Shown here piece after piece: positions 1 through 49,614 of a stretch of 49,614 nucleotides of DNA; position 1 is the stretch's first letter; each line of letters begins with the position of its first letter. The translations under genes and the position numbers were made by a program. The DNA lies in contig JACQRD010000067.1 in NCBI GenBank assembly GCA_016206675.1, positions 1 to 49,614 of the forward strand, in the 5' to 3' direction. The stretch comes from Candidatus Omnitrophota bacterium. GTDB taxonomy: Bacteria; Omnitrophota; Gorgyraeia; Aquiviventales; Aquiviventaceae. A model generated the notes under the pieces. It saw only the letters and a list, made by a program, of their open reading frames with translations. It did not search any database and was not told the origin of the DNA.

Positions 1-224
1 GCCGGCGCCAGCCGCAGCGCTCGCTTCGCCAGGCGATCCGGCTGCGCTGCCACGCGTGGCATCCGCATGTCAGCGTCTTGACGCGCGCCCGCGTGGCGGC
101 CGCCCAGGCCGCCGGTTTGCGCGTCAACGTCTGGACGGTCGATTCCCGCCGGTACGCCAAGCGCCTCATGGCCTGGGGCGTTGACGGCATCTTCACGAAT
201 CATCCGGCGCGCCTACGACAGTGA
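1..224 (+). CDS. glycerophosphodiester phosphodiesterase family protein, C-terminal fragment (5' end outside window)
   Basis: Frame ending at TGA 222-224 reads ...AAGLRVNVWTVDSRRYAKRLMAWGVDGIFTNHPARLRQ*, a typical GDPD-family C-terminus. Absent from the ORF track because no start lies in the window. Confidence 0.7.
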   Translation, partial: RRQPQRSLRQAIRLRCHAWHPHVSVLTRARVAAAQAAGLRVNVWTVDSRRYAKRLMAWGVDGIFTNHPARLRQ

Positions 225-2392
225 CTCCCATGACGAGTTACGAACCCGCCCGCCCCCAAGATAAGGTGTTGATGCTGCGGCGCGTGCCGGTCTTCGCGGC
301 CTGCACCGACGAGCAGCTGCAGCTGATCGCGGACCGCACGCGGCTGGTGGAATACAAGAAGGGCGAGCACATCTACAACCAGGGGGATCCGGCCGCCGCC
401 TTCTACATCGTCAGCTCGGGGCGCCTGCGCATCTTCACGAGCAACGGCGCCGGAGAGCGGACGATTGCCATCCTGCACAACGGCGACGCCTTCGGGGAAG
501 TCTCGCTGCTGACCGGCGAGATGCACTCCGCCACGGCCCAGGCCGTGAACGACACGCTCGTGCTGCAGCTCGAAAAGAAGGACTTCGACGACGTCATCAA
601 CCGCATCCCCTCGCTCGTGCTGTACCTCAGCCGCCTGCTCTCCAAGCGCCTGCGCACGAAAGAACACGGCATGGAGGAGTCGGAGGCGACGATCGTCGGC
701 ATCCACAGCGCCTCCCGAGGCGTTGGGCGCACCTGCTTCGCCATGGCGCTGGCGGCCAGCCTCACCCGAGAGACGGACCAGGCCGCGGTCATCGTGGACT
801 TCGCCACCCATCCCCAGGCCTCCCTGCCGGCCTCCTTCGCCGAGGCGCCGGAAGACGCCCTCAACACGATGATCGCCACGCACCCGCTGGGCTTCAGCGT
901 GCTGTGCGCGGAAGAGTTGATCAGCCACGCGCGCGGCGAGCAGCTCATCGCCCCGTTGCTCAATCTGCTGACGCGGCGCTTCCAGTATATCCTGCTGGAT
1001 TTGCCGCTGGAGATCAACCCGCCGGCGCTGAAGGCGCTGGTGCAATCCGATCTCATCTACCTGATGACCGATGCGGACCGCGAGCATGTGCTGCGCGCCA
1101 ACGCCCTCGTCCACCAGTTGGAAACCGTCATGAGCGGGGTGGAGCAGCGCATCAAGGTGGTGGTCAACCGCGCCGCCCGCGACTCTGAGAGCCTCTCCGA
1201 TGTGACGGAGCTGCTGGGCAAGCCGCCGGCCTTCACGCTGCCGTTTGTCGAGGCCTTCGCCGGCGGTTTGAATATGGAGGAGCTTGCGCGCGTGCTCGAT
1301 AACCGCCAGTCCGCCTATACGATGACCGTGCGGTACCTCGCCCGCGAGCTCGGGGGGCTGCTGGTGGGCTTGGCCCTTGGCTCCGGCGCAGCCCTCGGCC
1401 TGGCGCATATCGGCGTGCTAAAGGTGCTGGAGCGGGAAAAAATCCCGATCGATGTCGTGGCAGGCTCCAGCATCGGCGGGATGGTCGCCGGCCTGTGGGC
1501 ATCGGGCCGATCGGCCGATGAGCTGGAACAGATGGCGACGCGCTTCAGCAATAAGTGGGACGTTCGGATGCTCTTCTTGTTCGACATGGGGATTCCCTGG
1601 TTTGCGACGATCATCGGCGTGGGGGCGGGGTTATTGATGGGCTGGTGGGCGGGGCTGTGGGCCGGGCTGCTGTTCGGCTTTATGATCTGCCTGCTGCTCG
1701 GCATCGTGCTGGGGCCTCTCGTCGGCGGCCCGATCCAGGGCGCTCGGTTGATGGAACGGCTGCGGTCGGACTTCGCCGGCAAAACCTTCGCGGACACCTG
1801 GCTGCCGGTGAAAATCGTCGCGTCCAATCCCATGGCCCGCGAGGAGATCGTCTTTGAGTCCGGGTCGTTGGTGGACGCGGTGCGCGCCTCGGTGTCGATT
1901 CCCGGCATCTTCAAGCCGGTAACCTACAAGGGCAAGGTGTGTCTTGACGGCGGGGTCGTCAACCCGGTGCCGGTCAGCGTGCTGAAGAAGGCGGGCTGCC
2001 ATCACATCATCGCCGTGAACGTCTTTCCCACCACGCCGGAATTGACCGCGCACCTGCTGGCCCTGCAGCACCGCCGTGCGGAGCGGGACGCCCACTTTGC
2101 CTCGCGCAGCCTGCCGGTGCGGCTGTGGCTGCGCCTGCGGCAGGAACTGATCCGATCGATGTCCCCGCTGGTCTTTGACATCATCATGCGGTCCATGCAA
2201 TCGATGGAATACCAGATTTCCGAACTCTCCTGCCGGGAAGCGGACATCACCCTGCGGCCCACCGTCCCGGGATCGCACTGGCTGGAATTCGCCAGCCCGG
2301 CGAAGTTCATTCAGCGCGGCGAAGAAGTGGCGTTGCAGCAGTTGCCCGCGCTGAAACGCATCACCCGGATGCGGGGCGTTGACAAGGCATAA
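221..2392 (+). CDS. cyclic-nucleotide-binding / degenerate ParA-MinD-like / patatin-like phospholipase fusion protein
   Basis: 723-aa ORF. N-terminal Crp-type cNMP-binding fold (FGEVSLLTGEMHSATAQAV). Central P-loop-like segment with both Lys replaced (SASRGVGRT). C-terminal patatin motifs GSGAALG, GSSIGG (GxSxG) and LDGGVVNPVP, with a hydrophobic insert of about 55 aa between them. GTG 221 overlaps the upstream stop (GTGA); ATG 230 is an alternative start. Confidence 0.85.
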   Translation: MTPMTSYEPARPQDKVLMLRRVPVFAACTDEQLQLIADRTRLVEYKKGEHIYNQGDPAAAFYIVSSGRLRIFTSNGAGERTIAILHNGDAFGEVSLLTGEMHSATAQAVNDTLVLQLEKKDFDDVINRIPSLVLYLSRLLSKRLRTKEHGMEESEATIVGIHSASRGVGRTCFAMALAASLTRETDQAAVIVDFATHPQASLPASFAEAPEDALNTMIATHPLGFSVLCAEELISHARGEQLIAPLLNLLTRRFQYILLDLPLEINPPALKALVQSDLIYLMTDADREHVLRANALVHQLETVMSGVEQRIKVVVNRAARDSESLSDVTELLGKPPAFTLPFVEAFAGGLNMEELARVLDNRQSAYTMTVRYLARELGGLLVGLALGSGAALGLAHIGVLKVLEREKIPIDVVAGSSIGGMVAGLWASGRSADELEQMATRFSNKWDVRMLFLFDMGIPWFATIIGVGAGLLMGWWAGLWAGLLFGFMICLLLGIVLGPLVGGPIQGARLMERLRSDFAGKTFADTWLPVKIVASNPMAREEIVFESGSLVDAVRASVSIPGIFKPVTYKGKVCLDGGVVNPVPVSVLKKAGCHHIIAVNVFPTTPELTAHLLALQHRRAERDAHFASRSLPVRLWLRLRQELIRSMSPLVFDIIMRSMQSMEYQISELSCREADITLRPTVPGSHWLEFASPAKFIQRGEEVALQQLPALKRITRMRGVDKA

Positions 2393-2441
2393 CTCAGCCA
2401 GTACGATGACACTTTACTGTAACTGAATCGGAGCCAAATAG

Positions 2442-3635
2442 ATGGGACGTGAAGCGGTCATCGTGGACGGCGTGCGCACCCCCCAGGGCGTCTTCGGCGG
2501 GGCGCTGAAGCAGCTCACCGCGCAAGCCCTCGGTGAAGTCGCCCTGCGGGAGCTGCTCAAGCGGACGAACCTCAAAGGCGCCGATCTCGAAGAGGTGATC
2601 GTCGGCTGCGTGGGGCAGGGGTCGGACGCGCCGAATATCGCGCGCGTCATCGCGCTGAAGGCCGCCGTCCCGATCCAGACGCCGGCCTACACGGTGCAGC
2701 GCAACTGCGCCTCGGGATTGCAGTCGATCGTCAGCGCCACGCAGAACATTCTCTGCGGCGACCGGGACGTGCAGATCGCCGGCGGGGCCGAGTGCATGAG
2801 CGCGGCTCCCTATGTCAGCCGCGACTTGCGCTGGGGCAAGCGGCTGCGCCACTCGGAGATGATCGACTCGGTGTGGGAGGGGCTGACGGATCCCGTCTGC
2901 GGCCAGATCATGGGGCAGACCGCGGAGAACCTCGTCAAGGAATTCGGCATTAGCCGCGCCGACCAGGATCGATTCGCGCTGCTCTCGCACCAGCGGGCCT
3001 TCCGTGCGGCGCGGGAAAACCGGTTCAAGGACGAGCTCGTCCCGGTGCTAGTGCCGAAGCGGGCCATGGGCAAGGCGCTGCCGCCGGAGCCGTTTACGCA
3101 AGATGAAGGGATCAACCCCGGCCTGAATGAACAGCTGCTCAGCCAATATCCCGCGATCTTTCAGGAAGGCGGGTCGGTGACGTCGGGCAACGCCTGCTTC
3201 AACGCCGATGGGGCGGCGATGGTGCTGATCATGTCCCTCGACAAGGCCAAGGTGCTCGGCTACAAGCCGCTGGCCAAGGTCCGCGCCTATGCCGTCGCGG
3301 GCCTGGAGCCTGAGCGCATGGGTCTGGGCCCGACGCTGTCGGTGCCGCTGGCGCTGAAGAAGGCCGGCCTGACCCTCAAGGACATCCAGCTGATCGAGCT
3401 CAACGAAGCGTTTGCGGCGACGTTCCTCGCGTGCGAAAAGGTGCTCGGTTACAACCGGGAGATCACCAATGTCAATGGCGGCGCCATCGCGCTTGGGCAT
3501 CCGGTGGGTGCGACCGGCACGCGCCTGACAGTGACGCTGTTGCATGAAATGAAGCGGCGCAACCTCTCGCTCGGGCTGGCCACGGCCTGCATCGGCGGCG
3601 GCCAGGGCGCCACGATCATCTACGAGCGCGCCTGA
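2442..3635 (+). CDS. acetyl-CoA C-acyltransferase (thiolase)
   Basis: 397 aa. Thiolase signatures QRNCASGLQS (nucleophilic Cys), NGGAIALGHPVGATG and ACIGGGQGA near the C-terminus. Confidence 0.92.
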   Translation: MGREAVIVDGVRTPQGVFGGALKQLTAQALGEVALRELLKRTNLKGADLEEVIVGCVGQGSDAPNIARVIALKAAVPIQTPAYTVQRNCASGLQSIVSATQNILCGDRDVQIAGGAECMSAAPYVSRDLRWGKRLRHSEMIDSVWEGLTDPVCGQIMGQTAENLVKEFGISRADQDRFALLSHQRAFRAARENRFKDELVPVLVPKRAMGKALPPEPFTQDEGINPGLNEQLLSQYPAIFQEGGSVTSGNACFNADGAAMVLIMSLDKAKVLGYKPLAKVRAYAVAGLEPERMGLGPTLSVPLALKKAGLTLKDIQLIELNEAFAATFLACEKVLGYNREITNVNGGAIALGHPVGATGTRLTVTLLHEMKRRNLSLGLATACIGGGQGATIIYERA

Positions 3636-3638
3636 TCT

Positions 3639-4862
3639 ATGTACATCTACAAAACGGCGGTGATCGGGGCGGGGGCCATGGGAGCGGAGATCGCCCAGGT
3701 CATCAGCTTCAGCGGTATTCCCGTCCTCTTGAAGGACGTGGACCAGGCGCGAGTCGACCGCGGCCTGGACACCATCCGGAAGATCTACCAGCGGCGGGTC
3801 GACCGGGGCAAAATGACCCAAGATGAGATGGAGAAGAAGGTGCTGCTGGTTGCGGGGGTGACGAGCTATGACGCGATGAAGGACGTCGACCTGGCCATCG
3901 AAGCCGTGCCGGAGCAGCTGCCGCTGAAGCAGCAGATCTTCCGCGACTTGGATGGCGTCCTGCCGGAGTCGTCCGTCATTGCCTCGAATACCTCATCGCT
4001 GTCCATCTCCGCGCTGGGGGGTGCGACCAAGCGGCCGCACAAGGTCGTCGGGATGCACTTCTTCTATCCGGCCCACATCATGAAGCTGGTGGAGGTCATC
4101 CCCGGATTGGAAACCTCCGAGGACGTGGTGGGGGACATTCTCTCCTTTGCGGAAGGGTTGCGCAAGCTGCCGGTGCGCGTCAATGAATGCCCCGGGTTTC
4201 TCGTCAACCGCATCCTCATGCCGTACCTTAACGAAGCGGCCTTCTGCGTCCAGGAAGGCACAGCGACGACCCGACAGATTGATGAGGCCATGGTCGCCTT
4301 CGGATTTCCGATGGGACCGTTTACCCTCGTTGATAATTTGGGATTCGATGTCTGCCGCGAGGTGGTCAACGTCCTGCTTGATGCGTACGGCCCGCGGATG
4401 GAGCCGGCACCAATTTGGGAGCGGCTCTACGGGCTGAAGCGCCTGGGGGCGAAGGCCGGCGCCGGCTTCTATCTGTACGGGGAACGGGCCGGGCAGCCGG
4501 ATCCGGAGCTGGAGAAGATCCTTGCGGAGCTTCGTTCCAAGCCGCAGGGCGCGTCCGAATTCTCGGTCCATCGGCTGGTGCTACCGATGATCAACGAAGC
4601 GATCCGATGCTTGGAGGAGCGCGTCTGCACTGCCTCTGACGTGGATCTCTCAGTGATCGCGGGGCTGGGGTTCCCGCAAGCGAAGGGCGGCATTCTGCAC
4701 TATGCGGACGACGTGGGCCTTGAGGTAGTGCTCTCCGAGCTCAACGGACTCACCAAGCGCTACGGGGAGCGCTTTTGGCCCTCGCCGCTGCTGAAGCGGA
4801 TGGTCGCCGCCGGCCGGCTGGGCAAGAAGGCCAAGAAGGGCTTCTTCGAGTACACCGAATGA
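3639..4862 (+). CDS. 3-hydroxyacyl-CoA dehydrogenase
   Basis: 407 aa. Rossmann VIGAGAMGAEIAQV, HFFYPAHIMKLVEV and NECPGFLVNR motifs. Starts 4 nt after the thiolase stop. Confidence 0.9.
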   Translation: MYIYKTAVIGAGAMGAEIAQVISFSGIPVLLKDVDQARVDRGLDTIRKIYQRRVDRGKMTQDEMEKKVLLVAGVTSYDAMKDVDLAIEAVPEQLPLKQQIFRDLDGVLPESSVIASNTSSLSISALGGATKRPHKVVGMHFFYPAHIMKLVEVIPGLETSEDVVGDILSFAEGLRKLPVRVNECPGFLVNRILMPYLNEAAFCVQEGTATTRQIDEAMVAFGFPMGPFTLVDNLGFDVCREVVNVLLDAYGPRMEPAPIWERLYGLKRLGAKAGAGFYLYGERAGQPDPELEKILAELRSKPQGASEFSVHRLVLPMINEAIRCLEERVCTASDVDLSVIAGLGFPQAKGGILHYADDVGLEVVLSELNGLTKRYGERFWPSPLLKRMVAAGRLGKKAKKGFFEYTE

Positions 4863-4869
4863 ACCAGCA

Positions 4870-4980
4870 GGGGCGGATGGCCGCGGGAACGTTCCCGAGA
4901 GGGAGGCCCGGACACGCCATCGTCTCGTGGCGGGGAGAGGGAGGGTTCCCCGAGGGAACGACCCGCGGCCACAGCCGCCC
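4870..4980 (+). repeat. GC-rich palindromic intergenic element of about 111 nt, copy A
   Basis: Fills the gap between stop 4862 and start 4996. Terminal inverted repeats GGGCGGATGGCCGCGGG (4871-4887) / CCCGCGGCCACAGCCGCCC (4962-4980). Internal direct repeat GAGAGGGAGG x2 (4897-4906, 4935-4944). Hairpins CGCCA..TGGCG and GTTCCC-cga-GGGAAC. About 93% identical by hand alignment to the reverse complement of 22266-22378. Confidence 0.85.
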
Positions 4981-4995
4981 AGTTGTGGAGAAACG

Positions 4996-5787
4996 ATGGC
5001 GCTGACATCAAGGCAGAACGTCAAGGTCGCGGTCGAGGATCGCATCGCGGTGGTCACAATCGATCACCGGCCGGTCAACGCGCTGGACCGACAAACGCTG
5101 CAGGAGTTGGACCAGCTCTTCGACGCCATCCCGTCTGAATCCACCGTCAAAGTCGTCATCATCACCGGCGGCGGCTCCTTGGCGTTCGTGGCGGGGGCGG
5201 ACATTAAGGAGGTCAGCCAGTTCACCTCGATTGATGCCGCGAAGGAGATGACCACCCTGGGCCACTCGGTCTTCCTGAAAATGCAGCGCTGCCCGAAGCC
5301 GGTCATTGCCGCCATCAACGGGGTGTGCCTCGGCGGCGGATTGGAGTTGGCGATGTCGTGCCACCTGCGCATCAGCGGCGACCGGGCCCGGTTCGGCCAG
5401 CCCGAGGTCAACCTCGGCATCATGCCAGGCTGGGGGGGCACGCAGCGGCTGCCGCGGCTCATCGGCAAAGCCAAAGCGACGGAGTGGATCCTCACCGGCG
5501 ACGTGGTGATGGCGCAGGAAGCCCTGCGGTTGGGCCTGGTTAACCAGGTCGTCCCCCAGGATCAAGTGCTGAAAGCGGCGAAGGACCTGGCCCGCAAGAT
5601 CGCCGGCAAGGGCGCGGTCGCGGTGGCGCAGTCGCTGCGGGCCATCGAGGAAGGACTCGCTCTTCCGCTGGAGGAAGGCCTGAAACGCGAAGCCGAAGCC
5701 TTCGCAGCGGTGGCGGCCAGCGAAGACAGCAAGGAAGGCGTGAAAGCCTTTCTCGAAAAGCGCCAACCGCAATTTAAGGACCGATAA
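4996..5787 (+). CDS. enoyl-CoA hydratase (crotonase family)
   Basis: ATG 4996 gives MALTSRQNVKVAVEDRIAVVTIDHRPVNAL. Crotonase segments GGGSLAFVAGADI, GGGLELAMSCH, PEVNLGIMPGWGGTQRL. Track start 4927 would translate the repeat element and is rejected. Confidence 0.9.
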   Translation: MALTSRQNVKVAVEDRIAVVTIDHRPVNALDRQTLQELDQLFDAIPSESTVKVVIITGGGSLAFVAGADIKEVSQFTSIDAAKEMTTLGHSVFLKMQRCPKPVIAAINGVCLGGGLELAMSCHLRISGDRARFGQPEVNLGIMPGWGGTQRLPRLIGKAKATEWILTGDVVMAQEALRLGLVNQVVPQDQVLKAAKDLARKIAGKGAVAVAQSLRAIEEGLALPLEEGLKREAEAFAAVAASEDSKEGVKAFLEKRQPQFKDR

Positions 5788-5792
5788 ACCAT

Positions 5793-5843
5793 GGGGCTGG
5801 GGGTTCTGGGTTCTGGGCCAATCTTCAACCCTGAACCCTGAAC
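5793..5843 (+). repeat. heptamer-array hairpin (GGGTTCT units, then AACCCTG units)
   Basis: Hand pairing of 5803-5817 with 5829-5843 gives 3+6+4 bp interrupted by two T.T mismatches exactly 7 nt apart. Loop is 5818-5828. Sits between stop 5787 and start 5858. Confidence 0.8.
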
Positions 5844-5857
5844 GAGCCATTATTCTT

Positions 5858-6865
5858 ATGCGTGCGGTGTTTTTCGAGACGGCCCCCTGGGAGCGGCGGT
5901 ACCTGACGCGGGCGCTGGCCGCCTCGCGCGCCTCGGTAAAATACGTGACCAGCCCGTTAACGGAGGAAACGTGGCGCGCCGCCGCCACAGCACAGATCCT
6001 CTCGGTGTTCATCTACTCCACGCTCACCGCCGCCGTGCTGCGCCGGCTGCCAACACTGCGCTTGATCGCCACCCGCTCCACCGGCTTCGACCACATCCAC
6101 TTGGCCACCTGCAAGAAGCGGAAGATCACCGTCTGCAACGTCCCCTCCTACGGCGAAAATACGGTGGCGGAGCATACCTTTGCGCTGATCCTCGCGCTGT
6201 CGCGCAACATCCACAAAGCCTACGTCAAGACCACCAAAGGCGACTTCTCCCTCGAGGGGCTGCAAGGCTTCGATCTGAAAGGCAAGACGCTGGGTGTCAT
6301 CGGGGCAGGCCATATCGGCTTGCATGTCATCAAAATGGCCAAGGGTTTCGGCATGGACGTGCTGGTGCACGACGTGGTGAAAAACGTCTTTCTCAGTGAA
6401 GTGCTCGACTACCGGTACGTGCCGCTGGAAACGCTCCTGCGCTCCTCGGACATCGTCAGCCTCCATACGCCGTACCTGCCCTCCACGCACCATCTCATGA
6501 ACCGGAAGACCTTCGGGCTGATGAAGCGCGGCGCCTTGCTGATCAACACGGCGCGCGGTGGCTTGGTGGACACGGACGCCCTGGTCTGGGCGCTCGATGA
6601 GGGGCTCGTCGGCGGAGCCGGGCTGGATGTGCTGGAAGGGGAAGAGCTCGTGAAGGAGGAGCGACAGCTGCTCTCGAAGGACTTCTCAAAGGAGAAGCTG
6701 GCGACGGCCCTGCGCAACCACATCCTACTGCACCGGGAGAACGTCGTGATCACCCCGCACATCGCCTTCGACAGCCGAGAGGCGCTGCAGCGCATTGTGG
6801 AGACGACGGCAGGCAACATCACCGCTTTTCTGGCGGGAGCGCCGGCCAACGTGGTGGCGGCATGA
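5858..6865 (+). CDS. D-isomer-specific 2-hydroxyacid dehydrogenase family protein
   Basis: 335 aa. NAD-binding GVIGAGHIGLHVIKMAKGFGMDV, plus LINTARGGLVD and ITPHIAF motifs. Confidence 0.88.
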   Translation: MRAVFFETAPWERRYLTRALAASRASVKYVTSPLTEETWRAAATAQILSVFIYSTLTAAVLRRLPTLRLIATRSTGFDHIHLATCKKRKITVCNVPSYGENTVAEHTFALILALSRNIHKAYVKTTKGDFSLEGLQGFDLKGKTLGVIGAGHIGLHVIKMAKGFGMDVLVHDVVKNVFLSEVLDYRYVPLETLLRSSDIVSLHTPYLPSTHHLMNRKTFGLMKRGALLINTARGGLVDTDALVWALDEGLVGGAGLDVLEGEELVKEERQLLSKDFSKEKLATALRNHILLHRENVVITPHIAFDSREALQRIVETTAGNITAFLAGAPANVVAA

Positions 6866-6993
6866 TCCCACCACCTGCTGGGTTTCGCCACCCGATGTGC
6901 CAAGAACGACTGAAGGCGAAACGGTCGCTGCTTCTTAAGTCACTTCATGGTTGCAGCGACCGGCCTTCGGCCAGCCAGCAGGTGGTGGGATGA
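6862..6993 (+). repeat. palindromic junction element E1 (ATGA + 17-bp arm ... 17-bp arm + ATGA)
   Basis: Perfect 17-bp inverted repeat: 6865-6881 ATCCCACCACCTGCTGG and 6975-6991 CCAGCAGGTGGTGGGAT. The left arm starts in stop codon TGA 6863-6865; the right arm ends in start codon ATG 6990-6992. Three internal hairpins. Confidence 0.9.
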
Positions 6994-8849
6994 CGAGCGA
7001 CCCCCACGTGCTGCTGGAGAAGGGTGCCCCCGAAGCGCTCGAAGTGACGGAGGCCGCGCGCGAGGCGGAATGGCACCATCCCAGCTTTATCGGCGAGCTG
7101 TTCATGGGGCGGCTGCGCACCGACCTGATCATCCCGTACCCGGAACAGCCGGACGAGGACCGGCAGATCGGCGACGCCTTCCTCGCCACGCTGGAAGCCT
7201 TTCTCCGGAAGCGGATCGATCCGGATGAGATCGACCGCACCGGCGAAATCCCCGCCGAGGTGCTGCAGGGGCTGGCGAAGCTGGGCTGCTTCGGCATGAA
7301 GATCCCGAAGGCGTACGGCGGGCTGGGCCTTTCCCAAACCAACTATAACCGCGCCATCTGCCTCCTTGGGAGTTATTGCGGCTCCACCACCGTCTGGTTG
7401 AGCGCCCATCAGAGCATCGGGGCACCCCAGCCGCTGATGCTCTTCGGGACGGAGGAGCAGAAGCGCAAGTACCTGCCGCGGCTGGCGCAGGGGACCATCT
7501 CCGCCTTCGCGCTGACCGAGCCCGACGTCGGCTCGGATCCGGCGAACATGCTCACCATCGCCGCGCCGACCAAGGATGGGGCGGCCTACCTGCTCACCGG
7601 GGAGAAGCTCTGGTGCACGAATGGTCCCGTCGCCGAAGTCGTCGTCGTCATGGCGCGCACTCCCTCCGTGGCCGTCGGGGGCCGCGAGCGCAAGCAGATC
7701 ACGGCCTTCATTGTGGAAAAGTCCATGCCGGGATTTGAGGTTGTCCATCGCTGCGAGTTCATGGGGTTGAAGGGCATCCAGAACGGCGTGTTGCGCTTTA
7801 CGAACATCCGGGTGCCGAAGGAAAACATCCTGTGGGGCCCGGGCCTGGGATTGAAACTCGCCCTCGTCACGCTCAACGCCGGCCGCATCGCCATCCCGGC
7901 CGGCTGCGTGGGCACCGCCAAGCGCTGCCTGCAGAGTACGCGCGCGTGGGCCAAGGAGCGCAAGCAGTGGGGCGGGCCGATCGGCAAGCACGAAGCGGTG
8001 GCGGTCAAAATCGGCGACATGGCCGCGACAACCATCGCGATGGACGCCATGGTGTGGCTGGCCTCAGCGATGGTGGACCGCAAGACCACGGACATCCGGC
8101 TTGAAGCGGCGATGGCCAAGCTCTTCTGCTCGGAGGCCTGCTGGCGCATCGTCGATGACACCGTGCAGATCCGTGGCGGCCGCGGCTACGAGACGGCCCG
8201 GTCGCTGCGCGCGCGGGGCGAGGCCGCACTGCCGGTTGAGCGCATCATGCGGGACAGCCGGATCAACCTCATCATCGAAGGCACGAGCGACATCATGCGG
8301 CTGTTCATCGCCCGCGAGGCGCTCGATGCCCACATGCGCGCCGTCGCCGATCTGCTCAACCCCCGCACGCCGCCGCCAGCCAAAGCCAAGACCGCGCTGG
8401 CCGCCGCGCTGCGCTATGCCCTGTGGTATCCGCAGCAGTGGCTCTCCTGGAGCGGCTGGCCCAAACACCAGGCGCTGGGGCCCCGATTGGGAGGGCATCT
8501 GCGCTTCATTGAGCGCACCAGCCACCGCCTGGCCCTGGCACTCTTCCACGCCGCCATGCGGCATCAGATGCGGCTGGCCTACCGGCAGCAACTGCTGGGC
8601 CGACTGGTCGATATCGGCGGCGACCTCTTCGCGATGGCGGCGGCGTGCGCGAAGGCGCACGCCATGGTCCGGCTGCAACCCTCGGAGCAGAGTCCGGTAG
8701 AGCTGGCGGATTTGTTTTGCCGCCTGGCGAAACGGCGGATCGCGCTGGCATTTGCGCAGCTGCACCGCAACGATGACCGCACCTCTTACCGGATGGCGCA
8801 AGATGTGCTCAATGGCCGCATGGCATGGCTTGAAGAAGGGATCGTCTAG
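6990..8849 (+). CDS. acyl-CoA dehydrogenase family protein with long C-terminal extension
   Basis: ATG 6990 (MTSDPHVLLEKG) is preceded by AGGTGGTGGG. ACAD core (FALTEPDVGSDPANM, RFTNIRVPKENILWG, QIRGGRGYE) plus about 200 extra C-terminal residues. Track start 6951 lies inside element E1. Confidence 0.88.
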   Translation: MTSDPHVLLEKGAPEALEVTEAAREAEWHHPSFIGELFMGRLRTDLIIPYPEQPDEDRQIGDAFLATLEAFLRKRIDPDEIDRTGEIPAEVLQGLAKLGCFGMKIPKAYGGLGLSQTNYNRAICLLGSYCGSTTVWLSAHQSIGAPQPLMLFGTEEQKRKYLPRLAQGTISAFALTEPDVGSDPANMLTIAAPTKDGAAYLLTGEKLWCTNGPVAEVVVVMARTPSVAVGGRERKQITAFIVEKSMPGFEVVHRCEFMGLKGIQNGVLRFTNIRVPKENILWGPGLGLKLALVTLNAGRIAIPAGCVGTAKRCLQSTRAWAKERKQWGGPIGKHEAVAVKIGDMAATTIAMDAMVWLASAMVDRKTTDIRLEAAMAKLFCSEACWRIVDDTVQIRGGRGYETARSLRARGEAALPVERIMRDSRINLIIEGTSDIMRLFIAREALDAHMRAVADLLNPRTPPPAKAKTALAAALRYALWYPQQWLSWSGWPKHQALGPRLGGHLRFIERTSHRLALALFHAAMRHQMRLAYRQQLLGRLVDIGGDLFAMAAACAKAHAMVRLQPSEQSPVELADLFCRLAKRRIALAFAQLHRNDDRTSYRMAQDVLNGRMAWLEEGIV

Positions 8850-8853
8850 CCCG

Positions 8854-10646
<1,793 letters not shown>

Positions 10647-10650
<4 letters not shown>

Positions 10651-12692
10651 GCGATGTCATTGAAGGCGTGTGGGACGCGCCGTCGATCGGGCAGCGGATC
10701 AGCTACCGCCTGTGGAAGCCGCCGCAGGCGCGCAGCACGCTGGTCATCATCCACGGCTTCGGCGAACATGGCGGACGGTATGCCGACGTCGCAGACGCCC
10801 TGGCAGCGGAAGGGTTGTGCGTCGCCGCGCCGGATCTCTGCGGGCATGGCCGTTCCTCCGGCGCGCGGGGAGACATCGGGGACATCCCCTCGTGCGTGGA
10901 CGCGCTGGAAGCTCTGACGCGTCAGGTGCTTCTGCCGCAGACAGGACATCAGCAGTACGCCCTCTTCGGCCACAGCTTCGGCGGCTTGGCCGCCATCTGG
11001 TGGGCGATGAGCCAGCCGGCCGGCCTGCGCCGGCTGATCGTCCAGTCGCCCCTGCTGGAGACGGCCTTCACTATCCCCGCATGGAAGAAGCGGCTCTCGC
11101 GCCTGGTCATGGCGTGCTGGCCGGCCTTCGGCCTCTCCATGAATTTGGAGACGAGCGCGCTCAGCCATGACCCTGCCGTGGTGGACGCCTACCGCCAGGA
11201 TCCGCTGGTGCACAATACCATGAGTGCCCGATGTTATTGGTCGCTCATCCGAACCCGCGACGAAGCGCAGGCGCACCCGGAGCGGGTGCGCGTGCCGACG
11301 CTGCTGCTCTATGGCACGGCCGACCGGATCGTCTCCACCGCGGTGGCGCAACGGTGGTTCGATCAGCTGGCGTGCGACAAGCAATGCGTCGTCTTTCCGG
11401 ACGCGTACCACGAGCTCCATCACGAGCCGGTCCGTCCCGAGGTGCTGCGGCGCATCGCCGCCTGGTCGCTTGCGGCGGTGATGGCCCTTGCGCTGGCCTC
11501 TTCCGCGGTGGCCGAGCCGCCGCCGGCGACGGAAGAGACGGATTGGCCGACGGTGATCGCCCGCCTGCAACAGGAGGTGCAGCAACGCCCCGGCTTAGCG
11601 CACACCCGCCAGCAGCTGGCGATTGCGTACAACAACTACGGTGTGGTCCTCGGCAATGAGGGGCAGTGGGAGCAGGCCGTCCGGCAGCTTCAAGAAGCCG
11701 TGCAGCTTGATCCGGCCAACACGCAGGCGAAGGAGAATCTCAGCCGCATCTACCTCAACCGGGCGCATGAGGCCTACCAGCAGCGCAGGTTTCCGGATGC
11801 CCTGTCAGCCATCGAACTGGCCCTGCAGGCCAACCCGGAGCTGGCCCAGGCCTACGCCCTGCGGGGGGAGCTGGAGTACAACCAGCAGAAGCTCAAGGAA
11901 GCCAAGGCCTCCTGGGAGCAGGCGTTGAAGCTCGACCCCTCACAGCCCGAGATCGGCAAGCGGCTGGAACAGGTCACGCAGGAGCTGCCGGTCGAATCGG
12001 ACTTTGAGCGGGTATCGCAGGCCTCCTTTGACATCCGCTATCAAGAAGGGCTCGAAAGCGCCATCGGCTTCGATGTCCGCGATGTGCTGTTGCAGGCTCG
12101 GCGGGAAGTCGGCTCCGACTTCGCCTATTGGCCGAAGCACCGGCTGGTCGTCCTCGTTTACAGCGCGGAGAGCTTCAAGCAGCTGCGGCAGGAAACGCCG
12201 GAATGGCTCGCCGGACAGTTCGACGGCAAAATCCGCGTGCCGCTGCCCAGCAAGCAGCTGAATCCTCAGACGGTCAAAGCGATTCTGTTCCACGAGTACA
12301 CCCATGCGCTCATCTACGATTTGACCAATGGCACGTGCCCCATCTGGCTGAATGAGGGCCTGGCTGAATACGAAGGCCGGCGGCAGGCGCCTGGACCAAT
12401 GGCGCCATTGCGGCAGGCCCAGATGGACAGCCGGCTGACGCCGTGGAAGGACCTATCGGACGGCTTCTCGCCCGCGCTGACGGCTGAAGCGGTATCGTTA
12501 GCTTATCAGCAGTCGTACAGCATCGCCGCTTATCTAGTTGAGCGATACGGCTTTTGGCGCATTCGCCGCATCCTCAAGGTGATCGGAGAAGGCAAGGCGT
12601 GGGAAACCGCCCTGTCGGATGAGTTCCGCCTGAAGCTCAAGACGATCGAAGGCAACTGGCAGGCGTGGCTGCCGGAGTTTCTCCGCCGATGA
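10647..12692 (+). CDS. alpha/beta hydrolase (lysophospholipase-like) + hydrophobic segment + TPR repeats + HExxH peptidase-like domain, single ORF
   Basis: 681 aa. HGFGEHGGRY and GHSFGG nucleophile elbow. Hydrophobic AAWSLAAVMALALASSAVA (nt 11457-11510). TPR-like repeats. C-terminal FHEYTHAL...NEGLAEY. The ATG overlaps the upstream stop (ATGA). Confidence 0.75.
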
Positions 12693-12823
12693 TCCCCCCA
12701 CCTGCTGGAGGCGTTGCTCCAATAGACTTTCATGCTCAGCAACGCCTTAAATGTGCCAGAGGGATTACTGACATTGCCACATTCCGGTCCGCCGCTGGCG
12801 GACCCCGGCAGGTGGGGGGATGA
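12689..12823 (+). repeat. palindromic junction element E2
   Basis: Arms 12692-12708 ATCCCCCCACCTGCTGG and 12805-12821 CCGGCAGGTGGGGGGAT give 16 Watson-Crick pairs plus one T/G position. Left ATGA 12689-12692 holds the stop; right ATGA 12820-12823 holds the PolX start. Confidence 0.9.
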
Positions 12824-14550
12824 AGCAACACGAGATCGCCGCGCTGTTTGCCAAGATGGCGGATCTGCTGGAATTCCAGGGGGAAAACGTCTTCCGCATC
12901 CGGGCGTACCGCCGGGCGGCGCAGAACCTTGAGAGCTTCAGCGGGGATCTTGACCAGCTGGCCGCCGCCGGAACACTACAAGAACTCTCAGGCATCGGCG
13001 CTGACCTGGCAGCCAAAATCCAGGAGTACCTGACGACGGGACGGATTGCCGCCATTGAGCAGCTGACCCGCTCGATGCCAAAAGGCGCGCTGGAGATGAT
13101 GGAGATTCCCGGCGTCGGCCCTAAGACGGCCAAGCAGCTCTCTCAGCAGCGCCGCATTGCCTCGGTTGCCCAGCTGGAGGCGGCGGCCCGCGCCGGCCAG
13201 CTGAAAGGCCTACCGGGCTTTCAGCAGAAGAAGGAGCAGAACATCCTCAAGGGGATCGAGATCGTCAAGCGCGGCCAGGCCCGCATGCACTTAGGTCTAG
13301 CCTGGCCTCTGGCACAGGAGATTGCGCGCTTCCTCGAGAAGGTGCCGGGTGTTTCGCGCGTCTCGCCCGCCGGCAGCCTGCGCCGCATGAAGGAAACCAT
13401 CGGCGACCTGGATCTGCTGGCCGCCGCCGCCAAGCCGCTGAAGGTCATGGACGCCCTGCGCGCAGCACCCTTCTGCGCCAGGGTGCTCGTCTCGGGCGAG
13501 ACGAAAACCTCCATCATCACCACCGGCGGCATCCAGGTGGACGTGCGCGTGGTGAAGCCCGACAGTTTCGGGGCAGCGCTGCAGTATTTCACCGGCTCCA
13601 AGGAGCACAACGTCCGCCTGCGGGAGTTGGCTGCCAAGCAGGGCCTAAAAATCAACGAGTACGGCGTCTTCTCGCTCAAGACTGGACGAAAGATGACCGG
13701 CAGGGAAGAGGAGGACGTCTACAAGGCGGTGGGGCTGCGGTGGATGCCGCCTGAGCTGCGGGAGGACCGCGGCGAGCTCGACGCCGCACGCACGGACGCG
13801 CTGCCGCAGCTGGTGGAGGCCAATCACCTGCGGGGAGATTTCCACATCCACACGAACTGGTCCGACGGCAGCGATTCGCTGCCTGAGGTGGTCCGGGCCG
13901 GCGAACAGATGGGTTACGACTACATCGCCATCTGCGACCACTCCCAGTCGTTGAAGGTGGCCCATGGCATGACGGTTGAGCGCCTGCGGCAGCAGATGAA
14001 GGAGATCCGGCAGCTCAACGCCCGCAGTAGATCGTTTCGGGTGTTGATGGGCGCTGAGGTGGACATCCTCAACGAAGGCCGCATGGACTATCCCGATGAG
14101 GTGCTCGCCGAGCTGGATTTCGTCGTCGGCTCCATCCATTCGGGCTTTACGCAGAGCGAAGCGGCCCTCACGAAACGGATGATCACCGCCATGCGTAACC
14201 CCTACGTCACCTTGATCGCACACCCGACGGGCCGCTTGATGGGCCAGCGGGAGCCGTACGCGATCGACCTGGAAGCCGTCTTCCGCGCGGCGAAGGAGAC
14301 CGGCACCGCCATGGAGATCAACGCCTATCCTCAGCGGCTGGATCTCTGCGATACCGCAGCCCATCGGGCAGGGGAACTCGGCATCATGCTGGCGATTTCC
14401 ACCGATACCCATGGCCTCGACCAGTATCAGAACATCACCTACGGCCTGGGCGTAGCCCGCCGGGCCTGGCTGACCAAGCGGCAGTTGCTCAATTGCTTCT
14501 CTCTGAAAGAGCTGTTGTCCTGGATCGGCAAGAAACGCCGGCGGGCATGA
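12820..14550 (+). CDS. polX: DNA polymerase X family protein with C-terminal PHP domain
   Basis: 576 aa. HhH PolX N-terminus (FRIRAYRRAAQNL, IPGVGPKTAKQL), GSLRRMKETIGDLDLL, PHP motif DFHIHTNWSDG. Confidence 0.9.
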   Translation: MKQHEIAALFAKMADLLEFQGENVFRIRAYRRAAQNLESFSGDLDQLAAAGTLQELSGIGADLAAKIQEYLTTGRIAAIEQLTRSMPKGALEMMEIPGVGPKTAKQLSQQRRIASVAQLEAAARAGQLKGLPGFQQKKEQNILKGIEIVKRGQARMHLGLAWPLAQEIARFLEKVPGVSRVSPAGSLRRMKETIGDLDLLAAAAKPLKVMDALRAAPFCARVLVSGETKTSIITTGGIQVDVRVVKPDSFGAALQYFTGSKEHNVRLRELAAKQGLKINEYGVFSLKTGRKMTGREEEDVYKAVGLRWMPPELREDRGELDAARTDALPQLVEANHLRGDFHIHTNWSDGSDSLPEVVRAGEQMGYDYIAICDHSQSLKVAHGMTVERLRQQMKEIRQLNARSRSFRVLMGAEVDILNEGRMDYPDEVLAELDFVVGSIHSGFTQSEAALTKRMITAMRNPYVTLIAHPTGRLMGQREPYAIDLEAVFRAAKETGTAMEINAYPQRLDLCDTAAHRAGELGIMLAISTDTHGLDQYQNITYGLGVARRAWLTKRQLLNCFSLKELLSWIGKKRRRA

Positions 14551-14690
14551 TCCCACCACCTGCGCCGGCTTGCCTCCGGCAAGCCAGGAAGCCACGGCGA
14601 GCAGATTATATCCTTTGGGCCTGTGGCTTCCGCACGGCGCCTCAGGGCGCAAAACCCAGAGAACGCCGTAAGGCGCAGGTGGTGGGATGA
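14547..14690 (+). repeat. palindromic junction element E3 (interior apparently flipped relative to E1/E2)
   Basis: Perfect 17-bp arms 14550-14566 ATCCCACCACCTGCGCC and 14672-14688 GGCGCAGGTGGTGGGAT. Left ATGA 14547-14550 holds the PolX stop; right ATGA 14687-14690 holds the era start. Confidence 0.9.
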
Positions 14691-15613
14691 GCAGCGCCGC
14701 CCCGGCCGGCTTCCGCTGCGGCTATGTGAGCCTCATCGGGCGGCCCAACGTGGGCAAGTCGACCATCCTCAACGCGCTGCTGGGGGAGAAGGTGGCGATC
14801 ATCTCTCCGAAGCCACAGACGACCCGGCAGCGGATTCTCGGCGTGCTGACTCGTCCTGAGGCCCAGGTGATGTTTCTCGATACGCCGGGGCTGCACAAGC
14901 CGGAGCACACATTAGGCCGCTACATGGTCGAGGTGGCCAAGGCCGCCATTGAAGAAGCGGACGTGCTGGTCGTGATCATCGACGGGCGCGCGGGCATCAC
15001 GGCGGAGGATGAGCGGGTGTTCTCCTCCGTCAAGAACGCCCTGCGCGAGGATGGGCGCAAGCGGCCGGTCCTGCTGGCCATCAACAAGGTGGACATCGCC
15101 AGCAAACCGAAACTCCTGCCGCTGCTGGAGCGCTGTGCCAAGCTGGGCATCTTCGATGACTGCATTCCGATTTCGGCGACGACGGGCGACCAGCTCAAGA
15201 TTCTCCTGAAGGAGATCGTCGCGCGCCTGCCGGAGGGGCCCCGCTGGTATGAGCCGCAACAGCGCACCGACCAGACGCGCGAGCAGATGGTCTCGGAGCT
15301 CATCCGCGAGCAGGTGCTCGCCGCCACGCGGCAGGAGGTGCCCCATGCCGTCGCCGTGCTGATCGACGAGCTCGAAGACCGGGATAAGGTGACCTCCATC
15401 CGGGCCACGATCCTGGTTGAGCGCGATGGGCAGAAGGCCATTGTGATCGGCCGGGGCGGAATGATGCTCAAGCAGATCGGGCAGGAGGCGCGCCGGCAGC
15501 TGGAGCGGCTGCTGGGCCGCAAGGTCTTCTTGGGGCTCTGGGTGAAGGTCGCCGAAGGCTGGCGCAGTGATGAACGCATCCTGCGCCAGCTGGGCTACCT
15601 CTCCGGATCGTGA
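14687..15613 (+). CDS. era: GTPase Era
   Basis: 308 aa. G1 GRPNVGKST, G3 DTPG, G4 NKVD, C-terminal KH domain (VERDGQKAIVIGRGGMMLKQIG). Confidence 0.93.
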   Translation: MSSAAPAGFRCGYVSLIGRPNVGKSTILNALLGEKVAIISPKPQTTRQRILGVLTRPEAQVMFLDTPGLHKPEHTLGRYMVEVAKAAIEEADVLVVIIDGRAGITAEDERVFSSVKNALREDGRKRPVLLAINKVDIASKPKLLPLLERCAKLGIFDDCIPISATTGDQLKILLKEIVARLPEGPRWYEPQQRTDQTREQMVSELIREQVLAATRQEVPHAVAVLIDELEDRDKVTSIRATILVERDGQKAIVIGRGGMMLKQIGQEARRQLERLLGRKVFLGLWVKVAEGWRSDERILRQLGYLSGS

Positions 15614-15623
15614 GCGTGAGGCA

Positions 15624-16175
15624 ATGACCAAGATTCGCGTCAAAGATTCGACGGTGATCTATCAAGGCCGGGTGATCCGGTTGATCCGCGAAACGCTCGA
15701 GGTGCGCGGCCACCGCATCGTGCGGGAGACCATCCAGCACCCCGGCGCGGTCGTTGTCGTTCCGATGCTGGACCACTCGCGCATCGTCTTCGTGCGGCAG
15801 TACCGCCGGGCGGTCGGCCGCTTCCTCCTTGAGCTGCCAGCCGGCACCCTAGAGCTGGGGGAGCGGCGCGACCTCTGCGCCAAACGGGAGCTTGAGGAGG
15901 AAACCGGCTGGAAGGCCAAACATCTCACACGGCTGGGCCAGTTTTACGCCGCCCCGGGTTTTGTCTCCGAGCAGATGACCATCTTCCTCGCCACGGGGCT
16001 CACACCGGTGCCACCACGTCCTGAGCCTGATGAGATGGTCACTCCGGTCATCCTCTCCCTGCGCGAGGCGCTGCAGCGCATCCGGACCGGCTCCATCTGC
16101 GACGCCAAAACCATCATCGGCGTCCTCTTCACTGCCGCCCGAGGGAACGGCCCGCGGCCACAGCCGCCTACTTGA
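15624..16175 (+). CDS. NUDIX hydrolase (ADP-ribose pyrophosphatase-like)
   Basis: ATG 15624 gives MTKIRVKDSTVIYQG. Nudix box GTLELGERRDLCAKRELEEETG. The last ~12 codons are read from a partial copy of the 111-nt element. Confidence 0.85.
   Translation: MTKIRVKDSTVIYQGRVIRLIRETLEVRGHRIVRETIQHPGAVVVVPMLDHSRIVFVRQYRRAVGRFLLELPAGTLELGERRDLCAKRELEEETGWKAKHLTRLGQFYAAPGFVSEQMTIFLATGLTPVPPRPEPDEMVTPVILSLREALQRIRTGSICDAKTIIGVLFTAARGNGPRPQPPT
16138..16168 (+). repeat. partial copy C (3'-terminal 31 nt) of the 111-nt element
   Basis: CCCGAGGGAACGGCCCGCGGCCACAGCCGCC is identical to the 3' end of the minus-strand copy at 22266-22378 and differs at one position from 4950-4980. Confidence 0.8.
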
Positions 16176-16218
16176 AGCGCTCGGGTAAGTTGTGTAGACT
16201 GGTACCTTCGAAGAGTAA

Positions 16219-16662
16219 ATGCCGACACTGACTGATCGCATCGAGGACGATTATAAAACCGCCATGAAGGCCGGCGACCGTATCCGGATCGACACGCTGC
16301 GCCTGATCAAAGCCGGCATCCAGAAGGTCGCCATCGACAAGCGCAAGGACCGGCTCGATGACCCGGAAATCCTCCAGGTGCTCTCCCAGCAAGCCAAGCA
16401 GCGACGGGAAACCATCGAATCCGCCAAGCAGTCCAACCGGCAGGACATCCTCACGCAATCGGAGCAGGAGCTCGCTCTGCTCAACTCCTACCTGCCGCAG
16501 CAGCTCTCCGAAGAAGCCCTCCGCAAACTCATCGACGACGCCATTGCCACCGTCGGCAAGCAGCAAGGGCCGATCATGAAGGACGTCATGGCCAAGGCCT
16601 CCGGTGCGGCTGACGGCAAACTGGTCAGCCGCCTTGTCGCCGAGCGGCTCTCGAAAGGATAA
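16219..16662 (+). CDS. yqeY: GatB/YqeY domain protein
   Basis: 147 aa. The N-terminus LTDRIEDDYKTAMKAGDRIRIDTLRLIKAGIQ and overall length are typical of YqeY. Confidence 0.85.
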   Translation: MPTLTDRIEDDYKTAMKAGDRIRIDTLRLIKAGIQKVAIDKRKDRLDDPEILQVLSQQAKQRRETIESAKQSNRQDILTQSEQELALLNSYLPQQLSEEALRKLIDDAIATVGKQQGPIMKDVMAKASGAADGKLVSRLVAERLSKG

Positions 16663-16664
16663 GC

Positions 16665-16934
16665 ATGGCGGCTGCCGCGCCACAGCCCCGCAAGGGGCGC
16701 CCCAAAGCGATCATCAACCCTGACAGCTGCACCGGCTGCGAGGCTTGCATCGCCGTCTGCCCGGTGGACTGCATCGACAAGCTGCCAGGGCCTGAGCATC
16801 CCACGCTGCTGCCAACCTGCATCATCGACCAGCCCAAGTGCATCGGCTGCTGGCTCTGTGAAAAAATCTGCCCCTGGGACGCCATCACCATGGTGCCGCC
16901 CCAGGAAGCACCGCTCATTCCGGTGGCTGCATGA
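16665..16934 (+). CDS. 2x[4Fe-4S] ferredoxin
   Basis: Two CxxCxxCxxxCP motifs: CTGCEACIAVCP and CIGCWLCEKICP. Confidence 0.88.
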   Translation: MAAAAPQPRKGRPKAIINPDSCTGCEACIAVCPVDCIDKLPGPEHPTLLPTCIIDQPKCIGCWLCEKICPWDAITMVPPQEAPLIPVAA

Positions 16935-17335
16935 GCGACCCAGGGCAGGGGACTCCCCCACCAACTGTTCCGGCAACACCGCCGGCACCGGCCGTGCCGC
17001 CTGCCCCTGCACAGGCCTCAATTGAAGACTTCCAGAAGATCAGCCTGAAGACGGGCATCATCACCGCCGCGGCGGACCACCCGAAGGCCGACCGGCTGCT
17101 GGTGCTGACGGTGGATATCGGCGAAGGCAGCCCCCGACAGATCGTGGCCGGCATCAAAGGCTTCTACCAACCTTCTGAACTGGTCGGTAAGCAGGTGGTC
17201 GTTGTCGCCAACATGAAGCCGGCGATGCTGCGCGGCATCGAAAGCCAGGGCATGGTGCTGGCCGCCTCCAACGGCGGCACACTGGTCCTCGTCAGCCCTG
17301 AACGGCCGATGCCGGCCGGCAGTATGGTCAAATAA
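16931..17335 (+). CDS. tRNA-binding domain protein (CsaA/EMAP-II-like) with Pro/Ala-rich N-terminal extension
   Basis: DFQKISLKTGIITAAADHPKADRLLVLTVDIGEG...QIVAGI...LVGKQVVVVANMKPAMLRGIESQGMVLAA matches the tRNA-binding OB fold. ATGA overlap with the ferredoxin stop. Confidence 0.8.
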   Translation: MSDPGQGTPPPTVPATPPAPAVPPAPAQASIEDFQKISLKTGIITAAADHPKADRLLVLTVDIGEGSPRQIVAGIKGFYQPSELVGKQVVVVANMKPAMLRGIESQGMVLAASNGGTLVLVSPERPMPAGSMVK

Positions 17336-17341
17336 CTTGGT

Positions 17342-17428
17342 GATTACGCAGATCGTCACATCTGATTTCGCAGATTCTTCTTGGCATGATGTTTTATCTG
17401 CGTAATCCGATTTTCAATCTGTGAAATC
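17342..17428. repeat. four copies of a 12-nt motif GATTWCRCAGAT (two forward, two inverted) in an AT-richer spacer
   Basis: Forward copies: 17342-17353 GATTACGCAGAT and 17364-17375 GATTTCGCAGAT. Inverted copies: 17396-17407 ATCTGCGTAATC and 17417-17428 ATCTGTGAAATC. The last copy overlaps GTG 17421. Confidence 0.7.
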
Positions 17429-18308
17429 ATATCCTGTGATTGCCCTCGAAGTTCTCTTCCTCACGGTCTTCTGGCTGTGGGCGTTTTCCGCCGCCCTGTT
17501 TCTCCGCAATACCTGGCTGCCGCGGATGCCCATCACCATCAGCCCGGACGTCTTCGGGCTGCCTGCCGAAACCGTCCGGTTTTCCGCCACCGACGGCCTG
17601 CCGCTTGAGGGCTGGAAAATCGCCGCCGATCCGTCGCAGCCCTGGATCCTGGGCTGCCATGGGGTGGGATCGAACCGCGCCGACCTGCTGGAGATCGCCT
17701 CCGGCCTGCATCAGGCAGGCTTCAATCTTTTCCTGTTCGACTTCCGCGGCCACGGCGGCAGCGCCGGGCGCACCACCTCCTTTGGATTAACCGAGCAGCG
17801 CGATCTGGAAGGCGCGTTGGCCTTCCTGGGCCAGCAGCCGGAGATTCCCGCAACCCCGTATGGCATCTACGGCATTTCCATGGGGGGTGCGGTGGCCTTG
17901 ATGGTGGCGGGGAAGGATGAACGGTTAGGAGCTGTGGCGGTCGACAGCTCGTACACGGACCTGGACGCGTCGCTTGCCATCCACCAGGCGCTGCTCTATC
18001 CCTGGCTGCCACGCCAGCCGTTTCTGTGGTTTATCCGGCTGACCTACAAGCTGCGCTTCGGCATCTGGCCCGCAGCGCTCTCGCCCCAGCACAGTGCCGC
18101 GCGCCTGGGCCGGCGGCCGCTGCTGATCATCGGCGGTGCGGCCGATCCCCGCATGCCAGCCGAAGGCTTACGGCAGATCCAGCAGGCCAGCGGCGCGTCA
18201 GAGCTCTGGCTGATCGACGGCGCCGCCCACCTGGAGGGTTATAGCAGAAACCCCAAAGCCTATTTGAAGCGCCTTGGGGCGTTTTTCTCGGCTGCTTTGG
18301 CCGAATAA
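17421..18308 (+). CDS. alpha/beta hydrolase with N-terminal membrane anchor
   Basis: GTG 17421. Hydrophobic VIALEVLFLTVFWLWAFSAALFL, HGVGSNR, nucleophile elbow GISMGG, C-terminal DGAAH. Confidence 0.75.
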   Translation: MKSYPVIALEVLFLTVFWLWAFSAALFLRNTWLPRMPITISPDVFGLPAETVRFSATDGLPLEGWKIAADPSQPWILGCHGVGSNRADLLEIASGLHQAGFNLFLFDFRGHGGSAGRTTSFGLTEQRDLEGALAFLGQQPEIPATPYGIYGISMGGAVALMVAGKDERLGAVAVDSSYTDLDASLAIHQALLYPWLPRQPFLWFIRLTYKLRFGIWPAALSPQHSAARLGRRPLLIIGGAADPRMPAEGLRQIQQASGASELWLIDGAAHLEGYSRNPKAYLKRLGAFFSAALAE

Positions 18309-18328
18309 GTCTATTTTACAGAATAGAC
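18309..18328. terminator. AT-rich hairpin between convergent genes (possible terminator, mainly for the minus-strand gene)
   Basis: GTCTATT-ttacag-AATAGAC. On the minus strand it is followed by TTATTCGG. No clean U-tract on the plus strand. Confidence 0.35.
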
Positions 18329-18357
18329 CTTATCAGACATTTATTTCAGCCCAATCA

Positions 18358-19194
18358 TCAGTTCCGTAAGGCTGCTTCATCCAACACCGCGCTCATCACT
18401 CCCCATGGCGTGGTCGCCTGCACCAACAGCGGCAGCCGGCGCGCATCCGCCGTCAAATACGCCCAGAGGCGTCCCCGCTTGACCAGCAGCCCTTTGAACC
18501 TGGCCTTGGGTTCCACCACCAAGCATGGAAAGGTGCCGCGCTTGCGCAGCTCCAGGATGGTCGGTTTCAGGATCAGGAGGGTCGTCTCGAAGATCTTCTC
18601 GTCCGAATAGATATTGACGAGCAGCTGCCGGTTGGGCTCAACCGCTTGGGACCGGAACCAATATATCGCGCTGATCAGATCCTGGAACTGTTCCGGCAGC
18701 GGGATTTGTTTTCCCGACTTATTGAGCAAGGAGGTATAGTGGGCCGTCGACGTCTGATGGTTGAAGATGACCACTTCATCCGCGCGGTAGCGGCCCTCCC
18801 GCTGGTGCTTTTCGAACCGCAAGGGCCGAAGGGTTTCGGCGTCCAGGTAGGACTCTATGACGTCGTGGATCGGGTAGAAGGCCGAGAGCACCTCGTTGCT
18901 GTGCCCCTGGACTTCGATGTGGTAGGCTTGGCGGCCCTCGAACTCGATGACACCTTTGACTTCGATCCAGCCGTAACCGACCGGAATGCCGAACCATCGC
19001 CCGTGGAAGCCCAGCCGCTCGCCCACTCGCGGGTGGGCGAGCGGTGGCTCAAGAACAATCGAGCCTACCGTCTGGATGGTAGGCTCGTCAGCCGTGTTGC
19101 GTGCGTCCGCTTCCCCGCCGCCGGCCGCGAGCAGCAGAAGCAGGGCGGCGGCCGTGTTATTCCCACGCGTAATCCGGCATCTCCATCTGTTCAT
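18358..19194 (-). CDS. DUF3108-like secreted protein
   Basis: Signal-like NNTAAALLLLLAAGGGEA, then a beta-rich body (FHGRWFGIPVGYGWIEVKG...) that I recognise only loosely as DUF3108. Start is ATG 19194 or 19245; both overlap the upstream gene end (19157). Confidence 0.5.
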   Translation of the reverse strand: MNRWRCRITRGNNTAAALLLLLAAGGGEADARNTADEPTIQTVGSIVLEPPLAHPRVGERLGFHGRWFGIPVGYGWIEVKGVIEFEGRQAYHIEVQGHSNEVLSAFYPIHDVIESYLDAETLRPLRFEKHQREGRYRADEVVIFNHQTSTAHYTSLLNKSGKQIPLPEQFQDLISAIYWFRSQAVEPNRQLLVNIYSDEKIFETTLLILKPTILELRKRGTFPCLVVEPKARFKGLLVKRGRLWAYLTADARRLPLLVQATTPWGVMSAVLDEAALRN

Positions 19195-19498
19195 ACGGCG
19201 AAGCGAACTGCCTCGGGTACGGGATGGGAAAGGTCGCCGCTTCATAGGCGCCCACGCCCGCCCGCAACACCGTCAGTCCCAGCCCTTTGGCCAGCCCCAT
19301 GCCGACACCGACCACCGGATTGTCCTCTTGGCTGCCAAGATGCAGTTGCTTCGGCAGCTCAATCCATCCGGTGAGCACGTTGACAACCCCGCGGCCCATC
19401 TTATGAATGGGATCCTGGGCCCAAACGCATGGCGCGCCGGCCGCGCAGCAGCCGGCAGCCGCCAGCATGATGAGGATGAAGCGGCGTGCAACAGTCAT
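19157..19498 (-). CDS. small secreted protein, paralog 1 (resembles the exosortase-associated TIGR04073 family as I recall it)
   Basis: ATG 19498 is preceded by GGGAGGG. Signal peptide MTVARRFILIMLAAAGCCAAGAPCVWA. Shares KMGRGVVNV...ELP...G.G...R.G.GAYE..TF with the ORF at 19893-20264. Confidence 0.65.
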   Translation of the reverse strand: MTVARRFILIMLAAAGCCAAGAPCVWAQDPIHKMGRGVVNVLTGWIELPKQLHLGSQEDNPVVGVGMGLAKGLGLTVLRAGVGAYEAATFPIPYPRQFASPYEQMEMPDYAWE

Positions 19499-19540
19499 TG
19501 AGCGTTCCCTCCCGCGCATTCTATCGACTCGCTTCTCTCG

Positions 19541-19569
19541 GTGTCAATCCGCTCGGCATGGGGTATACT
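19541..19569 (+). promoter_or_regulatory. candidate sigma-70 promoter (GTGTCA - 17 nt - TATACT)
   Basis: -10 TATACT at 19564-19569 (5/6 to consensus) and -35 GTGTCA at 19541-19546 (4/6), lying upstream of AAGGAG 19583-19588 and ATG 19595. Confidence 0.35.
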
Positions 19570-19594
19570 AGGGAATCAGAACAAGGAGATGCCG

Positions 19595-19876
19595 ATGCCA
19601 CTGACCAAGAAGGATCGCAGCTTCCTCGAAGCCGTCGAGCGGATGAAAGTCTTGCTGCTGTTGCTGGCGGCCGCGGTCTTTCTCTACCTCCTGCTGACGC
19701 CCTCCAGCGAAATTCAGGCCGCCACCTCCGTCATCGGGCTTGCACTCTGCGGCGTCTTTTGGCTGACCCAGCGGCTGCTCTTCTTCGTCACCCAGTTGGA
19801 CCATGAACTGACCCGCATCGTCAACGCCCTGCGCCGCACGCTGCCCGACGAGCAGCAGCGGGAATTGCTGCGCTAA
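19595..19876 (+). CDS. small two-TM membrane protein, hypothetical
   Basis: ATG 19595 lies 6 nt after AAGGAG. Two hydrophobic stretches (VLLLLLAAAVFLYLLL, VIGLALCGVFWL). No recognisable family. Confidence 0.45.
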   Translation: MPLTKKDRSFLEAVERMKVLLLLLAAAVFLYLLLTPSSEIQAATSVIGLALCGVFWLTQRLLFFVTQLDHELTRIVNALRRTLPDEQQRELLR

Positions 19877-19877
19877 T

Positions 19878-19892
19878 CGCCTCGGCGAGGCG
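19878..19892. terminator. short GC hairpin filling the 16-nt gap between convergent stop codons
   Basis: CGCCTC-ggc-GAGGCG between TAA 19874-19876 and the minus-strand TAG at 19893-19895. No U-tract. Confidence 0.3.
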
Positions 19893-20264
19893 CTATTCCG
19901 CCCAGCTCCCCGACGCCCAGACGAATTCCGGTTTCACCAGCGGCTCAAAGCCCTTCGGAATTTCGGCGTAAAAGCTCGCCACCTCAAAGACGCCGGTCAC
20001 CCCGCGCACCAGCATCATCCACACCCCTTGCACGATCCCAACACTCAGCTCGGCGATCAGGCCATCCCGCCGGCCGACCAACAGTGGCGTGCGGACCAGC
20101 TCCGCCGGACACGTGGCGACATTCGCAATGCCGCGCCCCAGCTTCCTCAGCGACCCGCTGACGTAGGGAGCGTTGACCGGCTCACCAGCCCAGGCCGGCA
20201 CCACCGCCCCAAGTATGCCGAGCGCCGCGACACAGACAACAACCATCCCCCTACCCTTCAACAT
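19893..20264 (-). CDS. small secreted protein, paralog 2 of 19157-19498
   Basis: ATG 20264 is preceded by GGAG. Signal peptide MLKGRGMVVVCVAALGILGAVVPAWA. KLGRGIANV...AELV...G.V.G...RG.TGVFE..SF parallels paralog 1. Confidence 0.65.
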   Translation of the reverse strand: MLKGRGMVVVCVAALGILGAVVPAWAGEPVNAPYVSGSLRKLGRGIANVATCPAELVRTPLLVGRRDGLIAELSVGIVQGVWMMLVRGVTGVFEVASFYAEIPKGFEPLVKPEFVWASGSWAE

Positions 20265-21105
20265 GACGCGCTTCTCCTCTCTTGGACTTTGCGGTCCACC
20301 ACCAAATCACCATTCCGATTACCGCCAGGGCGATCCAGGCTGAGAGGCCGTTGACCAGCCGGCTGGTGCCCACTAACCACGACATCGACCCGTCAGAAAA
20401 CGCGATCACCAGCTTATTCACCCTCGCCCCATACGCCAGCGAGGCGTGCAGGCCGATGCCGAGCCACAGCTGCCCGGTCATCAGGTAGCTGACGGCGAGC
20501 ACACCGCCGAACAGAAACAATCCCGCCAGCTCCATCCAGCTCTCTGTGGTGAACGTCGTCTGCTTGAGGTGCACGAGGGCGTAGAGCGCGCTGCTGGCGG
20601 CGACCCCAAACCCCTTGGAAACCACCAGCAGATTCTGCAGGATCATGCCCCGGAAGACCATCTCTTCAATCACGCTGACGAGCAGCGCCGCTGGAATAAA
20701 GCCGATCAGCGTGCGCCACAGCTTCCCGGCGTCCGGATACACATCGACCTGGCACGCCCCGCTGAGCAGCCCTACCGCCAGCATGATTCCCAGGCCGATG
20801 AGCCCTAAAACCGCTCCGCCAGCCAGGTGTCCTCTGCCCTTTCCGACGTGCACCAGGCCGTAGGACGCCAGCGAACGCCGGTCAAACTTGCTCAGGCATA
20901 CCCAGAGGCTCAAGACCGCCGCAACGCAGACGCAGCGCCGGACGACCTGAAGCCAAGGCTGATGGATCAGCGGCGTGATCACGAGGCTCAGCAGGAGGCT
21001 GAGCAGCACGGTGCAGAGCCCAAATCGGAGGACCGATCCCCATGCCTGGGGCGCTCCTGCCCGCACGACCCGGCAGGAAGCAGCGTTCACTAACAGGGTG
21101 TCCAC
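20251..21105 (-). CDS. CPBP family intramembrane glutamic endopeptidase
   Basis: Multi-TM protein with EEMVFRG (EExxxR) and the downstream LYALVHL (FxxxH-type) motif. Confidence 0.8.
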   Translation of the reverse strand: MDTLLVNAASCRVVRAGAPQAWGSVLRFGLCTVLLSLLLSLVITPLIHQPWLQVVRRCVCVAAVLSLWVCLSKFDRRSLASYGLVHVGKGRGHLAGGAVLGLIGLGIMLAVGLLSGACQVDVYPDAGKLWRTLIGFIPAALLVSVIEEMVFRGMILQNLLVVSKGFGVAASSALYALVHLKQTTFTTESWMELAGLFLFGGVLAVSYLMTGQLWLGIGLHASLAYGARVNKLVIAFSDGSMSWLVGTSRLVNGLSAWIALAVIGMVIWWWTAKSKRGEARHVEG

Positions 21106-21111
21106 GGCGGA

Positions 21112-22218
21112 CTAACGGTCGCTGGTTCCGTCGATAAAGGCTTCAATGAGCTGGCGCGCTTGCTCATCCGGCATCGGCTTCGGGGGGTGTTTCATCGTCC
21201 AGGCCGAGATCGAGTACAGCGGCCCACGCAACCGCCGGTCCCTCGCCAGCCGCAGGCACCGGATGGCATCGATCGTCACCCCGGCGCTGTTCGGCGAGTC
21301 CTCAACGGAGAGCCGCGCCTCGATCTCAATCGGGCAGTCGCCGAAGCCGCGCCCCTCGATGCGCAAGAAACAGACCTTCCGGTCGCGCTGCCACGGCACG
21401 TAGTCGCTCGGGCCGATGTGGATCTCCGAGGTGTTCAGGGGCGTCTTCAACACCGTCTGCACCGCCTCAGTTTTCGAAATCTTCTTCATCTTCAGGCGGC
21501 TCTGGTTGAGCATATTGAGAAAATCCGTATTGCCGCCCACGTTGAGCTGGTAGGTGCGGTCGATGACGGCCCCGCGCTCCATGAACAGCCGGGCGAGCGT
21601 GCGGTGCAGGATCGTCGCCCCCACCTGCCCTTTGACGTCGTCTCCGACGACCGGAATGCCCCGCTTCGCGAAGCGAGCCACCCATACGGGGTTCGAGACG
21701 ATGAAGACCGGGATGCAGTTGATCAGGCTCACGCCGGCCTCGAGGCAGGCGTGGACGTACGCTTCAGTCGCCTTCTGGGAGCCCACCGGCAGGTAATTCA
21801 GCAGGATTTCTGTCCCGCTTTGCTTGAGGGCTTTGGCGAGATTGACGGGCTGCGCCCTGGCCACCACGAACGTGCGTTCGCTAGGGTAGCGGCGCATATG
21901 GGGGGCCACCCCATCGAGCACCGGGCCCATCTGGACGCGCACGCGATACGCGGGAAGGCGCTTCAAGAACTGCGTGGTGCAATTCGGCTCAGCGGCGCAG
22001 GCCGCTTCAAGCGACCGGCCCACTTTGCGGGCATCGACGTCGAAGGCCGCCACCACCTTGATGTCCGAGGGGTAGTAGCCGCCCACCACCGGATGGAGCA
22101 GCCCATCGGCGCCGTGCCCGTTGCGCCGCTGATGAAGCGGGCCGTAGTACTCCAATCCCTGCAACAAGGCGCTGGCACAATTGCCCACCCCGGCGATCGC
22201 AATACGGATCGGTGTCAT
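21112..22218 (-). CDS. inositol-3-phosphate synthase (myo-inositol-1-phosphate synthase, short prokaryotic type)
   Basis: 368 aa. N-terminal IRIAIAGVGNCASALLQGLEYY, LNVGGNTDFLN, and a length typical of the bacterial/archaeal enzyme. Confidence 0.82.
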   Translation of the reverse strand: MTPIRIAIAGVGNCASALLQGLEYYGPLHQRRNGHGADGLLHPVVGGYYPSDIKVVAAFDVDARKVGRSLEAACAAEPNCTTQFLKRLPAYRVRVQMGPVLDGVAPHMRRYPSERTFVVARAQPVNLAKALKQSGTEILLNYLPVGSQKATEAYVHACLEAGVSLINCIPVFIVSNPVWVARFAKRGIPVVGDDVKGQVGATILHRTLARLFMERGAVIDRTYQLNVGGNTDFLNMLNQSRLKMKKISKTEAVQTVLKTPLNTSEIHIGPSDYVPWQRDRKVCFLRIEGRGFGDCPIEIEARLSVEDSPNSAGVTIDAIRCLRLARDRRLRGPLYSISAWTMKHPPKPMPDEQARQLIEAFIDGTSDR

Positions 22219-22229
22219 CGTGATAGCTG

Positions 22230-22258
22230 ATTATACGGGCCTTCCGTCGGTAAATCAA
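22230..22258 (-). promoter_or_regulatory. candidate sigma-70 promoter TTGATT - 17 nt - TATAAT, 11 nt upstream of the ATG
   Basis: The minus strand reads cTTGATTtaccgacggaaggcccgTATAATcagctatcacgATG. Perfect -10, 4/6 -35, and no Shine-Dalgarno before ATG 22218. Confidence 0.45.
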
Positions 22259-22265
22259 GTCAGGA

Positions 22266-22378
22266 GGGCGGCTGTGGCCGCGGGCCGTTCCCTCGGGGAA
22301 CCCTCCCTCTCCCCGCCACGCAACGAGGGCGTCTCCGGGCCTCCCTCTCGGGAACGTCTCCGCGTCCATCCGCCCCCC
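22266..22378 (-). repeat. 111-nt GC-rich palindromic element, copy B
   Basis: The reverse complement aligns to 4870-4980 with about 8 differences. Lies between the GH57 stop (22392) and the ino1-like start (22218). Confidence 0.85.
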
Positions 22379-22391
22379 GAGGGATCGTCCG

Positions 22392-24518
22392 TCAGACCGG
22401 CCAGAGGCGGCTTTCCAGCTCCTGCAGGGAGGCCACAAGCGCAAAACTGCCCTGGGTCGGATACTGCTCCAACACCTCCCCGTGGCTGATCAGCCTCAGC
22501 GTAACGTGCAGCCATGCCTGCGCGGTCGGACGCAGCAGATGCAGCGGGGCTTGCAGCTCGATCACCCGGTCAAAGGCGCATGGGACTTCCGCCTCCCCCA
22601 GCCGGGCCGTGAGCCGTCCGCTCTCGTACGTCGCCTGCAGCCGCACGGCCGTGGAAAACTCGAACTCCAGCGTCCAGGAGGCCAGCTGCGTGCGCAACGA
22701 TGGATCAACATCCACGCGCAGATACAGGGCGTCAGCATTCAGCCCGTACAAGAGCCCCTGAAGATGTTGGGTGCCGCGGTGGATGGCGGCGTACTGCTGC
22801 CTGAGATCCACCCGCCCCGCGTAGAGCCACTCGTAGTAGGAGGTTTCCCGCCCGTCAATGACCGGCTCAATCGGACCGGTCGGCTCATACAGCGGCTGCA
22901 CCAGATAGCGGCGGATCGGCCGGCTCAGCTCCTCCGGCGGCTTCAGCCCTGCGAAATGATAGGCATTCTCCAGATGCGTCCTGAACAGCCGGTCGAACTC
23001 CTCCGCCTGGGCGGTGAAATGGGTATCGCCGAACCACCACATCCAATCGCTGCCCTCGGCGGCGCCGAAGCTATCCCACGCTTTGGCGTACGCCGAATCC
23101 TCCCTGCTCTTTGCCGCCAGCGCCTCTCGGACCGCCCCCAACTGCAGCCATGCCGCATTTTTCTCTTCATGGCCGACCCAGGTGGCGAAATTGCCGTCGA
23201 TCCATGAACCGCTGAAAAGCGGCGGCAGTGAGGGCTCACCCGCTGGAAACTGCTTAAGAAATTCGCTCACCGTGACGCAATGAAACCGCCCATCGGCGGC
23301 CAGCGCCTCATAGAGACGCGTGAGAAACTCGTGGCCGTCCTCCGCGTAGAACTCCCAGGCGTTCTCCCCGTCAAGAATGATGCTGACCAACCATGGCTGC
23401 TGGGCGTTGCGCGCCTGCTTATAAATTACCTCGAGGCGTTTCAGAAAATCAGCAACGGCCGAGGGAGCTTCCCATTGACTATAGACAAAGCCGATCAGAT
23501 CAGAGAGCTCCCGATCGCGAAACACGATGGAGAGATTGTCTGTCTGGCGCTTCAGGAGATGGGGGCGATACAGCAGTGACGCGTCTCGAGATGTCTTGAG
23601 AGTGCGCCAGAGGATCGCCTCATCGGTGGCGATCCAGCGCACCCCGGCCTCAATGGCGAGCCCGACCACCTCCTCGCTCACACTGCCTTCCGGCGGCCAC
23701 ATCCCGCGGGCCGTCCTGCCGAAAGCCTGCTCGTGGCGGCGCAACCCCTGCTGCAACTGCCAGCGCGCGTCCTCCGGATGCCGAAACGCCACCTCAGGCA
23801 GCGGCAGCGACGGCAGGGCCACCCGTCCCGCATTGGTGTCGCAGACCAGCGGCAGAATGGGATGGTAGTAGGGCGAGGTGGTGAGCTCGATCTGGCCGCG
23901 CTCTGCCGCCTGTCGATAGGCCGGGATCACCTGGCTCAGGAGAGCGAGGTGCGCGGCCAGCACCGCCTCCTTCTCCTCTTCGGTGAAGTGGGCGCCTTTG
24001 GCCTCCAGCTTGGCCAGCCCCGCGTCCTGGCGGCGCAGCCAGGGGTCGATCCAGGCCAGGTTGAACCACACCTGCAGATCGCGGAAGTCTGCCGGCTTAA
24101 AGCGCCTCAGCACCGCGGGCCACTCCCCTTCCCGCACCTGATGGCCCCGCTTGGCGAGCAGATCATGGTAGCGCGGGTAGGGGCGGATCATCCGCTCGTG
24201 ATGCGCCAGAAAAAACCACTGGAGGATGAACTTCTGCTCCTCAGCCGTCAACTCTTCAGCCTTCTTTCTGGAGAGCTCCAGGAAACGATCGCTGTGGTTC
24301 TTCGGCGGCAGGTACTCCTCGAGCTGATCCAACAGCGATGGTACGACGTTGAAGGTCTGATGGATGGCCGGGAAGCCTTCAAGGCGCTTGACCATGTCCA
24401 GATAGTCCTTCGTGGCGTGCAGCCGCGCCCAAGGCATGGAGCACTCGCCCGTGCGCAGATTGCGGTAATAGGGCTGGTGCATGTGCCAGATGAAAGATAC
24501 ATAGAGTGGATGAGGCAT
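22392..24518 (-). CDS. glycoside hydrolase family 57 protein (alpha-amylase / glucanotransferase-like)
   Basis: 708 aa. N-terminal LYVSFIWHMHQPYYRN, typical of GH57, and a large C-terminal region. Confidence 0.85.
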   Translation of the reverse strand: MPHPLYVSFIWHMHQPYYRNLRTGECSMPWARLHATKDYLDMVKRLEGFPAIHQTFNVVPSLLDQLEEYLPPKNHSDRFLELSRKKAEELTAEEQKFILQWFFLAHHERMIRPYPRYHDLLAKRGHQVREGEWPAVLRRFKPADFRDLQVWFNLAWIDPWLRRQDAGLAKLEAKGAHFTEEEKEAVLAAHLALLSQVIPAYRQAAERGQIELTTSPYYHPILPLVCDTNAGRVALPSLPLPEVAFRHPEDARWQLQQGLRRHEQAFGRTARGMWPPEGSVSEEVVGLAIEAGVRWIATDEAILWRTLKTSRDASLLYRPHLLKRQTDNLSIVFRDRELSDLIGFVYSQWEAPSAVADFLKRLEVIYKQARNAQQPWLVSIILDGENAWEFYAEDGHEFLTRLYEALAADGRFHCVTVSEFLKQFPAGEPSLPPLFSGSWIDGNFATWVGHEEKNAAWLQLGAVREALAAKSREDSAYAKAWDSFGAAEGSDWMWWFGDTHFTAQAEEFDRLFRTHLENAYHFAGLKPPEELSRPIRRYLVQPLYEPTGPIEPVIDGRETSYYEWLYAGRVDLRQQYAAIHRGTQHLQGLLYGLNADALYLRVDVDPSLRTQLASWTLEFEFSTAVRLQATYESGRLTARLGEAEVPCAFDRVIELQAPLHLLRPTAQAWLHVTLRLISHGEVLEQYPTQGSFALVASLQELESRLWPV

Positions 24519-24520
24519 TA

Positions 24521-24553
24521 GTGACAGGTGACAGGTGACATGTGTCAGGTCAA
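24521..24553. repeat. tandem heptamers GTGACAG x3 followed by degenerate or inverted units
   Basis: GTGACAG GTGACAG GTGACAT GTGTCAG GTCAA, ending 2 nt from the GH57 start codon. Confidence 0.7.
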
Positions 24554-24560
24554 GACATTA

Positions 24561-24598
24561 ACAAAACAGCCCCCTGGCTCTTGCGAACCAGGGGGCTG
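24561..24598 (-). terminator. rho-independent terminator of the porin-like gene
   Basis: The minus strand reads CAGCCCCCTGG-ttcgcaagag-CCAGGGGGCTG followed by TTTTGT, 19 nt after the stop at 24617. Confidence 0.75.
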
Positions 24599-24616
24599 GG
24601 AAATCACGAACCAAAC

Positions 24617-26062
24617 TTAGAACTTCACGCCAACCGTCGTGACAAGCTCCTGCGCCACGGCGTCATACGGCTTTCGGAACACATTCCCAGGGAAGAAGAC
24701 CCCGTGAATCACACCGAAGGTGACATCCGGCGTATAGTGGTAGGTCACGATCGTGTCCCACTCGGTTCCGAGGAAGCTCTTTCGCTTAGACTGGGTGGTT
24801 CCATCCAGCGCGCGCGGCCGTAAGCCGTCGTCCGCAATGAACCATGTCAAGCGCGGAGCCACCTCAAGATCTTCGGTCGGCTTGACGCTCCCGTACACGG
24901 ACAACTGGTGCTGGTTTGTGACCGATGGTGTACAGACGTTACCAGCACCTGTCGTACACGCCTGGTCGACCGGATAGAATGCCCCGGCTTGAAACTCACG
25001 CAGCGCGGTGGTGAAATAGCCGCGAGCGATCGGGTCCCACCCCGTGACCGCGCCATCGACATCTTTGCCGGTCCAGAAGATCCACTCGGCACCCAGCTTC
25101 GGCGTCATCGCCACGTCCTTGGCGGTGTACTCAACCCCAAAGTCACCTGCCCATGCTTGGTGGCGGTCGCCGGTCGCAAGGCCGGTGTAGTTTGTTCCAT
25201 CACGAGCGCGAACACCGAACTGGTAGGCCAGTTCTCCGTACAGATAGACTCCCTCAACCGGTGCGGCACTGCCACGAACGCCCAGCGTGCTGACATTGGC
25301 GTGCTGAACAGCCAAGTTAGCAGCCGGTGTATTGCTGCGGTCGCGCTTGTTCAAGAAATATGTTTCAATTTCAGCGTTGGCCGCATCAAACCGTGTACCG
25401 AGGTTGACACCGGTGAGGTCGTTGTCATCCGCAATTCCAACCGTATTTTCCTCTAGCTTGATATAGACGGCATCAACGGTCAATGGCAAGTCGACAGCCG
25501 CCGCGCCTTGGAAATCCAACGTCAATCGCGCGCCATCGAACGCCGTAAAATCAGTAAACTCATCAGCGGCGAGGGAACCCAACAGTTCACCGATGAGTCC
25601 GGCATGCGGAATTAATGAACTCCCCAGCACAAAGCCTCGGCCCCACACGATGGGTTGACGACCGAGGGTCACCGTCAAGGGAGAAAAGAACAAATCTTTC
25701 AGCTTCACCCAGGCTTGACTGACAGCAAAATCGTTGTTGTCACTATTGGTTTGGTAATCCCCAAGAACTAACTCGTTGGCCAGCCGAATGCCTGCCGACA
25801 CGTTGTCGGTCATATCCGCGTTGATGTTCAGACCTGTCGTCGTCTGAATAAACCGGTCGTGGTCATCCAGATCAGACGGCTGAGTATCACTGATGTCATT
25901 GCCATCCCGCAAGTCGAGGTTGCTCCGGATGAAGGCGCGGGTTGTGATGTCACCCCCCACCCGGACGTTCTGCGTCTCTGCAAAGCTGGGCATCGCTGTG
26001 GCCGCCATGCCCATGGCGAGCAATGCCAGAAGGACTGCGCTTCGGAGCGTAGCCTTCCCCAT
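24617..26062 (-). CDS. outer-membrane beta-barrel (porin-like) protein
   Basis: ATG 26062 lies 7 nt after AAGGAGG. Signal peptide MGKATLRSAVLLALLAMGMAATAMPSFA. Alternating beta-strand pattern, aromatic-rich, C-terminal ...TVGVKF. Confidence 0.6.
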   Translation of the reverse strand: MGKATLRSAVLLALLAMGMAATAMPSFAETQNVRVGGDITTRAFIRSNLDLRDGNDISDTQPSDLDDHDRFIQTTTGLNINADMTDNVSAGIRLANELVLGDYQTNSDNNDFAVSQAWVKLKDLFFSPLTVTLGRQPIVWGRGFVLGSSLIPHAGLIGELLGSLAADEFTDFTAFDGARLTLDFQGAAAVDLPLTVDAVYIKLEENTVGIADDNDLTGVNLGTRFDAANAEIETYFLNKRDRSNTPAANLAVQHANVSTLGVRGSAAPVEGVYLYGELAYQFGVRARDGTNYTGLATGDRHQAWAGDFGVEYTAKDVAMTPKLGAEWIFWTGKDVDGAVTGWDPIARGYFTTALREFQAGAFYPVDQACTTGAGNVCTPSVTNQHQLSVYGSVKPTEDLEVAPRLTWFIADDGLRPRALDGTTQSKRKSFLGTEWDTIVTYHYTPDVTFGVIHGVFFPGNVFRKPYDAVAQELVTTVGVKF

Positions 26063-26225
26063 CGACTGACCTCCTTGTTGTGCGTCCCCACCCTGCAACG
26101 TACACATCCGAACGCTTGGTGTCCCCAGACTTCAACGGTTAAGTGTCAAGGAATCCCACGTAACTGCTGTGTTGTTCCTCCCCTTTCCCGGGAGCCTGAG
26201 CACACCTCCCCTCAAGGTTTCGCTT

Positions 26226-26254
26226 ACTTTAAGAGCCACCGCAAGTTTTGTCAA
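26226..26254 (-). promoter_or_regulatory. candidate sigma-70 promoter TTGACA - 17 nt - TAAAGT with upstream A-tract
   Basis: The minus strand reads ataaaaaatgcTTGACAaaacttgcggtggctctTAAAGT. It would give a leader of about 160 nt for the porin-like gene. Confidence 0.45.
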
Positions 26255-26261
26255 GCATTTT

Positions 26262-26303
26262 TTATGTGGCGTTGACATTCGCTATGCAGGGTTATGTGGC
26301 GTT
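26262..26303. repeat. 12-nt direct repeat TTATGTGGCGTT x2, start-to-start spacing 30 nt
   Basis: 26262-26273 and 26292-26303 are identical. They lie just upstream (minus sense) of the candidate -35. Confidence 0.8.
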
Positions 26304-26330
26304 TAGTGGACTCTGCCGGACACGAAAAAG

Positions 26331-26404
26331 TGCCCCAGCGCCGATTCGAACGGCGGACACGCGGTTTAGGAAACCGCTGCTCTTCCATACTGAGCTACTG
26401 GGGC
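26331..26404 (-). tRNA. tRNA-Arg (anticodon CCU)
   Basis: The reverse complement folds as a 74-nt cloverleaf: acceptor GCCCCAG/CTGGGGC, D arm GCTC-AGTATGGAA-GAGC, anticodon arm GCGGT-TTCCTAA-ACCGC, variable GTGTC, T arm CGCCG-TTCGAAT-CGGCG, discriminator A. No encoded CCA. Followed by CTTTTT. Confidence 0.93.
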
Positions 26405-26405
26405 G

Positions 26406-27323
26406 TCAGCGTTTGGACTTTCCATTGCGCATCTTTCCATCGACCATCCGTCTTTTTTCGGCGCCCATCTTCTCTGCGGTACTCTTCCGCGCATCGTCTT
26501 TTATCTTCTGATCTGTTTCTTCTGTCGCGATGAGGGCGCGGAGCTTGCGCATGGCGGCCACCTCGATCTGGCGCACGCGCTCGCGCGTGATGCTGAAAAA
26601 TTTCGCGGTTTCGCCCAGGGTGCGGGAAATGCCGTCATCCAGCCCGTAGCGCAGCACCAGCACCCGCCGCTCGCGCTCGTTCATCTTCTGCAGCAGCGCG
26701 TCGATGCGCTCATGCTGGAGAAAGCGCGTGATCTCCTCCTGCGGGGAGTGGCCGCTCTCATCCTCCAGCAGGTCGATCATCTCGGTCTCCCCTTCCTCGC
26801 CCACCGGCGTTTCGAGGGAGGTGGTCTGCGCCGAGGTCACCAGCTCTTGCAGGCGCTCGATGCGCTCCACCGGCAGGCGCATCCGCCGGGCGAGTTCCAT
26901 GGCGCTCGGACGGCGGCCGAGCTTCTGCGACATCTCCTCGGTGATCCGCTTGAACTTGGAAATCAGCTCCGTCATGTAGACCGGAATGCGCACGGTTTTG
27001 CCCTGGTTGGCGATGGCGCGCGTGATGTACTGGCGGATCCACCAAGCACCGTAGGTGGAGAAGCGAAACCCTTTTCGGGGATTGTACTTGGTCACCGCCT
27101 TCATCAGGCCGAGGTTGCCTTCTTCGATCAGATCGAGCAGCGGCACGCCGAGGTGGGAGTAACGCTTGGCGATGTTGATGACCAGCCGCAGGTTGGAGAG
27201 CGTCATCTGCCGCTTGGCCACCCGGTCGCCCTTCCTGATCTTCCTGGCGAGCTCAATCTCCTGCTTGGCCGTCAGGAGCGGGATGGACTTGATATCCTTG
27301 AGATAGGAACGAATAGGATCCAT
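26406..27323 (-). CDS. RNA polymerase sigma factor, sigma-70 family (RpoD-like, no region 1.1, basic C-terminal tail)
   Basis: ATG 27323 gives MDPIRSYLKDIKSIPLLTAKQE. Region 2 DLIEEGNLGLMKAVTKYNP...FSTYGAWWIRQ. Region 4.2 TLGETAKFFSITRERVRQIEVAAMRKLR. Track start 27536 translates the heptamer repeat. Confidence 0.88.
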   Translation of the reverse strand: MDPIRSYLKDIKSIPLLTAKQEIELARKIRKGDRVAKRQMTLSNLRLVINIAKRYSHLGVPLLDLIEEGNLGLMKAVTKYNPRKGFRFSTYGAWWIRQYITRAIANQGKTVRIPVYMTELISKFKRITEEMSQKLGRRPSAMELARRMRLPVERIERLQELVTSAQTTSLETPVGEEGETEMIDLLEDESGHSPQEEITRFLQHERIDALLQKMNERERRVLVLRYGLDDGISRTLGETAKFFSITRERVRQIEVAAMRKLRALIATEETDQKIKDDARKSTAEKMGAEKRRMVDGKMRNGKSKR

Positions 27324-27328
27324 CGTTA

Positions 27329-27402
27329 GCACACAGCACACAGCACACAGCACACAGTGAAGACGCTCTTGCTGTCTGCTGTCCGCTGTCTGCTGTCTGC
27401 TG
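27329..27402 (-). repeat. heptamer-array hairpin (plus strand: CACACAG x4 ... CTGTCTG x4-5)
   Basis: Arms 27329-27357 and 27371-27402, loop 27358-27370. Each heptamer pairs 6/7; the seventh position is G opposite G in minus-sense RNA. Fills the ppdK stop to sigma start gap. Confidence 0.85.
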
Positions 27403-27405
27403 GCG

Positions 27406-30117
27406 TCATGTCCTTCTCTCGCGGACGACGGCTTGGGCAGCGGCCAGGCGGGCGATCGGCACGCGATACGGCGAGCAGGACACATAGTCCATGCCCACCC
27501 GGTGGCAGAACTCAATGGAGGAGGGCTCGCCGCCATGCTCGCCGCAGATGCCCACCTTCAGCCCCTTGCGCGCCTTGCGGCCCTTGGCGATGCCCAACTG
27601 GATCAGCTGGCCCACGCCCTCCTGATCGAGCTTGGCAAAGGGGTCGGCCGGCAGGATATCTTCCTTCAGGTAGTGCGGCAGGAACTTGCCGATGTCATCC
27701 CGTGAAAAACCGAAGGTCATCTGCGTCAGGTCGTTGGTGCCGAAGCTGAAGAATTCGGCTTCCTTGGCGATGACATCCGCCACCATGGCCGCGCGCGGCA
27801 CCTCGATCATGGTGCCGAGGAGGTATACCAGCTTCACCTTGTAGCGCTCAATCGTCTTCTTGGCGACCTCATCGATAACCTGCTTCGCCGCCCGGAATTC
27901 GTTCGGATGGCCGACCAGCGGGACCATCACTTCGGGCACGATCTTCACTCCGTCCCGCGCCAGCTCGCAGGCGGCCTCAAAGATGGCCTGTGCCTGCATG
28001 TCGTTGATCTCCGGGTAGGTCAGCCCTAAGCGGCAGCCGCGGTGGCCGAGCATCGGGTTGATCTCATGCAGGCTATTGATCGTCTGCCGCAGGACCTTGA
28101 GGTCGATCCCCAGCTGCTTGGAGAGCTTCTCCTGATCCTCTGGATCGTTCGGCAAGAACTCATGCAGGGGCGGATCCAGCAGCCGGATCGTCACCGGCAG
28201 CCCTTTCATCACTTCGAAGAGGCCCTTGAAGTCCTCCTTTTGGAAGGGCGGCAGCTTGGCCAGCGCCGCCTTGCGCGCCGCCACATCGCGCGCCAGGATC
28301 ATCTCGCGCACCACCGGCAGCCGCTCCTCGCCGAAGAACATGTGTTCGGTGCGGCAGAGCCCGATGCCCTCCGCGCCGAATTCGCGGGCCACCTTTGCAT
28401 CCTGCGGGGTGTCGGCGTTGGCCCGGATGCGCAGCCGGCGCACCTGATCGGCCCACTGCAGCAGCTGCTTGAAGCTGCCGGTCAGCTGCGGCTGAACCAC
28501 CGGCACCTCGCCCAGGATCACTTCCCCGGTTGAGCCATTGAGCGTGATGGCGTCCCCTTCCTTAATGACGCGGTCGCCCACCTTAAAGCACTTCGCGTCT
28601 TCTTCAACCGTAATGTCATTGCAGCCGACCACACAGCACTTGCCCATGCCTCGCCCTACAACTGCCGCATGGCTTGTCATCCCCCCGCGCGCGGTCAAAA
28701 TCCCTTGCGCGGCGGCCATGCCTTCGATGTCTTCGGGCGAGGTTTCCTCGCGCACGAGGATGACCTTCTCCGCGCCGTCCTCGCTGAACTCCACCGCCCG
28801 GTGCGCCGTGAAGACGGCCTTGCCCACGGCGGCACCCGGTGAGGCCGGCAGCCCCTTCGCGATGACCTGCGGCTTGGCCCTGGGATCGATCATCGGGTGC
28901 AGCAGTTGGTCGAACTGCGCGGCGTTGATGCGCAGCAAGGCCTCGCGCTGCGAAATCAGCTTCTCCTTCACGAAGTCCACGGCGAACTGCACCGAGGCGC
29001 GGGCGTTGGCTTTGCCGGCGCGGCACTGGAGCATGTAGAGGGCGCCTTCCTCAACCGTAAACTCGATGTCCTGCACCTGCTTGAAGTACCGCTCCAGCCG
29101 CTGGCAGACCTTCCAGAGCTGCTCGTAGAGCTTGGGGAGCTCGGTCTTCAGCTCGGCCACCGGCTTGGGCGTGCGGATGCCGGCGACCACATCCTCCCCT
29201 TGCGCGTTGACCAGGTACTCGCCGTAGAAGACGTTCTCGCCGGTGCCCGGGTCGCGGGTGAAGCAGACGCCGGTCAAGGAGGTCGAGCCCATGTTGCCGA
29301 AGACCATCGACTGGATGTTGACCGCCGTGCCCAGCGAGTGCGGGATGTTGTTGAGGCGGCGGTAGATGTTAGCCCGCTCGTTGTTCCAGGACGTGAAGAC
29401 GGCGTTGACGGCCAGCGTCAATTGTTCCATCACATCTTCCGGAAAGTCGCTGCCCTTCTTGGCGCGGACGAGCTGCTTGTATTCCCCCACCAGCTGCTTC
29501 AGGGCTTCCGCCGGAAGCTGCGCATCCGTCTTGGCATTGAACTTCGCCTTCTTCTTCTGCAGGATCTCCTCAAACTGCTTGTGGTCGATCTCCAGCACCA
29601 CGTTGCTGAACATCTGGATGAAGCGGCGGTAGGCGTCGTAGGCGAAGCGGGGATTCTCGGTCTTCTGGGCGAGGCCCTCCGCCGTGCGGGAGTTCAGGCC
29701 GAGGTTAAGGATGGTGTCCATCATGCCGGGCATGGACACGGCCGCTCCGGAGCGCACCGAAACCAACAGCGGATTCTTGGGATCGCCGAAGCCCTTTTGC
29801 GCCACGGCCTCCAGCCACTTCAGTTTCTGCCGGAGTTCCGCCTCGAGCCCCTGCGGCCAGCGCCCGCCCAGCTCGTAGAATTTCCGACACACCTCGGTGG
29901 TGAGGGTCAGCCCGGGCGGCACCGGCACGCCCAGGTTGGTCATCTCCGCCAGGTTCGCCCCCTTGCCGCCGAGCAGCTGCTTCATGTCGGCGCGGCCGTC
30001 CGCCTTGCCCGCCCCGAAGACATAGATGAAGCGCGGCTTGCTCGCGGAGAGCTGGCCTGCCCTGCGGCGGGTCGCGGGGAAGCGACGGCGGGCTGTGGCA
30101 ACGGACGTCCGGCTCAT
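27406..30117 (-). CDS. ppdK: pyruvate, phosphate dikinase
   Basis: 903 aa. GGKGANLAEM ATP-grasp N-terminus, phosphohistidine motif GGMTSHAAVVGRGMGK, PEP-utiliser C-terminus. ATGA overlap with the glyS stop. Confidence 0.93.
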   Translation of the reverse strand: MSRTSVATARRRFPATRRRAGQLSASKPRFIYVFGAGKADGRADMKQLLGGKGANLAEMTNLGVPVPPGLTLTTEVCRKFYELGGRWPQGLEAELRQKLKWLEAVAQKGFGDPKNPLLVSVRSGAAVSMPGMMDTILNLGLNSRTAEGLAQKTENPRFAYDAYRRFIQMFSNVVLEIDHKQFEEILQKKKAKFNAKTDAQLPAEALKQLVGEYKQLVRAKKGSDFPEDVMEQLTLAVNAVFTSWNNERANIYRRLNNIPHSLGTAVNIQSMVFGNMGSTSLTGVCFTRDPGTGENVFYGEYLVNAQGEDVVAGIRTPKPVAELKTELPKLYEQLWKVCQRLERYFKQVQDIEFTVEEGALYMLQCRAGKANARASVQFAVDFVKEKLISQREALLRINAAQFDQLLHPMIDPRAKPQVIAKGLPASPGAAVGKAVFTAHRAVEFSEDGAEKVILVREETSPEDIEGMAAAQGILTARGGMTSHAAVVGRGMGKCCVVGCNDITVEEDAKCFKVGDRVIKEGDAITLNGSTGEVILGEVPVVQPQLTGSFKQLLQWADQVRRLRIRANADTPQDAKVAREFGAEGIGLCRTEHMFFGEERLPVVREMILARDVAARKAALAKLPPFQKEDFKGLFEVMKGLPVTIRLLDPPLHEFLPNDPEDQEKLSKQLGIDLKVLRQTINSLHEINPMLGHRGCRLGLTYPEINDMQAQAIFEAACELARDGVKIVPEVMVPLVGHPNEFRAAKQVIDEVAKKTIERYKVKLVYLLGTMIEVPRAAMVADVIAKEAEFFSFGTNDLTQMTFGFSRDDIGKFLPHYLKEDILPADPFAKLDQEGVGQLIQLGIAKGRKARKGLKVGICGEHGGEPSSIEFCHRVGMDYVSCSPYRVPIARLAAAQAVVRERRT

Positions 30118-32258
30118 GAGGGCTCCTGTTGTAAGACGGTAAGTTTCGAGAGGTCGGCAACCCGGTCAGTATACAACGCATGGATTGCGCGCATCAAGGC
30201 GAGCCGGTTGCGTTGCAGCGCCTCGTCGGGCACGTTGACCAGCACCTTGTCGAAGAACGTGTGCAGCGGCTCATAGAAGAGCTCTCCGAATTCTAGCGTG
30301 GCTTTGTCGTACAGGCGGTCGGTGATGAGCTTCGCGACCCGCTCCTTATGCTGATCGTACAACCGCCACAGTGCCTGCTCCGGCGGCTCCTTCAGCAGTT
30401 GCGGCTGCACCTGGCCGTCCGCACGCTTGGCCCCTTTGAGGATGTTGCGCGTGCGCTCGATGACCTTCGCGGCCTTCAGCAGCCCGGCCTGGCCGCTCAT
30501 CCGCTGGAGGGTGCGGATGCGGTCCATGGCATCGATCATATCTTCCCATGGACAGGCCAGCACAGCGTCAATACAGTCCGATGAAGGGGCCGGGGATGGC
30601 CAGTTGAAGGTGTAGAGTCTTTCTGCAAGGTAGCTGCGAACACGCTGTTGTACCTTCGCATCAGGTGGCTTTCCAGCAGCCGCCGACCATGCGTTGAACA
30701 GATTCTCAAACAACAGCGGTCGATGCGCAGCCCATGCCACTTCTATGATTCCTTGCGCGGCACGCCGAAGACCAAAAGGATCCTGATCTCCTGTCGGTTC
30801 GATGCCGATGCTAAAGTAACTCGCGAAGGTATCAAATTTGTCCAGGCTAGCTAGTGCAGAACCAATGAGGGTCTTGGGCATCTTACCAGCAAGTGGCAGG
30901 TAGTGCTCCTCGATTGCTTGACACACGGCGTCAGATTCACGATGGATTCTGGCGTAGTATTTCCCCATCACACCCTGCAAAGTCGGAAACTCCCTGACCA
31001 TAACGCTACCAAGGTCAGCCTTGGCAAGCTGGCTGGCCCGTTCAAGCTCTTTGGACTCTTGATTCGTCAGGTTCCACATCTTGCTAAGGTTTCTGCTCAT
31101 CTGGCAGAGGCGGTTGACCTTGTCCTGCACAGAGCCCAACTTTTCGTGGAAGGTGATTCCGGCAGCCTTGACGGCAAGCACGTTTAGTTGCTGTTTAGTG
31201 TCCTGCTCCCAGAACAACAAGCTATCCGCCAGGCGGGCGTTGAGGATACGCTCCACCACCGTGCGCACCTCCGACGGCTTGCCGGGCTTGCCGTCCAGGA
31301 TGGCGACGCAGCGCGGCAGCAGCTTCCCGTTGGCCTCAATGGCGAAAACGCGCTGGTGCTTGGCCATGCTGGCCAGCAGCACTTCGCGCGGCAGGACCAG
31401 ATAGCGCTTATCGAATTCGCCGACCAACGGCACCGGCTCTTCCGTCAAGAAGGTCACTTCCTCCAGCAGGCCGTGGCTGATCATCTCCGCCGCCGTGGTG
31501 CCGCGGAAGGCCTTGGCGGTTTTGGCCACCAGGCTGTCAATGACGGCGCGCCGCTGGCTTGGATCGAGGATCACCCCGACGCGCTTCAGCAGCTTGAAGT
31601 AGGATTCAATGGAGGAAACCGTCGCCCAGCGCAACTGCTGCGGCCGTCCCACGCGTGTCTTAGATTGGCCGGCGATCAAACCGAAGCGGCACGAAACCGC
31701 CTGCGCGCCATAGCGGGCCAGCAGCCAACGGATGGGCCGGGCGAAGCGCACGCCGCTGGCCTCCCAGCGCATACTCTTCGGCGCGCGCAGCTTTGTGATA
31801 AGCTGCGGCAGCAGGGCCGGCAGCAGCTTGACGGTCGGGGTGGTCGTGGGCGGCTTCATGAGGTAGACGTAGTCGCCCTTCGGCGTTGAGACGACTTTGG
31901 TGTGGCGGATGTCTCCGCCTTGCGACTTGAGGAAACCGAGCAGGGCCGGCGTGGGCTTGCCGGAGGCGTCGTAGGAGGCCTGCTTCGAGGGGCCGCGCAC
32001 CTCCTCGCCGGGCTGCTGTTGCACCGCGGAGAGCCCGCGCACGTGTAGCACCAACCGGCGCGGCGTGCCGTACGTCGCTGCCGAGTGGAACGCCAGGTGG
32101 TTGGCTTCACACAGCGTCTTGGCTTCCCGGTCGAGCTGTTCAATCAGCCCAGGCAGGTACGCCGCCGGCAGCTCCTCCGTCCCGATTTCAAAGAGAAGAT
32201 CAGCTGACCGCGAAGCTGGAGGTTGGAGGCTGGAGGCGGGAATGGATTTCTTTTTCAT
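30114..32258 (-). CDS. glyS: glycine--tRNA ligase beta subunit
   Basis: 714 aa. [12 protein letters not shown] near the N-terminus. The first ~20 codons ([18 protein letters not shown]) are read from a heptamer repeat arm. Confidence 0.9.
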
Positions 32259-32287
32259 CCAACTTCCAGCTGCTTGCTTCCAGCTTC
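32212..32287 (-). repeat. heptamer-array hairpin, GAAGCTG family, copy 1, spanning the glyQ stop / glyS start
   Basis: Plus strand: GAAGCTG GAGGTTG GAGGCTG GAGGCGG ... CCAACTT CCAGCTG CTTGCTT CCAGCTTC. Best hand register is 32212-32226 with 32259-32273 (15 nt, 2 mismatches). ATGA 32255-32258 lies at the loop edge. Confidence 0.8.
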
Positions 32288-33127
32288 AGGGCATCGTTTG
32301 AGGTACATCTCCGCGCAGCGCTTGGCCAACCCGCGGATGCGCAGCACGAAGCGCGGCCGGTCGGACTGGCTGATGGCGCCGCGCGCATCCAGCAGGTTGA
32401 AGGTGTGGCTGCATTTGAGCAGCTGTTCGTACGCCGGCAGCAGCATCTGGGCCTCGAGCAGCCGCTTGGCATCCGCCTCGAACTTCGCGAAGAGCTCCTG
32501 ATGTAGTGCCACGTCCGCCTGCTCGAAGTTATACGCGGAGCACTCCCGCTCATTCGCCAGGTGCAATGCGCCGTAGGTGACCCCTGGGCCGTAGGCGAGC
32601 GCGTAGACATCCGGCGTGCCCTGCAGGTACGTGGCGATGCGCTCAAGGCCGTAGGTGATTTCGCAGGAAACCGGCTCAAGGTCCAGCCCCCCCACCTGCT
32701 GGAAATAGGTAAACTGCGTCACTTCGAGGCTGTCCATCCACACTTCCCAGCCCAGCCCCCAGGCGCCGAGCGTCGGCGATTCCCAGTCATCCTGCACGAA
32801 GCGAACGTCGTGATCCTCCAGCTTCAGCCCACAGGCGCGCAGGCTCTCGAGATAGCGCTGCTGCACGTTCTCCGGCGAGGGCTTCAGGATCACCTGATAT
32901 TGGTAGTAGCGCTGCATCCGCAGCGGGTTGTCGCCGTAGCGGCCGTCCGTAGGCCGGCGGGAGGGCTGTACATAGGCCGCGCGGGTCGGCGCCGGACCCA
33001 GCGCCCCAAAGAACGTGGCGGGGTGGAACGTCCCCGCCCCCATCTCCATGTCGTAGGGCTGGAGAATCGCGCAGCCTTCGCGCTCCCAAAACGTATCCAG
33101 CGTTCGAATGAGTCGTTGAAGGTCCAT
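32255..33127 (-). CDS. glyQ: glycine--tRNA ligase alpha subunit
   Basis: ATG 33127 gives [39 protein letters not shown], a classic GlyQ N-terminus. Track start 33190 translates the repeat. Confidence 0.92.
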
Positions 33128-33132
33128 AGGCA

Positions 33133-33909
33133 CTAGACCCGAGACCCGTGACTCGCGACCCGAGTCTCGGGTCTCGAGTCTCGAGTCCACCCAGCTAATG
33201 TCTTTAGCGGTCTATCCAGGCGCCAACGCAGGAACTCATCCAGCCGGCGGCGCAATCCTGGCAGCGCGTGAGCATCCAGGGCGATGGGCTGATCGCTCTC
33301 CGAGAGCCGCTCCAAGGTTTCCAACGTGCTGTGCAGCACCGGTTCGGCCTTCGGATCCTCGTGCAGACAGTTGGCGCACAGCAATCCGCCCTGCTGCGCG
33401 CTCCAGTAGCCGGCGTGATGCACCATCGCGCCACACCCGGTGCACTCATCCACCTGCGGCTGAAAGCCGGCCAGCCGCAGAAACCGCACGATGAAATGGG
33501 TCCGGATCATCGCGGGGTCGGATCCGGCCACGGCCAGATGCTCCAGCGCCGACTTCAGCAGCCGGTAGACCGCCGGCTGCGGCTCATTCAGCGGGACGAC
33601 CGTATCCACCAGATCGACGCACAGCGCAGCGCTGCGGGCGACCTCCAGTTCCTGCTGCAGTGCCGCCAGCGGAGCCAGCAGCTCGCATTGGCTGATGAGA
33701 TGGAGCTGGCTGGTGTGCGTGTCGTAGAAGACGATGCGGTTGACCGTCATCGGCTCCATGGCGCTGCGATGGCGGTTCGGCAGCTGGCGCAACCCCTTGA
33801 TGAGCCCTTTCAGCTTGCCGTAGCGGTCCGTCAGGCAGCTGACTACGACGCTGGTTTCACGGTAGAAATACCGGCGCAGGACGATGGCATCTGCTGCATG
33901 AATGCCCAT
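33133..33909 (-). CDS. recO: DNA repair protein RecO
   Basis: ATG 33909 gives [27 protein letters not shown]. Cys cluster CTGCG...CANC. The C-terminal ~17 residues are encoded by a repeat. Confidence 0.85.
33135..33188 (-). repeat. heptamer-array hairpin, GACCCGA/GTCTCGA family, copy 1
   Basis: AGACCCGAGACCCGTGACTCGCGACCCGAGTCTCGGGTCTCGAGTCTCGAGTCC with a perfect central hairpin GACCCGA-gtc-TCGGGTC. About 95% identical to 33914-33967. Confidence 0.85.
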
Positions 33910-33911
33910 TG

Positions 33912-34427
33912 TTAGACCCGAGACCCGTGACTCGTGACCCGAGTCCCGAGTCTCGAGTCTCGAGTCCAACGCTTGGTATCTTCCGAACAGTTCGCCAATA
34001 GTCTATCTTCCAACTTTCGCATTTCTCGTTGCTGGGTGAGCGTGCGGTCGTCATGGCCGAGCCAGTGCAAAATGCCATGGACGACGTAGCGCGAGAGCTC
34101 CTGCGCGTACGACACGCCGTGGGCCTGGGCGTAGCGCTGCGCTTCCTTGGGTGCGACGAGCACCTCGCCGACAACCTGCCTGCGCCGTAGCGGCGCAGGC
34201 CAGCAGGTCGGCTCTCCCTCATACCGGAAACTGAGCACGTCGGTGGAGCGGTCGTGGCGCGTAAACCGGCGGTTGAGGCGGCGCATGCGCCCGGTGTCAA
34301 TGAAGGTGATGGCCAGCTCCCCGCCGCCACGGATCTTCAGCCGCCGCACCGCGGCGCGCGCCAGCTGTCGCATCCGGGCGGCGCTGACCGGGGCTTGCCG
34401 CTGGGCGTTGGTCACCCGCACCCGCAT
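33912..34427 (-). CDS. ybeY: rRNA maturation RNase YbeY
   Basis: HGILHWLGHDD zinc motif. The C-terminal tail TRDSRLGTRVTSHGSRV is encoded by a repeat. 1-nt TGATG overlap with phoH. Confidence 0.88.
   Translation of the reverse strand: MRVRVTNAQRQAPVSAARMRQLARAAVRRLKIRGGGELAITFIDTGRMRRLNRRFTRHDRSTDVLSFRYEGEPTCWPAPLRRRQVVGEVLVAPKEAQRYAQAHGVSYAQELSRYVVHGILHWLGHDDRTLTQQREMRKLEDRLLANCSEDTKRWTRDSRLGTRVTSHGSRV
33914..33967 (-). repeat. heptamer-array hairpin, GACCCGA/GTCTCGA family, copy 2
   Basis: AGACCCGAGACCCGTGACTCGTGACCCGAGTCCCGAGTCTCGAGTCTCGAGTCC, lying between the ybeY stop and the recO start. Confidence 0.85.
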
Positions 34428-35386
34428 CAGTGATGGTTGTGATTGATTTTGTCATAGGCGCTGATGATCGCCTGCACCAGCTCATGGCGTACCACGTCCT
34501 GCCCGCTGAAGAGCGCGAAGGCGATGCCGGGAATCTCCGCCAGGAGCGTCTGCACCTGGATCAGGCCGGAGGACTTCTCTGGCGGCAAGTCGATCTGCGT
34601 GACGTCGCCGGTCACCACGGCCTTCGAATCGAACCCGAGCCGGGTGAGGAACATTTTCATTTGCTCCGGGGTGGTGTTCTGTGCCTCATCCAGGACGATA
34701 AAGGAGTCGTTCAAGGTGCGGCCGCGCATGAAGGCCAGCGGGGCGACCTCGATGATGCCGCGGTCGAGATACCGCTGCACCATGTCCATCTCCATCATCT
34801 CGTAGAGCGCGTCATAGAGCGGGCGCAGGTACGGGTTGATCTTCTCGGCCATGTCGCCCGGCAGATAGCCGAGCCGCTCCCCCGCCTCCACCGCCGGCCT
34901 CGCGAGGATGATGCGGGAGACCTCTCCCTTCGTGAGGCTCTCCACCGCCATGGCCATTGCTAAGAAACTCTTCCCTGTACCAGCGGGCCCGATAGCGAAG
35001 ACAATGTCGTGCTTGCGCATGGCGTCCACGTAGGCCTTTTGCCCCGGCGTGCGCGGAATCACGAACCGCCGCTTGGAGGGCACCTCGATGCGCTCCTGGT
35101 ACATCTGGCGCAGCTGGACGAGCTTCGAGTCCTGCAGCGCTCGCAGCGCGTAGTCGACGTCTTCCCGGCGCAGCGGAGCACCCGAGCGCACAATGACCAG
35201 CAGATCGTCAAAGAGCCGCGCGGCCTTCGCGATGACCTCCGGCTGGCCGGCGATCTTCATCTCCTCGGCGCGCATGACGACCGAGACGCCGAGCACCTGC
35301 TCGATGCGCCGCAGATGCTGGTCGTGCTTGCCGAAGAGCGCTTGCGCTTCCTGCGCGCCGCGCAGCGTCACCGATTGCTCAGCCAT
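34427..35386 (-). CDS. phoH: PhoH-like ATPase
   Basis: 319 aa. Walker A GPAGTGKSFLAMAMAV, VLDEAQNTT, conserved PhoH C-terminus. Confidence 0.9.
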   Translation of the reverse strand: MAEQSVTLRGAQEAQALFGKHDQHLRRIEQVLGVSVVMRAEEMKIAGQPEVIAKAARLFDDLLVIVRSGAPLRREDVDYALRALQDSKLVQLRQMYQERIEVPSKRRFVIPRTPGQKAYVDAMRKHDIVFAIGPAGTGKSFLAMAMAVESLTKGEVSRIILARPAVEAGERLGYLPGDMAEKINPYLRPLYDALYEMMEMDMVQRYLDRGIIEVAPLAFMRGRTLNDSFIVLDEAQNTTPEQMKMFLTRLGFDSKAVVTGDVTQIDLPPEKSSGLIQVQTLLAEIPGIAFALFSGQDVVRHELVQAIISAYDKINHNHH

Positions 35387-35395
35387 CGCAATACG

Positions 35396-35472
35396 GAAGC
35401 TGGACGTTGGAAGCTAGAAGCTGGAACAAGCCATGCGTTCTTTCCAGCTTCCAGCCTCCTGCTTCCAGCTTC
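35396..35472 (-). repeat. heptamer-array hairpin, GAAGCTG family, copy 2
   Basis: GGAAGCT GGACGTT GGAAGCT AGAAGCT GGAAC ... TTCCAGC TTCCAGC CTCCTGC TTCCAGC TTC. Both ends are homologous to 32212-32287. Confidence 0.8.
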
Positions 35473-35480
35473 ATGAGTGA

Positions 35481-36041
35481 TTACTTCTGAAATACCGTGC
35501 CGCCATCCTCATCCGATGAGCCGCGCGAAACCTTGCCGCGGGGAATGGTGATGGTCATGCCCGCCCGCAGCCGGTTGGGATCGCCCTTCAGCAGCTCGCG
35601 GTTGGCCTCCAGCAGCCGAGGCCACTGGGTCGCCTTGCCGTAGACTTCCGGCTTGGCCGCGATCGACCAGAGCGACTCCCCCTTCTGGACGACGTAACTC
35701 TCCACAGGGCCGGCGGCCTCTTCGGCATCCTGCGACGGTGGTGCTCCCACGCGCACGGCGGAAGACTGGCGGGCGGATGGCGCAAGCGCGCCCGCGCCTG
35801 CAGACTTTTTCGGCTTGTAGAAGCTCGGGAGTTCAATGTCAGTTTCAATGATTTGGCGCGTGGTGCGCGTCTCGCCGGCCTCCGGCGGCGTGCCCAGCAA
35901 ATAGCCCCGGTTGCCGCCGGTCAGCTCCAGATCGACGCGCGGTACGTCGGTGACCCGTGTGGCTACGCGCGTCGGCGCCTTACACCCTGCAATTATGAAC
36001 ACGCCTGTCGCACTCAGAACTACAGCAGCCGCCCGATGCAT
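35481..36041 (-). CDS. LysM-domain lipoprotein
   Basis: ATG 36041 lies 5 nt after AAGGAGG. Lipobox FIIAGC. C-terminal LysM YVVQKGESLWSIAAK...RLRAGMTITIP. Confidence 0.75.
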   Translation of the reverse strand: MHRAAAVVLSATGVFIIAGCKAPTRVATRVTDVPRVDLELTGGNRGYLLGTPPEAGETRTTRQIIETDIELPSFYKPKKSAGAGALAPSARQSSAVRVGAPPSQDAEEAAGPVESYVVQKGESLWSIAAKPEVYGKATQWPRLLEANRELLKGDPNRLRAGMTITIPRGKVSRGSSDEDGGTVFQK

Positions 36042-36078
36042 CTCATCCTCCTTGTTCGAAAGCCCCAAATCCTAAACG

Positions 36079-36116
36079 GTTTGGTCTTGGTGCTTGGAAT
36101 TTGGTCATTGGTCATT
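36079..36116. repeat. tandem heptamers of the TTGGTCA type
   Basis: GG TTTGGTC TTGGTGC TTGGAAT TTGGTCA TTGGTCA T. The last unit overlaps the aspS stop codon (36112-36114). Partially complementary CCAAATCCTAAAC lies just upstream at 36065-36077. Confidence 0.7.
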
Positions 36117-37503
36117 TCACTGGGGTCAAGAGGGCGATGTTGAGTTCCTTGAGCTGTGCTTGGGTCACCGGCGATGGCGCATCGGTGACCAAATCGGCGG
36201 CCTTCGACGTTTTCGGAAAGGCGATCACGTCCCGGATCGACGGCGCGCTGGTGAGCAGCGCGACGAAGCGGTCCAGCCCGATGGCGAAGCCGCCATGCGG
36301 GGGGGCGCCGTACGAAAACGCCTTGAGCAGAAAACCGAACCGCTCCTGGATCACCTGCTCGCTTAAGCCCAGCACCTCAAAGACCTGATGCTGCAGATCC
36401 GACTGATGGATTCTGATGCTGCCGGAGCCCAGCTCGGTGCCGTTGAGCACCAGGTCATACGCCCGCGCCCTGACCTTCCCCGTGTCGCTGCGCAGCCGCC
36501 CCGCGTCGTCGGGATGCGGCGCGGTAAACGGGTGGTGCTCGGCATCCCAGCGCTTCGCGTCGGCATCCCAGCGAAAGAGCGGAAACTCCGTGATCCAGCA
36601 GAAGGCCCAGGGCTGCTGCGGGGTGCGCAAATCAGGCTTGTCGGTCTGATGCGTGGCCATCGCCTCCTGATGCGTCAGGCGCGGAAAGGGCGCAGCCAGC
36701 GGCACCTTCAAGACCTCCTCAAAGACCCGGCGAATCGCCCGCTCGACCACCCCGTAGATGTCCTCCTCATCCACAAAGGACATTTCCAGATCCAACTGCG
36801 TGAACTCCGGCTGCCGGTCGGCGCGCAAATCCTCATCGCGGAAGCAGCGCGCCACCTGCATGTACCGCTCAAGGCCTGACACCATTAGCAGCTGCTTGAA
36901 GAGCTGCGGCGACTGCGGCAGTGCGAAAAATCGGCCCGGGTTCAACCGCGAGGGCACCAAGTAGTCGCGCGCCCCCTCAGGGGTGGACTTCGTCAGGATC
37001 GGCGTTTCGATCTCGAGGAACCCCTCTTCATGCAAAGCCTGGCGCAGGCGGTGGATGACTTGATGGCGCAGGATCAGCTTTTGCTGCATCGCGGGCCGGC
37101 GCAAGTCGATGTAGCGCCACTGCATGCGGACGTCCTCCGAGGCTTCGAGCTGGTCGTCCACCTCGAAGGGCGGCGGCTGCGCCGGGTTGAGTACCTCAAC
37201 GGCCGTGGCCGACACCTCCACCATGCCGGAGGGGATCTTGGGATTTTCGGTGCCTTTCGGCCGCGCGCCGACCATGCCCGTGATTTTCAAGACGTACTCC
37301 GGGCCGAACGATTTCGCCTGCTGATGGAGGCCGGCGTCTTTCTTGGCGTTGAAAACCACCTGCGCGAGGCCGGAGCGGTCGCGCAGATCGACGAAGCTTA
37401 AGCCGCCGTGGTCGCGCCGGCGGTGCAGCCAGCCGCAGAGCGTCACCGAGGAGCCGATGTGCGACTCCTTCAGCTCGCCGCAGCCGTGGCTCCTCAATGA
37501 CAT
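36112..37503 (-). CDS. aspS: aspartate--tRNA ligase, bacterial-type sequence but lacking the GAD insertion domain
   Basis: 463 aa. [80 protein letters not shown] joins directly the two segments that flank the GAD domain in 590-aa enzymes. Confidence 0.88.
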
Positions 37504-38771
37504 GCGTGGCCCGTGCGCTTGCCGACCGATTCGGCAAATTTCTCAACGGCGACCGTTTCTTGCGATTGCGCGTCCAAATCCTTCAAGGTGATCGCACCCT
37601 GCTCCAGCTCTTTCTCGCCAAGAATCGCCACGAATTTGCAGCCGGCCTTATCCGCCTCGCGCAGCTGCGCCTTGAGGCTTTTGCCGTCGTAATCCATGAG
37701 CACCTGCACGCCCTGGGCGCGCAGCTGCGTCACCTGCTGGAAGGCCCGCCCGATGAGCGCGGGCTGTGCCACGGCAAGATACACGCCGTGGCGCTTCGGG
37801 CGTTCAACCGGTGCTGGCACAGCGCCCTGCGCCATCAGGATCCGCTCGATGCCGGCGGCAAAACCCACCGCGCCCAGCGCCGGCCCGCCAAGGTCCTCCA
37901 CCAGGTGATTGTACCGCCCGCCGGCGGCCACCGCATCCTGCGCGCCGAGGCCTTTGGCGCGGACTTCAAACACCGTCTGCGTGTAGTAGTCCAGGCCGCG
38001 GGCGAAGACCTGCGTATCATCGAACGCCACGCCGTTCTGCCCCAACCCCTGCCGCACCGCCGTGAAGTGCGCTTCGCAGTTGCCGCACAAGAGAAACGGA
38101 GACCCCGTGATCGCGCCCCACGCAATGCCGTGGCAGGAGGGGTTCTGGCAGTCAAGCACCCGGAAGACGTTCTTGTCGAATCGCTTCTGGCACTCCTGGC
38201 AGAGCTTCGCCCGCTGGGAGGCGAGTCGCTCGCGCAGCTGGGCGGCGGAGCGCTGCTGATCCTCCCGGCAGCCCATGCTGGAGAGCCACACGGTCGTCTC
38301 CGTCACGCCGCAGGCGTTCAGGATGTCCAGGCACAAGAGGATCACCTCGACATCGATCCAGGGGCTGTAGGAGCCGATGGCTTCGACCCCGTATTGATGA
38401 AACTGGCGCAGCCGCCCGGCCTGCGGGCGCTCCGCCCGGAACATCGGCCCGAGGTAGAAGAGCTTGGCGAAGCCGATCGTCTTGTGGAGGTTGTGCTCCA
38501 GGTAGGCCCGCACCACCGAGGCGGTGCCTTCCGGCCGCAGCACGATGTCATGCCCGCCCCGGTCCTCGAACCGGAACATTTCCTTCTGCACGATGTCGGT
38601 GGTTTCGCCGAGGGTGCGCAGAAAGAGCGCGGCATCCTCGATGACGGGCGTGCGGATTTCGCCGTAGCCGTGCGCGCGGCAGAGCCGCTTGACATGGTGC
38701 TCAACGGCCGCCCAGCGCCGGGCGTCGTCACCGAAGAGGTCGGTTGTGCCCCGTAAGGCCTGAATTGCCAT
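37494..38771 (-). CDS. hisS: histidine--tRNA ligase
   Basis: 425 aa. [29 protein letters not shown], anticodon-binding C-terminus. Cys-rich insertion (CQECQ...CQNPSC...CGNC). Confidence 0.92.
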
Positions 38772-38790
38772 CGGCTAACACCCCGTGATC

Positions 38791-38866
38791 ATTGCGGATT
38801 GCGGAATGCGGATTGCGGATTTGGAAAGCCGAAAATCCGAACTCCGCAATCCGAAATCCGCAATTA
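38791..38866 (-). repeat. heptamer-array hairpin (ATTGCGG units ... TCCGCAA units)
   Basis: ATTGCGG ATTGCGG AATGCGG ATTGCGG ATTTGGA aagccgaaaa TCCGAAC TCCGCAA TCCGAAA TCCGCAA TT, lying between the HU stop and the hisS start. Confidence 0.85.
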
Positions 38867-38908
38867 GGCGGGCTATAACGCAGGCTCTCTGAACGTCCGT
38901 TAAGAGAA

Positions 38909-39187
38909 CTACTTGATGTCCTGGCGCATGAGCAGGCCAGGTTTGAACACCACGACGCGCTTGGACGGCACGGGCACCTCTTGGCCGGTCTTGGGGTTGC
39001 GGCCGCGGCGCGGAGCCCGTTGCCGAACCTTGAAAACGCCGAAGTTGCGCAACTCCACGGTATGCCCGTCCTTCAAGCCCTGGATGAGGTGGTCTAAGGT
39101 CTTCTGGATCACCCGCTTGGCGTCCACCTGGGTAATGCCGGTTTCCTTGGAGACCGTTAGCACTAAGTCCTTCTTAGTCAGCGCCAT
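38909..39187 (-). CDS. HU/IHF family DNA-binding protein
   Basis: ATG 39187 gives MALTKKDLVLTVSKETGITQVDAKRVI...RNFGVFKVRQRAPRRGRNPKTGQEVPVPSKRVVVFKPG. Confidence 0.88.
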   Translation of the reverse strand: MALTKKDLVLTVSKETGITQVDAKRVIQKTLDHLIQGLKDGHTVELRNFGVFKVRQRAPRRGRNPKTGQEVPVPSKRVVVFKPGLLMRQDIK

Positions 39188-39222
39188 AGGAAGGGCTAGC
39201 GTAGCATCGGCAGCTAGGCTTG

Positions 39223-42200
39223 TCAAGCGTCATCCTCACTGAAGTTGCCGACACCGCTCAGACGCGGCCTGGCAAAGCCGCCCGGTGGCTTCGGCGGCAG
39301 TCGCTTGATGGTAATGGCCGACTCCCCGAGCAGGCGGATGAGCTCATCCAGCAAATCAGGCGTGGGATCCACCTGAAACTCTTCGGAGAGTTTCAGTTGC
39401 ATCGGCGCCTGGCCGGGCATTTCCACCCGCAGATAGACCGGCACCGCTCCTGGAAACCGGGCCAGCAGCTCCTTCAGCTGCTCCAACTTCTGCTTCTCTG
39501 CGCCCTGGACGAGAAATTCGATTGATTGTGCCAGCTTCCCCGTCCCTTGCGCCATCGGCACGATCTGCTGGGCGATCAGCCGCGGCTGGTCATCGCGCAT
39601 CGCCACGCGCCCCTCCACCAGCACCACCGCGTTGGGAATCAGCTGCCCGGCCAGCTGCTGGTAGCTGCCGGGGAAGATGAGCGTTTCCACTTCTCCCTCA
39701 AGATCTTCCAGCACGCACACCGCCATCTGCTCGTTGGTCTTCTTGGTCGTGGTGCGCTTGATTTTCGTTAGCATGCCGCCCACCGTCACCACGCTGCCCT
39801 CCGCGGTATGGAGCAACTGCCTCGACGTGGCGCTCGCCAGCAGCCGCATCGACTGGGCGTAGCGCGCCAACGGATGGCCGGAGACGTAGAAACCGAGCAG
39901 CTCCTTTTCAAACGCGAGCTTCTGGCTCTCCGGCCAGTCGCGCGCATGGCCGGTGGCCGCTTCCGGCTCCTGGCCGGCCTGCGGGGTTTCGCCGGCGAGC
40001 ATATCGAAGAAGGTCAGTTGCCCCTTGGCGAGGTCTTTCTGCTCGCTGGTGGCTTCCTCCATCGCCTGATCGAGCGCGGCCAGCAGCGCAGCACGCGGCA
40101 GGCCCATGCTGTCGCAGGCACCCGCTTTGATGAGGCTCTCGCACACCTTCCGGTTGGCCAGGCGCAAGTCGATATGGCGGCACAGCTGCGCCATCGTCTG
40201 GAAGCGGCCTGCCTGCGCCGAAGCGGCTTCGGCAGGCGGGCTGGCCTGGCGCGCCTGGAGGATCGATTCGATCGCGCCCATCCCGACGTTCTTGATGACG
40301 CCGAGGCCGCAGCGGATCGTCCGCGCGTCCACGGCGGTGAAGGCCGCCTGGCTCTCATTGACATCCGGCGGCAGGATGGTCAGCCCCATGCGCTTGGCTT
40401 CATCCAGATACACGACCAGCTTGTCGGTGTTGCCCATTTCACTGGTGAGCAGCGCCGTCATGAACTCCACCGGATAGCGCGCCTTCAGGTACGCCGTCCG
40501 GAAGGAGATCATCGCGTACGCCGCCGAATGAGAATTGTGGACGGCGATGCCATTCGCCACGAAATTGTGCGTCCCATCAATCGTCAGATCGTACGTCTCC
40601 GCCGTGCCGCAAGGCTCAATAGACCGGATGCGGTCCCAATAGACATCGGACGTCGCATAGCGAAGCAGTTCCGGTGATTCGAAATACTCGGCAAGCCGCT
40701 GGATGGTGGAGCGGCGAAATCCGCGCTTGGTGGGGTGGGCTCCACCCACAAACTCTTTCATCGACACGCCGGACCGTCGCTCAAGCTCGGGCCAGGTCGT
40801 GCCCGCCTGCTGCTTGGCCTCGCGAACAATGGTTTTGATGCTCGCGGGAATCACGTCCTTGCTCGTTTGATCATCGCGAACACATTCGTAGTGGCGCCGA
40901 AGCCCCCGGAGGGCCGCCTGCCGGCCCATCAGATGCGGACACACGCGATCGATAAACCGAAGCACCTGCTCCTTCCCGGAGGTATACACAGCATACCCTG
41001 GCCGGATCCCGCCACGATAGCGGAACCGTTTTGACTTCAGCGAACTCACAATGCCTAACCGCCGCAGCAATTGCTGCACCTGTGCGGCCAACTGCCGTGA
41101 GGAGGTGGCATAGAATGGGAGAGGCGTCCCTGTTGCGCCCCAGAGATACCCATCGCCGCTCCATAAGCGGCCCAGAAACAACGCCAGATGCTCTTCGGAC
41201 TGTTCGAACATGACCGCCGGCACGAACTTCTCGGTGGATGCGACCCAGGCCAGCCCCAGCGATTCGATCCACTGCCTGATGCCTGACCGCGCCACCGGCG
41301 AGCTCACGTCGTGAGTGCCGGCGCGCCGGTAGCCGGAGCGCCCCTTATTCCAAGGCGCGTGCCCCTTCACAAAGACCGTTGAGAGTCCTGTGCCAGTGTA
41401 GACTTCAAATAGCTTCCCGCGCTGGGTGACACGCGGCACCGTGCTCGGAAACCGCTGCGCGGCTGCGACAAAGTCGTCAATAAACTCCCGGTCATTGTTA
41501 TAGACATAGACGCCGCTCGGATGGCAGGTGTTGCCTTCTGAAAGGATGGCTGCGAGCGCGATGATCTCATGCGGCTCCAAGGCATGCTTCGTTCGGGCAG
41601 TGACCGTCTTCAGATGCCTGGGAACGGCGACAAAGCTGCCGGCGCGAAGGTCTCGCAGCTCCTTCCACCCCTCCACGGTCAAAAAGGGGTGATTGTCCGT
41701 CACGGTGATCTCGTGTCCCAAATGGGTCGTCACGCGGAAGACCGGTTTGCGGCCATTCGACACCACGTCAACCACATCGCGCTTCACAAGCCGCAGTTGC
41801 TCATCAACTGAGAGCGTCCGCAGCGGACGCCGGGCGCGATGCAACGATTCAACCGTCACCACCGCACCCGTATCGGCATCAAGAATCTCCGTCTCGCCCA
41901 CAACGCACTTGTTGAAGCCGTAGCCCGCGAAGTGCTCCATCAGGTCGAAGGTGCGGCTAGCCACCCGCTCGGTCACCCCGTTCTTGCGGCAGCCCTCGAC
42001 GAACGCCTTGCGCTGGGCCTCCATCACATCGGCGATCTTCTTGCCCATCGCCCGCCGCAGCAGGTCGGCTTGCGCCATGCTGAAACCACCCAAGTCACTC
42101 GCAATCCGCATAACTTGTTCCTGATACACCACAATGCCGTAGGTTGCTTTCAAAATGGGCTCAAGTCTTGGATGTTCATATTTGACAGAGATCTGGCCGT

Positions 42201-44148
42201 GCTTGCGCTTCATGAATTCGTCGAGCATGCCGGAGCCGATCGGGCCGGGCCGAAAGAGCGCGATGACGGAGATGATGTCCTCAAACTGGGTGGGGCGTAT
42301 CTTCTTGAGCAGATCGCGCATCCCCGAGCTTTCCAGCTGGAAGACTCCCATCGTCTCGGCCCGAGCGAGCAGCTGATAGGTGGGCGCGTCATCCAGCGGC
42401 AGCGTCTCGAGGTCGATGGGTGCCGCCCCGCGCTGCTCGGCGAGCTTGACCGCCTCGTCGATGACCGTCAGCGTGCGCAGCCCGAGCATGTCCATCTTGA
42501 GGATGCCGATGTGCTCCAGCGACTTCATGTCGAAGCCGGTGGTGATCTGGCTGTCGTTGCTCTTAAAGAGCGGCGTGTATTCGCTCAGCGGCTTATCGGC
42601 GATGGTAATGCCGGCGGCGTGCGTGGAGGCATGCCGGGTCAGCCCCTCCAGCACGAGGGCGGTATCCATCAGCTGCCGCACCTGCTCATTGGTGCGGTAG
42701 AGGTGGGTCAGCTCCGCCACTTCGGCCAGCGCGCGGGTGAGCGTGATGTCCAGCTCGTTCGGGATCAGCTTCGCCAGGCGGTCCGCCTCGGCGTAGGACA
42801 TCTTCATCACCCGCGCGACGTCCCGCACCACGGCCTTGGCCTGCATGGTGCCAAAGGTGATGATCTGGGCGACGTTCGTCTTGCCGTATTTCTGGATGAC
42901 GTAGTCGATCACTTCGCCGCGGCGCTCATAGCAGAAGTCGATGTCGATGTCCGGCTGGGTGACGCGCTGGGGATTGAGGAAGCGCTCAAAGAGCAGGTCG
43001 TACTTCAGCGGATCGATGTCGGTGATCCCCAGGCAGTAACTGACGAGGCTGCCCGCCGCCGAGCCGCGGCCCGGCCCGACGGGAATGCCGCGTTCCTTGG
43101 CGAAGCGGACGAAGTCCCACACGATCAAGAAGTAGCTGGTGTAGCCGGCTGGCCCGATGACGTCCAGCTCGTGCTTCAACCGCTGCGCAAGCTCCGGCGT
43201 GACGGCGGCGTAGCGGCCCTTCAGCCCCCGCTCGCAGAGCTCCTCGAGATACTGCCCTTGCGTCCGGCCCTGCGGCGGCTCGTAGTGCGGCAGGTGGATC
43301 TTGCCGAACTCCAGCTCCACGTTGCAGCGCTCGGCGATCTCGAGCGTGGCGGAGAGTGCCTGCGGATCCTCGGCAAAGAGCGCTTTCATCTGCTCGGCAG
43401 ATTTCAGATAGAACTCCGGCCGCTCGTAGCGCAGCCGGTTCGGGTCATCCAGCGTGGTCTGCGTCTGGATGGCCATCAACGCGTCGTGCGCCTGCGCATG
43501 GGAGGACTCGATGTAATGGACGTCGTTGGTGGCCACGCACTTCACCCCCGCGTCGGCGGCCAGCTGCCGCAGCAGCGGGCGCACTTTCTCCTCCAGCACC
43601 AAGCCGTGGTTCTGCAGCTCGATGTAGACGTGCTCCTTGCCGAGGATCTGGATGAAATCGTCCAGCTCCTTGCGGGCCAGCTCGAGTTGCTCCTGCGCGA
43701 GGTGGACGTTGAGCACCCCCTTCAGGCAGCTCGTCAGCATGATGAGGCCGTTCTTATGCTGGGCCAGGCTCTCCTTGTCGATGCGCGGCTTGTAGTAGAA
43801 GCCTTCCAGGTAGCTGAGGCTCACCAGCCGCATCAGGTTGGCGTAGCCCTCCTCATCCTTGGCGAGGATCACCAGGTGCGCGTTGGAGTCGCGGATGCCC
43901 GTGCCGGTCTTGTCGAAACGGCTCTTGGGCGCGATGTAGGCCTCGCAGCCGATGATCGGCTTGATCCCATGCTTCATGCAGGCTTCGTAGAATTCGATCG
44001 CGCCGAAGAGGTTGCCGTGGTCGGTCATGGCCAGCGCAGGAAACTTCATGTCCACGGCCCGCTTGATGAGCGGATCGATGCGGCAGGCGCCGTCTAGGAG
44101 GGAGTAGTTGGTGTGCAGGTGCAAGTGGACGAAATCCGCGTGGAGCAT
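39223..44148 (-). CDS. dnaE: DNA polymerase III alpha subunit, interrupted in frame by an intein
   Basis: 1641 aa against about 1160-1180 expected. PHP HLHLHTNYSLLDGA, GPGRGSAAGSLVSYCLGITDIDP, C-terminal OB fold. The conserved FAGYGFNK|SHSAAYA is split by 458 aa. Confidence 0.93.
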   Translation of the reverse strand: MLHADFVHLHLHTNYSLLDGACRIDPLIKRAVDMKFPALAMTDHGNLFGAIEFYEACMKHGIKPIIGCEAYIAPKSRFDKTGTGIRDSNAHLVILAKDEEGYANLMRLVSLSYLEGFYYKPRIDKESLAQHKNGLIMLTSCLKGVLNVHLAQEQLELARKELDDFIQILGKEHVYIELQNHGLVLEEKVRPLLRQLAADAGVKCVATNDVHYIESSHAQAHDALMAIQTQTTLDDPNRLRYERPEFYLKSAEQMKALFAEDPQALSATLEIAERCNVELEFGKIHLPHYEPPQGRTQGQYLEELCERGLKGRYAAVTPELAQRLKHELDVIGPAGYTSYFLIVWDFVRFAKERGIPVGPGRGSAAGSLVSYCLGITDIDPLKYDLLFERFLNPQRVTQPDIDIDFCYERRGEVIDYVIQKYGKTNVAQIITFGTMQAKAVVRDVARVMKMSYAEADRLAKLIPNELDITLTRALAEVAELTHLYRTNEQVRQLMDTALVLEGLTRHASTHAAGITIADKPLSEYTPLFKSNDSQITTGFDMKSLEHIGILKMDMLGLRTLTVIDEAVKLAEQRGAAPIDLETLPLDDAPTYQLLARAETMGVFQLESSGMRDLLKKIRPTQFEDIISVIALFRPGPIGSGMLDEFMKRKHGQISVKYEHPRLEPILKATYGIVVYQEQVMRIASDLGGFSMAQADLLRRAMGKKIADVMEAQRKAFVEGCRKNGVTERVASRTFDLMEHFAGYGFNKCVVGETEILDADTGAVVTVESLHRARRPLRTLSVDEQLRLVKRDVVDVVSNGRKPVFRVTTHLGHEITVTDNHPFLTVEGWKELRDLRAGSFVAVPRHLKTVTARTKHALEPHEIIALAAILSEGNTCHPSGVYVYNNDREFIDDFVAAAQRFPSTVPRVTQRGKLFEVYTGTGLSTVFVKGHAPWNKGRSGYRRAGTHDVSSPVARSGIRQWIESLGLAWVASTEKFVPAVMFEQSEEHLALFLGRLWSGDGYLWGATGTPLPFYATSSRQLAAQVQQLLRRLGIVSSLKSKRFRYRGGIRPGYAVYTSGKEQVLRFIDRVCPHLMGRQAALRGLRRHYECVRDDQTSKDVIPASIKTIVREAKQQAGTTWPELERRSGVSMKEFVGGAHPTKRGFRRSTIQRLAEYFESPELLRYATSDVYWDRIRSIEPCGTAETYDLTIDGTHNFVANGIAVHNSHSAAYAMISFRTAYLKARYPVEFMTALLTSEMGNTDKLVVYLDEAKRMGLTILPPDVNESQAAFTAVDARTIRCGLGVIKNVGMGAIESILQARQASPPAEAASAQAGRFQTMAQLCRHIDLRLANRKVCESLIKAGACDSMGLPRAALLAALDQAMEEATSEQKDLAKGQLTFFDMLAGETPQAGQEPEAATGHARDWPESQKLAFEKELLGFYVSGHPLARYAQSMRLLASATSRQLLHTAEGSVVTVGGMLTKIKRTTTKKTNEQMAVCVLEDLEGEVETLIFPGSYQQLAGQLIPNAVVLVEGRVAMRDDQPRLIAQQIVPMAQGTGKLAQSIEFLVQGAEKQKLEQLKELLARFPGAVPVYLRVEMPGQAPMQLKLSEEFQVDPTPDLLDELIRLLGESAITIKRLPPKPPGGFARPRLSGVGNFSEDDA
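40534..41907 (-). mobile_element. DnaE intein (458 aa) with LAGLIDADG-type homing endonuclease domain
   Basis: Residues 748-1205. Cys1 (CVVGETEIL), block B TVTDNHPF, C-terminal FVANGIAVHN followed by Ser+1. Two LAGLIDADG-like motifs: ALAAILSEGN and ALFLGRLWSGDGY. Boundary codons checked in the DNA (TGC at 41905-41907, AAT at 40534-40536). Confidence 0.85.
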
Positions 44149-44164
44149 GAAATCAGTGTAGCAA

Positions 44165-44283
44165 GGGTTACAAGTGGTTACTAGAAGTTACTAAAAGTTA
44201 CCAGCGGTTACCGGTAACCGATAGCAACATCATGCCACTTCACCATAGTCGTAACCGATGGTAACTGTTTGTAACCGTTACAA
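44165..44283. repeat. 10-nt-phased GGTTAC / GTAACC repeat array with central palindrome
   Basis: GTTAC starts at 44167, 44177, 44187, 44197 and 44207. Palindrome GGTTACCGGTAACC at 44206-44219. GTAAC starts at 44251, 44261 and 44271. 44187-44211 is complementary to 44251-44275 with 3 mismatches. Confidence 0.85.
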
Positions 44284-45321
44284 GCGGTTGATGCGATGAA
44301 TGAGCTGGATCAGGCGCCCGAAATCCTTGCGGTTGAACTTCAAGATCAGCCGCGGCAACTGTGCGAGCTGCGGCTCATCCGCTTCCTCCGCCAGCGCGTT
44401 GCCCTGACGGATGGGGCCGACGGTGAGGATGTCGCTGAACTCTTCCGACAGCCGCCCAAGCGCCGCGTCGGGAATGCGCTGCTGCAGCCGCATGACGAGC
44501 TTCTCCCCCACGTAGCGGATGGAGTGGTAGACGCGGTAGAACTGCACGATTTGCCGCGCCGCGTCCTCCGCGGAGCGCGCCGCCTGGTAGATGGACCGGT
44601 CGCTCGAAGAGATCATGCCGCGCTGCACCAGCCGCTCCTCGAAGAACTTGAGCATCGGCCGCCAGAACGTCCCCCGGGGGCTATCGACGAACACAATCGG
44701 TCGCGGGTCGGACTTGCCGGTCTGCACCAGCGTCAGCGACTCGAAGCCCTCATCGAGCGTGCCGAAGCCGCCGGGAAACAGCGCGGTGGCGTGCGACTCC
44801 TTGATGAAGAGCAGCTTGCGCGTGAAGAAATACTTGCAGGTGATGAGCTTCTGGTCTTGCGCGATGACCGGGTTGGCCCCCTGCTCAAACGGCAGGCGGA
44901 TGTTCAGCCCCACACTGGCCTCGCGTCCGGCGCCCTCATGCCCCGCCCCCATGATGCCGCTGGCCGCCCCCGTGATCACCATCCACTTCGCCTGGGCCAT
45001 GCGGCTTCCGAACTCCTTGCCCATGGCGTAGGCCGGATGCTGCCGGTGCAGGCGGGCTGAGCCGAACATCGCCACCTTGCGGATGGTGCGGTAGGGCCGC
45101 AGGATCTTGAAGGCGTAGCGCAGCTCCTTGATCGCGGCGTTGATGAGCTTCAGATCGCCGGTGGAGGCCCGATCCTGCCCCAGACGGTAGGCCGACACCA
45201 CCAGCTCGCTTAAGAGCCGCCGGTCGAACTCATCCGGAAAGCCGGCCATCAGCGCGGCGATCTGGGCGTCAACGGCGGCGTTGTGCGTCGTGTACAGCCG
45301 CGGCTCGGGGGGCTGCGGCAT
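44278..45321 (-). CDS. LOG / TIGR00730 family protein (nucleotide 5'-monophosphate nucleosidase-like) with extensions
   Basis: ATG 45321 (MPQPPEPRLY), 1-nt TGATG overlap with the upstream stop. VAMFGSARL and PGGFGTLDE motifs. Confidence 0.78.
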   Translation of the reverse strand: MPQPPEPRLYTTHNAAVDAQIAALMAGFPDEFDRRLLSELVVSAYRLGQDRASTGDLKLINAAIKELRYAFKILRPYRTIRKVAMFGSARLHRQHPAYAMGKEFGSRMAQAKWMVITGAASGIMGAGHEGAGREASVGLNIRLPFEQGANPVIAQDQKLITCKYFFTRKLLFIKESHATALFPGGFGTLDEGFESLTLVQTGKSDPRPIVFVDSPRGTFWRPMLKFFEERLVQRGMISSSDRSIYQAARSAEDAARQIVQFYRVYHSIRYVGEKLVMRLQQRIPDAALGRLSEEFSDILTVGPIRQGNALAEEADEPQLAQLPRLILKFNRKDFGRLIQLIHRINRL

Positions 45322-46463
45322 CAGAAGCGCGCCACCCACCAATTCAGGAGCAGCCCCACCGCCAAGACCATCGGGATCGTCACCGCCAGCAGCCACACCA
45401 CCGTCCGGCGGCCGATGTTCAGCCACAGCGCCCCGAGCTCGGTATAGTCGGTCACGACGCCGGCCATCAGGAAGGCGAAGCTGTTGCCGAAGGCGCCAGT
45501 TTGCCGGTACAACTCGAAGGCCAGCGGTGCGGTTCCTTCGGAGCAGACTTCAATGATGGCCGCCAGCAGCAGCGTGAGCAGCAACCCCCCGACCGAGGGA
45601 CCGAGCCACTGGCTGGAGACATGGTGCGGGATGAACGCGCCGGAGAGCGCGCTCAGCACCAATCCCAGCTGCACCCAGCCGAGCACCATCCGCCCCAGCG
45701 GAATCATGCCCTCCAGCACGCCGTGCGCGTCATCGGCCATCCGCCCCGCCGACCAGCGGTAGGCCTTCCACCGGCGGCGCATGTCCTTGCGGATCGAAAA
45801 GTGTTCCGGGACGACCGACGTGTTCCGGTTCGACTCGATCAACCCCTTGGCCGCGAGCCGCTGGAAGATCAACCCAGTCAAAAACGCGATGAGCAGCGCC
45901 GCCGCCATGATGATGAAGCCCTTGACACCGAAGAGGCTCAGGAGAATGAGCGTCAGCGACATGCTCGCCCAGGGGCTGGCGAGCAAGAAGCTGACCACCG
46001 CCGGCACCGAGGCGCCTTTGCGGAAGAGCTCCAGCGACAGCGCCAGGCATCCGTGGCTGCAGCTCGAAGCGAGAAACCCCAGGAGGGTGGCGCGGGCGAT
46101 CACCCGCTTGCGCGCGCCGGTGAGCATCTTCACAATATACTCCTTCGGAATAAAGCGATCCACCACGCCGCCGATGAGCAGCCCCAGCAGCATCGGCCCG
46201 GCCACGGTCTTCAGATAGCCGGCGTAGATGGCGCTGACGCGTTCGGTCGCCGGCAGCCACGCCCCCAGGGTGGCCATGAGCACGCCTGAGAGCGGCACCC
46301 AGATCCATGGATCGCACCACCATGCCATTCTCCCCATCTGGACGACCGCGATGGTCGTCTGGGCCGCGCGCTGGTCGAAGACCTTGATGCAGCGCTGGCT
46401 GCAAAACCAGTGGCCGGCGTGCTCGATCGTGCCGGTCATCCCACAAATTGGATCTTTCCTCAT
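45321..46463 (-). CDS. YHS/TRASH-like metal-binding domain fused to a multi-TM permease (DUF318/ArsP-like)
   Basis: N-terminal DPICGMTGTIEHAGHWFCSQRC, then about 8 hydrophobic helices including ASSCSHGC. Confidence 0.62.
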   Translation of the reverse strand: MRKDPICGMTGTIEHAGHWFCSQRCIKVFDQRAAQTTIAVVQMGRMAWWCDPWIWVPLSGVLMATLGAWLPATERVSAIYAGYLKTVAGPMLLGLLIGGVVDRFIPKEYIVKMLTGARKRVIARATLLGFLASSCSHGCLALSLELFRKGASVPAVVSFLLASPWASMSLTLILLSLFGVKGFIIMAAALLIAFLTGLIFQRLAAKGLIESNRNTSVVPEHFSIRKDMRRRWKAYRWSAGRMADDAHGVLEGMIPLGRMVLGWVQLGLVLSALSGAFIPHHVSSQWLGPSVGGLLLTLLLAAIIEVCSEGTAPLAFELYRQTGAFGNSFAFLMAGVVTDYTELGALWLNIGRRTVVWLLAVTIPMVLAVGLLLNWWVARF

Positions 46464-46470
46464 GTCCGTC

Positions 46471-46575
46471 TATCGTCGTTCGTTTGTCGGTAACGTAGCC
46501 CGTATCGTTGTTCGGTGACGTCTCACGTAACCGATAACCGAAACGGGCAACGTCACCGATGACCGAACACCGTCA
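46471..46575 (-). repeat. imperfect hairpin of about 105 nt built from short repeats (CGGTRAC / GTYACCG)
   Basis: Left arm 46471-46521, loop 46522-46524, right arm 46525-46575. About three quarters of positions are complementary by hand alignment. The right arm ends in the pyk stop codon; the left arm ends 8 nt from the permease ATG. Confidence 0.75.
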
Positions 46576-47610
46576 CCGCGTTCTACGAACGCCGCGGTAG
46601 GGGGCGTGCCGCTCGATATGCTCGATGATCAGGCGCATCATCCGCACCGTTTCCACCGGATACCGGCCGGTGGCGGTCTCGCCGGAGAGCATGACGAAAT
46701 CCGAGCCGTCGATGACGGCGTTGGCCACGTCGCTGACCTCGGCGCGCGTCGGCTGGCGGTGGTCGATCATGTGCTCCAGCATCTGCGTGGCGGTGATGGC
46801 GGGCTTCTTGTGGTGGTTGCAGGCGGCGATCATCCACTTCTGCAGGATCGGAATCTCGTAGATCGGCACCGAGATGCCCAGATCGCCGCGCGCGACCATG
46901 ATGCCGTCGCAGGCGCGCAGAATCGCCGCGAAGTTCCGGATGCCCTCGCGGTTTTCGATCTTTGCGAGCACCTTGCAGTGCGGCAGGCGCGCGCGCAGCC
47001 GGCGCTTGACCGCCTCCACATCCGCCGCGTTGCGCACGAAGGACTGTGCGACGTAGTCGATCTTGTGGTTGATGGCGAAGTCCAGATCCTGGATGTCCTT
47101 CGTGCTGATCGGCGGAAACTCCAGAGGAGCACCGGGGATGTTCACGCCCTTGCGCTCCCCCAGCCGCCCCTCCTGAATGACGATCGTATCCAAGCGGTCG
47201 TGGGAGCTGCGCAGGATCTTCAAGTGGATATTGCCGTCCTCAATGAAGATCAGCTGCCCGGACCGGATCTGCTTGAAAGAGCCGGGGTAATCCATCGAGA
47301 CGCCCCGGCGCGAGCCCGGCACCAGCACCCGGTAGAGCGCAAACTGCTGCCCGGTCTGCAGCATCACGGGACGTCCGCCGGCCAGATGCCCCGTGCGGAT
47401 GCGATGGCCGGCCAAATCCTGCAGGATGCCGATGTGGCGGCCTACGCGCTGCTGCACCTTGCGGACGCGCTCCAGCATCCGCTCATGGCTCTCCATGGTG
47501 CCGTGGGAGAAGTTGAAGCGGAAGATGCACACGCCCTCTTTCACCAGCGCCGCCAGGACGTGCGGCCGGGCGCAGGCCGGCCCGATCGTGGCGATGATGC
47601 GCGTTCTCAT
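46573..47610 (-). CDS. pyk: pyruvate kinase, A+B domains only (no C-terminal domain)
   Basis: ATG 47610 ([12 protein letters not shown]) in an ATGA overlap with the upstream stop. [30 protein letters not shown] present. The protein ends at 345 aa. Confidence 0.85.
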
Positions 47611-48221
47611 GGAGTCCGGGCAGGCCCGAAGCGATCGGCGTCGGGTGTTCGCTGCGGCGGCTCGGCCCGGATCGGAAGCGAGGCGCTCAATTCGGCCGAT
47701 CCTGGAATGCACACGTCATGGCAGGCCAACCATTCGACCTTGGCCTGCAGCGGCAGCGGGTTATCTACGCGCTCCTTCCCTGTGACATGCAGCCGGCTGG
47801 AGAGCAGCACCTCGCCGCGATACCCGCGCGTGTGGATCTCTCCGGGGTCGACAAACTCCTCGGCCGGCGGCCACTCGAGGGGGCCGAAGATCTCTCCGCC
47901 GGCCCGCCGCCACGTCACTTTCGTCGGCATGCCGGCATCACCCGGCTCTTGCGCATAGATGTGCCAGCCGTCCTTGATTGTGAACAGCACGCCGACTCTG
48001 GTATCGCCCGGCAGCTGAACCGAGGCGTGCTCTGTCATCAGCTCAGCCGTCACTGGCTGCTCCTTCGGCGCAGCAAACTGCACATTCGGCCGTTGTTGTT
48101 CCGCCTGGCTGGGTTTCGCTCCGCACCCCAGCATCGCCGTAATCGCCACCGCTCCGATAAAGAGGTGCGCTCTCCGGCCTTTGCTGTCTGCTGTTTGCTG
48201 TCTGCTGTTTGCTAAAGTCAT
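47607..48221 (-). CDS. lipoprotein with DsbD N-terminal-like (DsbC/PF11412-like) domain
   Basis: ATG 48221 in an ATGA overlap with the guaA stop. Lipobox [27 protein letters not shown]...[11 protein letters not shown] resembles the thiol:disulfide interchange DsbD-N fold. Confidence 0.55.
48181..48213 (-). repeat. tandem heptamers (plus strand: TTGCTGT CTGCTGT x2.5) inside the first 14 codons of the lipoprotein gene
   Basis: Minus sense reads AGCAAAC AGCAGAC AGCAAAC AGCAGAC AGCAA, the same unit family as one arm of the 27329-27402 hairpin. No complementary arm nearby. Confidence 0.8.
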
Positions 48222-49614
48222 TCCCACTCAATTGTCGCTGGGGGCTTTGAGGAAATATCGTACACCACACGATTCACGCCTTTGACTTCATTGATGATGC
48301 GATTTGAGATGCGCCCCAGCAGCTCCGGCGGCAGCTTGGCCCAGTCGGCGGTCATCGCGTCCTGGCTGGTGACGGCGCGGATGGCGATGACGTGCTCGTA
48401 GGTGCGCTCATCTCCCATCACCCCCACGGTTTTCACCGGCAGCAGCACCGCGAAGGCCTGCCAGAGCTTGCGGTAGAGGCCGGCGCGGCGGATCTCCTTC
48501 ACGATGCGCTCATCCGCCTCGCGCACCATCCGTAGCCGCTCGGGAGTGACCTCCCCAAGAATGCGCACCGCCATCCCTGGCCCTGGGAACGGATGGCGCA
48601 GCAGGACCTCTTCGGAGAGGCCGAGCAGCCGGCCCAATTCCCTCACTTCATCCTTGAACAGGTCGCGCAGCGGCTCTACGAGCTTCAAGTGCATCCGCTT
48701 GGGCAGCCCGCCGACGTTGTGGTGGGTCTTGATGGTGGCGGAGGGCCCGCCCCAGGCCGAGACGCTTTCGATCACGTCCGGATAGAGCGTGCCTTGGGCC
48801 AGAAACCGCACGCCGGAAATCTTCTTGGCCTCCGCCTCGAAGACGGCGATAAACTCCCGTCCGATGATCTTGCGCTTCTGCTCCGGGTCGGTGACCCCTT
48901 TCAGCCGGCCGAGAAAGCGCGCGGAGGCGTTGACGACCTTGAGGTTGAGATGGAAGTGGCGCCCGAACATGTCCTCCACCTGCCCGCGCTCGCCGCTGCG
49001 CAGCAGGCCGTTGTCCACGAAGAGGCAGGTCAGCTGCCGGCCGATGGCCCGGTGCAGCAGCAGGGCGGCCACCGAGGAGTCGACCCCGCCGCTTAAGCCC
49101 AGCACCACCCGCCCGCGCCCCACCTTCTGCCGGATGCGCGCCTCGGCTTCCTTGATGAAGGAGCGCATCGTCCACTCCCCGCGGCAGCCGCAGATGCGAA
49201 AGAGGAAGTTCTTCAGGATCGCCGTGCCCTGCTCGGTGTGGGCCACCTCGGGATGGAACTGCAGGCCGTAGAGCCGGCGCTTGGGATCGGCCATGGCGGC
49301 CGCTTCGGTATTGTCAGTGCGAGCGCTGACCGCGAAACCCGCAGGCACGCGGGCGACCAAGTCGCCGTGGCTCATCCAGGAGACGAACGACCGCCGCATG
49401 CCGTTGAAGAGGCCATCCGGCTTGCCGACGGTCAACACCGCCTTGCCGTACTCGCGCTTGGGCGAGCGCTCCACCCGCCCGCCGAGCCGGTAGGCCATGG
49501 CCTGCATGCCGTAGCAGATGCCGAGGGTGGGGATGCCCGCCTTGAAGATGTCGCGCGAGGGCAGCGGCGCGTGGGGCTGGTAGACGCTGTTGGGGCCGCC
49601 GGAGAGGATCAACC
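48218..49614 (-). CDS. guaA: GMP synthase (glutamine-hydrolysing), N-terminus outside window
   Basis: GATase remnant [10 protein letters not shown]...GICYGMQ, PP-loop [16 protein letters not shown]-terminal ...[14 protein letters not shown]. Confidence 0.92.

Follow-up and report, generated by a model that had tools for sequence, protein, structure and literature searches.

The glyQ/glyS junction

The sequence analyzed here is a 49.6-kb window from an Omnitrophota genome; window coordinates are used throughout, and the feature under study lies on the minus strand. The genes for the two subunits of glycine--tRNA ligase, glyQ and glyS, overlap there by an ATGA that is flanked by the two arms of an imperfect hairpin (Table 1). 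An earlier note, made from the sequence alone, had placed this repeat array across the overlap and not in an intergenic region, and the sequence, the reading frames and the coordinates all bear this out. In the minus sense, glyQ ends with ...AAG CAG CTG GAA GTT GGA TGA, while glyS begins with ATG AAA AAG AAA TCC ATT CCC GCC TCC AGC CTC CAA CCT CCA GCT TCG CGG TCA GCT GAT CTT CTC TTT GAA ATC GGG. Direct translation assigns one arm to the GlyQ tail and the other to the GlyS head, with the AUGA between them, as the note had read it. The T at 32288, just before the 5' arm, completes the 5'-terminal TGA of the repeat family, and this TGA (32288-32286) falls in the glyS frame 10 codons 5' of the ATG. 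Inspection of the sequence between this TGA and LLFEIG revealed no ATG, GTG or TTG, so the note was right that the ATG in the loop is the sole canonical start of GlyS. The only other candidate was an in-frame ATT at codon 6, and no observation demands its use. That the repeat supplies both the glyQ stop and the only glyS start, as also claimed, holds only for the uniqueness of the start, because the ATGA lies in a site-specific loop, outside the repeated arms.

Table 1. Coordinates of the genes and hairpins discussed in the text.
Feature	Position	Strand	Basis or remark
glyS, glycine--tRNA ligase beta subunit, 714 aa	30114-32258	-	Homology starts at about residue 18-21
glyQ, glycine--tRNA ligase alpha subunit, 290 aa	32255-33127	-	Homology ends at about residue 277-283
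ATGA overlap	32255-32258	-	glyS start 32258-32256, glyQ stop 32257-32255
Whole hairpin, 76 nt, imperfect, GAAGCTG/CCTCCAG heptamer family	32212-32287	-	Folds, period-7 tract, family matches
5' arm GAAGCTGGAAGCAAGCAGCTGGAAGTTGG, encoding GlyQ E281-G290 (last 10 codons)	32259-32287	-	Sequence and arm alignment
3' arm CCTCCAGCCTCCAACCTCCAGCTTC, encoding GlyS A8-S16 (ASSLQPPAS)	32212-32236	-	Sequence, period-7 tract, arm alignment
GACTCGA-family hairpin, translated by recO as tail	33128-33189	-	Stop TAG near hairpin 3' end, 5 nt before glyQ ATG
GACTCGA-family hairpin, translated by ybeY as tail WTRDSRLGTRVTSHGSRV	33913-33969	-	Stop TAA at hairpin 3' end, 2 nt before recO ATG
Sister copy, GAAGCTG family, upstream of phoH	35396-35472	-	Arms common to junction copy, loop different

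The homology limits in Table 1 were set against solved and curated proteins (PDB and NCBIfam). They place the canonical N-terminus of GlyS about 20 residues downstream of the start, as the note had estimated, and leave the arm-encoded residues of both subunits outside the homologous regions, in agreement with its proposal that a repeat element has been absorbed into both reading frames. In the natural fused GlyRS of PDB 7LU4, the linker between the homology end-points comprises about 30 residues, compared with 28 in the window, indicating that extra residues are tolerated at this position. An assembly or frameshift artefact was ruled out, since neither ORF is disrupted and nine independent MAGs show the same ATGA overlap. 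A programmed frameshift yielding a GlyQ-GlyS fusion was considered because of the A AAA AAG after the ATG, and was rejected because the glyQ stop comes earlier. At its 3' end, glyS overlaps ppdK by another ATGA, where no hairpin is present.

The stability of the hairpin exceeds chance expectation. Over 90 nt, the mRNA-sense fold reaches -34.6 kcal/mol (z = -3.70; 0 of 200 shuffles equal or better) and the antisense fold -50.0 kcal/mol (z = -5.70). In the mRNA sense the stem is broken: an outer stem of 10 bp is separated by an 8x8 internal loop from a second stem of 6 bp, and after a 1-nt bulge come two more pairs and, across a 5-nt bulge, a 5-bp apical helix. The 9-nt apical loop has the ATGA at its 5' edge, and the apical helix of the minimum free energy (MFE) structure includes the A and U of the glyS AUG as paired bases. 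At the gathering threshold, Rfam found only tRNA in the window and no T-box or other synthetase cis-regulatory RNA, and a permissive scan added two sub-threshold chance matches to miRNA precursors, both on GACTCGA hairpins. An intrinsic Rho-independent terminator was ruled out, as no T-run follows the stem and no heptamer hairpin was flagged as a terminator. The window does contain a canonical U-tract terminator at another site, about 24567-24600.

A clade-specific class of heptamer-arm hairpins

The sister copy upstream of phoH is intergenic, as the note had stated, lying between the stop codon of a LysM-domain gene (35481-35483) and the phoH ATG (35386). A 16-mer family pattern (at most three mismatches) gave 12 matches in the window, all within these two hairpins, with 0.93 expected. 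Relative to the sister copy, which does not have the ATGA loop, the junction copy is degenerate. The note had overlooked that the junction is a local instance of a clade-wide class of hairpins at gene boundaries, and that arm-encoded tails are also present in YbeY and RecO of the same operon. The window's second repeat family likewise brings a stop and a start together in one stem, ATGA-TCCCACCACCTGC ... GCAGGTGGTGGGA-TGA, with the stop in one arm and the start in the other. Altogether, the window contains at least eight hairpins with tandem 7-nt arms and 13 period-7 tracts, against zero or one for periods 5, 6 and 8-11. Most arrays form complementary inverted pairs, and apparently solo arrays (e.g., 48180-48214) are a minority. 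A Pfam scan of 30 of the approximately 41 ORFs in the 49.6 kb revealed no transposase or RAYT-like gene, and no target-site duplications were evident by eye beside the heptamer hairpins.

Counted as period-7 tracts, such hairpins reached a density of 3.4 per 10 kb across 34 loci of the close clade, against 0.11 for distant Omnitrophota and 0.22 for other phyla. The close clade has 90 period-7 tracts and at most seven of any other period (5, 6, 8-11). The GAAGCTG-family pattern was found on at least 120 metagenome contigs, where 59 clear hairpins with varying loops were recognized; in at least 14 of these 59, the incoming ORF stops 1-8 nt before the family motif. One genome of the clade (L013) carries three sites with common arms and differing loops. 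Among the relatives surveyed, hairpins recur at ybeY/recO, at recO/glyQ and after ppdK, and never at glyS/ppdK. Mapping stops and starts near the hairpins automatically gave noisy results in this GC-rich DNA with its long spurious ORFs, and only clear patterns were used. We conclude that the junction hairpin belongs, as a somewhat degenerate copy, to a clade-specific palindromic class with tandem 7-nt arms and site-specific loops, and that the compact operons of this GC-rich Omnitrophota lineage (ybeY-recO-glyQ-glyS-ppdK) carry such hairpins at their boundaries. The class is apparently undescribed to date, and a search for published literature on hairpins, repeats or palindromes of Omnitrophota (Omnitrophica) found nothing relevant. 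If this holds true, the class would be strictly 7-nt-periodic, with families common to several genomes and rapid replacement of its cassettes.

Three known kinds of repeat come close. Like the REP/REPIN elements (BIMEs) of Enterobacteria and Pseudomonas, the hairpins are dispersed short palindromes of 60-110 nt, located between cistrons or at the ends of genes, that fold up in polycistronic mRNA and occur as several families per genome. Their arms are conserved between copies around a variable spacer or loop, as seen in the two window copies, the metagenome and L013. Unlike REP/REPINs, which are extragenic, the junction, recO and ybeY copies are translated, while other copies are intergenic. 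The tandem 7-nt arms and the many copies serving as protein tails or heads also differ, as do the absence of a RAYT gene within the 49.6 kb and of a demonstrated conserved GTAG-type cleavage motif in the heptamer hairpins, and the fact that one site hosts differing heptamer families across genomes. Rickettsia palindromic elements (RPEs) resemble the hairpins, by description, in being translated palindromes within essential genes that add a tolerated non-homologous peptide, which is what the arms do in GlyQ (E281-G290) and in GlyS (residues ~8-16). RPEs are about 100-150 bp long, are not known to be heptamer-periodic and are inserted internally in genes, whereas the junction hairpin is shorter, heptamer-periodic and spans a two-gene stop/start overlap in two frames.

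Intergenic heptameric tandem repeats, such as the cyanobacterial ones known as STRRs, have an exact 7-nt unit, lineage-specific abundance and positions near gene ends or just 5' of starts in common with the hairpins, and the over-representation of 7-nt tandem units against other periods is likewise found here. Those repeats are mostly direct arrays, while most arrays here are inverted complementary pairs that form long hairpins and enter coding sequence. Members of this group are the cyanobacterial heptanucleotide repeats, Xanthomonas GGGAATC and Beggiatoaceae TAACTGA, and for the TAACTGA repeat a role in translation was suggested (PMC4692102, PMC4679880).

The junction in related genomes

Relatives were recovered by an alignment-based search of genome contigs; a single-protein GlyS scan of genome contigs found no relative. 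The tract detector found a junction hairpin in 19 of 32 relatives, and inspection by eye in about 20, with differing heptamer families, which answers the comparison of related genomes called for in the note. About 12 of the 32, including the nearest relative (L002), are without it; therefore, the hairpin is dispensable. The LDARG-anchored junction distance spans 124-148 nt where no insert is present and 190-250 nt where there is one (203 nt in the window). The note had reasoned that homologous tails and heads in repeat-free orthologs would speak against absorption. In L002, L004 and the outgroups, all hairpin-free, GlyQ tails and GlyS heads are short and non-homologous, and the repeat-encoded residues are absent; the proposal thus withstands this check.

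The stop/start overlap at the junction is retained in all relatives examined. Numerical checks confirmed the ATGA in 10 loci, one of them the window, and in 8 of these it lies within the hairpin loop. In eight relatives the entire hairpin is located downstream of the glyS start. In L018 and L020, the junction has two arrays that are not complementary to each other, indicating that pairing is not obligatory. Across the whole operon of the hairpin-free relatives, genes are joined by ATGA, 1-nt or 14-nt overlaps or separated by 3-11-nt gaps. In L013 and L014, the cassettes are wholly different despite flanks of ~90-95% identity, which shows that turnover is fast. The neighbor-joining (NJ) tree of GlyS is star-like with the junction layouts interspersed, and monophyly of the layout with the ATGA in the loop is thus unsupported. 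If the absorption is real, this one orthologous junction represents a natural before/after series, from no hairpin, through a hairpin within one gene, to one split across two.

Of the junction hairpins, 18 of 20 fold less stably in the mRNA sense than in antisense, compared with 3 of 10 hairpins after ppdK. This could mean that the RNA structure is a burden under erosion and not a device.

Translation of glyS and the origin of the hairpin

Opening the region from -18 to +12 at the glyS start costs 19.0 kcal/mol, among the highest values of the 16 starts tested, and opening -3 to +6 costs 7.0 kcal/mol; neither is below the other starts. Hairpin-adjacent starts require 19-23 kcal/mol, as against 6.5-14.4 kcal/mol for 7 of 12 other starts, and high values are also reached at the hairpin-free starts of polX (19.3 kcal/mol), an Alginate_exp-family gene (24617-26107; 19.9 kcal/mol) and aspS (17.1 kcal/mol). 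Few genes have Shine-Dalgarno sequences, and none is clear for glyS. Bacterial GlyRS of this type is an alpha2beta2 enzyme that requires equimolar subunits.

On balance we lean, by a little better than even chances, towards a clade repeat that has settled in tolerant junction sequence, with GlyS made mainly by termination-reinitiation and the repeat spreading in a REPIN-like manner. The glyQ/glyS overlap is ancestral and, as it leaves no spacer, the element occupies the sole tolerant sequence, namely the non-conserved GlyQ C-tail and a ~15-residue N-extension of GlyS. Since 7 and 3 are coprime, a heptamer array free of stops can be read through in any frame, which makes absorption easy; 93 of 103 heptamer units are stop-free against 79% expected, a mild enrichment that we do not take as evidence. 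A ribosome finishing glyQ would have just unwound the 5' arm and would sit on the AUGA, from where it may reinitiate at glyS, while a free 30S subunit would meet the opening cost of ~19 kcal/mol. Because of this cost, the hairpin may preserve or tighten alpha/beta translational coupling and would not serve to expose the start; reinitiation thus appears a likelier route to GlyS than an accessible start. The elements themselves probably propagate, or replace one another, through REPIN-like copying or conversion. The arrangement resembles overlap-based translational coupling (ATGA, TGATG, masked start) in its ATGA, its structured start and a heteromeric enzyme needing balance, and hairpin-free relatives have the same overlaps. 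Unlike in known cases, the masking structure of the putative coupling is a dispersed repeat and not a locus-specific helix. If correct, dispersed hairpin repeats are routinely turned into parts of essential proteins and into stop/start signals in one bacterial lineage, and both the origin of the repeat and its role in translational coupling where Shine-Dalgarno sites are few become testable now.

A less probable but serious reading is that the hairpin, a mobile or expanding repeat, is a neutral or selfish passenger in the only tolerated sequence and plays no part in glyQS expression, with glyS coupled as ancestrally, despite the hairpin. Its absence from the nearest and many other relatives, the rapid cassette turnover, the non-complementary arrays, the weakened sense structure at translated sites and the degeneracy of the window copy are all as expected for a passenger. 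On the other hand, ~60% occupancy here together with recurrence at three other boundaries would need strong targeting or selection, and an upstream stop and a downstream start meet the stem base or loop in the window and several relatives, although the automated survey is noisier on this point. The opposite view, which we regard as rather unlikely, is that the hairpins form a dedicated intercistronic system that joins stop and start at the stem base or loop for reinitiation with few Shine-Dalgarno sites, and in which a putative dedicated enzyme writes and replaces 7-nt arrays around site-specific loops.

It is improbable that the hairpin, placed at the 3' end of the glyQ cistron, acts as a REP-like 3'-end stabilizer, processing site or partial attenuator that makes mRNA stability differ along the operon or causes polarity. 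Hairpins often start at or within ~13 nt of the upstream stop (9 of 10 after ppdK, and the junctions with the hairpin downstream of the glyS start), the metagenome copies with a nearby ORF stop fit this pattern, and the separate U-tract terminator marks the heptamer hairpins as a different class. However, no U-tract follows the hairpin, and a transcript cut or ending at this point would deprive the glyQ mRNA of its stop codon and remove the glyS start, in an enzyme that needs equal amounts of both subunits. Least probable of all is the mechanism of the earlier note, in which the AUG stays accessible in an open loop and free ribosomes start glyS independently: the AUG at the loop edge, the A-rich sequence after it (AAAAAGAAA) and the ATGA within the loop in eight loci including the window would suit it, but two of the AUG bases, A and U, are paired, the loop has 9 nt against a 30S footprint of ~30 nt, neither opening cost is lowered, a clear Shine-Dalgarno sequence is lacking, and eight relatives have the hairpin wholly downstream of the start.

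If this picture holds, caution is advisable in the annotation of Omnitrophota MAGs, as many terminal extensions would be repeat-derived and hairpin-adjacent starts easily miscalled.

A repeat hairpin translated in glyQ and glyS

The arms of the hairpin are read in both genes of glycyl-tRNA synthetase, as the earlier note had proposed from the sequence: the 5' arm (32287-32259) encodes GlyQ E281-G290 and the 3' arm (32236-32212) GlyS A8-S16. The 3' end of glyQ reads CCT GAA GCT GGA AGC AAG CAG CTG GAA GTT GGA TGA, and the ATG of glyS overlaps it in an ATGA at 32258-32255. The glyS frame has a TGA ten codons 5' of this ATG, and no other ATG, GTG or TTG lies between that TGA and LLFEIG. The loop ATG is thus the only canonical glyS start, which bears out a second claim of the note.

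Comparisons with NCBIfam and PDB entries showed that GlyQ homology stops at residue 277-283 of 290 and GlyS homology begins at residue 18-21; stand-alone GlyS beta chains align from their own residue 5-6. A linker of about 30 residues joins the same end-points in the fused GlyRS of PDB 7LU4; the window has 28 residues there, which by analogy can plausibly be carried without harm. The sister copy was confirmed to be wholly intergenic, with the same arms and a different loop. A T precedes both copies, giving TGAAGCTGG. The family 16-mer (up to 3 mismatches) had 12 matches in the window against 0.93 expected, only within these two hairpins. Downstream, ppdK overlaps glyS by an ATGA without a hairpin in the window, and its ORF as called has about 30 N-terminal residues ahead of the conserved PPDK start.

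Features of the window by position
Feature	Position	Strand	Context
GGGTTCT ... AACCCTG, two period-7 tracts	5793-5843		enoyl-CoA hydratase / 2-hydroxyacid dehydrogenase gap, upstream of the latter
Second repeat family	6862-6993	+
Second repeat family	12689-12824	+
Second repeat family	14546-14702	+
CTGTCAC heptamer array	24517-24551	-	abuts GH57 start, ending 2 nt ahead of start codon
Canonical terminator	~24567-24600	-	after Alginate_exp-family gene
tRNA gene	26331-26404	-
AGCACAC x4 / GCTGTCT x5, 84-nt hairpin	27324-27407		between convergent ppdK and ORF 26712-27329
ppdK	27406-30117	-	operon member
glyS	30114-32258	-	operon member
GAAGCTG/CCTCCAG hairpin	32212-32287	-	glyQ/glyS junction
glyQ	32255-33127	-	operon member
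GACTCGA-family hairpin	33128-33189	-	recO tail
recO	33133-33909	-	operon member
ybeY	33912-34427	-	operon member
GACTCGA-family hairpin	33913-33969	-	ybeY tail
phoH	34427-35386	-	operon member
Sister copy of the junction hairpin	35396-35472		intergenic
ATTGCGG-family element	38789-38864
dnaE	39223-44148	-
GCTGTCT/GCTGTTT, apparently solo array	48180-48214		fold shows no complementary partner

The junction in related genomes

GlyS homologues place the source in the Omnitrophota, with the best non-self match 64% identical. An alignment-based scan yielded 80 genomic loci, 31 of which (L006-L036, 51-62% identity) belong to the close clade; four further loci were added through exact protein look-up. 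Period-7 tracts occur at 3.4 per 10 kb in the close clade and 2.6 in the window, compared with 0.11 in distant Omnitrophota and 0.22 in other phyla. Among about 120 homologues the GlyS N-terminal extension varies from 0 to 55 residues, and many extensions resemble translated heptamer hairpins (e.g. GSRLKAQGK...SLQPRALS, NPKSKIQNPKS, HAPRPTPHAP). The GAAGCTG-family pattern of the window was found in at least 120 metagenome contigs, with 59 clear hairpins among the matches listed; in at least 14 of these 59 an incoming ORF stops 1-8 nt 5' of the motif.

Comparison of the junction itself supported the absorption of a repeat. Tract detection found an insert in 19 of 32 loci (about 20 by eye), a heptamer-periodic hairpin whose unit differs from genome to genome. 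The distance from LDARG in GlyQ to EIGTEELP in GlyS is 124-148 nt in six relatives without an insert (L002, L037, L040, L041, L064, L068) and 190-250 nt in most genomes of the close clade; the window measures 203 nt. In hairpin-free relatives 3-11 residues follow ...YL in the GlyQ tail and 5-8 residues precede LL.EIG in the GlyS head; neither stretch is homologous to its counterpart in the window.

Two layouts were seen. In the first (window, L007, L010, L011, L013, L018, L019, L027, L034), the genes overlap by ATGA, and the two arrays are divided between the GlyQ tail and the GlyS head, one in each. In the second (L001, L006, L009, L012, L014, L017, L026, L033), the whole hairpin lies within the GlyS N-terminal extension and a 14-nt overlap (ATG-N8-stop) is retained, except in L009 (29 nt). 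This 14-nt overlap, seen also in hairpin-free L002, is the ancestral state. The ATGA overlap was checked numerically in ten loci, the nine of the first layout and L016, where it is central to a small palindrome and not to a heptamer hairpin. In L018 the GlyQ tail has an ACACAGC array and the GlyS head an AAAATCC array; the two are non-complementary and form no hairpin loop. L020 likewise has two non-complementary junction arrays of different families. In these two loci the arrays flank or follow the overlap, which suggests that either side can gain or swap its array independently of the other. The layouts are interspersed in the GlyS tree. In L013 (3380-3600; GAGACAG family, first layout) and L014 (3366-3612; CGGAATG family, second layout), the glyQ and glyS flanks are about 90-95% identical and the cassettes entirely different: from GlyQ ...LYLE/D to GlyS ADLL, heptamer family, layout, stop and start all differ. 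In L004 (2249-2572), a small ORF of 107 aa, without a Pfam match, takes the place of the hairpin, and in L008 and L028 this position is occupied by an insert of 450-480 nt.

Hairpins also occur elsewhere in the operon, at ybeY/recO (about 8 loci), recO/glyQ (about 11) and after ppdK (about 9), and at glyS/ppdK in none of the relatives examined. They often fill the boundary closely, with the caveat of noise in the automated stop/start mapping. After ppdK the stop of the upstream gene is at the hairpin 5' base in 9 of 10 cases, as it is at junctions of the second layout; elsewhere this mapping puts it near the hairpin 3' end or in the loop. Nearby candidate starts, where callable, are usually within about -10 to +20 nt of the 3' base. 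The operon is the same in hairpin-free relatives, where neighbouring genes overlap by ATGA, 1 nt or 14 nt or are 3-11 nt apart. A limited heptamer repertoire (AATCCGC, ACAGGAG, AAAATCC, ACACAGC, AAGGCTG/AGCCTCC and others) is common to several genomes; one boundary site holds different families in different genomes, and copies inside one genome share arms and not loops.

Folding and translation of glyS

In the mRNA sense, 32205-32294 folds at -34.6 kcal/mol (z = -3.70; equalled by 0 of 200 shuffles). An outermost 10-bp stem is followed by an 8x8 internal loop and a 6-bp stem; inside it, a 1-nt bulge and two more pairs reach, over a 5-nt bulge, a 5-bp apical helix (UGGAU/AUCCA) with a 9-nt loop. 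The fold of the complementary strand is far stronger (-50.0 kcal/mol, z = -5.70), with G.U pairs in place of the A.C mismatches seen in the mRNA. The note had expected the start codon to stay accessible at the loop edge. This expectation failed: the A and U of the glyS AUG are paired in the apical helix, and opening -18..+12 costs 19.0 kcal/mol. At the other hairpin-adjacent starts (phoH, recO, glyQ) the cost is 19.5-23.0 kcal/mol, and 7 of the 12 starts tested in other genes open at 6.5-14.4 kcal/mol. The glyS start region is therefore not open.

Shine-Dalgarno sequences were found in few genes, and the glyQ/glyS stop/start overlap is kept in every relative examined. From these two features and the costly start, we infer that translational coupling is the main source of GlyS, an arrangement well matched to an alpha2beta2 enzyme. 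A ribosome translating glyQ would unwind the 5' arm and then terminate on the UGA of AUGA, and the same terminating ribosomes would make most GlyS. A serious rival is that the hairpin is a passenger without function in glyQS expression. The sense fold is weaker than the antisense fold in 18 of 20 cases at glyQ/glyS and 10 of 13 at recO/glyQ, with the opposite trend after ppdK (sense stronger in 7 of 10). Weaker sense folds at translated sites are consistent with tuning, or with erosion of a structure that is a burden, so the passenger reading keeps its weight beside coupling. An intrinsic terminator was rejected, the terminator check of the hairpin being negative. Support for the element's identity is good; its function we infer.

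Other repeats and known systems

The 13 period-7 tracts of the window group into nine elements, and periods 5, 6 and 8-11 yield just 0-1 tracts. A heptamer array free of stops stays open in every frame, with the same 7-residue repeat in all three, since 7 and 3 have no common factor; adding or losing a single unit changes the frame. Across about 57 nt the two GACTCGA copies are near-identical. Both recO and ybeY read through their own copy in the same frame, giving 18-residue C-terminal tails (WTRDSR.ETRV.SHGSRV), with the stop at or near the hairpin 3' end and the next ATG 2-5 nt on. The 84-nt hairpin has the stop codons of both convergent genes at its edges and one mismatch per heptad, by reading C.C on the + strand and G.G on the - strand. 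The terminator after the Alginate_exp-family gene is GC-rich with a U-tract and stands apart from the CTGTCAC array, so heptamer elements and intrinsic terminators are distinct in this genome.

The elements resemble REPINs in their conserved inverted arms, variable spacer, gene-end location and several families, and RPEs in being translated inside essential genes; a 7-nt unit is shared with heptamer repeats of cyanobacteria, Xanthomonas and Beggiatoaceae (PMC4692102, PMC4679880). No Rfam family was matched by the heptamer hairpins, and full-text literature searches turned up no account of hairpins of this type in Omnitrophota. The element is most appropriately treated as a novel form of the palindromic repeats already known, and its unusually clean, clade-wide pattern merits genome-wide study.

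The second repeat family has the form ATGA-TCCCACCACCTGC, about 95-105 nt of non-conserved interior, and GCAGGTGGTGGGA-TGA. The left arm holds the TGA of the gene before it, and the right arm the ATG of the gene that follows (polX 12820, era 14687 and, from about 6990, an ORF on the + strand). The arms resemble anti-SD and SD, and the copy at 12685-12830 folds at -78 kcal/mol (z = -7.6). This family may serve as a coupling device that masks the start, or may be a MITE whose target duplication is ATGA. The tRNA gene is the window's only Rfam match at the gathering threshold, and an intein that includes a LAGLIDADG homing-endonuclease domain lies within dnaE (DNA polymerase III alpha, 1641 aa).

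Follow-up and report, generated by a model that had tools for sequence, protein, structure and literature searches.

How did two unrelated proteins encoded by neighboring genes, YbeY and RecO, come to end in the same Arg/Ser/Thr-rich peptide, and is the DNA that encodes it a signal or baggage? In the window (the whole stretch of 49,614 nt of an Omnitrophota contig that we analyzed), a hairpin built of 7-nt units lies on either side of recO, and each supplies the 3' end of the gene upstream of it. The features of the region are as follows.

32212..32287, minus strand: heptamer hairpin of another family (GCTGGAG/TCCAGCT), spanning the glyQ/glyS ATGA overlap of the same operon
32255..33127, minus strand: glyQ, glycyl-tRNA synthetase alpha subunit (ATG 33127-33125, 5 nt after the recO stop)
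33132..33191, minus strand: hairpin copy 2 at the recO/glyQ junction, 60 nt, GGTGGAC-...-GTCTAGT
33133..33909, minus strand: recO, 258 aa from ATG 33909 (RecO_N 1-80, RecO_C 93-238)
33911..33970, minus strand: hairpin copy 1 at the ybeY/recO junction, 60 nt, GTTGGAC-(GACYCGN heptamers)-GTCTAAC
33912..34427, minus strand: ybeY, endoribonuclease YbeY, 171 aa (Pfam domain residues 18-145)
35395..35472, minus strand: heptamer hairpin of the GAAGCTG/TTCCAGC family, directly upstream of phoH

Two hairpins around recO and the tails they encode

When we aligned the two copies, we found that their 52-nt cores (33966-33915 and 33187-33136) are identical at 49 of 52 positions (94%), close to the ~95% given in a first-pass annotation of this DNA. 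The likeness stops at GTTGGAC...GTCTAAC in copy 1 and at GGTGGAC...GTCTAGT in copy 2, and the flanks are unrelated. A degenerate 24-mer of the repeat matches five times in the window as compared to 0 expected from 100 dinucleotide shuffles. Period-7 arrays are present on both arms of both copies (TRF), and both copies were also recovered in the paired-array and fold catalogues of hairpins in the genome. The sense-strand RNA of the two copies has folding energies of –43.8 and –45.7 kcal/mol (z = –5.2 and –7.3), as compared to –37.4 and –35.6 kcal/mol for the opposite strand. The first-pass annotation had described a G.U pair near the foot of the sense-strand stem, which is present (TGGAC/GTCTA), and a central hairpin of 7 bp with a 3-nt loop, which is not the minimum-energy form; the minimum-energy register of each copy is a stem of ~20 bp with one mismatch.

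Apart from the terminal TAA or TAG, neither copy has a stop codon in any of the three sense frames. Copy 1 encodes residues 154-171 of YbeY (WTRDSRLGTRVTSHGSRV) and its TAA stop (33914-33912), such that the protein ends in KRWTRDSRLGTRVTSHGSRV; a CA spacer follows, and then the recO ATG (33909-33907). Copy 2 encodes residues 241-258 of RecO and its TAG stop (33135-33133), which is followed by a TGCCT spacer and the glyQ ATG. The contribution of each repeat to the upstream gene, previously estimated as the last ~17 codons and the stop, is thus 18 codons and the stop, and the distance of 2-5 nt noted to the next start corresponds to spacers of 2 nt and 5 nt. Further upstream, the phoH stop and the ybeY ATG overlap as TGATG, an unoccupied junction of the ancestral type. 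The Pfam domains of YbeY (18-145 of 171) and RecO (1-238 of 258) both end before the tails. In an AF2 model of YbeY, pLDDT is >90 for the core and ~50 for residues 151-171, the tail, and the YbeY and RecO tails are probably disordered.

Empty and occupied junctions in relatives

In the closest relative (L008, 82% RecO identity), both junctions are bare TGATG overlaps and neither protein has a tail; YbeY ends in LLARCRPLAGT and RecO in KTLATS. At 82% protein identity, this nearest relative is too distant to show precisely where insertion occurred or whether a target site was duplicated. In orthologues that lack a hairpin, YbeY ends 1-7 residues past a conserved LLxxC and RecO ends 2-4 residues past LKTL. 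The comparison with orthologues that the first-pass annotation had called for therefore finds the tail absent wherever the hairpin is absent, and its proposal that unrelated proteins share a repeat-encoded tail agrees both with the domain ends and with the empty junctions of the closest relative.

Across the relatives, the ybeY/recO junction is without a period-7 array in 12 of 17 distinct genomes, and the junction 3' of recO is without one in 12 of 16. The occupied junctions carry hairpins of other families (GGGCTCC, CTGTCTC, CGTGTAC, GGTCCAT, AGCACAC, GGATTTT and GGAATGC), several of which are likewise translated as YbeY or RecO tails. GACYCGN arrays are largely confined to the genome studied here, with 39 pattern matches, one match each in two other genomes and none in the remaining 38.

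We considered whether an assembly or sequencing error in the MAG could have created the repeats or masked an upstream stop. The locus lies on a single MAG contig, and neither tailed YbeY nor tailed RecO has a second occurrence in a collection of 15 billion proteins, in which both are singletons. However, the repeats (52-60 nt) are shorter than a read, the order phoH-ybeY-recO-glyQ-glyS and the two reading frames follow those of relatives as far as the hairpins, and the architecture recurs ~100 times in this genome and at the same junctions in the independent assemblies of relatives. An artefact is thus scarcely credible.

A genome-wide class of heptamer hairpins

The genome contains 417 period-7 arrays as compared to 53, 50 and 47 arrays of periods 6, 8 and 9, and TRF reports 475 rows for period 7 as compared to 44 and 83. 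Many of these arrays are paired: hairpins of the form ~4x7 nt, loop, 4x7 nt number 96-117 in the genome (1.1 Mb) and fall into ~15 families, with 65 of 82 classified hairpins located at gene junctions. Copies of the same family have loops in common and their likeness ends at the hairpin borders, indicating that the hairpin is a discrete copied unit. The GACYCGN unit with GTTGGAC/GTCCAAC ends is present at no fewer than 13 loci. Pairwise identity is 64-94% among ten full-length members and lower for a short 31-nt copy, and the closest other members are only 87-88% identical to the recO twins. Same-family hairpins also adjoin each other within 3 kb more often than expected (9 pairs vs 2.5; P = 0.0005), and this local clustering accounts for the twin arrangement around recO. 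Taken together, these data suggest, with a probability that we put at roughly three in four, that the twins are sister copies, within the GACYCGN sub-family, of a genome-wide set of small palindromic mobile elements and that the tail is a tolerated by-product.

Hairpins of this kind might instead have formed in place, by replication slippage of heptamers and fold-back or template switching, with the twins made alike by local gene conversion. Many bacteria have an excess of heptamer simple-sequence repeats, for which polymerase slippage has been invoked (PMC4692102). The arms of 61 of the 89 hairpins differ from each other by exactly one base per unit, which would suit separate homogenization of the arms, and the local clustering of families would also fit. 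In contrast, copies on different contigs have common loops and exact borders, with 90-100% identity and unrelated flanks, and the GACYCGN unit recurs with its specific ends. Two sites whose flanks are unrelated cannot reach 94% identity across 52 nt through independent origin, and gene conversion requires a homologous target that already exists. We regard formation in place as quite improbable.

Stop avoidance is not a trait of the class, as hairpins have 3.64 of six frames open compared to 3.97 in length-matched random windows from the genome, and 60% of consensus units are stop-free compared to 75% of random genomic heptamers. Only some families are translatable, GACYCGN among them. The search of the proteome for similar tails that had been suggested turned up a GACYCGN copy translated as the tail of an RpiB-like protein (RTRDPRLATRVPSHESRVQLR, then the stop), and the repeat is also translated internally, twice in Lnt and once in HemB. 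Partial GACYCGN arrays are present in GatA and HisH.

These peptides bear on the idea that a basic Arg/Ser/Thr tail was kept for its benefit to nucleic-acid binders (YbeY on RNA, RecO on DNA) as an exapted peptide module. The YbeY and RecO tails each have 4 Arg as compared to 1-2 acidic residues, both hosts bind nucleic acids, and a similar peptide is found in several proteins. However, the other hosts (RpiB-like, Lnt, HemB and GatA) are unrelated enzymes, relatives have different tails or none, and the pLDDT of the tail is low. The peptide is, moreover, a mechanical consequence of the DNA repeat in either orientation, and we find a selected tail very improbable.

A further alternative is that the hairpins are RNA elements selected at cistron boundaries for RNase processing (e.g. 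by RNase III), segmental mRNA stabilization or enforced coupling, with the tail as the price. Several observations would fit this alternative. The sense stems of the twins (–44 to –46 kcal/mol) are 6-10 kcal/mol better than the antisense stems, in each of the three full-tail cases that could be assessed the stop is separated by 2-5 nt from the following ATG, and hairpins lie on four of the five boundaries of the ybeY-recO-glyQ operon. Unrelated hairpins at the same two junctions in ~25-30% of relatives could also reflect selection. Finally, two asymmetric families are strongly biased in their orientation relative to genes (GCTCAAG, 9:0; GCTGGAA, 12:1 at a looser match), and C.C mismatches outnumber G.G mismatches on the sense strand of the hairpins (31 vs 7). 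The orientation bias and the C.C excess together indicate some strand-specific constraint, which may act on RNA, translation or replication.

When we performed the analysis on the 54 co-directional hairpins, however, the sense strand was more stable in 22 and the antisense strand in 32 (P = 0.22), and G.U pairs were equally frequent on the two strands (90 vs 88). The sense-strand U.G pairing seen in the first pass is thus a property of the twins that does not extend to the class. Convergent gene ends are not enriched either (3 of 59 hairpin junctions, as compared to 57 of 838 junctions genome-wide). We found no terminator-like or promoter site at either recO hairpin; both are inside the operon, and the stems are followed by AACAAUG or GUGCCUAUG rather than by a U tract. 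In Rfam 15, no family matched at its gathering score, and two chance matches to miRNA precursors scored 22 bits where gathering is 70-90. The closest relative and most others manage with bare TGATG overlaps, each passing ribosome melts a hairpin that lies inside a translated ORF, and none of the three substitutions that separate the twins is compensatory. A selected RNA element is therefore unlikely, although it is the strongest of the alternatives considered.

Insertion, spread and known repeat systems

If the twins are mobile copies, the present arrangement could have arisen as follows. Each arm of the element consists of about four tandem 7-nt units, with GTTGGAC...GTCCAAC as the ends of this sub-family. 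In this lineage, the element may have inserted at, or within one codon of, the ancestral TGATG overlaps of ybeY/recO and recO/glyQ, with local copying or a short-range hop of the first copy as the most likely source of the second. Since the GACYCGN heptamer is stop-free in every sense frame, the upstream ribosome would read 18 extra codons, and since the copies are alike in orientation and phase, YbeY and RecO would receive the same tail. A change from GTCCA to GTCTA at the 3' foot of the element would make the TAA or TAG, which leaves 2 or 5 nt to the downstream ATG. The translating ribosome would melt the hairpin. The arrangement may persist because 60 nt keeps the frame and termination stays beside the downstream start, so that translational coupling can survive. 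Of the two readings offered in the first-pass annotation, neutral baggage or a mark at cistron boundaries, the former is favored, and the tail is most likely harmless baggage and not a signal. We also considered that the Trp codon in the tail could join the former TGA stop to the first inserted base; this is possible, and we did not adopt it because TGGAC also ends elements at sites unrelated to a stop (C2:2248, C85 and C72).

REP and REPIN elements are mobilized by RAYT (Y1 HUH) transposases, and a RAYT gene is typically flanked by its REPs. The Omnitrophota elements resemble them as abundant short imperfect palindromes that lie at gene ends within operons, have the hairpin as their borders, are non-coding themselves and form local clusters. 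In contrast, REPs are extragenic and the Omnitrophota elements are often translated, and no Y1/RAYT gene (PF01797) was found in this genome, which is 78% complete; TnpB, DDE_Tnp_1 and rve genes were likewise not found at this completeness. Of the 16 Y1 genes examined in relatives, 12 lack a period-7 array within the 2-6 kb inspected, and an array adjoins the ORF in a single case. The presence of Y1 in relatives is unrelated to hairpin density, and a Y1-negative relative (G020) has an equally high density (32 per 80 kb). We therefore rejected the RAYT/REP model for now, given no Y1 of its own, Y1 genes of relatives unflanked by arrays and no link to density.

The elements are also like MITEs (Correia/NEMIS, ERIC, BOX and RUP; PMC10969869) in being small, non-autonomous and co-transcribed, with inverted ends and possible in-frame fusions to host ORFs. 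They differ from MITEs in that a simple heptamer palindrome makes up the entire element, in place of unique sequence between terminal inverted repeats. Neither a target-site duplication nor a parent IS was found in this 78% complete genome; the flanks of four family members and five near-identical pairs show no consistent duplication.

Rickettsia palindromic elements (RPEs), as described by Ogata et al. (2000) according to PMC10969869, are ~150 bp long, form several families and stand in-frame in unrelated housekeeping genes. Both systems consist of short palindromic families that are translated in-frame as a tolerated extra peptide in unrelated proteins, which here is seen in the tails of YbeY, RecO and the RpiB-like protein and internally in Lnt (twice) and HemB. 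RPEs as characterized are ~100-150 bp, Rickettsia-specific and without tandem 7-nt units, whereas the Omnitrophota elements are 50-100 nt, have the 4x7-loop-4x7 format with ~15 unrelated unit sequences and lie mostly at stop/start junctions, with a minority inside genes. By analogy, the elements can be regarded as RPE-like translated selfish palindromes. The recO twins are an RPE analogue and not RPE members, being 60 nt long, heptamer-built and in an Omnitrophota host.

Heptamer repeats are also known from Xanthomonas, Nostoc, Calothrix and Beggiatoaceae, where they are tandem, mostly intergenic near ORF ends and unexplained in function and spread; in Xanthomonas, GGGAATC repeats form ~70 sites in inverted pairs with potential stem-loops (PMC4692102, PMC4679880). 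In those genomes one or a few units dominate (G-quadruplex-prone GGGAATC; TAACTGA), copy number is variable and the arrays are mostly direct. In contrast, the Omnitrophota elements have many unit families, a fixed hairpin format and common loops, are often translated and systematically contain one mismatch in each unit. Full-text literature yielded no paper that links Omnitrophota with heptamer or palindromic repeats.

The common architecture across unrelated 7-mers, with no known transposase found, points to another way of spreading. Tentatively, the elements may form a mobile class specific to part of the Omnitrophota and set by structure rather than sequence (6 paired and 1 mismatched base per unit, four units per arm), which would spread by short-range hops with an enzyme other than RAYT, TnpB or DDE, prefer stop/start overlaps and rewrite termini. 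Were this true, unrelated proteins of one operon would come to have a common tail.

The recO locus offers a clean, datable case in which selfish repeat DNA appears to have given two unrelated essential proteins the same new C-terminus at the stop/start overlap, where a compact operon is under the tightest constraint. With ~100 sister elements, the locus indicates that repeats supply an appreciable part of the protein termini and surface loops in some Omnitrophota, which affects how starts, stops and tails are annotated in MAGs and can mislead homology-based trimming. The elements may also serve as a natural system for the tolerance of proteins to random peptide additions and for coupling that survives a –45 kcal/mol hairpin.

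Hairpins may also be read into the gene downstream. The reading frame of the downstream gene runs uninterrupted through 42 of 52 hairpins vs 37 expected (P = 0.04), and in 21 vs 16.7 expected (P = 0.10) it does so with an upstream start codon present; these statistics are too weak to claim selection for such in-frame read-through, and we rejected it. If upstream starts are used, PriA, Def and a pseudopilin would have N-terminal GACYCGN segments. At the recO locus itself, an in-frame TTG at 33969 is an alternative recO start that would turn hairpin 1 into an N-terminal extension, and an in-frame GTG at 33190 would do the same for hairpin 2 and glyQ.

The operon and its twin hairpins

In the operon phoH-ybeY-recO-glyQ-glyS, two copies of one heptamer hairpin (two inverted arms of tandem 7-nt units around a short loop) lie at the ybeY/recO and recO/glyQ junctions.

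Genes and twin hairpins of the operon
35386-34427, minus: phoH (Pfam PhoH)
34427-33912, minus: ybeY (Pfam YbeY)
33970-33911, minus: hairpin copy 1, a 60-nt palindrome directly before the ybeY stop, GTTGGAC...GTCTAAC
33909-33133, minus: recO (Pfam RecO_N and RecO_C)
33191-33132, minus: hairpin copy 2, a 60-nt palindrome directly before the recO stop, GGTGGAC...GTCTAGT
33127-32255, minus: glyQ (Pfam GlyRS alpha subunit)
32258-30114, minus: glyS

The first-pass annotation had described hairpin copies about 95% identical on either side of recO, and we found that the 52-nt cores (33966-33915 and 33187-33136), each consisting of GACYCGN x4 then GTCNCGR x3.4, are identical at 49/52 positions and that the likeness stops at the element ends. 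Each twin supplies 18 codons and the stop of the upstream gene, where about 17 codons had been counted; one encoded tail reads WTRDSRLGTRVTSHGSRV. The spacer to the next ATG is CA after the ybeY TAA (recO) and TGCCT after the recO TAG (glyQ), in agreement with the 2-5 nt noted earlier. The sense RNAs fold at -43.8 and -45.7 kcal/mol (z = -5.2 and -7.3), and the antisense strand folds 6-10 kcal/mol weaker. A degenerate 24-mer of the repeat has 5 matches in the window versus 0 in shuffles. These results bear out the first-pass observation in full. Heptamer hairpins of two different families are found at 4/5 boundaries of the operon (including 32212-32287 and 35395-35472); only phoH/ybeY (34425-34429) keeps the ancestral form, a bare TGATG stop/start overlap.

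The twins are also direct repeats 779 bp apart (33136-33187 and 33915-33966), and recombination between them would remove recO exactly, leaving ybeY-tail-glyQ.

Origin of the tails

To place the tails, we compared 21 related loci, all from Omnitrophota MAGs or metagenome contigs, with RecO identities of 54-82%. In the closest relative, L008 (RecO 82%), both junctions are bare TGATG, YbeY ends in ...LLARCRPLAGT* and RecO ends in ...KTLATS*; the junctions are also empty in L003, L004, L012, L013, L015 and L019. Absence of the tail from orthologues had been proposed as a check, and the empty-site YbeY and RecO orthologues, L008 included, do lack it. In the YbeY alignment, conservation stops at ...LEDRLLxxC, empty-site orthologues end 1-7 residues on, and long tails occur only where a hairpin sits at the junction. 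Neither tail is reached by the Pfam domains (YbeY 18-145 of 171; RecO 1-238 of 258), and AlphaFold2, run with the YbeY alignment, gives a core pLDDT >90 and about 50 for residues 151-171. Judged from these comparisons, the YbeY and RecO tails are lineage-specific insertions.

Period-7 arrays are present at ybeY/recO in 5/17 distinct relatives and at the recO 3' junction in 4/16, and none of these occupied junctions carries the GACYCGN family.

Heptamer units at the relatives' junctions
GGGCTCC: L001
CTGTCTC: L002, L007
CGTGTAC and GGATTTT: L014
GGTCCAT: L018
AGCACAC: L002
GGAATGC: L011

Because other unit families occupy the same junctions, independent, repeated colonisation is the rule in this clade. 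Some of these hairpins are likewise translated, into tails of other sequence: YbeY ends in ...RAPGSGLRVTAQSPQPRTHSPTRY* in L001 and ...RDRRQGTGDKRTRKNPLSPVSRLLSQECD* in L007, RecO ends in ...NYNRSSEFGVRNAELKARDSEFRIPHSELPV* in L011, and a translated tail is present in L014 too; the arrays in L018 and L002 are positioned past the stop. At ybeY/recO, L005, L010, L011 and L020 have either a long insert or a GC-rich hairpin not built of heptamers, so the slot takes other palindrome kinds too.

A 46-nt non-heptamer palindrome also lies inside ybeY (34167-34212, minus; GCCGACCTGCTGGCCTGCGCCGCTACGGCGCAGGCAGGTTGTCGGC), within a 66-nt stretch (34150-34215) that folds at -43.6 kcal/mol (z = -4.6). It corresponds to an 11-residue in-frame insertion, TCWPAPLRRRQ (AlphaFold2 pLDDT about 50), which most orthologues lack; this YbeY loop holds different insertions in L001 and L009.

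The hairpin class across the genome

The assembly (1.10 Mb, 97 contigs, 65% GC, 78% complete) holds 417 period-7 arrays, whereas periods 6, 8 and 9 give 53, 50 and 47; TRF gave 475 period-7 arrays versus 44 and 83. Pairing arrays with their reverse complements yielded 105 hairpins, and stricter fold-based catalogues 96-117, with a median arm of 31 nt and loop of 6 nt; grouped by shared consensus unit, they form 15 families. When hairpins with 60-nt flanks were compared all-against-all by BLAST, family members were 86-100% identical across both arms and the loop, and alignments ended at the hairpin borders, which indicates copies of discrete units rather than arrays grown separately at each site; the few pairs aligning past the borders come from a longer composite repeat, CACCAAG/CCAAAT.

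Among the 82 hairpins in co-directional genes, 54 closely follow a stop, often in an ATGA, TGATG or TAATG context, 7 include the stop, 4 (the twins among them) are fully read through, and 17 lie inside long ORFs; start codons and this last class are approximate, as genes were called with a simple ORF/codon-usage caller taking the longest ORF. About 12-29% of the 838 junctions are occupied (96-117 strict hairpins, or 243 period-7 loci), and the hairpins are spread over junction types as the genome background would predict, with no enrichment at convergent gene ends. In related genomes, period-7 arrays per 80 kb number 10 in G001, 32 in G020, 10.5 in G018 and 16 in G027 (39% GC), and about 0-1 in G008, G014, G030 and G034. 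Within the class the architecture is thus common, though unevenly distributed.

The GACYCGN family itself has at least 13 loci in this genome; elsewhere it is nearly missing, a pattern search giving 39 matches here, 1 each in 2 further genomes and none in the 38 remaining. The proteome search suggested by the first-pass annotation bore fruit: the family is translated elsewhere in this genome, with in-frame copies inside or at the ends of seven other proteins, which we named by motif inspection alone.

Other GACYCGN loci (C, contigs of this genome)
C2:2248-2299 and C2:3159-3217: lnt, two internal copies, in frame
C66:4593-4671: hemB, internal, in frame, just after the Cys-rich metal site
C94:7474-7501: gatA, partial array
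HisH: partial array
C34:14227-14290: priA 5' end, possible N-terminal segment if an upstream start is used
C24:12348-12413: def (peptide deformylase) 5' end, possible N-terminal segment if an upstream start is used
C72:7360-7418: pseudopilin leader, possible N-terminal segment if an upstream start is used
C39:4875-4926: rpiB-like tail, RTRDPRLATRVPSHESRVQLR*, stop 5 nt before the next ATG

A TRD(S/P)R...SRV-type peptide results whichever way the element is oriented, the unit being close to self-complementary. A hairpin of another family, GAAGCTG, lies in frame mid-way in a 1125-aa ORF (C69:17337-17407) between ...YSTYEQPV and KKRRVMILGGGP..., flanks that we take to resemble the inter-half linker of the carbamoyl-phosphate synthase large subunit.

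Spread and possible roles

The twins are mutual nearest relatives (94% versus at most 88% to other members) with identical orientation and phase. Such pairing is usual for the class: neighbouring hairpins within 3 kb share a family in 9/22 pairs versus 2.5 expected (label permutation, P = 0.0005), other cases being C39:3709/4874 and the pair within lnt. This clustering, twins included, is most simply read as short-range spread. The 3' foot is GTCTA in both twins and GTCCA in other family members, and this single change creates the in-frame TAA and TAG; the RpiB-like copy keeps GTCCAAC and runs three codons further (VQLR*). At 60 nt, each insert keeps the reading frame intact. No stop interrupts either of the other two sense frames, one of which continues in frame into the downstream ATG. 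RecO (from TTG 33969) or GlyQ (from GTG 33190) may be extended N-terminally through the hairpin. The twin elements are recent copies specific to this lineage; they fall outside the folded domains and are open in frame.

We propose that the elements entered at TGATG overlaps. The upstream ribosome would read through the hairpin, melting it, and would stop 2-5 nt from the next start, where it could re-initiate; coupling would then survive without a Shine-Dalgarno sequence in the spacer. The tails would be tolerated baggage, which is one of two roles offered by the first-pass annotation. The other, a mark for processing or coupling, gained no support: there was no sense-strand excess of stability among co-directional hairpins (22 versus 32 antisense) or of G.U pairs (90 versus 88), and no terminator, promoter or Rfam match. 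Nor is the class depleted in stop codons, and the downstream frame is only weakly enriched for being open through hairpins.

Like Rickettsia palindromic elements, which are translated in-frame palindromes in unrelated genes (PMC10969869), the Omnitrophota hairpins are translated in frame in unrelated genes, and in form they resemble heptamer repeats of other bacteria, namely the GGGAATC arrays that occur as inverted pairs in Xanthomonas and those of cyanobacteria and Beggiatoaceae (PMC4692102, PMC4679880). They do not belong to the RPE, REP/RAYT or terminator families and are probably not classical MITEs, and our literature search found no paper describing such elements in Omnitrophota. A search of this 78%-complete genome for a mobilising enzyme yielded no gene of the Y1/RAYT, TnpB, DDE_Tnp_1 or rve type. 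Y1_Tnp (PF01797) genes occur in 30/41 related genomes at 1-5 per genome, mostly as 200-260-aa ORFs (e.g. loci L054-L069); of 16 examined, 12 lack a heptamer array within the 2-6 kb inspected and only 1 has an array beside the ORF. Because arrays are rare near Y1 genes and some Y1-negative genomes are as hairpin-rich as this one, a REP/RAYT model is not supported.

In 61/89 hairpins, the arms differ at exactly one unit position, giving 6 paired bases and 1 mismatch per 7-nt unit, and sense-strand arm mismatches are C.C in 31 cases versus G.G in 7. Two families are biased in orientation relative to genes (GCTCAAG 9:0; GCTGGAA 12:1, by a looser match). The systematic mismatch and the C.C and orientation biases argue against complete neutrality of the class. 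As genes are overwhelmingly co-directional (732/838 junctions), the orientation bias could reflect replication direction, translation or RNA.
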